A stretch of DNA of 64,000 nucleotides from Owenia fusiformis. Taxonomy: Eukaryota. Positions 1 to 64,000 of the stretch are shown here, in pieces (positions within the stretch are counted from its first letter, which is position 1; the number at the start of each line of letters is the position of its first letter). The DNA lies in assembly GCA_903813345.2 (NCBI GenBank), contig CAIIXF020000001.1, positions 4,588,001 to 4,652,000 on the forward strand, read 5' to 3'. The notes under the pieces were generated by a model. It did not search any database. It was not told the DNA's origin and was given only the letters and a program-made list of their open reading frames with translations. A program made the translations under genes and the position numbers.

Positions 1-78
1 AATGAAGTTTATTTTTTGATATCTGCCAAATTTATTAGCTGCAAAATCATAATTTCTCAAATTTCATGAAATTAACTA

Positions 79-212
79 GGGGGTCATTAACAGAAATTTT
101 GTAGAGTGACGAATTAGTAAATCAATTGTTGTAACCATGGATATAATGACGTCACAGTTAGAGAATAATGGATTTTATGAATTAAACTAAGAAGTTTCTG
201 TTAATGGCCCCC
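79..212. mobile_element. Small MITE with ~21-bp terminal inverted repeats
   Basis: GGGGGTCATTAACAGAAATTT (79-99) vs AAGTTTCTGTTAATGGCCCCC (192-212); no clean TSD. Confidence 0.55.
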
Positions 213-399
213 AGGAGTACAGGATATAAAAGTACATATAACTGCTTGATTTTCCCTACATTTTTTCTCAAACATGTGAAACTTCTCATTTAAACATTTT
301 AGAAAAATATTTTCTCATGTTGTCAACAAGTGTTCATCACCTAATTGCACCGAATCTACCAATACATACAAAATTATATAATAAATATTAGTTCTATAC

Positions 400-3300
400 C
401 TGCTCCGTAAGCTACAGCCTCGTCAGGGTTGATGCTTTTGTTTAATTCCTTGCCATTGAAAAAATCTTGCAGAAGCTTCTGGATCTTAGGAATACGTGTT
501 GATCCTCCCACCAACACAATATCATGGACTCCACCCTTGTCGAGCTGAATATAAAAAAAAGTCGATTAGATATTATGAAATAAAAAACATATGTTAAGAA
601 TTAACTCAATGGAATTTTGCAAATGTATTTAAAAACCATGAAATTTAGTACTGAAGTATGTTAATATATGTTAGGTAGCATCAGACATCCAAGGAAGAAT
701 ATGTAACATTAACCAGTTAAGGTTTTCAGTAACTGCATATATGCAGGAGCTCTCCTCATTTACTACCTAACATTTACTATATCACTGCATTGCATGGTAC
801 GTTATACTATATCTTGTATATATCAACATTTGCTCACCTGTCAAATCCCCAAAATTAAATTTGAAGAAATTCTTCAGAAGAAAACAGGATTTATTTTTGC
901 AAGAGATTTCACTGGTTACAATAGTAATTCTATTCTTATTGTCTTCAATGGACATTGCAGTCATACGTGTCTCGGACTCTCCAAGGATGGATAAGCACCT
1001 CGACTTTTCACATGTCAAATTCAGTTTTTCTAATTGTTTTATTTTTATTGTCTTCAATGGACATTGCAGTCATTCGTGTCTCGGACTCTCCAAGGATGGA
1101 TAAGCACCTCGACTTTTCACAACATGTCAAATTCAGTTTTTCCAATTGTTTTATTCTTTATTGTCTTCAAGGGATATTGCAGCCATTCGTGTCTTGGACT
1201 CTCCAAAGATGGATAAGCACCTTGACTTTTCACGACATGTCTACGTGTAGTTTGAGATCAAACATATAACCCTTACAGGACACTTCACACTGGGTTTGTG
1301 ACTGTAATTAGGTCTAAAATCAATTAGAGAATTCTAAAAGGAGAAAGTGATGATTCACTTAAGATTGCAGGTGATTGATCAAGACTTATGATCTAGTTCA
1401 ACATTCTGCATCCATGTGATTGTGTAAATAAAAGATAACTAGAAAGAAATATAAAATGGTTTGCTTTATAAATGGTTAGAATTTTAGTTCTACTCTTGGT
1501 ATGTCTTCCAAGGAGACATCTGGCATTTGCATCTCAAACCCTTTAAAAAGACTGGCAAAGTTTCCAATTTTTTAACTTCACCTTTACATAACACTCCAAA
1601 CTGTGGGTCTGTGACTGTAATGTAAATGCAATTAGAGAATTCTAAAAGCAGAATCCATAAAGCAAGTCTTGAGTTAGTCAAACATTCTAATCACATTGTG
1701 TTAATACTTGTATGACTTTAAGTACTTTATGTCATAAAACTCGGCAAGAACTTCTTCAAGCCTGTTATTATAAGCATGTGTTTAACTTCGCAACTTCTTT
1801 GTTGATTGTCTAATTATTGACAATGCATGAGTTACTAATAACTAGACAACTGAAACTGATCATAGTCTTTTTTAACTTGTTGACCTTTTGACTGTTTGAA
1901 AGTGGACTTATCCAACTTAGTCAAGAATGAAGACAACTTCTTTTATGGCGTAATACTTACTACCTAATGTCCTTAGTTTATAAGCTTAGAAGTACAGTGC
2001 AGTTCGTACTCTTGGCCTAGATTTTTACCTTTAAAAACAATATAAAAAAAACATGAGAAAATCATAATACATACCTTGGCATCTCTGAGAGATTTTTCCA
2101 CAGGCTCCAAAGTTCCACGGAAGAGATCAGCACAAAGTTCTTCAAAACGAGCTCTGGTGATGCTAGTGTAGAAATCATTTCCTTCAAAGAGGGAATCAAT
2201 CTCAATACTGGCTTGGGAGCTTGATGAGAGGGTTCTCTTCGCACGTTCACAGGCTGTTCTGAGACGTCTCACTGCACGCTTATTCTCAGAAATGTCCTTC
2301 TTGTTCTTACGCTTGAATTCCTGGATGAAATGGTTCACCATACGATTGTCAAAGTCCTCGCCACCCAAATGGGTATCCCCGGAAGTAGATTTTACTTCAA
2401 AGATTCCATCTTCAATGGTTAAGATAGAGACGTCGAAGGTTCCACCTCCTAAATCAAAGATGAGTACATTGCGTTCTCCACCAACTTTTTTGTCAAGACC
2501 ATAAGCAATAGCAGCTGCTGTAGGTTCGTTAATGATACGTAGGATGTTCATCCCAGAGATGGTTCCAGCATCCTTAGTTGCTTGTCGCTGAGAGTCATTG
2601 AAGTAGGCTGGGACTGTAACTACAGCACTGTTTACTGTCTGAAAGAAAAATGTGTATGTTTTAGGAGCAAAAACAATGCAACTGAAAATGATTTTACATT
2701 TATTGCACTGGGATTTCTCACTAATTTGTACACCTAAAGGTCATCATTTCATGATTTTTGCAGTTAGTGGGAGAAGGCAACTTACCTTTCCAAGATAAGC
2801 TTCTGCAGTCTCCTTCATTTTTACAAGAACCATTGATGAGATCTCTTCGGGGAAAAATGTTTTATTTTCCCCTTTGTATTCTACTGAAATCTTTGGTTTG
2901 GTTCCCTCGTCAACTATGTTGAATGACCAAGTCTTCCTGTCAGCCTGAACTGTAGGGTCATTGAACTTGCGCCCAATGAGTCGCTTGGCATCTGAAATAA
3001 ATAATCAACAAAATGTTATTATCATGGTGATCAATGAAAAAGACATGACTGAACTCTAAAAATTATTATCCACAGTTTAACAATTAATTTTGGATACAGT
3101 TCCTGCAGTTTATGACTGAGTACCAATGATGCCATGATCAACCCGTAGACAAACCCATTAGCAGACTACAGTAAACATGTCTTATCAAAACGTTACTTGG
3201 ACCAGCTAAAAGTGATTGGATTGGCTGGTATTCACACTTTTGTTTTTTTTAATGTGAAAGTCTAGTATGCCACTGAAAAAATATAAGTTGATATATGACT

Positions 3301-3573
3301 AAATGAATACTACATTCTTGCAACCATAAAGCATAGGGGCAATACAATAGAGAAGATCAGTTTTTGATACATACCAAATACGGTGTTTGTGGGGTTCATT
3401 GCAACTTGATTCTTGGCAGCATCTCCGATGAGTCGCTCTGAATCTGTGAATGCTACATAACTGGGAGTGGTACGGTTTCCCTGGTCGTTTGCAATGATTT
3501 CAACTTTTCCATGCTGGAACACACCGACACAGGAGTATGTTGTTCCCAAATCTATTCCTATCGCCTTCGCCAT
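400..3573 (-). CDS. HSPA8: Heat shock cognate 70 kDa protein (cytosolic Hsc70), 5' part; gene continues beyond window start
   Basis: Coding exons 3375-3573 ([42 protein letters not shown]), 2786-2991, 2075-2638 ([14 protein letters not shown]...RDAK), 400-544 ([22 protein letters not shown]...PDEAVAYGA); all GT-AG introns, frame continuous. Intron-rich structure with a non-coding first exon is typical of cognate (Hsc70) rather than inducible Hsp70. Confidence 0.95.
668..773 (-). ncRNA. SNORD14: U14 box C/D snoRNA (SNORD14) in Hsc70 intron
   Basis: Minus strand: box C variant ATGAGGA (759-753), U14 domain B CTTCCTTGGATGT directly followed by box D CTGA (697-681), complementary to conserved 18S ACAUCCAAGGAAG; perfect 11-bp terminal stem ATGTTAGGTAG/CTACCTAACAT (668-678/763-773); same strand as host. 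Hsc70 is the established U14 host in vertebrates. Confidence 0.85.
930..1241. repeat. Tandem repeat, ~110-bp unit x3, in Hsc70 intron
   Basis: Unit TTGTCTTCAATGGACATTGCAGTCAT...CTCCAAGGATGGATAAGCACCTCGACTTTTCAC starts at 939, 1048, 1161. Confidence 0.9.
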
Positions 3574-3654
3574 TTTTGTTTTTTCTGAAATGAGTAAATG
3601 AAGTTTAGACTTGCAGTACTTCCTGCAATTCATATCGATAAGCCTGGGGTTCAT

Positions 3655-3939
3655 TAGTTCAACAAGTTAAACCCAATACCACGGCTTTCATTTATTAATC
3701 TGAATGTTCTTGTTGCCGTGGTTGGGTTTAACTTCCGTGCTATGCTTTCATTTGTTGCAAATTCTCACTATCAGTTATTAATTAAACGCGCATGGAATTC
3801 CATGCGCTATCATAGGCCACCATTAAATCTTTTGCATCAAGGGCCGAATCGGCACGGACGTTAAACCTAGGGCGGGCCACAAGATATGTCAGATAAGAAA
3901 TATATAAAAGGCCCAGACTAGGTTTAACTTGTTGAACTA
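3655..3939. mobile_element. MITE with 19-bp TIRs and 9-bp TSD (Mutator-like TSD length) in Hsc70 intron 1
   Basis: TAGTTCAACAAGTTAAACC (3655-3673) / GGTTTAACTTGTTGAACTA (3921-3939); perfect direct repeat GGGGTTCAT at 3646-3654 and 3940-3948; internal palindrome GCGCATGGAATTCCATGCGC. Confidence 0.88.
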
Positions 3940-4404
3940 GGGGTTCATAATCAATCCATAAGATGGGTGTAGTTCTGAACTTTTGAGTTCAGATTTTTCA
4001 AATCACACTTGTGTACTAAAATCTTGCTGTTGAAAATAAGCCTGCTAGCTAACTAGCCTAGCATGTAGCCTACATTTTAAAACCCCAAGATTTCAATGGG
4101 GGCATGAAACCAGTGATTTGATCCAAAAATTTAATATTATTTGTGGTCATGATTATGATTATATAATCAAGAGAAATTCTCTGTGTGCTAGAAATCAAAT
4201 GTTATATGAAAAATGCTATGACGTCTCCAAAGAATAGAGATTATATTCGCACGTGCTCATGATGAACAATGAAACCGGCATGATGATGATGACCGGCAAA
4301 TCCCCACTTTGTGATTTTACATATTTTCTTAAGTTCAGCACACTTAATCAAACACTTTCGTGACATTAAATTCATCAAAATAGTACATAAGTATGTCAAC
4401 TTAC

Positions 4405-4485
4405 CTTTTGTTGCACTTCCTTAAACTTGAATAAAAGAAATTTCAGTTAAAATCACTATCACCAAATATTGAGTTCTAGAAAAAG
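4405..4485 (-). other. HSPA8: Non-coding exon 1 (5' UTR) of Hsc70
   Basis: GTAAG donor at 4404-4400, matching acceptor at 3586-3585 just upstream of the ATG; pyrimidine initiator CTTTTTCT starting at 4485, 31 nt downstream of the start of TATAAATA. Confidence 0.75.
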
Positions 4486-4625
4486 CGACCGAATAAATGT
4501 TCCACAGATATTTATACCCTGGAAATGACGTAGAATCAAAGAATTTTCTGGAACCTGTTTTTAATCCAATCAAAAACGTCGAATCTTAGTGAAACTTTTG
4601 AAACAGCAATTTTCATTGGCCAATG
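4478..4625 (-). promoter_or_regulatory. Hsc70 core promoter: TCT/5'TOP-like initiator, TATA box, heat-shock element, CCAAT boxes
   Basis: CTTTTTCT 4485-4478; TATAAATA 4516-4509; three-unit HSE aGAAt-tTTCt-gGAAc 4540-4554; CCAAT 4566-4570 and ATTGGCCAAT 4616-4625; TGACG half-site at 4526. Confidence 0.8.
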
Positions 4626-5059
4626 AGTTAAAAAAATTCCAACTTTATGTCACTATATTTCGGGGAAATCTTGAAAGTATTACATTTGTAAATAAGATAT
4701 GTAATGCGAATAAATAATTATCAAAACATTCCTTGAGCAAAAATTATATTTAGCTCCTAAAAATGAATCATTGTCGTTAAAATCAATTTCTTATTTATTC
4801 TTTCGAGCGTTTATTTCCATCAAAGTTCTTCGTTTAGATACCTGCGGGCTATTCCAAGATGCGCGTTAACTCGTATTATGCTCAACCTATAACAGAGTTA
4901 TGCTCATTGTTTGAGTAACTCAGATGATATTTTAATTAGAACTTATGTAAATAAGCTAATTTCCATTAGATATATTTCAATTTTCAATGGCTTATTTATA
5001 AAAAAAAACACAAATGTCGACTGATATAAATAAAACTGAAGGGGAGTAAAACGGTGTAA

Positions 5060-5083
5060 TTGGCGGGAAATTTGGCGGGAAAA
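5060..5083 (+). promoter_or_regulatory. Tandem E2F-binding sites of the MCM6 promoter
   Basis: TTGGCGGGAAA twice (5060-5070, 5072-5082), ~55 nt upstream of the MCM6 ATG; MCM genes are classic E2F targets. Confidence 0.8.
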
Positions 5084-5138
5084 CGTCATTGTTGTCAACA
5101 AAGTCCATGTGAAGTTTTAAACTTTTGGAATTAACGCC

Positions 5139-22688
<17,550 letters not shown>

Positions 22689-23959
22689 ACAAAGAGAGTG
22701 ACATTGTGGAAATTGACTGTGCGGGTATTCAACATATAACATGTATGTTAATGTAGGAACATTGATCAAGACATCGTATAAAATATGTGGTACAAAGAGT
22801 ACCAAAAATGGAAATCAGGATTTCAGTGCTTAATGTCCATGTTCGTTAGTTTCATCAGAACTTTTTTCTTACTAATGTAAATAGAACAAACCCATTATGC
22901 AGTGACAATGTTGCAGTTGATAACAGATATTTTTCTTAATGAATGGAAAGGTGTGTTGATATTTTTATTATGATATTTTGAACACATATCTTGTATTGAA
23001 TAGCTTCCCAGCTAGGTAACACAGCTTTGTGAAAGAAATGCTACATTTGAATCAAGTTACTAATTCTACTGCAAACATTGTAAAGCATTTGTATTTGTTT
23101 GTATATATTTATTATTTTTTTGCGATTGTAAATACTACAGTGTACATTGCCAAAAAATCATGATTCAAATCTGATAGGAAGTTCATTTTCTGATATATTT
23201 TCTCTGTATATTTTATAAAAAAGACATGAATGAAAAATACTGAAATTGTACATACTAGTATTAAACATGTAATAAAGACATGTAAAATATAATTGAATAT
23301 GATTTGTTTCCATTTGTGTGCTAATAAACCAGAGACAATGCTGAAATGCAGCTTAGTCTATGTGAGCCTCCCATCATACAGCTGTGATTGGTTAGAATAA
23401 GAGATAGGTATAGAAATGAATTTGATATCAAATCACGTATGCCTTGTTTTCCATATAAGACATGAGAGAAAATTTTGAAATTCAGTATTCCATCAAAATA
23501 TCTCTGAAAGGCTACTTCTTATCCAAAATTCAAAATTGGATTTGCAAGAAGTATTCTATTAAAAAAGCATCACTTTTATAAGGACATATCTAGGCATTGT
23601 CCTGCCTAAAATTATGTCTACATTTTTCAAACTTGGTGTTTTGATCTGATTAAAGAATATCTAGTCCTCAATGTCTTGATCCCAGCAAAATAATTTCAAG
23701 TCATTCAGATAGTTTCTAAAGTATGCTGATTTTATGTATGTTGAAGGCAGAATAAGAGATACGGTTGTGGTAAATTGCAATAGCATTTATAATTGCCCTA
23801 CCAAATGTATTCCTTACCACCATAAATGGATCCCAAAATATCATTGATATCTCATCAAATTGTTAAGTTACTTAAAATTACTAGTAAGATTTGGAAAAAT
23901 AAATTCATAGAAATTGAACATAAATGTAAACAATTACTTTTTCTTGAAGTAAGTTTGAT

Positions 23960-24130
23960 TTAAGAAAAATATAGACTGAAGAGCAGGGGTAATATTGTCG
24001 AATACACCCCGCAGGGCTAGGCACAAACGTTTTCTGTACTCCAAATGACCGAAGGGAGTGAGGGGTTCGAAAGCTTTTGTGCCTAGCCCCAAGGGGTGTA
24101 TTCAACAATATTACCCCTGCTCTGAGGTCT
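23960..24130. repeat. Hairpin-forming interspersed repeat
   Basis: AGAGCAGGGGTAATATTG...CAATATTACCCCTGCTCT and GGGCTAGGCACAAA/TTTGTGCCTAGCCC arms; diverged inverted copy at ~47810-47965 sharing the TTAAGAAA(A)ATATAGACTGAAGAGCAGG end. Confidence 0.7.
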
Positions 24131-24498
24131 GAGGCCGTTATGACGTCACACATTACACGTATTACCAGGGGTTTTGTTTGTGAATATACCCCGTGTGAAA
24201 TGTTGACTTTGTTCAGAGTTTATTAGAAGGCGTGAATACAGTCATGTTCGAATTTTGCATTAAAGACTTGAAAAGGAATGAGAGCGAGCGGGGAATATTC
24301 TAGAATTCACTAAAGAACATATCATACAATGATACTAGTAGTTAATTTTTCATAGAACTCTTAGAGGTTCATTTTTTTAACATAGAGATAGGTTCATCTT
24401 GGAAAATCAAAACAATTTTTTGGAATGGTTGTTCTAATTCTGCCTTTAATTCTTCAATCTGGAACAAAATTATTTGTAAAAAGTTAAAGGAGTATGAT

Positions 24499-26136
24499 TT
24501 AGACTATTGATTGTATGCATCCATTTTCCTCACATGTAGCTATAGCACTATTACTTGAATACCTCACTTCCATTGGATTTACTGTATGTTTTCCATTGAA
24601 ACAAAACCCTGCCATGTATGAATTGATTGTCTCATCATAAAATGCCATTTTATGAAGTCTGAAGTCTGCTCCACATGCTTTACATCTGAAGTTTGTCCCT
24701 TCCTTGTCCTGGGTACGTATCTCTACCTTTGATGTGGGGTGTCGTATTATACAATGTGTCTCCTCGTTCAGTTTAAACTTACGATGACACCTAACGCAAT
24801 GACCATGCTGGGGAGGTACAGAGGCATGACGTGGGAATAATACACCAAGTGCTATAACACATTTTCTGTCCCCGTCATATAGGCACTTTAGCAATGTTTG
24901 TTTCAATGTCTCACCATCCATGTCCTGCAGTAAGTCAGTCAAACGAACACATTCATTACTAATGTGAGCATATTTTATTGTTGAGATATCCATTTGAGAT
25001 TTTCTCTTGCTGATCATCATCTTGCCATCGATTGCATTTGCAGTTGTAGGTTTTAACCCATTTGCACATGGTTGTGGCTTTATTGCATTTGAGCCTGGCT
25101 GAGGTTTTATCTCATTTACACCTGATTCGGGCTTTATTCCATTTGAATTTGATTTTAACGGTAAGCCATTTCCACTTAGTTGTAGATTCATTCCATTTGG
25201 TCTCAATTGTGGATTAATTGAATTTGCATTTCCAGTTGGATGATCCTTTATTTCTTTGGTGACCCCACTCTTCTTTGTCAAGTCTGTTTCGATAGCAGGC
25301 TTTACTTCATTTAATGTAGAGTCAAGTTGTGTTGAAGCTACATTTTGGTAAGGGTCATGTGTAATCATTTGGTTCATAGTTTGTGTAATTCCTTGACTGT
25401 TGGAATCAGAAAATGTAGGACTCTTATTTCTGGTGGCTGGATCTCCAGTTTTACCAGCTGGACCGTGATACAGAGGGTCAGTGTCATTCTGGATATGTCT
25501 TAGTGTATATGGCAGAGCATAGTACATTATCTCACTATGTGGTAGATTATCTCTTTTAGAACTGATTTGGTGGTGATTCTGTTGTTGCAAATTGTGTTTT
25601 TGTGGATTGTGCCGAGAGAGATTGTTCCATTGTGGATTGTCTTGCATTTGGTTGTATTTGTTTGGATTGTACTGATACATCTTTGATTCATAAGCCTGAT
25701 CTCCAGCTGGTTTTACCAAGTCTGCAGTCATTCGTTTAAAGTACATTTCCTCAGCTTCTTTCCCATGTGGAACCATATGGGTATAAGTTTTGTTAGGAAA
25801 CACAGTCATCCTTTCTTGTTCAGAACTATTCTGGTGATTCAAGTCATTATGAGACATATTGTCCTTTTGAATCATACCTTTATCTTGTGTATGTATCCTT
25901 TCACTCACTTTGTATTCCTTATGCCCAGGGATGCCAGCAACCGGTTGTGAATTTGACATCTGTTTGTAGGTAATAAAACCCTGCTTTGAATAATCCCAGG
26001 ATGGATGTTCATTAATATCTGTATATGGAGGATTGGATTGGACTTTATCCCTAATTTCTGTTGCTTGAGCTATTGGTTTAAAATATGATCCGTGATTATC
26101 TAACGCCATCTGATCAACTGGCTTAAATTGTGACAT
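24499..26136 (-). CDS. Uncharacterised intronless protein (~545 aa), low-complexity Q/N/P-rich N-terminus and Cys/His-rich putative zinc-binding C-terminal domain
   Basis: 1.6-kb stop-free frame in AT-rich DNA; first ATG at 26136 (ORF track uses TTG at 26187); C-terminal HCVRCH-x8-HC-x3-H...CKAC...FCFNGKHT...Y...CEENGC. Confidence 0.75.
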   Translation of the reverse strand: MSQFKPVDQMALDNHGSYFKPIAQATEIRDKVQSNPPYTDINEHPSWDYSKQGFITYKQMSNSQPVAGIPGHKEYKVSERIHTQDKGMIQKDNMSHNDLNHQNSSEQERMTVFPNKTYTHMVPHGKEAEEMYFKRMTADLVKPAGDQAYESKMYQYNPNKYNQMQDNPQWNNLSRHNPQKHNLQQQNHHQISSKRDNLPHSEIMYYALPYTLRHIQNDTDPLYHGPAGKTGDPATRNKSPTFSDSNSQGITQTMNQMITHDPYQNVASTQLDSTLNEVKPAIETDLTKKSGVTKEIKDHPTGNANSINPQLRPNGMNLQLSGNGLPLKSNSNGIKPESGVNEIKPQPGSNAIKPQPCANGLKPTTANAIDGKMMISKRKSQMDISTIKYAHISNECVRLTDLLQDMDGETLKQTLLKCLYDGDRKCVIALGVLFPRHASVPPQHGHCVRCHRKFKLNEETHCIIRHPTSKVEIRTQDKEGTNFRCKACGADFRLHKMAFYDETINSYMAGFCFNGKHTVNPMEVRYSSNSAIATCEENGCIQSIV

Positions 26137-28516
26137 GATGTCCGTTCCTTTGTAGTTGATCAGCTTAGTGTAGTATACCCCATGCAACTTATTTACAATA
26201 CTATACTTGAGAGGAATGATACTACTACAGTATATGAACTTAGTTCCACTTGTATTCAGTTTAACATTTATACTGGTACTATCCTATGTAATGACAGCTT
26301 TGGCATTATACACATCAAGTATTGATCACTTATATTTGTAATTCATTAAAAGTGGTACTTATAATCTTGGAGTTCTGCATTGATAATACTCTTATTTAGT
26401 TTAGTTTGATAATTGAGTCACTGTCAGAATTAAGTACTAATTAATATTTTTCATTTATTTTTTTCATTTATCATAATCACTATCAATTTTCTGATATGTT
26501 TCTCCATTGTTGTGTTGGCTCTTGATGCAAAAACTCCTTCTTTCAGTTATTGATATCCAGCAGGTATATCAAGTTACAGTATTTTTAGCCCTTTGATGTT
26601 CTTGCACTAAGCACTTTTATAGATTTAAAGATTTAAAACTTGAGATTTTTTAAAACATTATTTGAACTATGGGCTAACAAATACCAGAATAACATAACGA
26701 AGTGAATGTCTGTTTGGATATTTGAAAGAGATATGTTAACATTTGACGTATCCGTTTAGTTCCTTTAAGCTCTTTAAAAGATTTATCAAAGTGCAATATT
26801 TTCTTAAGCTAGGGTAATATGACAAGGTTGTTTGGTTAAGTGAATAGATTGTATAATTAAAGGATTATATCTGACTTTTGCCAGTTGGTTCGTGCTAATC
26901 TTTAAGTGCCAGCGCTATATACACAGACTTGATAGCGCAATTTCTATCTCTTGCATTCCTTTGTTGGGCACAGGGGCAATTCTGACCTCAGAAATAATAT
27001 CATTACAGTGTTTTATTACACTTTTGGCTCCAGACCACTTGAGTTTGTTAAATATTTGAAAGTCTTCTTGTTACTTGGGCTGACTCCATGAAGGATACTT
27101 CAAAGAGCTGCATAAGTATATGACCCTTTGATACTGTTTCTATAGCCTGTGTATCTTTTATAACTGGAATTATCAGTGGTGCACAACATCAAGTCGAAGA
27201 TTGTCTAACAAATGATACCAGTTTAGTGCACATTATCATATATTTAATATATTTATATATTTAATTTGTAGTATGTGCACCAGACTGATACAAACATTGA
27301 TATTGGGCGCCATAAGGGGTACCATAAAAAAGTAAATAAGTACTGCAAATTAACCATATATGCACTTAAAGAAAGTTGAGTCTTTTATTTGGTGCTGCAC
27401 ATCAGACTGCTATCCATATGGATGCCTTAAGTCTTGTCATAAAATGATTATTGCACTGGCATCTCAATGTTAAACCATCTTTAAATTGATACTATGCATC
27501 AGACTGATATTTGTATGGATTGCCATTAGATGGGACGATGCATAGTGCTGGTATTTATTTTATTATTTTAAGCTGTAAAAGTGAATGCAGCATAGGCTGA
27601 GAATCCATAAAAACTTACAGCTCACATTATATTTCAAATAATCTGCATTCTTGAATACATAACCAATTATTGTTATTTTAACCCGAGTATTTTAAGATTC
27701 AGTGAAATTAATGATGCGCAGCATTAAGTGTTAATTTTAGGGAACAACACCTGGAAGGAATGATCATTCCATAATGCATTGAGTCATGGGCTTAAATTCT
27801 TTTCACACATTACAGAATATTCTTTACCATGTCACCTTTCACATTTCAAGATACAAAATCACTAAAACAACATTTTTTCAATGAAACTTATTGCAAGGGT
27901 CAAATTGGCAAAGCATCAATTTCAATCTGTAGAGTCAACTTGTCACCTTGACATCCACATAAGGAGTGACCTTGAATGTGGTGATATAATGCACTGCAGT
28001 TATATGAAATACTGTGTACGGATTGGCTGGAACATGGGGCCCGCCCACCCCTACCCTTGGGGCCAAGAAAATAATTTTAGGGCCCAAAAAAGTAATTGGA
28101 CCCAAAAATCTGAAGGGCCTCATTAAAGTGTGACTTTTTGGGCATAACTTGGCCTTTTAGGGCTTTTTTAGGCCAAATTATCAAAACATCATGGGCCTTA
28201 ATTATTTTTTTAATTGATATGTACCCCCCTTTGTTAGCCTCTGCATAAGCCAGTGCTTATTCAGGTCAAATGTCATATGGTTAGTGTTGACCAATGACCA
28301 TTCAAACTATGAAACCCCTGCAAAATTCATATATTATGAAGATCTATCAAATATCCTTTTCAATTATTCATAGATGTCGCCATATACCTATGAATTATAG
28401 GTGGCGTACTTCTCAAGATGGTGGATTGAAAATAGAGAAATACTTTTTTCTGGGACATTCGATTGAATTTTGATGGATTATGAATGTTAACAAATGTAGG
28501 TAACGAATTTGCAGCG

Positions 28517-31500
28517 ATGGAATCAAATAATACAACGATCGCTCCTACTGAGAGTCCAGTGGTTCACTATCAAGTAAGTAGCCTTCAATGAATATCAAAA
28601 TCAAAAATTATTCTGTGTTCTGTCATTCGGAAATAAAATTCATTCAGATCTGATTTATGCTCACGATTACTAATCTGTCAGACTCCTCTTCCGACTACTT
28701 CTGAGCTAACACATTTTTCAGAGAGTAATGTTATTTTGTTGTTCACATAAAAAGTGATTCGAATATACCATATCAGTGACGTTGGACTAGACCTGTGTTT
28801 CTAGAATTTGAAAGATGAGTAGCTAACGATTGGGAGTATTACTAAGGGAGATCCGTCGTACTTCGACGTATAGGGTTACTTCGTCATGGGGCTACTTCGA
28901 CCATGGGGTTCACAGACACGGAAACAAGAGTTCATCCCTCCCACTCACTATTAGATCTAGATCTACTTAGAAAAAACTTTTTTTTACATTATACAGTGAC
29001 TGGGGGGGGGATTTAAATTTTTTTCCTGGGCCTGGGATGGGGTTATTTTGACCATTGCTGATAATTCAGATTTCCAGGGCTCGGCCATTTGGATTAGATC
29101 TCGTCTGTTGGAAATTTCGATTTATTTTTGGAATTTACAAAAAACAAACATGGCGGTCTACGTGAATCAGAAATATAAGCTAATGTCGAAATAGCCCCAT
29201 GGTCGAAATAGCCCCATGACGAAGTAGCCCCATATGTCGAAGTTTGACGGATCTCCCCTACCTTCTAGAGGATAAAAAACACATTTCAATGAAACCCTTT
29301 CACCTATGTTGCATCAACCATTGAGCAGTTAGCACAGTATCTAAGAGGTAAAACATGAACCATGAAAATGAATGATTTTCTTGTGAGTTCCTGAAGTTTC
29401 AATACGAAATATCATGTATACATCATCGGCGTATAATTAGATCACATGATTTTGTTTTATTGGGCGCTTCCAAATTGGTTATGGCAGGAGGAAGAAGGAG
29501 GTATGGATTCTGGACACCTGCTTAGGAGGATGTCCCATCGTTAGCTAACTCTTATTTTTCAAATTCTTCTGATGTAGTCAGGCCATTAAAAAGTGGTAAT
29601 CTGTATCGACAGACTGACTAGAAGTCATGAATAGTTTCATTCCAAATTTCAAAATAATTTCAGACTATAGGATATAGTCTAGCCATCGGACCATAGATCT
29701 ATAGGGTGGATTTTCCCAGATCTGATCTGATATTTACAGAATACAACTACAAGAGGGAGGGTGACTTACTCCCCATGAACTGAGTGGCCATGGCCTGTGC
29801 ATCTGGGGTGTCCAGGGTATGCTATTGCTTCCCTGGGAATTTTTTTTTGAAGATGTTAACTGGTGCAATCTGAGCTTTTTTAAGAAATCGTAAATTTTGA
29901 TTTTATTTTGTTTCAGAAGTACCTTGTGGGATGTGGATTGGCTATAGGAGGAAACCTACTTATAAGTTTGTCCTTAAATGTTCAGGTGAGAAGAATACAC
30001 TTCTACATTTATCATAGTTATAAAAATCAAGGAGGGATTTGGGGTTCAATTAAATATTAAGGCACATACTAACTCCTAAAAGTTGATAAGGCTAAAAACA
30101 TCAATTATCGGTGTGATCAATTGCTCATTTTTATATCAATTGCATTGTGTCACTCAGAGATTTTTTAGATTATTGAAGTCATTAAGAGTCTTGAAACGGT
30201 TTAGACTTGCAAAGTGTTCTTTCACTTTTCTCTTGAATTTTCCTGAATAAATTTACATAACATTCTGCATATAACCAACTTCTGCTATACCTTGATTTGC
30301 TGTTATCTACACTAAAACTTGCATATAGTGAACACTAGCCACAAAAAGTGTTCTCTGAAGGTGCTCACAACAGAAACTCTTATACAGGAGTCAATGAAGA
30401 ATGTGTCTTGAAGTGGTGTTCATTTAAAGATGTCAATTTAAGAGTAAAAAAGGCTCCAAAACTTAATAAAATATGTAGTTTGGATGTTCATTTATGTCTG
30501 GGGATGATATTTTATACCACAAACACTTATAGATACCTGAAATTTGCAATAAAAGTGCCCAAAAATTGTTGTTTCGAAATTCCCCATTTTTCCTGTATCG
30601 CGCTAGTCACGTGACCATTACGCGTAGTAGGCAATTACAGATATTACAGTACATATTTCAACATGTTCAATATGGCAAACATCAGCGATTCTGATTCCCG
30701 GGTTCTGAGAAATGGCTATTATAAATCGGCGAGAGGGTGTAATTTGACTGGGGAAAATACAGGGGAAAATGTGTCCAAGTATACCAGTAAGAGAGCAAAT
30801 ATGGATACTTTAGACAAGTACTATGACGGTCGGAGAATCAACTAAAAATCGGTGAGTTCTGGAATGAAGACCCGAGGAGACTGAGGATCCCACCGATCCA
30901 TTCCTATTACCCAGTTTGAATTTTTGACGCGGAAATCAGGTTATGAAAACAGGTTTTCTGCAAAGTTATCAACTTTAGAAAATATGGATCTTGTTTTTGA
31001 GTAAGGCTTAACAAGCATTTAGATACAAGACTTGGCTATCTCTTGTCAAATACACGCAGACTTGCTGTAAATTGGCCATTGCAAATTGCAAAATCAGATC
31101 GTCAAATTAATCGCTTCGTATTTAAACGTATGCTTCATATCTTCATCCAAAACTTTAGTATTCATTAGAGATAAGTTATAACTTGTACAGGAAGAAATGG
31201 CAGATCCTACCTTAATTTAGAATCGCTGATTTCTCTGGACAAATTCCGAGAAGAAATTGTTCAACATCGCGATCCGCTCAGACTACATGTCGTACGCGTG
31301 TACTTGTCACTCTGAACTCACGTGATAAAATACGGCATCTTGATTGGTTACTACTCACGTTCCCTCATGTTGTCATGACGCGAAAAGCAGTAGTAAGCAC
31401 TGAATATGTTAATGAACTGCCATATATGGAACAATTGTCTCTCTGATTGGTTAACTTTACACGCCTCCTAAATGAATATAGTAGTCGTAGTAAATGATTC

Positions 31501-34500
31501 ATTGATAACTATGAAAGTGGGCGTGACCAGCTTTATTTTGGCACCAAATTCAAGATGTTTCAAATCAAAATGGCCTCGCAAGACGAGGTTGAAATATCGG
31601 CAATTTGATACTGATATGGTCTACGATAGATCAAAATTGACTGCCCCGCGTCACATGTCACGTGAGCCTATATTTGTTGAAAAATGAAAGAGATAGTGAC
31701 ACTTTTTAATCATAAGTTAATACCAATATTACAAGCACGTATCTATTTTTTTCATTATATATTTATTTCTTCATTATACATACATTTGTTTTATACTACA
31801 TTGATTCATTTTTGCAAAACCTTTGCTATTAGATCTTTAACACAGGTGTTCACGACGTGTGTTCACTGAGGCAGATTTTACTGTAGCTATTATTTATTGT
31901 TTCAGAAATACTCTCATATGAGAAATGACCAAAGAATAGACCCCATTCACTACACTAAGGACCCGTTATGGTGGTTTGGCCTGATACTGATGACAGTTGG
32001 TGAAGTGGGCAACTTTGCAGCTTATGGCTTTGCCCCTGCTTCTCTTGTAGCCCCACTTGGGATGACTACTGTTGTAGGTAAGATATTTAAAGTAATTCCT
32101 TCGAACATTCCTACTCGCTTCAATATTCATATCAGTCAATCAGGCTGGGCCAGAAAAATGATCTTAGGATTATCAATAGAGTCAAAATGTATTTATTTTA
32201 CACAATGTCGTAAACGCTCATCACTCTGTCTTGTCTTGGACTTGATATTCAACATCAATTTATGTTGTTATTAATAGGCATTTATTGTTTGGACTTTCTT
32301 TCCCGTAGTCAAGGTGTAGAAAAGCGTATAGTATTTTCAGAGTACATGCTTAATTAAATGGGGGATTTCTTGTTTTGTTTCAGCAAACATGTTCATTGCA
32401 GTTATCATGCTGAAGGAAAAACTTAGACCTGAAGATATGTTTGGTAAGAATGTAAATTATAATATTTGAGAAAATGATGTGATGGAACATTTGTTTCACA
32501 CCATTGGTGGGATATTGCCATGATGTGATAGTGATGTAGTGACATTTCAAAGTTGGAATTATGATATTGTCATTCTTGTAATTTCAACCAAATCAAACAA
32601 TTGTGATGATGGTGTTGCGACGTGTCTGCTTTAGCTTGTCACGTGTTCAATGGGATTTGCTTTGCATTGGAATAGTCGCTATCTAGTATTTGATAAGAAG
32701 AATATTTTTATCATTTTTGTGCATAAAATAACGTAACATAATATTCAATGACATAAACAACATATAAATAAAAACACTTTTGTTGTTTTGTAGGTTGTAC
32801 CTTAGCCATTCTTGGAGCTTTTCTTATTGTGAACTTTTCTAAACGTACAGAAATCATCCTCTCTGGTCCAAAGATAGTTGAATTCTTAACACAGATAGCA
32901 TTCATAGTATACATGGTGAGTATTACATATTTCCCATCTTTTATATAAATAGGATTACAACATTAAAACATTTATATCAAAACACTTCAACTCTGAACAC
33001 CTCTCAATGTGAACACTTTTTGGTCCCATTTTTTTGTGTTTAAAAAACCTCAAAATGTGAACACTTGCCTATCCGAATGCTTTTGACTAGTCCCGGTGGT
33101 GTTCAGATTAGACATGTTTTCTTGCATAACAATTATTTGTCTTCTGCCTAAGCTGTACAAAGTTATTTTGAAAATAAGTGTTTTTTCAAGTGTGGGTAAT
33201 AAGTGGGTGTGGGTAATAAGTGTGGGTGATCCACATCCTATTAACAAAAGTTTACCAGCCTGACCTACGTGACCTTCAAGGGGACTGATCAAATTGGTCG
33301 GCAATGATATCTTTAAAGCATTCCTTTAGCATATGTAGAATGACGCTCACAAATATTATTTTATCTTCCTGTTGAAAATGCGGCCCAAATCTAAGAATTA
33401 TCTCTTAATTATATCGAAATTGTTGCCATTTCTAAGAAGCTTTTTCTTGATAAGTTAGATATGAATTCCATTCCTCAAGAGTCAATTCAAAATTGTCCCT
33501 GGCAGTCATGAAATAGATGTAGACATCTATATGTACATTTTTGAATAGTAACGCCATGGTTACATTTGATTGACAGCAACCGTACGGCGGCCGTAGCTTC
33601 CCAAAATCCCAAAATAGGGATAAGCAGCACAATGTAGATTTTTTATTTGAAGGCTTTAGTTGTTCAATATGCACAAATACATTTATAAAGCTATACATGT
33701 AGATGTACTAATTTCCTAGCATCAATATGGGTTGTGCTTACCCCTATGAAACAGGAATTGTTTCATCTCATAAGCATCTGCTGGGTCTTGGCTGACCTTG
33801 CCATTCTATATTGTAAGCCTTTTGCCATCTATTACCATAGTAACATAACTCTAAAGGTGACATATACTGACAATTAATATCTGATTCAATGAATACGAAA
33901 TGATCTTGACGAATATGATTGGAAATAACATGGTATTACCCTGTTCTATTATACATCAGATCTCAAAACCATTCACTTTGTATCCAGTTAGGCCAGTGTA
34001 AGTTAATTATCTTGTTTTCAATCTAAATCAGGTAGATAAAATATATTTATCCCATACTTTCATTTAAAGGGACAGTCATATCTGCTAGGGGCAGAATTGA
34101 TTCAGGCATCTCCTGCAAAAACATTTACAAAATTCACACATTATTAAAAAGATTATCCCCAAATGAAACCTATATACTTTTTATATACAAAATCAAATAA
34201 AACAAATGAAGATTTTGCACTTGGGCTTAATACTCTTTAGGCAATTTTTATAAATGACATCATTTGATTTATGTCATACAATAACTATGATTTTATTATA
34301 TTCCAGGTTGTTGAACTAATAATGTTGACAGGGCTACTAGTTTTGAAGTACAAGTACAAGAAAAACAATGTTATCCTTCTACTGCTAATTACCTCTTTAT
34401 TAGGTTCGTACATTTATATCATTAATTAGGGGTGATGTAATTATGAGTACTTCATGCTCTGCCATAACTGTGATTATTTTATTCATAGTTGACCAACTTG

Positions 34501-37500
34501 AAGAGCCAAATAAAGCGTAGGTAACAATACATATACATGTATTTACGTAATGGATAAACAATAAGTCTTGGTTATTAGGACAAATAGTATCAGAGATGGC
34601 GTATCATTACTTTTCTACATCCAGATTAGGCATGTTAGGATCAGGACGGTTTGTTGTTGCATAAGTTAGGCTGAAATTAATTTCCATTCATTCAAATGTC
34701 TCAGAACATTCATGAATATCGTAAATTATCCTAAAATGCTTTATATTCCCAGTACAGATAGAGCTGACACGTGACACCTCTAGTTTTAATGTTTAAAGGT
34801 TAATTCAACTCAGAAGGCCAATCCCAAACTTTATGTTTAACAGTATTGAGGTCTCCCTAAGTTCAGTGTCAAATAGAGGTCAAGGCCATATAAAAGGGTA
34901 AGGTTCTGTAAATGAGTATTTCATGAATTTAGTGTCCCTTTAAGGTATCTGAAGGCTGCATTAAGGTATGCCACTTGGTGATTCTCCATCCCTGAATGGG
35001 TAACCTGTGAGTTGTATTTAGTTAAGAAATACTATAATAAGGCATTGAAGGAAGTGGAAATAGATGTAAGAAATGGCACTTACAATTATACTGAGATCTG
35101 CTACTATTGGATCAATACATGAAAGGCTAATTGGAGTCAATAGATGCTGCTTGCTTGAATAATATGGCAGATTAAGTTAGAATTATGTCTGTCTTGTGTC
35201 AAATTCAGAATCGTTCGTTTCCAAGTGAACTGGCGATAAGACTAAGCTTCATTTGGAATGCAATTACAACCTTGTTGATTCATCACTTCAGGTTTATTAA
35301 ATGTAATGTTATAAAGCCTTTGATATAAGTGTATGATTCTCTACATTTTGCTTCAATATTGCAGCTGTGCTTGTGGTGTTATTACTTTAGGTGCTTTGTA
35401 TAGTAATGCATTACCCCCATGAGGGTGTATTCTGAAACTTACTTATCTATACCATTAATATAATTATAGATTTATCAGTACAATTGTCATTATTTGTTTT
35501 TCTAGAGGAACAATAAATAATGTTTTCCCTTGGGACTGCTTTGACATTTGTAGCAATGAATTATGTTGAATTTCCCCTTGGACTTATTGAAGTACTATAT
35601 TTTATTCTCATTTGTTTGAAAATCATATCATATTGCAGAAGTGTACTGTCTAGAATTTGATACAAACTGTCTGTTTTGGGCATGTGACAATTTTCACTTG
35701 ACAATGAGATGCAAAACCACACTTTTGAGGAAGGAAAAACAAATCCTAACCAGGACACGGTTTTCAAATAATAGGTTATCATATTCTAATTAATTATTGT
35801 TTGAATGTTTTACTAAGTAGAATGATGCCAAAAACACGAATCAATCACTAAATCCACCTCATTATCACAGAAGCTTAAAATGCGCCTTATCCAGATTTAT
35901 TGTAAGGGTTGTCAGGCATCTACACTTGCAACAGGTGAAAGACAGCAAACCAAATATGTTCTTCAGCATGTAATAATTCCACTGCATTCTACTTGAATTG
36001 TGTTCTATTTGCATTGCATTCTACATGTATTTGCATTGCATTGTATTTGCATTGCGTTCTCTTTGCATCACATTATATTTCCATTGTGTTCTGTTTGCAG
36101 CATCACTTACCGTTATATCTGCCAAAGCTGTTTCTGGGATGCTCCAGTTGACCTTTAGTGGTGTGATGCAACTTCAGTATGTCATATTTTGGGTCATGAT
36201 TGTCATCCTGGCTGTTACTGCAGTGGCACAACTAAAGTAAGTGACATATACTTAATGTTAATCCAGCATCACAACACTCTTTTCTCTCCATAAGGGATAC
36301 TGTTTAAATGTCAACAGTTGTGGAAGAATGAAATTCATTTCATTAGGGGGTGGGGGGGGGGGGGGTAAATGGCTATTTCATTAGTGAAGAATGTTGATTT
36401 TTGAAAGATTAAAGTGATCAACAAATCAACATTTTGAAATGCAGTTATACATATGGGAGGGAGACAGGTTAAACCATTTTGAAGCTAACTTCATTTTCTC
36501 CGTGCACTTTTTACTTAATACTCTGCAATTGTAGGTACCTGAACCAGGCTATCATGGCACATGATTCTACTGTGGTTGTCCCTACCAACTTTGTCTTCTT
36601 CACCATCAGTGCAATTATAGCAGGTAAATATCACTGGCTCTTGCTAGAACTTTCCATTTTAATGTATTTCTATTACTTAAGTTTTAAATGGGAGTTGAAT
36701 GTGAATATCGATGTCTCTGGAATGCAATGTATTTAATTCAATTACTGTGATCACCTTGCCCATTCCTGAGATGCCTTAAATGTCTTCTCTTGGCTCATAC
36801 AGGTTATAGGCACACAGTTTAAATGTTTATTAAATCTTCTATTTCAGGTATTATATTCTACAGAGAGCTGTGGGGATTACATGCCTTGAATGTCTTCATG
36901 TTTTTATTTGGGTGAGTAATTAATCTATTCTCAGACTAGGGTCATTTATTTTAACTCATGCCATCAGTATTAAGTGGTGAAAGGGTGATGTCCTATGATT
37001 CATAGTATGAGCTATTATAGCTTATTATACCAATTTGCCCATATCCAGCAGGCCTTGCATTTAAAGGCAGCAGGTGGCAAAATTAGCCACACGTGAACCA
37101 TTATCTGCTTGCCACTGCTGACAAATACACTATATATATATCGTGTATGGTGTTACTGTAAATTACATGTCTTTAACCTATGCCCATTCCAGTGAAAGGC
37201 AGATCCTTCTTGTTATAGAAATTAAAACTGAAATGTTTTATTCTTAGATACTACACCATCATCATCATATATAATGTTGTCCTCCTTTCTTAGATAAAAT
37301 CACATTGAGTAAGCAGCATCTGAAATGACTTTATTTTGAGTTGTAAAATGACCTGTATATCCTCCTATATCTAACTCAATTCAAATATATCACTTTTCAG
37401 GTGCTTTTTATGTTTCACTGGTGTATACTTCATCACAGCTGGCAAAGAGCCAACACCTCCTGTCTCTGAAGATGAACAGCCACTCACAGAGAAGAAACTT

Positions 37501-39580
37501 GTGCAACAGATACTTCCAAGTAAGACACATGTAGTTTATTCTTTTGTTATTGTTCATATAACTGGGTGATGATTCAACCTAGAATCTGCAATTATTTTGG
37601 TCTTCACTTAAGATGGAAATAAGCTGAACTAGATTAATGGTCAGTTTATTTTCATTAGAGATTATGTACATTTTTGATTTAATTTTATTGTATGCTGGGG
37701 TTTCATTAGCAGCAAGCAACAGGCGATTTTCACCAGTTGTTTTCACAAAATTGCCTGTTGTTTTTAGGGGCTTTTCAACTTTTCTATGTTAAATTTATGA
37801 TTTCCATTAATTTTGCTTGTTGTTTTCATTTATTTAGCCTGTTGTGAGAAATTCTAGTGAAACCCCTGGTATGTGAATCTTATTGAACTACATGTATGTT
37901 TTTAGTTATTTTCTTGTTCGTATGATGTTATTTTGTTATTAAATAACAGGGCATTATGAAATGCCTTTTCCATGTAGAATGTGTTGTAAGAAGCAACGAT
38001 GAGTTTTAATTTTAGACAAACATTTTATTTTATTTTTATTATTAAATTAATTTCATTTGTTGAAATGTTTAATTTTCTAGCAGAGAATGTTACACCAAGA
38101 AATCAACAATTAAAGCCATCGACTTTTGATAGGTTTAAGTGTAAGTCTGGTGGTGATGTTTTTGTGAACTCTCACGCAGGATTCTTGGTGTTTTTATACA
38201 GGGTGTCCATAAAGTCACTTTACAATTACAATACAAAGTCTGTTTAAATTGTAAATAGACTTTATGGGCACCCTGTATAACAATGCACAATAATATTCTA
38301 ACCTTTGGTTTTGTACCTTTGTATTTCTTGAAATTCATTTTGATTCAACATTAGATCATTGTGTCACATTTTGTTCTGGACTGGTCAACTTCTTGATTAA
38401 TATGCACTAACATAACTATTCACATTTAGTGGGGGGGGGGGGTAAAACTCCATGTTTTGTGAGGAGATATTGATTTTTTAAAGGGAAACAACTTTATTGA
38501 AGAAAAATCAATGATTATTCAGTACATTTTGAGAGGAGGAAGTCAATCTGAAATGTAATTCTGATTACCTTATAATCACATCTTAGTATTCTTTTCTTAA
38601 TCTTCTACACTGTATTAATAATCACACTAAAGGCGTCTATTAACACTTAGGGCGTCTATAAGAGTTTCATATGTAGGCATGGGCATAGTATATGGTAAAT
38701 CTAGGTAATATTAGTACTAACATAATACACTAGAGTGTTCAAATAAAAATAATTAATTCCCTTCTTAAAGGCAGTTTTCTTTACTACAGTATATAATGTA
38801 ATTCATATAACTCCATTTACAGCCCTAAAGTGTTGACTTTGTATATAACACGCACTGCATACATTCACACACATAATATTAACACAAAGTATCTGTCTGT
38901 TTTATTTATGATAACTCTTTTTTGGTCTTCAGATTTTAAGATATATTATCCTTAGACTTACATTATTAAAGATAATTGATTGTTTTTACATTTTCTTGGT
39001 TTGGGAGATTAACATGGTATTCCCTTTAAAGTCAATAATCTGATACAAAAGCCATCTGGAAATGCAAGATTGTATTATGCATCTTGCAGTTCTGGTATAT
39101 TTCATAGTTTAAAACCCAGTGCTAGATTCATATTCATATTTAGAAATGCATATTCAACAGTAATTTTGTACCATTTTGTTTTGTCTGTAATAGTATTGCA
39201 ATTGGCTGAATGTTCATATTCTATTGTATAGTACAACTGTTCATGTTTGTGGTTAGCCTTGTATGACATAACATATCTAGTGTAACACGTAACGATACTA
39301 CACGGGGCTGTAAAGCAAGCTTCACAAAGCAAGTGTATTTGCATATTAAGAGATGATCTGTTATTTCATTACAGCATGGTGGTTTTCTGATGTCAACCAG
39401 ATTGAAGTCCAGCCTAGAAGTTGCAGCGAACAGCAATACATGACACGGCCAATCATTCCACGTGAGGAGTCCAGTGGCACAGAGGACACAAGTTTTGATG
39501 ACACACCCAATATAAGTCATGACCCACCCAATGGGAAAGGTTCAATAAATTATGGTACAACTACAGAAACTGCAAAATGA
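28517..39580 (+). CDS. NIPAL2: NIPA-like protein (NIPAL2/NIPAL3 family, putative Mg2+ transporter), ~396 aa
   Basis: Exons 28517-28573, 29917-29985, 31906-32077, 32384-32443, 32794-32915, 34307-34403, 36101-36236, 36535-36623, 36848-36911, 37401-37519, 39375-39580 (1191 nt, in frame); motifs LAIGGNLLISLSLNVQKYSH, LWWFGLILMTVGEVGNFAAYGFAPASLVAPLG, YLNQA...STVVVPTNFVFFT. Possible extra exon 38081-38140. NIPAL2 vs NIPAL3 not resolvable. Confidence 0.88.
28845..29258. mobile_element. MITE with TIRs and subterminal repeats, TA flanks
   Basis: GGGAGATCCGTC / GACGGATCTCCC termini; repeated GGGGCTACTTCG-type motifs at the left and their complements CGAAATAGCCCCAT at the right. Confidence 0.8.
32978..33120. 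mobile_element. Degenerate pogo/Tigger-like MITE fragment
   Basis: Repeated (A)CCTC..AATGTGAACAC motifs and terminal TCTGAACAC / GTGTTCAGA inverted pair. Confidence 0.4.
37695..37868. mobile_element. 174-bp MITE, copy 1
   Basis: C(T/A)GGGGTTTCATTAG / CTAGTGAAACCCCTG TIRs; GTATG on both flanks; near-identical to 62665-62838. Confidence 0.85.
38199..38275. mobile_element. Tc1/mariner-type mini-MITE
   Basis: TA-CAGGGTGTCCATAAAGTC...GACTTTATGGGCACCCTG-TA. Confidence 0.8.
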
Positions 39581-41234
39581 AGCAATCAGTGAGGTATCAG
39601 TATGAATCATGGCCTACAAAGTATAAAAGGGCCATATTTTGAAGGCGCAGGTGCTTATTCAATCAGTTCATCACTCATTCAGAATGAAATGAGTACTAGA
39701 ATATTGGTCCTTATTGGACCACAGTTAGTTGCAATATGACAGAATAAAGAGGAAAATCAAAATTTTCTGTAAAAATATTTGAAAAGGTGATCTGATGAAG
39801 AATCTCTAAACAATGAATTTCTATTCATTGCATTTGAAATGCAAAAATATCACGTCTCTACTCATTTAACATTTTTGAATTATTATTCAAAAATAAAAAG
39901 GATCAATTATTGAGAATGTAAAGGTCAATTTTAGATGTAGGGATTTTCTTAAAGAAAATAAAGATATATCTAATCTCATGCTCTCAACTATATAATATTT
40001 ACATACAAGTTATACACTGGAAGGGATTGGATATAGGATATATCATAAGGAAAATACTGATATCAACTGTGGGAACCTTGGGAAGATATGATCGGTATTT
40101 TCTTCAGGGATATATCCAATAACTTTTCCAATTGGGGTATAACAAATTAATCCCATAATCACAAGTTGTATGAATAATCATTCTATATCCCTTCATTTAT
40201 TATACATAATAATAACTGTGTTCAGATTTACTATACGTATTATATACTAACATGTACTGAATATAAAACAGTTAATTTGTAACTACAGCATATGTTACGA
40301 TAGGCCAGGTTAGAAAATATCAGGATGATATTTAATATTCCAGTATTTGCCCCAGAGTTAAGAGAGGTTAAGAGATAATACATACATTTCTAATGGGATA
40401 AATCCCTTATCAAAACCCTCATATTTATTTACCTTATGTTTGTTGTATTTGTGGTGCATATATGTTTATAAAACAAGTATATTAATTGTGATGTGACCCA
40501 TTTACAATGGGTTTCCAAATGCAGTATTTCAATTCCAGCAATCGTTGCTTCCAAACATTAACTTTGAATAGCATAAGCTTTTGAAATTATGTACAGAAAG
40601 TAATGGGAAATGATTATGTAACCCCAACGAAACCTGTCTGCAAAATAAGTAAGATGGGGTTATGAGGTGCTTCTTTTGATGAGTTCAGTTTTTTAAACTA
40701 GATGATGTTCTTAGTAGTTTTTCCACTAAATACACTGTAGTTTAGTTAGGGCACATGTACATATCACCTACGGTATTTCAAATAAAGGTTTAGAGGTTTT
40801 GGAAAATAGTTAGCCATGACACAGATTGACAGCACATAAAAATATTATAAAATTGAAAAATCTTTGGAATTGGAGCGGACTCTCTTTAACTCTACATTTA
40901 AATATTCCCAATCGTATTTTTATATCTACCTCCATTTATTTCTTGAATTAAAGCATGTGTTCTATGATTTGCAGTGGATAATATTCTCAGAATATCACCA
41001 TATGGTATTTTCTTATATTACTTTACATACAAAACCCTATAGTGGTATATGTTCCCAATACTCTTTGTTATGTGGCATTCATATTTACACTGTATTATGT
41101 TTATCAATATCTGTGAGTTCATGTACACGTAAATATTATTTTTATTCCCTGTTATCCATGCACTCTCACAATTTTACATGCAATACATGTACAATCAAAT
41201 ATATTACTGATGGCATCAATGCATTCACAATGTA

Positions 41235-41431
41235 CATGGTGTCCCGAAAGTATGCCCCCTAGGGATTTGGTGTAAAATTTAAATTAATTTTGACTAAACA
41301 CTAAATTTTGAAATGCCTGTAATTTTTTCACATTTGAGAGTTGAACCATGATACTTGGCGAATCAATGTAACTTTGGATAATCTTTAAATGGTATATGTC
41401 TGCCTAGGGCCCATACTTTCGGGACACCCTG
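41235..41431. mobile_element. Tc1/mariner-type MITE (~200 bp)
   Basis: TA-CATGGTGTCCCGAAAGTATG...CATACTTTCGGGACACCCTG-TA. Confidence 0.8.
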
Positions 41432-41576
41432 TACATTGGGGATAGAAAATCAAATATTTTAATGAATCGAAAACTATGTGTGTCACTTTACATTTTAGAT
41501 AAACCATGGGCTTTCAGTGTCTCTTGAAGGTCCATGGATAAACCTACAATTGTGGAGTGAAAATCTTTGGAATATA

Positions 41577-41654
41577 CTGGGTTTCCAAAGTCTTTTTACA
41601 ATTACAATACACAAAACAGTCGGTATAGTGTTAAGAGACTTTTTGGCCACCCTG
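41577..41654. mobile_element. Tc1/mariner-type mini-MITE (diverged)
   Basis: TA-CTGGGTTTCCAAAGTC...TTACAATTACAATAC...GACTTTTTGGCCACCCTG-TA. Confidence 0.65.
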
Positions 41655-42230
41655 TATATATATGAAGTTACAGAAGGAATCTCATATATGTTAAGTAGTT
41701 GTTATGTTTATCATTGGCTCTAGAAAGCCCATGTTATGCTGTTATTATACAAAGATGAGACACTACCAACATTTATATAATGTATTTTACATGTTTGCAT
41801 GCTTTGTTGTATGTGTAATTGATAATTGAACAGAATCTCAATGTATTGATTATGTAAGCCTGGTACAATACCATTTTTTAGAAAATTTTCTTAACAAATT
41901 TCTCAGAGATCAGGTAGTATTTGTGATATTATCGTTACCGTGATGTTTGAATATACATGTACTATATTTTCCTGAAATAGTGCTCATAGGCATCTCTTAT
42001 GTGCGAAGTCATGCCAGGAATTAAATGTTTCTTGCATTCAGAAGCAAGGGTATTATAACAAGAAAATTTGGTATATGAAATAATGTTTAAATGTGATAAG
42101 TATTCATTTCCATGTGACTTTTATTAATGAGTGCATTATAAATTGTATATATTTTTTATTATATATCTTGTTATTAGGGTGCGTCTTAAGAAAACCAGGG
42201 CTAAAAAAATTAGCCGGGCCAGATGATATA

Positions 42231-42300
42231 CAGGGTGTCCATATTTTCTCTTGACAATTACAAAACAAAGTTGTAAAATAGAAACTTTAAGGACACCCTG
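42231..42300. mobile_element. Tc1/mariner-type mini-MITE
   Basis: TA-CAGGGTGTCC...ACAATTACAAAACAAAG...GGACACCCTG-TA. Confidence 0.75.
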
Positions 42301-42604
42301 TATAAGTAACTGGTTCTAAGGTTCATGGTCGTTGCTTATGTCGCATCTTGTATGCAGTGTCATTCTGTATTGAGTTTATCAATTGTTAAATTCTGTTCAC
42401 AAATGGTTCAAGGTGTCACCCCATAGGAAAGGATATTTATCATTGTGATATAAAATATGTAAAAAAGTTTTGTCGATACTCACAGCAGAACTTTGATTCA
42501 TGAACAGAAATAGAATTGTAAATTTTTCTGTATATTTAAGATAAAATGTCTCCGTATTCAGAAATACTGTAGTATTAGCAATACAGTTATTTTTCCCTCA
42601 AAGC

Positions 42605-42812
42605 ACATTGTATTTCCACTCAATATTAAGGACTTCTTATTCCAACTCATGGTAAATATTTTCCTCTAAGTACATTGTATTTCCACTCAATATTAAGGAC
42701 TTCTTATTCCAACTCATGGTAAATATTTTCCTCTAAGTACATTGTATTTCCACTCAATATTAAGGACTTTGTATTCCAACTCGTGGCAAATATTTTCATT
42801 GAAGTACATTGA
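42605..42812. repeat. 67-bp tandem repeat x3
   Basis: ACATTGTATTTCCACTCAATATTAAGGACTT... at 42605, 42672, 42739. Confidence 0.9.
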
Positions 42813-43770
42813 ATTCCTTTTCCTGTAAATATAATTTAAGTGCATTGTATTCATACTCAATTTTCCCGTTTCCTTTTGTTGAATATTTACCATGAGAATT
42901 TACAGCTGTTATTGCTGATAAACTTACATTCCATAAATGCAAATTATGTTTGATTTTGAAAATACAATGTTTATTCCATTTCTGGGGTTCAATGAGATAA
43001 GCAAAGGCAAGGGAAAAGTACTGTTGAGCTCAATATAAAAGATTTCTATATTGAGCTAAATAAACAGTACTTTTCCTTGGCCTATGGAGATAAGTGTTGT
43101 CCATACTAATTTATTTGTTAATTGGAATGTCAGTTCTTTTATTAACACTGTATTTTGTATTGAATCGGAAATAAAAAATATGAATTATTATTAATTTTCA
43201 TGTAGATTTTATTAATCTCTGACTAACAGGTTTTTGTACATTCAGTTATTTTTTGAATATATACAAATACATATAAATATATGTGCAGTTTGTGATACAT
43301 GAAAACTGAACTTTCAGTCTTATGTTCAATTTTTTCCAGTACATGTGTATGCTTGATTCTGACATCAGTTTATACTCACATAGGCAGTCAATCCACATCC
43401 ACATGGATCCACGTTATTTCCACATGGATTCCACGTGGATCGGATAGGGGGCCTGGGTGTATGTAATGAACCTTCATGTCTTCAACATGGAATTTTGTGT
43501 TACTAATTTAACTATCGATAGCCTACCAAAAATATTGGACTTCTCCTAATTAACCAGTCCCCAAGATCAAGAATATCTTCCGAATTCTGTACCCTGGTGC
43601 TTGGAGGAGGCATTTAACTTATCCTAATAGGTATATTATATTTCCACTAGGTGCGAACATCCACCATTGATGTATACTGCAATTTTGAGTTCTAGTCCCC
43701 AACGTGATTCCATAATGCACTTTAATTATTGTGCTATTATATATTGGAGTTGGATGAGTCAGTAAAATTA

Positions 43771-45875
43771 AACCAGAACAACGGCAACGCCAAAGCGTAG
43801 CGAATCCCATCGAACAGAAATGGCTGGCATTTTTACAAACGAAATATATAGCAAATATCATAAAACAACACACCAGAAAGGCCACCATTTTCAAAATGGT
43901 TAGCCAAGTTGTCATCAGAAGAAAAAATATGCTTTTAGTAGCCACCTATAAAATTTTTGAAAAATCGCACACATGTACTTGTGAAATAAGTAAAAAATGT
44001 AAAAATGACAGCCATTTTTTAAAATGGCTGCCTACTATCCAAAGTGTCATGAGACAGTGTGCAAGGCTCGTGAGTATTCACATATCAAATATGAACAAAA
44101 TCGCTTCACTACTTTTCAAGTTATAGTAAAAACGTAAAAATGGTGGTCATTTTTCAAAATGGCCGCCTACTACCCAAAGTGTCATTAGACAGTGTGCCAT
44201 GCTTATAGTATTCACATATAAAATATGAAACATACCAAATATGAATAAAATCGCTGAACTACTTTTCAAGTTATAGTTAAAACGTAAAAATGGTGGTCAT
44301 TTTTCAAAATGGCCGCCTACTACCCAAAGTGTCATTAGACAATGTGCCATGCTTATAGTATTCACATATAAAATATGAAACATACCAAATATGAACAAAA
44401 TCTCTGAACTACTTTTCGAGTTATAGTAAAAAACGTTAAAATGGCAGCCATTTTTCAAAATGGCCACCTTCTACCAAAAGTGTCATTAGACAATGTGACA
44501 TGCTTATAGTATTCACATATAAAATATGAAACATACCAAATATGAACAAAATCTCTGAACTACTTTTCGAGTTATAGTAAAATACGTTAAAATGGCAGCC
44601 ATTTTTCAAAATGGCCACCTTTTACCAAAAGTGTCATTAGACAATGTGACATGCTTATAGTATTCACATACCAAATATGAACAAAATTGCTTCACTACTT
44701 TTGGAGTTATTGTAAAATACGTTAAAATGGCGGCCATTTTTCAAAATTTTTTCAAAATGGCTGCCTTCTACCAAAAGTGTCATAGGACAGTGTGCCATGC
44801 TTATAGTATTCACATACCAAATATGAACAAAATTGCTTCCCTACTTTTCGAGTTATAGTAAAATACGTTAAAATGGCGGCCATTTTGAAAAATGGCCGCC
44901 TTCTACCAAAAGTATCATAGGACAGTGTGCCATGCTTATAGTATTCACATACCAAATATGAACAAAATCGCTCCACTACTTTTCGAGTTATAGTAAAATA
45001 TGTTAAAATGGCGGCCATTTTTCAAATTTTTTTTCAAAATGGCCGCCTTCTACCAAAAGTGTCATAGGACAGTGTGCCATGCTTATAGTATTCACATACC
45101 AAATATGAACAAAATCGCTCCACTACTTTTTGAGTTACAGCAAAAATCGTAAAATAACGAGTAAAGGCCGCCATTTTTCAAGATGGCTGCCATGTGCTTT
45201 TTTAATATCTACATTTGTAGCTTTATTAACCCTTTCCCGACGTGAATATAAGAGGAAAATGTTGGCTCTGGTGACGGATAAGTAAGAGCAGTTTTTAGGG
45301 GAAAACTGCAAAATACCTACGCCCCGGGACCTATACCCTGAATTTTATCACTGAAATACAATTTTTAGTAAGGATTATCACATTAGAACAACTTGTCAAA
45401 ATTTGGTGTAAAAATACTGAATAGAACTGGAGATATTGTCATTTCATTGATGTATATAGATAAAAATAATGGTGCCAAAAGGAGCCTATCGTCCTGAAAG
45501 GTATAACATAATAGGGCTCCATATGGAGCCTATCGTCGTGAAAGGGTTAATGTCCTTTATAATTTTTTTACACTTAAAACATATTGCTATTACAGTTTTA
45601 CATATTGTACCTAAATTACTGTAAAATCGGCACTAAAATGGCCGCCATTTTGAAATGAGCGGCCATTTTGAAAATCGGCTTTCGAGCAGAACTTCTACCC
45701 CCATAGGGTATATGTGTACAAAATATGAACAAAATCGGGCCAACGGTATTTGAGTTATTGCCTGGATGGACGGACGGACGTACGTACGGACGGACGTACG
45801 TACGGATGGACGTACGTACGGACGGACGGACGGAGGCGTTCCCTATATCCCTCCGAACTTCGTTCGATGGGATAA
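43771..45875 (-). mobile_element. DINE-1/HINE-type element of a second family with ~125-140-bp internal tandem array
   Basis: 12-bp subterminal inverted repeat ATCCCATCGAAC (43804-43815) / GTTCGATGGGAT (45862-45873), terminal hairpins CGAAC-TTC-GTTCG and ACGC-CAAA-GCGT, (GGAC/GTAC)n microsatellite 45763-45833, ~9 units with GGCGGCCATTTTTCAAAATGGCCGCC. Confidence 0.82.
45230..45546. mobile_element. Non-autonomous piggyBac-type element
   Basis: TTAA TSD (45226-45229, 45547-45550); TIR CCCTTTCCCGACG / CGTCGTGAAAGGG; subterminal direct repeat GGAGCCTATCGTC(C/G)TGAAAGG. Confidence 0.88.
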
Positions 45876-46540
45876 CTAAATAAAATGAATTAACAAAACA
45901 TACCATCTTTATCAAAAAGCAGTTGCATCAAATAGTATTCCTAGATCTTGATTAACTCTATGTTGATGATCAACAAATACTTGGACAATTCTGACAAGTC
46001 GTTGTCATAAAATTCATTTAAAATGACACGCCACTAGAAGACGTGTACAAAGTTCAACAGTAATCAACCTTTGCTAGAGGCCCAATCATAATAGTTCAAC
46101 ATAAAATACACTAAAACCTCATGCTACAAATCGAATATGGTATCCAAGACAACACTGTTCTTCGCCTCTTCAAGCATATGTACACATGTTACAAAAACAA
46201 GTTATCTCAATGCGCAAAATTGTGCACTATAATGTTTTAATATGAATTGATTATATCTATTTTGAGGTAAACAAAGTGCCAACTCATTCTTGACCAGCTT
46301 TAATGAGTCAATATATAGAACTGGACATATCACTAAGAATCCTGGTATTGTTTATTGTTTATTTCTTTTTACCATTTGCCAATTTTGTACAAGGTTGCCA
46401 AGTTAAATCTTTCTCAATAATGAGTCATGATATGTTTTTCCTAAAGTCAGCCAATCTTCTAAAAATGGTAAATTCACTAAATAAAACCAGTTTACAATAC
46501 ATGTATATGCAAGTTAGAACAGCTGTATTATATAAATGTT

Positions 46541-46690
46541 CAACAAATAATATTGCCTGGTCGAAATTAAATTCTGTATTCTCCAACACAATAATATTGC
46601 CTGGTCTAAATTAAATTCTGTATTCTCCAACACAATAATATTGCCTGGTCTAAATGAAATTCTGTATTCTCCAACATAATAATGTTGCCT
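46541..46690. repeat. 44-bp tandem repeat x3 in RTF2 3' UTR
   Basis: TATTGCCTGGTCTAAATTAAATTCTGTATTCTCCAACACAATAA at 46551, 46595, 46639. Confidence 0.9.
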
Positions 46691-46738
46691 GTTCCATCCT
46701 GCCCTCCTTGAATGTATAATATGTATGATAGAGTCTAC

Positions 46739-49700
46739 TCAGTAATATAATGGGTTCATGGTCACCCAATGTGCAGTTTTGGCTTTCTTCCCAGCTTCAC
46801 TTGTGGTGAATAGAGATTTAAAAGCATTAGAAGCTTTAGGATCATTTTGAATGCTCCCATCTTTTTTAAGTTTGTCTTCTGGCTTGTTATTGGTCAATTT
46901 GGATTTGCTATCTTTTTTCCCATTGGTCAGTTTTGATTTTGGGTGTGTTCCATTGAGAGAAGAGCTTGTTCCTGGCTGTGGGTCTAGCTTGGCTTGTTTG
47001 CTTGATGGTCCCTCATCTGAAAAAATATATATCAGATGTAAGGGATTATCTTAGTTTTCAGTATTACAAGGGGTTTGCTAAATATCTAAAGATACATATC
47101 TAATGTTCAATTGGTGTTTTCAAAGAGGAATTGTGACATGGTCTCCTTATTATACTATACTTGAGTGGGTTTGGGGTAGATATCACCTGGGAATATATAT
47201 CATACCTGAGGAGCGGGCAGGATATATTGTATATGTCCCACCCAAGGCCAAATGCAGGTATATATAATATATCCATCCCACTCCCGGGAATTTTTCAATA
47301 TAATTGTAAATATAATTATGAATCTGTCGAGTCAAATTCTGTGAAAACATAACCCTTATATATTTGAAATCAATATAGAACTCATATTTCTTGATAATCT
47401 TATCCTTGGAGAGTGTGATACTCATTTGCCTAAGAGTGATTGATAATCCCTGGTCTGGATTTTTATAATTCCAAGATGACTGATTGTCAATGGTTTTTCA
47501 TAATTTTCACCAAAGGATCTTACCTGCTACACTCAGACTGGATTCTGCAGCTTTCTTTTTCTTAGATTTCTGCAAAAAGAATAAAAAGTCATGTAATATC
47601 TAAGACACACGGTACTTATCAGCATAATTACCAATTCGAAAATTGGTAACTGTATAAGCTGTGAACAAAGTCAATATCACCTGGTTTTTATTCGTTGATA
47701 CAATACCTGGTCTGTACTAAGTGTTTCGTTCAGTGCTAACTGCTTAACCAGAAGTAGGAAATGAAGTGACAATTGAGTTATCATGTTCGAATCGTAATAT
47801 AGACCTCAATTTAGGTATTATATTGAGTAATAAATACCTTAGGGGTAGGTACAAAAGCATTTGAACCCCTCACTCCCCTCCGTCATTCGTAATACAAAAA
47901 ACGTTTGTTACTAGCCCTGCAATATTAGTTGATATAATACCTGCTCTTCAGTCTATATTTCTTAAATACCACTCTCTATTTTTGAATACATTTCTTAATT
48001 CAATCTTTCATTTCTTCAAAGAGTGTAAAATTGTTGAAAAACAATAACATAACGTACTTTCTCCAACTTTGCCTTGAGTCTCCGTGCATCCATTTTCATG
48101 ACCATCTCATCCACATCATCTTCTGTGCCATTCAGGACAACAATATCTGCATCAGTAACAGCAGCCCCACACTGGAAATATACATGAACAATGGTGAATA
48201 AGCTTATTCATAGTTTTAATCGCTTGACTTCTCATTATTTTTCATATTTTTGCCAATTCTGCACAAATTGGAATATAGCAAGCATCATATCAATGCTATC
48301 AACACTTTCTAAATATAATTTGTGAAGATTGGATTAAGACTGTCAAAGATCAATTTTAGTGAAAAACTCTATGGCATATTATGTTATCCCTTTAGATCAT
48401 TGGTCCAATTTTTTGTGCAAAGAAATCTTGTCACTCTAGTAAGTCAAGAGGTCTTTAAGAAATTCCCTGATAATATCTGGCTTTTTCCTGGCTTTAAACT
48501 TTATCTTTAAACTTTTTATCTGACACAATAATTTTGGTTTGTGAAAATACATTGACATTAACATTAACTTTTTCCAATCAAAAACTTCCTTCATTGAATT
48601 TTTCCTTGTCATAAAAATGATAGGTTCAGTGATAGAAGTTACTCAATCTATACTACTCAATGCTAAGTGAACCTTAATGAATTAGATAATAAAATAGAAT
48701 TTTAATGTTTGATTATTAGCATAGCAAGTTGACTACTTATAGTGCTAAAGGTGGTGTGAACCTTTCATGGGCAAAGATGAATATAAGTAAGAACCACATC
48801 TTCTTTACGATTATGATGTCAATAAAATGAATAAGCATGCCATTACAGTATTGACTAGCAATCAAAATGCATTGAATGACCTAATATATCATTATCAATT
48901 GATAAATAACACTGTAATTGCCTTACACATAACAAGACATTAACAGGTGGCAACATGTGGCTCATTCACATACATAGTAATATTAAAATCTAATTTTTTT
49001 TAATTTTACATAATCACTGTCTCAATGAGAAAAGCATTTAATATTTTAATATGAAACTGAATTTTCATCACGTCTTACTGTTTATAGAATGTACAGTTTA
49101 ATTAAAAATCTATAACTGCAGTCTGACATGTTTTATAGACATTGATTTTTCCATATCAATCTTACAACCAGCTGGTAAAATGAAGATCTCAAATGTAAAA
49201 GGTAAGATATGAAATCAATACAAAATCATTGTTATTAACAAGGTGATTCAATTAAATTCCTTTAAAATATATTTTCTATTGCACTAGATTGCAGTAAATA
49301 TTGTGGTGTGTAATGGCAAATGCATGACTTGAGCGAATTAATCTGAAAAACATAACAAAATTTTATAATTAAATCAATTCAAAGTAGGATAAATGAGTCA
49401 AAACATATATATTGAAAGCTCAATAAAACTGTTTATTTTTAGTTGAGTATTCTCGGATCACACGAGTTCTTATCATGATGCTGTATTTAAAACGCTTCAA
49501 AGCAAGGATGCTTCTTGTGACTATTATATGTCTCTCTCTGGCCTTACTCATGTACAACATATTCTGGAATGACCCTATTCATGCAAACCCAGAATTTGCA
49601 AAATGGCAGAAGATTTTCGATGAGAGCAATAAACCTCGAGGGGTTTTTGTCGCAAAAAATGACTCTTATGATGCAATTGATCATGACGATAATGTGATTG

Positions 49701-52700
49701 ATGATCCTATTGATGAGCCGTTTATTTCACGAGTCAAACAATTTAAACTGAATTGTTCAGGAATAATTAACGGTGATGCTCAAGTTATAAGTGAAACTAA
49801 AATTGCTCTTCATGGGAGTAACAAGGAAGTGATCAGTAGCGATTATTTCATCACCGCAACAAAGACATGTAGAGAATTCCGCAAGGACTTTGGCTATAGC
49901 AACATCACAGTTAGTGACATAGAAAAGGAGTTCCCTATAGCTTATATACTCTCTGTGCACCATAATGTAGAACAAGTGGAATTTCTCCTCCGTAACATAT
50001 ATTCATCTCAAAATCTTTACTGCATTCACTTGGATAAGAAATCTACAGAGAGCTTTCAGGATGCTATACAATACATAGCTAGATGTTTTGATAATGTCAT
50101 GGTCTCCTCTAAACTTGAAAATGTAGTGATCGGAGGGCCTGGGAGACTGAAAGGTGAAATCAACTGTATGCGAGACCTACTTAATAAAGATCAGCAGTGG
50201 AAATATGCAATTAACCTTGCGGGGACAGACTTCCCATTGAAAACCAAAGAGGAAATCGTTCAACATTTGAAGACTTTGAATGGACAGAATGACATTGCAG
50301 GAGTTGAACAGTTTGATGAATCAAGAACAAAATATGTCCACAAAATGGTGGGATCATCTGATAACTGGGTCGTTGCAAAAACTGATGAGCTGAAACAACC
50401 ACCTCCTTTAAATATATCATTATACTCAGGAGTGGAATACTATCTTGCTAGTTACAAGTTTGTACAGCATGTTGTGTTTGATTACCTAGCAACAAGTCTT
50501 TTAAAGTGGTCCCTAGATACATTATTCCCCGAGAAGACATATTGGGCAACATTACAGCGTCAGCAAGGCACCCCAGGTGGTACCCTCGACACTACTTGGA
50601 GGACAATGGCTCGTATTATGAAACTGAAATCTACAGAGGGGAAATACAATCCTCCATGTGAAGGCATGTATACTGGTAATGTATGTGTTCTGGGTGTAGA
50701 GGACTTGCCCTATATAGCAAATCAAGACAGGTTATTTGCTGGTAAGCTTGACTTGTACTATGACCATTATGCACTTTATTGTATGATGGAGAGACTAGCT
50801 CCTAGCTTTAGACAGATGAACAAACACATAGTAGCTGATCAACAAGCCATTCCGAGGCTTCTAGTTGATAAACCAAATGAAGCAAATAATGTTATAAATC
50901 CTGGACATGAAGTAGTGAACCCTATAAGGGAAAACAATGTTGTTGAAGTTAATCTATAGATGGTCGAAAGGATTGGAAAATTAAAATGTTTATCATCATC
51001 CAATCAACACGCTTCATGAATATTCATGGACACTATATAAAATGTCAGGAGCTTGATTTCATTTACAATTTTACTTGCACCAAATGAAAAGAAGTTCCTC
51101 TGTACATAACCTCTTTCACATAGATTAGCATGTGCCTGTACCTGTAGCAGAATCCTTAAAAATGGTTTTAATTCTACTCTCTTTGAATAAGAGATCTTTT
51201 AAACTAGCCTTATTTAGGCAGATTAGGTCAAACAAATTAAGCTTAGTCAATGAAAAATGCAGTTGCAGAATATCATTTCATACTCAAGCTCCAATTGAAG
51301 GCCATTACAGATACATATGGGGTCATTAAGATCAGCATCAAAACTTTACAGCTGTCTTTTGTAGTGAGAGGGTCATTATTATTACTGGCCTCTTGGTTTC
51401 AGGATTCTGCAACAGCTGTGTTCGTTCATGACCAATTAATCTACTTTCATTGTTGCATGTACAATCACATTTTATTGACAATCAATTTTTAATAGAACTA
51501 TGAAACGCTTTAGAATCAAGTATTCTTTTTTATTATATACCCAATATGTAACACTAATCCTGATAGGTCAATACCTAGTCACATGTCCCGAAATAGATTT
51601 ACTATCTCCCTTCGAAAGTTATATTCCCTCAAATGAAAGAAGCGGGAATATACATTTGAACTATTGCCCGCTGAGGTCACGATTGCAACTTCTATTACCC
51701 TTGGAAACGTCTGCGCATCATCAATGCGCAGATGAAAAACAGATAAATTGAGGATAAGCACAAACACAAATCAGCTCCGTTCACCATGACAGACGAGCAT
51801 GAACGAAACAATATACGCAATGTGGATAAAGTTCCCTAAGCTCTATACGTCTGTCTAATTTCAAGTGTTATGATAATCTATTTCACGTGTTAAACGCCAT
51901 TGAATTTGTCAAGTGAGAGTCTCAGAAATTTCTTAGGAAAAAAATTCTGTTGAGCATATTATGACGGACCTGGGGAGGGTTTTTAAGCCCTTTTGGCCTT
52001 CGGGGAGGAACGGGACAAGAGTCAGTATAGGGTATATAATAAAACAAATAGTGACTGCCTAATTTCGAGCAATAGTGTAAATGATTTCCCCTTGGGAATA
52101 TCCTCTGTAATGTACTATTCCCTCAGCCTATTTGTCACTATTTGTATAATATATGTTGAGTTCATCTAGGGTATAAAGCATTATATTTGTGAATAGTCAA
52201 TATGTAGTGTAAAGTAGTGGTAGTCTTAATCTAATTCTTAAATAAATATTTCACAAGTTTATCTAATTGTCTTCTATAAGATTTGAATATTGTTTTGTCT
52301 GAAAGTATTAAGCATTTTACCCTTGATTTCATAAATTAATACTTTACATCGCAAAGCAATGCCTTCCATTGTATTATAAAGCAATGCTTTCCATTGTATT
52401 ATAAAGCAATGCTTTCCTTTAGATCATTGTCTATCATAGAAAATATAACGTTCAAAATGAAAAAAGGTCAATGAGCCAATAGAGAAAACATTCATTTGGC
52501 AGATAATAAAATAGTGCATCAATTACCAAAGTGCCATCTTTTAGAAAGTGATACTTTTGTAACAAGTTCAGAATGTTCTATTAAACAAAAAGGAGATATT
52601 TAATAATCATTCCACACCTCAAACTGAATTGGAAATTGTAATCAATAGACAATACTGAAGTCATGGAATTGCTTTATCTCCCTTGCATTTGTAATTCTTA

Positions 52701-55700
52701 ATGTTATGGTCTAATGATTTTTCTACTGTCTACTACAATTTTAATGAACATAATGACTGTGAGTTACAGTGGATAGAAACAAGATGAGATATCAAGCATA
52801 AAATGACTCTAAATTCAAGGAGGCAATTCAGCTTTACACTATCATTTTTATATGTGTGTTTATATAGATAGTATAGAACATATTAACTTTATTCATTGCT
52901 CATTCCAATACTCTCAACTACATTGTGTTTTGGATTTACAACAATACAAACCACTATGACATGTCCTTGTGTGTATGCATATATGGAGAAACTTCCTTAC
53001 AAACCACTATGACATGTCCTTGTGTGTATGCATATATGGAGAAACTTCCTTACAAACCACTATGACATGTCCTTGTGTGTATGCATATATGGAGAAACTT
53101 CCTTACAAACCACTATGACATGTTCTTGTGTGTATGCATATATGGAGAAACGTCCTTACCTTATGGCAGACATTTTCTTTGATTTCCTTGATGGCTCTCT
53201 CAGATACAACACATCCACAGCTCCACACAAAACAGAACCTGGTTTAATAGAAAATTGTAGATTAAAATATGTGTGTGAACAACTTACTAATGTGGACATT
53301 TTAGATACAAACCACTCACAGTTTCATATAAAACATGATAAAAGAGAAAAAAATATTTGTTTCTCTTATATGAACAAATCTTTAATGTGATAAAAGTTAG
53401 ATGTTAACACATAATCTTACAAATGAAATGTTTCTTACTTGTGTTTTCCATTCATCTCAATGCCTACAACTGGGCAGATGTACCTAGAGGTGTTAGTGTC
53501 AATGTAGGCATCGCCTTTCTCATTGTCTAGCTTCTTGAAGGCAGGATTGTCAGACAGGTTTAGGGCTTTCACATCCTTAAATGAAATGTATTAGCATTAC
53601 TGATAAGAGTGGAAGGGGGACAGAGCCTATACAGGTATTGCCTTTTTCATTGTTTGGTTTCATTATCAGATATAGGGCTTTTACATCCTTAAATGAAATG
53701 TACGAGGGTTCCTTATAGCATGGGAGGGGGACAGAGTCTAAGTAGGCATTGCCTTTTTATGTGATTACTTCAAGGCAGGATTATGAAGTTTAGGACTTTT
53801 ACATACAATGTACTTCATAATATCATTGGCTTTAAAACATCTATTAGGGTTGGAATTAGTGTTGTCGCGATTAATCGATACATCGTGATATACATCGCCA
53901 AAGCTGGTTCTGGCGATGCATCGATGTCTGAAACAAAACATCGATGTTTTTGAAAAAAATAAATTTGCTAAAAATCGCCCTTTCTTATCTTATTTTGACG
54001 CAAATTGCTTACCTTTTTTCATGTCTTATTACATTTTCCAATGTTTTCTGATATTCTTTCGCTTTATAACTGTTTTAGCTAGTCGAAATGAACCATTAAT
54101 CTAAAAAAATTACTTTACTTTCATTTCACCGTTACTAGAAGTTCCCGGATGTACCACCGTACTCTTATTAATTTGTTCTGTTCGGTATTTTAGTGCATTA
54201 GCGTTCGGTATTTTAGTGCACTTTTCTCTAACTTTTTCTCGATGTACATCGCGATGTGCATCGATGTTTACTACTGAAAATTGCCGATGTATCGATGTAC
54301 GATTATGCCACATCGCTACAACACTAGTTGGAATTCATAAAGTATGGTAGTGGGGATGGTGATGATTGGTTCAATATGGGCATGACATTTCATCCTTGAT
54401 CAGCTGTAGATATTTCACATCCTCAATGAAATGAAATGAAATGTGCTTTGTGCAATTGTGCTTTACAAAACTAGTTAACAAATGTGTCTCTTTAAACCAC
54501 AAAGGATGGGGACTAAGGGAGTGCTCCATATATACTTCATACTACATTAAAGAACAATATTATGTTGTTTAGTAATATGAAACCCACCTTCAATCCTCTA
54601 ATATGACTGAAGTTTGCAGCAGATTCAAATTTTGTCTTATCTAAGAGATACTCCAATACAGACTCTTTATTGTACAACCTGCAACCAAATCTAATACAGT
54701 AGAAACACAAAACACATGTTAGTATAACAAAAAGGTTGAGAAATACTGTGTTAGAAAAATTGGATAACCCAACATGATCATTCTGTAATACTTGATATTT
54801 CAAATGAGTGATTCATAGAATTTGCAACAAGGGTTCAAAATACAAATAAAATATGAACATATAATGATGGTACTTATACTTTAGTTTCACACGTTAGTGC
54901 CAAATTTTACCGTTCCTTTATTTTCTGTCAAATGCGACTACAAATATGGTAATGCTTCTCTTACCTCCCTAGTTCACAGGCCACTATGGGAGATCTGAGA
55001 GGCTCCTGAGTTATAGCACAGTGCTTCCATTTGGCAGCTAGCTCAGCTTCTTTGTCTTTCTGAAATGAAAAGATAGTATTGAAATTCAAAAATCCTAGTG
55101 TCTTTGAAAAGGTATGGATCAAAATTACATGGTAAAAGGTGTAGAGAATGCAAATTTTTACCTTTGTATTCAGAGCCAACCTTTTCCAGCATCGGCCTTC
55201 GCTCAAAATAGAGATGGCTTGACAAAAATTGCCAAATGTCATAAGTGTAATTTATGATTGAAAACAAAAACGATGGTGACAGACATTCATGGTGACAGAC
55301 ATTCATAGTTGTAGAATATTACAGTTTGCATAGTTGTTTATTCATCAATTATATCAATGTTCAGTGTACAGGCAACTGACACCCATGCAAGTGTATATAG
55401 TTACAACTGATTATATTACATAATTGTATTAATCAAGATGACAAGATATAAAACTGTTCTTAAAGATAGAAATATTGAATTTGACATACTGAAATTTTAA
55501 ACAATAAGTGAATAACAAATTGATGTGGACATAATTACACCATATGCACCAATTTCAAATGGAAGTGGTAAAGATGAGCCTGTCATGACAACTAATGTCT
55601 TCTGAACAGCTTAGTAATATTGCATAGCTGAGTGCATACACATATAGTCACATAAATTACATAGCCATTTCTCATCATCAAAATTCTGATCGCAGGCAAA

Positions 55701-57054
55701 CATTCATTTATCCAAGATGTACAAATGTCATTCGTGTGCATGAATATATTTTTCTAGACATTATGGCACAATTGTCTATAGATTTTTTTTTTCAGGTTCA
55801 TCTGCTTGCCTTTGAAGCAGTTTAAAGGAATTCTATGCGACAAAAATAACAAAATATTTTTTGATTGATAAAATCATGGATTATAAATCTGAAAGTGTTT
55901 TCTCTTCTTATAACATTGGGTAAGACTACAATATAAGTCAAAGTGGTTTAAACTTTATATTGGGACTTTAAATGAGGTGTTTGTGTGACACTTTTTCTAG
56001 ATTACATACGAAATCAATGAAGTCACATATAGTTGTAAGCTAGAGACTCGAGTAAGCTAGGAGTATTCAGTCCAAAAGTTTCTTTTTTCTTTTCCGTGAC
56101 CACTTTATTTAGTCAAGTGAACTCGACTTAATGTTGTTATTTCACGTTTCTTTTTGACGATTTGGATATTTGTTTTTTATTTTTGTTTTCAACATTTGCG
56201 TCGAGGATATTTAGCCCAGTATATTGCGGTAAATGCTTTTCTGCCCTCTATGCCCAACAAAAGTTACACAGATGAGATAATGGATCCAATGCTTCAACTA
56301 GCATGTATTAAATCTTACCTTAAATACAGGAAACACTTGATAATTGAAGAAATGTAATCATTTTCGTATATGTTTGAACCAATTTCCAATATGGCTCTCA
56401 AGGTCACTGAATACAGTCTAAATGTAAAACCATGCAACCAAAACGAAATCGTAATTATTTATTACAAACATATCTGTTTAGTGTTTTCGGTTTCTTCACC
56501 CTCTTTGGTGTCCGGAGAGGAGATAATCGCCAGAAGCCGCCTTCCTCCCCCTGTACAACTTTTTCGAGTGGAAATCTTGATCTCAATATGGCTGCCGTAG
56601 TTTATTGTAATTTCGTTTTTCGTTTCACCTAAACTTTTATTTTTACACGATCATCACCCAGAATGCATCTACACTTTGGGAAAAAAATTGTTTTCAGAAA
56701 AATACTTATACTTCTTCAATTATCAAGTGTTTGACGTGTGTAAGGTAGGATTTAATACATTATAGATGAAGAACTTATTCTAATACATCATTTGTGTGAT
56801 TTTGGTTGCCGAAACAGGCCAGGAAAGCGTTTCCCGCAATTTCCAATAAGGTAATTTTTACGACCCTAGTATGCAAGAAAATAATAGAAAATAAATATCC
56901 AAACTATCAAAAAATAACGAGAAATATAGCATACGATGGTCGGATTTATATGACTAACTTTATTAGGCGAGACTCTTGACCTCACCTTTTCTGGTTTCTT
57001 CTTCAATTTTACAAGTTCATCTCTCGTCGGTATTGTTCCTCCATCGCATCCCAT
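46739..57054 (-). CDS. RTF2: Replication termination factor 2 (RTF2/RTFDC1), 302 aa, 8 exons
   Basis: Exons 56986-57054 (MGCDGGTIPTRDELVK), 54965-55059 (WKHCAITQEPLRSPIVACELGR), 54588-54678, 53439-53575 (YICPVVGIEMNGKHK), 53160-53238 (WSCGCVVSERAIKE...CHK), 48058-48171, 47524-47569, 46739-47016 (AFKSLFTT...AHWVTMNPLYY*); 909 nt in frame, all GT-AG. Confidence 0.93.
49475..50959 (+). CDS. GCNT7: Core-2/I-branching beta-1,6-N-acetylglucosaminyltransferase family (GT14) protein, GCNT7-like, nested antisense in RTF2 intron 5
   Basis: 494-aa single coding exon; N-terminal signal anchor; EFPIAY, YCIHLDKKS, INCMRDL, WKYAINLAGTDFPLKT, WATLQR, PPC..VC motifs. Probable 5' UTR intron 49202-49442. GCNT family certain; GCNT7 assignment inferred from position and recalled sequence features. 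Confidence 0.85.
   Translation: MMLYLKRFKARMLLVTIICLSLALLMYNIFWNDPIHANPEFAKWQKIFDESNKPRGVFVAKNDSYDAIDHDDNVIDDPIDEPFISRVKQFKLNCSGIINGDAQVISETKIALHGSNKEVISSDYFITATKTCREFRKDFGYSNITVSDIEKEFPIAYILSVHHNVEQVEFLLRNIYSSQNLYCIHLDKKSTESFQDAIQYIARCFDNVMVSSKLENVVIGGPGRLKGEINCMRDLLNKDQQWKYAINLAGTDFPLKTKEEIVQHLKTLNGQNDIAGVEQFDESRTKYVHKMVGSSDNWVVAKTDELKQPPPLNISLYSGVEYYLASYKFVQHVVFDYLATSLLKWSLDTLFPEKTYWATLQRQQGTPGGTLDTTWRTMARIMKLKSTEGKYNPPCEGMYTGNVCVLGVEDLPYIANQDRLFAGKLDLYYDHYALYCMMERLAPSFRQMNKHIVADQQAIPRLLVDKPNEANNVINPGHEVVNPIRENNVVEVNL
51530..52152. repeat. Interspersed repeat with inverted termini and adjacent hairpin
   Basis: TTATTATATACCC (51530) / GGGTATATAATAA (52030-52042); internal palindrome TCTGCGCAT-CATCA-ATGCGCAGA; following ACAAATAGTGAC...GTCACTATTTGT hairpin. 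Confidence 0.5.
52947..53159. repeat. 53-bp tandem repeat x4 abutting RTF2 exon 5 donor
   Basis: ACAAACCACTATGACATGTCCTTGTGTGTATGCATATATGGAGAAACTTCCTT; CCTTAC ends at 53000, 53053, 53106, 53159. Confidence 0.93.
53857..54326. mobile_element. hAT-type MITE (470 bp)
   Basis: TIR TAGTGTTGTCGCGAT / ATCGCTACAACACTA; perfect 8-bp TSD GTTGGAAT (53849-53856, 54327-54334); subterminal CATCG/CGATG repeats. Confidence 0.9.
56110..56960. mobile_element. Old foldback-type element in RTF2 intron 1
   Basis: Diverged inverted arms, e.g. TTTGGATATTTGTTTTTTATT / AATAGAAAATAAATATCCAAA and ATTGCGGTAAATGCTTTTCTG / CAGGAAAGCGTTTCCCGCAAT; ends approximate. Confidence 0.6.
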
Positions 57055-58079
57055 GTTGGTTTAGCAATATTTCCTCAGATTTATACAGTAATTATATAAG
57101 TATTTACAAGAAAATAAAAGTTCGTAAAAACAAATAAAATGACAACTCTACTCCGAGTAGATCAGTTCGGTATTTCCGGTTTGCAATAGTCAATAATAAA
57201 ATCAATATCTAATGAATGTTTTCAATATTTATTGAATCATTATGATAAATTGTCATATCAAAAGTTGCTATTGGTCTTACAACTTCCAATAAAACCATGT
57301 TTTTTTGTAATATAAATAAAATGAGAAAGTACTAAAGTTGTGATTGTCACAGTGGAAATCAGGAATTGGGAAAAAAGGAACAGAACTTACGGTAAGTTAC
57401 CTACATATGTTTCTTTCCATATTTTCACAAATATAGGGACGTGAATGGTAAGTTTATTATTTCATACATTCATTCATAGGACCAATGAAGTAATGATTGC
57501 GTAAATTAGTAGATTGAAGCGTAAATTTGCTCTAGAAGTTGAGGTCCAAAAATAAGATAATTTTTTGAAAATATTTTTGCATTGAACTGAAGCAGTAAAC
57601 ATAAGGTGCGGATCCAGGATTTTGTGTTAGGGGGGGCGTCTTATAATAATTGTGAGCGAAGCGAACTGTGTGAGTGAGCACAGCAATCTGTTTGACTGAG
57701 CGAATCGAACGAGCGTGACAATATGAATATGGGGGAGGCAGGGAGTGTGATGCTTTTGTATTAAGTGATGATGATTTTAAAATGATTTTAGAAATTTCAC
57801 ACTACAATTCACATTCACACTACAATTGTATATACTCCGCACGCAAGCACACCTAGTACGAAATATCCTCAAGATGAGTCTGTACTGTAATAGAAGAAGA
57901 AGAAGAAGGGTCTGAAATTGAACACCATTTGCTGCATTCTGACCAATTTCAAAGCGAGAATAGACCATAAAACATGGAACCTGGCCAATCTGAGAGGAAA
58001 AAACATGGAAAATATTTCGGAGAGAGCCTTTTTGAAGTGAACTAAAACAAGGGAGTAAAATTTATTACTTTCACTCACT

Positions 58080-58720
58080 TGTCTGTCTGTCCATCCATCT
58101 GTCTGTCAACAATTGGCCTGTTTTAAAACCTCTGTCGATAGGATTTCCATTTTGAGTTATTTTCGTTTAAAGTCTACATGTATATAGAAAACCCTCCTAT
58201 GACTCCTGGTTCAAAAGCTCGCCTATTTCCAAAATGGTCGCCATTTTTGTGTTGCTATATTCACTTTTGGCCCATTTCCTAGCTTTCCAAATAATTTCAG
58301 GTGTCCTGCTTTGTAAAAAGCCATGTCACTTTAAAGAATTTTGTTTCAAAAGATCAGCAAAAAATTATATCCGTTTTTTTATTTTCAGCCATTTTAGTTA
58401 ACATTGATTTGTCCATCTGTCTCGCGAAATCCACTTTTGAACCATTTGCCTTAAAACCTCTGTTGATAGGATTCCCGCTTTAAGTTATTTTTGTTCAACA
58501 TCAATACAGAAAACTCCCCTATGACTCCTGGTTCAAAACCTCACCATTTTTGTCTCGCGAAATTCACTTTTGGCCTATTTCCTAGCTTTACAAATAATTT
58601 TAGGAGTCCTGCATTGTAAAAAGCCATGTCACTGTAAAGAGCAGTTGTATGAAATAATTTTGTGACAAAAAAATCTGCAAAAAATTATTTCCGTTTTTTA
58701 GCTCGCATGGTGAGCTTTTT
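58080..58720. repeat. Degenerate repeat fragment with microsatellite and duplicated ~300-bp unit
   Basis: (CTGT/CCAT)n at 58080-58107; AAAACCTCTGT.GATAGGATT..., CCTATGACTCCTGGTTCAAAA, TTGTAAAAAGCCATGTCACT each occur twice. Confidence 0.6.
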
Positions 58721-60823
58721 TTTATTTTCTGTAAGGTGAGATATTCTTTGAGAAAAGTGTTAATTTGGCAAAAACTATGCGCTGATGAATAAATTATTGG
58801 TCACTTTAGAAATTATGCAAAATTAAAAGACCCTGATTCTGATTCGAAATTTTATTGAGTACTTTGAATTAAAAAAATAAGTAATCAAATGACCATATTG
58901 AAACAGTATATGAAAAAGTAGAAACATATGTACAAGGCCTAACTCTTGTATATCTCAGATAATATGCAGCAAAGCTGTGGCCTTTTGTAATTTAGGGAAT
59001 TTCAGCCATGTTGATTTTTTCAAAAGTAACAACATTTTCTTATGAGTTGTAAAAAGAATACAGAAGAAACAAAACTTTTGTTTGGTACCTGTAGGCAATT
59101 TAATTTTGTTTGCAATCCTGATATAATATTTCAGCAGCTCATGCAGGACTTCTTTATAAGATCAACACAGCACTGCTATTCTGGTGATCATAGCTCATGT
59201 CTCATAAAAGTTCATATTCATATAAAATTTATCCATAATTGAGGCTATAGAAAGGAATTCAATCAATGTCCTAATTGTCCTTTTGCGCTCAAAGAGAAGT
59301 GCTTTTTGGGTTGATCGATGTTCATTGTTCCTTGTAGATTGAAAAGGCATAGTTTAGATGCCTAAAATCAGCACAATTGGTGCGATGGTGAAAAAGCTAT
59401 AGACAAATCACTATCATGTCTATACTTAAGTTAGTGGTATGTGTTTATAATCATATTGATTTGGAACACTTTTTGAAGTTCACACAAAAACTATGTGTAC
59501 TGTCTACTAAATAAGTTTATTAGCACTAGCATCAGATGCAAAAGTAATTATCTGTTGAGTTTGATAAGTTTATAAATACCAATGTCCAAAAATTATTTTA
59601 GTATATGCTTTTAGTATACATGTATACAATCTTCTTTTTATCATTAACTCTTAACCTTTCATAGCCATACTTAACAGTTGTATATTTATGAAAGAATCAT
59701 ATTGATTTAGAACATATTTACAAAAGTACATCTAAAGATATTTTTGAGATTTCCAACTTCAACTATTGCTATTTTCTGTGCAGACATGTACTGTTATTTC
59801 ATGATGGTTTGCACCAGATAACGATAAAACCATGCAGTAAATAGGAAAGAATCTAATTATAACTCAAAATATTGCAAAAAAACTTAATCTATTGGTTCTA
59901 TTTGAATTTTTGTCATCAGGCAAATTAGAAGAGAACAGTGGTAAAATTATTTGAAATTACAATTACATCATGGAAACATTTGCACATTTCATCAAAACAA
60001 GCAGAGAATTTGCTAAAAATAACTTGTGGAAATTGCTTGCCTATATGCTAATGAAACCCCCAAGGAGGATTGACTCCCAGGGTGCCAACTCAATGTTCTG
60101 CCACATATGAAGTCATGTTGTAATTTAATTCAAAATTAAACTGCCACCATTTTTTCACTTCAGAATTTCAATTGCCGTCTTGTTTCCAAACAAAGAAATT
60201 CAAAACATACAAGAAGTGATCAAGATATTAGTTTACATCTTTTGGATCGCTGATTATGAATTTGTAGTCAGTTAAAATGACATTTTCAATGTTGTCAGCA
60301 ATCAAGTTCAAAATTGAATATCCTTGTAAGGTGTAAGATAATCTTGAGATTGGGTTCAAAATTTGTTTCATTTTTTCAGAGAAAATGTTAATAAGGCACT
60401 TTGTAAGTTTAAAAACAGTTCAACATTTTTACTCGTACTTTTAAAAGAGCATGTCACCATGACTTATTGCATTTTTACTTGAGATGAGAACAAGTGGAAA
60501 GGATTACTTCTTCCCTTGGAAGAAATATCTGAATTGATATCAAAACTGCATCAATAGCTAATAGTGTGCTAATTATGATGTTTAGCTTTATATATCTCTA
60601 TATAATATAAAAATGCAGAATTCTAGGCCATGATTTCATTGTTGTTTTATCACAATATTATTCACATTTTAGGTAATTTGAGTTCAAGCTGTTAGAGCCA
60701 AGCTGCAAATGATGATTTAGAACCTGCATAAGAGCTGACGCTATATCTCATCAAAGCAATGGTTAATGTTATTGGAAAGCTGTGACACAAACCCAGTTAG
60801 GACACACTCTGTATGCCAGGACA

Positions 60824-61633
60824 ATGGTAATTTCATTTCTTCTATCGATTTTTTATTAGATTTCTAAGTTTATTGGAAGATGTAATCAGAATGGTTGGGT
60901 AATAAGAATTATTGAAGATTGATTTGGTGAATCTGGCATGACTTCATTACCCTGATGTTGTTAAGCACATTCTACAGCCTAAACTGAGTTTCCAGTATCA
61001 TTTATGCATCTTATGCTCGGAGAAATGGTGAAATTGAAGCAATTGAACTGCACAGTGAATCTAATGTTCTAGTATGCCATAGAGAATGATTAATTATACA
61101 CTCTAATTGGTTAACAAACATCCTAAAATAATTCAATATCCTAAAGTGTTTTTCTATCAATTTATTGTTCTGATCAATGATCTCCTCTTGATGTCTAATG
61201 TCTGTATACAAAAGGTGCACAAAAAGCATATTGCAGGTTCTACTTATGGGTAAAGAACAACATATTTAACTCTTGACCAAGCAATGCATGTATTTTACTA
61301 CATTTTCCTTGAGTTGAAGGATATTTCAAAAATTGTCTTCAAAATGTGCCAAAAAAGCGTTGTGAAATAATAAGTTGGCATACTGTAGTAGGTTAGCCTA
61401 TACATTTTTGGCATAATTTTAATCAAACCCTGGAGAGGTCAGTAAGTCCAGTAATGACATTACTATATAATCTAATTGCTGTTTTTGCATTTCAGGCACG
61501 ACTTCTTTATAAGATCAACATAGCGCTGCTATTTCTGGTGATCATAGCGCTATGCCTCCAGTTCAAGGTGGGGCACTTTCTCACTCAGATCTTCACCAAA
61601 CTTGAAATTCCCACAGATATAGATTCTGAAGAG
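60824..61633 (+). CDS. 5' end of an unidentified gene encoding a probable type II membrane/secreted protein (partial)
   Basis: ATG as last codon of exon 60673-60826 (GTAATT donor) joined in phase 0 to exon 61496-61633: M-ARLLYKINIALLFLVIIALCLQFKVGHFLTQIFTKLEIPTDIDSEE, strong TTTCAG acceptor and GTAAGT donor; candidate upstream non-coding exon donor GTAAGT at 57392. Confidence 0.5.
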
Positions 61634-62664
61634 GTAAGTGAAGATATATTGTTTTAGAGATATGCACATAGTACCTCCTCCCCCCACTGGAGTTCCCCAT
61701 TATGCCTGCTAATTAATTTTGGTCCCATCCATTAAATTTTATATTTCAAAGTATGATTCTAACCCAGTGATTGCACTTTATTTGCACTTAAAGTGTCCTA
61801 AAATTGGCCATGTTTCGGAAACAAAAAATTGATCAAGTTTTGTTGGATACCTCCCCACCCAGATGTGATTATGCATGTGTGTAATAATAAATTGTTGACA
61901 CTGTTTGTTTATTAGTTATAGCACAAGTTAAAGTTTTTGTAATGACAGTATTAGCTGTTTTGTTGATTCAGTTTTATGTCACTACTCAAAAAGTGGTGAC
62001 ATATTGTTGGGTCTATCTCCCAGGCTAATTATGTTAATTACGACTGTATATACAGGATATACCAAAGCGGTATTGCTCACCTGCATTGGTGGTAAACAAA
62101 ATACAATACAATACAATACAATACTACACCAGCTTCCTGAGGTGATATATCATCATGGCCTTAACTTAATGAAGTGATATATCATTATGGCTTCAACTTA
62201 ATGAGGTAACATATTATTATGGCCGCAACTTATCAAGTGTGCATTCGTTATATCCCATATATCGACCCGTCAGCTGAAATAATGGTTATCCAATTAGCAT
62301 TTGAATAGATTTCATTGCCTACTGCTGAGAAGTTTGGTAGGCACTGTTTACATAATCTTTAAATGACAGAAAATGAGGGGTATCATTCATAATACCAATA
62401 GGTTATCCTGAACTCTGTTGCTTTAATAGGTTTATTGCATGATAACCATCTCAAACTACAATCAAATGACAACATGTTCGCTGGAAACCTCTTAACATAT
62501 CTTGTACATGATCATGATATCATATCACCAATAGGTGGAATATTTTCTAGCGAACACGCACCTAGTGATATATCATTGTGGCTTCGATTGAATGATACTT
62601 ACATATTTTTAGACCTGTATAGTCAATGTAGAGACAATGTCATAAACGTGTTCAGATACATAAG

Positions 62665-62838
62665 CAGGGGTTTCATTAGCAGCAGGCAACAGGCGATTTT
62701 CACCGATTGTTTTCACAAAATCGCCGTTTTTTTTCAGGAACTTTTCAAACTTTCCAGATTGAATTTATGATTTCCATTAATTTTGCCTGTTGTTTTCATT
62801 TATCTAGCCTGTTGTGAGAAATTCTAGTGAAACCCCTG
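62665..62838. mobile_element. 174-bp MITE, copy 2
   Basis: CAGGGGTTTCATTAG / CTAGTGAAACCCCTG; CATAAG duplicated on both flanks; near-identical to 37695-37868. Confidence 0.88.
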
Positions 62839-64000
62839 CATAAGGTTTGAGTCTCTAATTCTGTTGCAACCAGGTGGTGACATCTTGTTACTATGTAACC
62901 ATGTTCAAGTTATAATTCTGTTGCTATAGTTTCATTAATGTTGCATATTTCAGCCCCAACACTGGCACAATGATAAACATGTGGTAATAATGATATCAGT
63001 CAGTTATGATTATTTAATTAACGCTTCATATCCTTTAGTGATCAATGTCTCTTTGTGCAGAATGTCTCACATTGCTGGAAATCCTTCAGTGGTCACCAAT
63101 ACCCCCCTCACCCCCAACCCAGTGCAGAATGCCCCATATAACTTGACACACTCCAGTTGTAATCTATGCCCCCAGTGCAGAATGTCCCACATTGCACATA
63201 TCCTCCAGTGGTCAATGTCCTCCAGTGATCACTATTTTCTAATAATAATAATCATAGACATCCTAAGTTGTCCTTATATCGACAATGCTGAACCATCTAG
63301 TTAAACCATCAATGCAACTTAAAGATTCGACATCGAGATTAATTAAGATACGACATCAAGATTATTTAAGATAGGCCTACGTCAAGATGATAAATTGTCC
63401 CAATATAGATAAGTTTATTATGAATGCTTTTGCTTTATTTATTTAACGAATATTTAGCTGCATGGTGCATGATTATTGCTGGATCCATTGCCAAATGTGC
63501 TGCTTGCTGTAATAAAGATGCATGCAATGAAAGGTAATTATAATAAATGTTATTTTGATTTTCAAACCAATAGGGCCTTATTTCTTTATTTTAATCAGGT
63601 TTATAACAAGCAAATGCAGTGTTTAACATGTCTGATGTAAATATATAGCTAAAGGTTTATGGAGAGGTGTTCTCATTAAGAGATTCTCAGGGAATATCTA
63701 ACAAATGTGACTGAAAATGAGTGTTTACTTGATAGAGGTAGTCACATGCACAAGTTTGACTGTACATCAAAAGGAATCTTCCATGTGCCATATAAGAGGA
63801 GATGAAAACATAATTATAGATGTGATTATGTCCAATATGGATATAGGCAACTGAACCATTACATGTTTAGAACTCCTCTGTATATTCTCAATTCCTTAGT
63901 CCATTTCTTGGCATTTTACAAGTAATAATATGACTATTATGACATGCAACTCTGTCTACATGAAAAGATTTGGAAAGAAATCTGCCTTGCCTCCCTGCCA

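What the first reader, a model, noticed from the sequence alone, without database searches (positions are those of the whole stretch)
48172..53159. GCNT7-like gene nested antisense in RTF2 intron 5: apparently the same arrangement as human RTF2/GCNT7
Seen: a complete 494-aa GT14 ORF lies on the opposite strand inside the intron between the 79-nt and 114-nt RTF2 exons. Recalled knowledge (not checked here): human GCNT7 overlaps RTF2 antisense on chr20q13, with its coding sequence in the large intron at what I believe is the equivalent position. Inference: a nested gene pair kept since the common ancestor of this invertebrate and vertebrates, which would imply constraint (shared regulation or trapped enhancers) linking a replication/splicing factor and an orphan glycosyltransferase.
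Basis: partly seen in the sequence, partly recalled or inferred. Interest (0 to 1): 0.8.

Follow-up and report, generated by a model that had tools for sequence, protein, structure and literature searches.

The report
Glycosyltransferase gene nested inside RTF2 intron
A complete glycosyltransferase gene sits backwards inside an intron of the replication factor gene RTF2 in this invertebrate, and it is related to the vertebrate GCNT2/GCNT7 pair, so the layout may be very old, but that age could not be checked here.

Summary
A 494-aa GT14 ORF (49475..50959, +) lies inside a 4988-nt GT-AG, phase-0 intron (48172..53159) of a minus-strand RTF2 gene. Three stranded RNA-seq runs show the gene has 8 exons and that this is intron 5 of 7.

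The orthology claim needs changing.
- Vertebrate GCNT2 and GCNT7 are sister paralogues (support 100/99 and 100/100).
- An exclusive ORF+GCNT7 clade is rejected (AU p=4e-6).
- ORF with GCNT1/3/4 is rejected (p=0.015).
- ORF as sister of GCNT2+GCNT7 is not rejected (p=0.079).

So the ORF can be at most a pre-duplication co-orthologue of both genes.

The human layout could not be verified. Papers list RTF2 and GCNT7 side by side in human, pig and cattle, but none I read states nesting. No eukaryote genome could be read, so intermediate taxa and intron equivalence remain untested.

New points:
- The protein keeps 47 of 53 conserved family columns and the conserved cysteines.
- It has Lys at the catalytic Glu and Gly at one diphosphate-binding Arg. 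Mammalian GCNT7 has Gln at both positions.
- No sense-strand reads cover the ORF in the three RNA runs.

Verdict: a real nest and a plausible but unproven ancient microsynteny. Moderate interest.

The parts
49475..50959 (+). Nested GT14 (Branch family) gene: single-exon CDS of 494 aa including the stop. Basic then hydrophobic N-terminus (aa 1-31), catalytic domain about aa 91-442, and a 52-aa C-terminal tail with no homology.
   Evidence: Pfam Branch E=8.2e-41; 241 bits to mouse C2GnT-L; 47 of 53 conserved columns kept. K354 lies at the catalytic Glu, G401 at the Arg-378 position, and K424 is kept at the Lys-401 position.
48172..53159 (-). RTF2 intron 5 (4988 nt, GT-AG, phase 0), the host of the nested gene and the largest of the 7 introns.
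   Evidence: Splice joint 48171|53160 has 57/47/61 reads in X21/X22/X23.
56986..57054 (-). RTF2 exon 1, coding part (MGCDGG...). The 5' UTR runs to about 57120-57139.
   Evidence: Pfam Rtf2 E=3.7e-9. Joint 55059|56986 and molecule ends at 57120/57139.
54965..55059 (-). RTF2 exon 2 (95 nt).
   Evidence: Rtf2 E=2.6e-10. Joints.
54588..54678 (-). RTF2 exon 3 (91 nt).
   Evidence: Rtf2 E=1.3e-6. Joints.
53439..53575 (-). RTF2 exon 4 (137 nt).
   Evidence: Rtf2 E=8.2e-8. Joints.
53160..53238 (-). RTF2 exon 5 (79 nt), ending ...ENVCHK.
   Evidence: Rtf2 E=1.6e-8, profile 126-151. Joints.
48058..48171 (-). RTF2 exon 6 (114 nt), starting CGAAV...
   Evidence: Rtf2 E=3.1e-6, profile 152-189. Joints.
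47524..47569 (-). RTF2 exon 7 (46 nt).
   Evidence: Joints 47016|47524 and 47569|48058. Frame. Too short to scan with Pfam.
46739..47016 (-). RTF2 exon 8, coding part with the stop codon. The 3' UTR continues to lower coordinates.
   Evidence: Rtf2 E=0.0054. Depth 88-165 over 46068-46935 on the RTF2 strand.
49425..49441 (+). Possible 3' splice site (pyrimidine-rich tract then ag) 33 nt before the ATG of the nested gene. It would imply one or more untranslated upstream exons.
   Evidence: Read by eye. No RNA support. Inference only.
51276..52143 (.). High-copy dispersed repeat inside the host intron, downstream of the nested ORF.
   Evidence: Depth in the thousands in X3 and reads on both strands in the RNA runs.
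52945..53159 (.). 53-nt tandem repeat, 4 copies, that begins at the first base of the intron.
   Evidence: D1. Sequence.

Best explanation
This is a host/nested gene pair. The host is an expressed 8-exon RTF2 gene on the minus strand. Its largest intron (intron 5, phase 0) carries, on the opposite strand, a complete GT14 glycosyltransferase-fold gene with an unbroken coding exon.

The nested gene belongs to the part of the GT14 family from which vertebrate GCNT2 and GCNT7 arose by a vertebrate duplication. It is therefore at most a co-orthologue of both.

Most likely (inferred, not shown) the position inside RTF2 is ancestral. After the duplication GCNT7 kept it, while GCNT2 now lies next to TFAP2A. 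The simplest force keeping the pair together is passive: a breakpoint that would free the nested gene would cut an essential host gene. No shared regulation is needed.

The protein is probably a Golgi type II membrane protein with an intact fold. It lacks the usual catalytic Glu and one diphosphate-binding Arg, so canonical beta-1,6-GlcNAc transfer is doubtful. It was not transcribed in the three RNA samples examined.
For: Shown here:
- ORF and family membership.
- RTF2 exons and the spliced, expressed host.
- GCNT2+GCNT7 are sisters at 100/99 and 100/100 (names).
- In the 60-row tree the ORF groups with amphioxus, a hemichordate and GCNT2+GCNT7 at 84/97.
- The AU test rejects ORF with GCNT1/3/4 (p=0.015) and does not reject ORF as sister of GCNT2+GCNT7 (p=0.079).
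- 47 of 53 conserved columns are kept, rank 19 of 139 for deviations. The ORF region has single-copy depth in DNA-like run X3 (15.6, against 7-19 in other unique bins).
- Residue mapping: K354, G401 and K424 correspond to E320, R378 and K401 of C2GnT-L (alignment; residue roles from passages).

From papers (passages read):
- RTF2/RTFDC1/C20orf43 and GCNT7 are listed together with CASS4, CSTF1, AURKA, FAM209A/B, TFAP2C and BMP7 in human, pig and cattle.
- A case report describes one ~98-kb deletion touching both GCNT2 and the TFAP2A upstream region (title and abstract start from the search listing only).
- The pairs GCNT2-TFAP2A and GCNT7-TFAP2C fit a duplication of a whole segment.

Recalled, not checked: human GCNT7 lies antisense and overlaps RTF2, with its coding exon in an RTF2 intron.
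Against: - The human nesting, its strand and its intron were not verified by any search.
- The tree backbone is weak. With 34 rows the group holding the ORF has only 69/95 and also takes in an echinoderm clade. No starred clade holds the ORF in either careful tree.
- The held tree with ORF as sister of GCNT2+GCNT7 is 5.1 lnL worse, with a borderline p of 0.079.
- The closest relative is only 43% identical, and the ORF's end branch is long (1.2-1.3).
- None of the other genes I recognised in the window (HSP70, an MCM6-like gene, a NIPA-like exon) is on the 20q13 neighbour lists in those papers.
- No nested-gene mRNA was seen: 0 reads on the expected strand across 49106-51275 in 3 of 3 RNA runs, of which only 6-12% was read.
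- 0 of 80 metagenome loci with a GT14 relative had an RTF2-like exon. Most of those contigs are under 6 kb, so this says little.
Confidence: 0.5

Rival explanations
1. Independent, lineage-specific arrival. A GT14 copy (a DNA duplicate or a retrocopy) landed in RTF2 intron 5 in this animal's lineage, and the likeness to the vertebrate RTF2/GCNT7 neighbourhood is coincidence.
For: - The coding region is intronless.
- The branch is long and no relative is closer than 43% identity.
- GT14 is a large multi-copy family in invertebrates: 2571 representatives at E<=0.001, with many separate invertebrate clades.
- The backbone of the tree is weak.
- Two exact 14-nt direct repeats bracket the ORF, at 48389/52416 and 48684/52501. 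I expect about 0.2 such pairs by chance (my estimate).
- No other 20q13 neighbour was recognised in the window.
- The scan that raised this finding looked at very many windows, so some chance matches to remembered human layouts are expected.
Against: - There is no poly(A) tract after the ORF or before either downstream repeat copy.
- Single-exon coding regions are usual in this family (recalled), so lack of introns is weak evidence.
- If the human layout is as recalled, one of 8 human GT14 genes falling in the ~51-kb RTF2 gene has a chance of about 1e-4 (my estimate from recalled sizes).
- The nested gene falls on the GCNT2/7 side rather than with GCNT1/3/4.
Confidence: 0.3
2. Whatever its origin, the nested ORF is a functionless relic on its way to becoming a pseudogene.
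For: - Lys replaces the catalytic Glu, which is present in 133 of 139 representatives.
- Gly replaces Arg-378.
- 0 sense-strand reads in 3 of 3 RNA runs.
- Further changes in otherwise conserved motifs: GQDFP to GTDFP, FANKFD to FAGKLD.
Against: - The 494 codons are open.
- 47 of 53 conserved columns and the conserved cysteines are kept. The deviation count of 6 is near the family median of 4 and below both GCNT7 rows, which have 10 and 9.
- In a second individual (X3 contig, 39 differences in 2451 nt) the only listed gap inside the ORF is an in-frame 3-nt deletion in the tail. Two of that contig's five gaps are not listed and cancel in length, so intactness there is likely but not shown.
- Only 6-12% of each RNA run was read, and the tissues are unknown.
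Confidence: 0.15

Closest known systems
Vertebrate GCNT7 (glucosaminyl (N-acetyl) transferase family member 7) beside or within RTF2 at human 20q13.31
   Same: - Same protein family (Pfam Branch).
- Same neighbour gene, RTF2.
- Mammalian GCNT7 also lacks the catalytic Glu (Q in 10 of 10 cluster members) and Arg-378 (Q in 9 of 10; the tenth diverges there).
- In both, the residue before the lost Glu is Glu instead of Asp: PEQ in mammalian GCNT7, PEK in the ORF.
   Different: - It is not a 1:1 orthologue (AU p=4.4e-6).
- Two other GCNT7 rows (P0063, P0176; species names cut off in the listing) keep Glu and Arg.
- By my recollection, human GCNT7 starts beyond the 3' end of RTF2, so it is not fully enclosed.
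- Whether the intron is the same is unknown.
Vertebrate GCNT2 (I-branching beta-1,6-GlcNAc transferase)
   Same: It is the sister paralogue of GCNT7, so it is equally related to the ORF. NCBI names the amphioxus and hemichordate members of the ORF's group 'N-acetyllactosaminide beta-1,6-N-acetylglucosaminyl-transferase-like'.
   Different: GCNT2 lies next to TFAP2A on 6p24, not with RTF2 (listing). The GCNT2 rows keep the catalytic Glu.
Mouse/human core-2 GlcNAc-transferase GCNT1 (C2GnT-L, PDB 2gak/3otk)
   Same: It is the best solved-structure match (241 bits, residues 91-442). The conserved cysteines and Lys-401 are shared.
   Different: The ORF has K354 for Glu-320 and G401 for Arg-378. A clade of the ORF with GCNT1/3/4 is rejected (p=0.015).
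Conserved host/nested gene pairs and ancient metazoan microsynteny
   Same: An opposite-strand gene sits inside a long intron of a broadly expressed host. This is the common layout described for mammalian host/nested pairs (PMC11694760, passage read).
   Different: Most gene overlaps are not conserved even among vertebrates (PMC2151771, abstract start in the listing). This pair was not found in the main text of any paper returned by searches or 66. Supplementary tables, which could list it, were closed.

Membership tests
GT14 / Pfam Branch (core-2 / I-branching enzymes) | Branch domain above Pfam's gathering score | tested here: met
   140.6 bits against a cut-off of 23.4, profile positions 1-247 of 250.
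GT14 / Pfam Branch (core-2 / I-branching enzymes) | Conserved cysteine framework of the catalytic domain | tested here: met
   C94, C132, C183, C204, C231 and C404 match columns conserved in 127-139 of 139 representatives.
GT14 / Pfam Branch (core-2 / I-branching enzymes) | Catalytic base Glu (Glu-320 of C2GnT-L) | tested here: not met
   K354 aligns to Glu-320. Glu is present in 133 of 139 representatives. The residue's role is from passages. The neighbouring residue is E353 where the family has Asp.
GT14 / Pfam Branch (core-2 / I-branching enzymes) | Diphosphate-binding Arg-378 and Lys-401 | tested here: inconclusive
   G401 replaces Arg-378 and K424 keeps Lys-401. Roles are from the passage. 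One of the two is met.
GT14 / Pfam Branch (core-2 / I-branching enzymes) | Type II membrane topology (short basic tail, then a signal anchor) | tested here: inconclusive
   The N-terminus reads as basic residues followed by about 19 hydrophobic residues (printed). I judged this by eye and ran no predictor.
GCNT7 orthologue group | Forms a clade with vertebrate GCNT7 to the exclusion of GCNT2 | tested here: not met
   AU test: dlnL 55.1, p=4.4e-6. GCNT2+GCNT7 are sisters at 100/99 and 100/100.
GCNT2/GCNT7 pre-duplication lineage | Branches with the GCNT2+GCNT7 clade rather than with GCNT1/3/4 or other invertebrate clades | tested here: inconclusive
   The group has 84/97 with 60 rows and 69/95 with 34 rows, where it also includes echinoderm rows. 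Exclusive sisterhood is not rejected (p=0.079). GCNT1/3/4 is rejected (p=0.015). The AU test on 60 rows did not finish.
RTF2/GCNT7 nested layout | GT14 coding exon antisense inside an RTF2 intron, in this window | tested here: met
RTF2/GCNT7 nested layout | Same layout, in the homologous intron, in vertebrates and intermediate taxa | not testable with these tools
   No eukaryote genome is held and the tool for encoding contigs is closed. Papers give adjacency only.
RTF2 (Pfam Rtf2 RING-finger), the host gene | Rtf2 domain along the spliced product, and real splicing | tested here: met
   7 of 7 scanned exons hit PF04641 in profile order 1-256. Exon 7, at 15 aa, was too short to scan. All 7 introns have spliced reads in 3 of 3 RNA runs.
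Processed retrocopy | Intronless copy with a poly(A) remnant and flanking target-site duplication | tested here: inconclusive
   The CDS is intronless. No poly(A) tract was found. Two exact 14-nt direct repeats flank the ORF at 3.8-4.0 kb spacing, but not at positions that look like insert ends.

The most novel reading that the evidence does not exclude
The GT14-in-RTF2 nest dates to the bilaterian ancestor or earlier and has been held for over half a billion years. After the vertebrate duplication GCNT7 kept the position and GCNT2 did not. The nested copy has given up the catalytic Glu at least twice in the same way (Asp-Glu to Glu-Gln in mammals, Asp-Glu to Glu-Lys here). That would point to a non-catalytic or altered role for the copy that lives inside RTF2, for example glycan binding, or an effect of its antisense transcription on RTF2.
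Probability: 0.2. Interest if true: 0.65.

Novelty: new member of a known kind. Interest (0 to 1): 0.4.

Why it matters
If the nest is confirmed in several phyla, it would be one of the few opposite-strand host/nested pairs kept from invertebrates to mammals.

It would also give the orphan enzyme GCNT7 a positional definition: the copy that stayed at the ancestral locus, with GCNT2 as its relocated sister.

It offers a simple case for testing whether nested genes stay put only because the host cannot be broken, or because transcription of one affects the other.

The parallel loss of the catalytic Glu in mammalian GCNT7 and in this protein suggests why no activity has been assigned to GCNT7. 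It can be tested with ordinary enzyme assays.

If the nest is not found elsewhere, this is an ordinary lineage-specific nested gene.

Tried and rejected
- **Own genome:** no whole genome is held for the window, so copy number and other GT14 genes of this animal could not be examined.
- **Profile search:** a search with the 16-row alignment A1 returned the same 19 proteins as the single-sequence search and added nothing.
- **Metagenome contigs:** a scan for relatives gave 80 loci. tblastn with 7 RTF2 exon peptides found only chance-level hits (best E=0.17), so 0 of 80 loci have a credible RTF2 exon. Most contigs are under 6 kb, so this is uninformative.
- **AU test on the 60-row alignment** did not finish in two 300-s calls. 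I repeated it on a 34-row subset chosen to keep every named clade.
- **Sequencing runs:** no RNA holder was listed by the index. The three RNA runs I laid were added by species label.
- **Organism:** the HSP70 exon search gave best named identities of 92-93% to bivalves, 92% to a gastropod and 91% to an annelid and crustaceans. That suggests a lophotrochozoan, perhaps a mollusc, but is too flat to be sure.
- **Literature:** searches for the pair with nested, antisense, overlap or microsynteny terms found no statement of nesting. PMC11694760 does not mention either gene in its main text. Supplementary tables were closed.
- **Rejected readings:** a 1:1 GCNT7 orthologue, a GCNT1/3/4-type gene, and a chance ORF.


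Full report
**The observation**

An ATG-to-stop ORF of 494 aa lies at 49475..50959 on the + strand. It matches Pfam Branch (PF02485) at E=8.2e-41 over residues 155-412. Its best solved-structure matches are the mouse core-2 beta-1,6-GlcNAc-transferase chains 3otk/2gak (241 bits, residues 91-442). Xylosyltransferase 1 is far behind at 61 bits.

On the minus strand the ORF is flanked by a 79-nt exon (53238..53160) and a 114-nt exon (48171..48058), both with canonical ag|...|gt borders. The intron between them, 48172..53159, is 4988 nt and phase 0.

**The host gene**

Laying three stranded RNA-seq runs (X21-X23) on 45200..58200 gave seven minus-strand GT-AG joints:
- 47016|47524
- 47569|48058
- 48171|53160 (57, 47 and 61 reads)
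- 53236|53437
- 53574|54587
- 54676|54963
- 55059|56986

Together with the splice sites in the sequence, this gives an 8-exon gene with a 302-aa product. Seven of seven scanned exon translations hit Pfam Rtf2 (PF04641) in colinear order. Exon 5 covers profile positions 126-151 and exon 6 covers 152-189. Exon 7 (15 aa) was too short to scan.

The host intron is therefore intron 5 of 7, and it is the largest. It falls between ...ENVCHK and CGAAV....

**The nested gene as DNA and RNA**

Run X3 shows none of the seven splice joints and covers introns, so it behaves as genomic DNA. In X3 the ORF region has depth 15.6, like other unique bins (7-19), so it is single-copy at 95% identity.

One X3 contig spans 48789-51244 with 39 differences and 5 gaps. 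The only listed gap inside the ORF is an in-frame 3-nt deletion at 50885, in the C-terminal tail. Two gaps are not listed and cancel in length, so an intact frame in that individual is likely but not shown.

In the three RNA runs the five bins over 49106-51275 have depth 0-0.7. All of it is in the orientation of RTF2 pre-mRNA, and none is in the orientation expected for the nested mRNA. Only 6-12% of each run was read and the tissues are unknown. The gene is unexpressed in these samples, but it is not shown to be silent.

A pyrimidine tract followed by ag lies 33 nt before the ATG and could be an acceptor for an untranslated upstream exon (by eye). There is no poly(A) remnant after the ORF. 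Two exact 14-nt direct repeats bracket it, and I cannot interpret them.

**Relationships**

An exhaustive HMMER search gave 2571 representatives at E<=0.001. The best is only 43% identical. Names came from cluster look-ups:
- P0044 and its 9 cluster mates are mammalian GCNT7.
- P0063 and P0176 are also named GCNT7.
- P0097/P0186 (elephant), P0049 (Narcine), P0071 (Polyodon) and P0106 (turtle) are GCNT2-type.
- P0041 is GCNT1, and the P0054 cluster includes GCNT4.
- P0021 is amphioxus and P0026 is the hemichordate Glandiceps.

The trees gave these results:
- **FastTree, 139 rows:** the ORF's 11-row clade is next to a 6-row GCNT7+GCNT2 clade.
- **Careful mixture-model tree, 60 rows:** GCNT7 (99/97) and GCNT2 (100/98) are sisters (100/99). 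They lie in a 20-row group (84/97) with the ORF, amphioxus plus hemichordate, and unnamed rows. An echinoderm clade and the GCNT1/3/4 clade lie outside.
- **Careful tree, 34 rows:** GCNT2+GCNT7 (100/100), GCNT1/3/4 (99/97) and a mollusc/brachiopod clade (98/92) stand. The backbone drops to 69/95 and the echinoderm rows join the ORF's group.

AU tests on the 34 rows gave:
- ORF+GCNT7 alone: rejected (dlnL 55.1, p=4.4e-6).
- ORF+GCNT1/3/4: rejected (12.6, p=0.015).
- ORF+(GCNT2+GCNT7): not rejected (5.1, p=0.079).

The 34 rows were my choice from the 60, made to keep every named clade. The 60-row AU test did not finish.

The reading that fits all of this is that the ORF is not a GCNT7 orthologue in the strict sense, and no invertebrate gene can be. 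It may descend from the single gene that later gave both GCNT2 and GCNT7.

**The vertebrate side**

I could not read any vertebrate genome. Passages from six papers place RTF2 (as RTFDC1 or C20orf43) and GCNT7 in the same short gene lists:
- Human 20q13.31, with CASS4 and FAM209A/B inside 125 kb (PMC12786866).
- Human, with CSTF1 and CASS4 (PMC5446752).
- Human, with RAE1, BMP7 and RBM38 (PMC2851616).
- Human, where only GCNT7 is named, beside AURKA, CSTF1 and CASS4 (PMC3151243).
- Pig, with TFAP2C (PMC13578478).
- Cattle (PMC8908906).

None says that the genes overlap. I hold it at about 90%, and I do not know which intron.

A case report describes one ~98-kb deletion that removes GCNT2 exons and part of the TFAP2A upstream region (PMC5016880; title and abstract start in the listing). 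So GCNT2-TFAP2A and GCNT7-TFAP2C are parallel neighbour pairs. That fits the tree's message that GCNT2 and GCNT7 come from a duplication of a whole segment.

If the human layout is as recalled, a chance repeat of 'a GT14 gene inside RTF2' has a probability of about 1e-4 per comparison (my estimate). Against that, the scan that raised this finding looked at very many windows. Overall I put the ancestral-nest reading at about one half.

**The protein**

Of 53 columns conserved in at least 80% of 139 representatives, the ORF keeps 47, including six cysteines. Its 6 deviations rank 19th of 139, against a median of 4. The two GCNT7 rows deviate at 10 and 9 columns.

One deviation is the catalytic base. 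In the alignment to the 391-residue C2GnT-L chain, chain index plus 37 gives Glu, Arg and Lys at 320, 378 and 401, as published. On that numbering the ORF has K354 at Glu-320, G401 at Arg-378 and K424 at Lys-401. The residue roles come from passages.

Glu is present in 133 of 139 representatives. All 10 mammalian GCNT7 sequences I hold have Gln at the Glu position. Nine of the 10 have Gln at the Arg position, and the tenth diverges there. The two other GCNT7 rows, and the amphioxus and hemichordate rows, keep Glu and Arg.

In both the ORF and mammalian GCNT7 the residue before the lost Glu is Glu instead of Asp. Whether that Glu can act as the base is open.

The N-terminus looks like a type II signal anchor (by eye). 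Residues 443-494 have no counterpart in relatives.

**The rest of the window**

Besides RTF2 I recognised the following:
- HSP70 exons (1973-3666, minus strand; confirmed).
- A LINE-type reverse-transcriptase ORF (5506-7302).
- MCM6-like exons (about 10.0-20.4 kb; named from memory).
- A 594-aa ORF (24499-26283, minus strand).
- A NIPA-like exon (31870-32274).

None of these is on the 20q13 neighbour lists in the papers above. The HSP70 exon is most like bivalve sequences (92-93%), but only slightly more than other protostomes. The animal is probably a lophotrochozoan, and I would not say more.

**Verdict**

The nest is real and well documented here. The nested gene is a conserved-fold GT14 member on the GCNT2/GCNT7 side of the family, with an altered active site and no expression in the samples seen.

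The proposed deep conservation is coherent and moderately likely, but it rests on an unverified memory of the human locus and on a weakly resolved tree. It can be settled in an afternoon with annotated genomes.

If true, it is a new example of a known phenomenon (ancient microsynteny of a host/nested pair) rather than a new kind of thing.

Noticed in passing
proteins P0044, P0167-P0175 (mammalian GCNT7), compared with P0063 and P0176: All 10 mammalian GCNT7 sequences have Gln at the catalytic Glu (SPEQ instead of SPDE). Nine of the 10 have Gln at the Arg-378 position. Two other GCNT7 rows keep Glu and Arg. This may bear on why GCNT7 has no assigned activity.
   Followed up: partly
window 52945-53159: A 53-nt tandem repeat (4 copies, 98-100% alike) starts at the first base of RTF2 intron 5. 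Each unit junction recreates a GTAAGGA donor-like motif on the RTF2 strand. Among the joints listed, only the one next to the exon is used.
   Followed up: partly
window 53849-54326 (RTF2 intron 3): A contig of run X3 joins 53848 to 54327 and skips a high-copy repeat (depth about 36,000 in that bin). This looks like a transposable-element insertion that is present in the window but absent in that individual.
   Followed up: no
window 43993-45169 and 45200-46067: There is an array of 135-151-nt units containing the palindrome-like AAAATGGCGGCCATTTT, about 8 copies. The adjoining region is very heavily covered in the RNA runs, with 'goes back 537-538' joints typical of repeats.
   Followed up: no
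window 48389-48402 / 52416-52429 and 48684-48697 / 52501-52514: Two exact 14-nt direct repeat pairs bracket the nested ORF in the same order. I expect about 0.2 such pairs by chance. No poly(A) tract lies next to them.
   Followed up: partly
window 24499-26283 (minus strand): A 594-aa open frame with a Cys/His-rich C-terminal part. I did not search it, and its family is unknown to me.
   Followed up: no
window 1973-3666 (-), 5506-7302 (+), about 9997-20405 (+), 31870-32274 (+): HSP70 exons (confirmed), a 598-aa reverse-transcriptase ORF of a LINE-type element, MCM6-like exons and a NIPA-like exon. The last three are named from memory of those families.
   Followed up: partly
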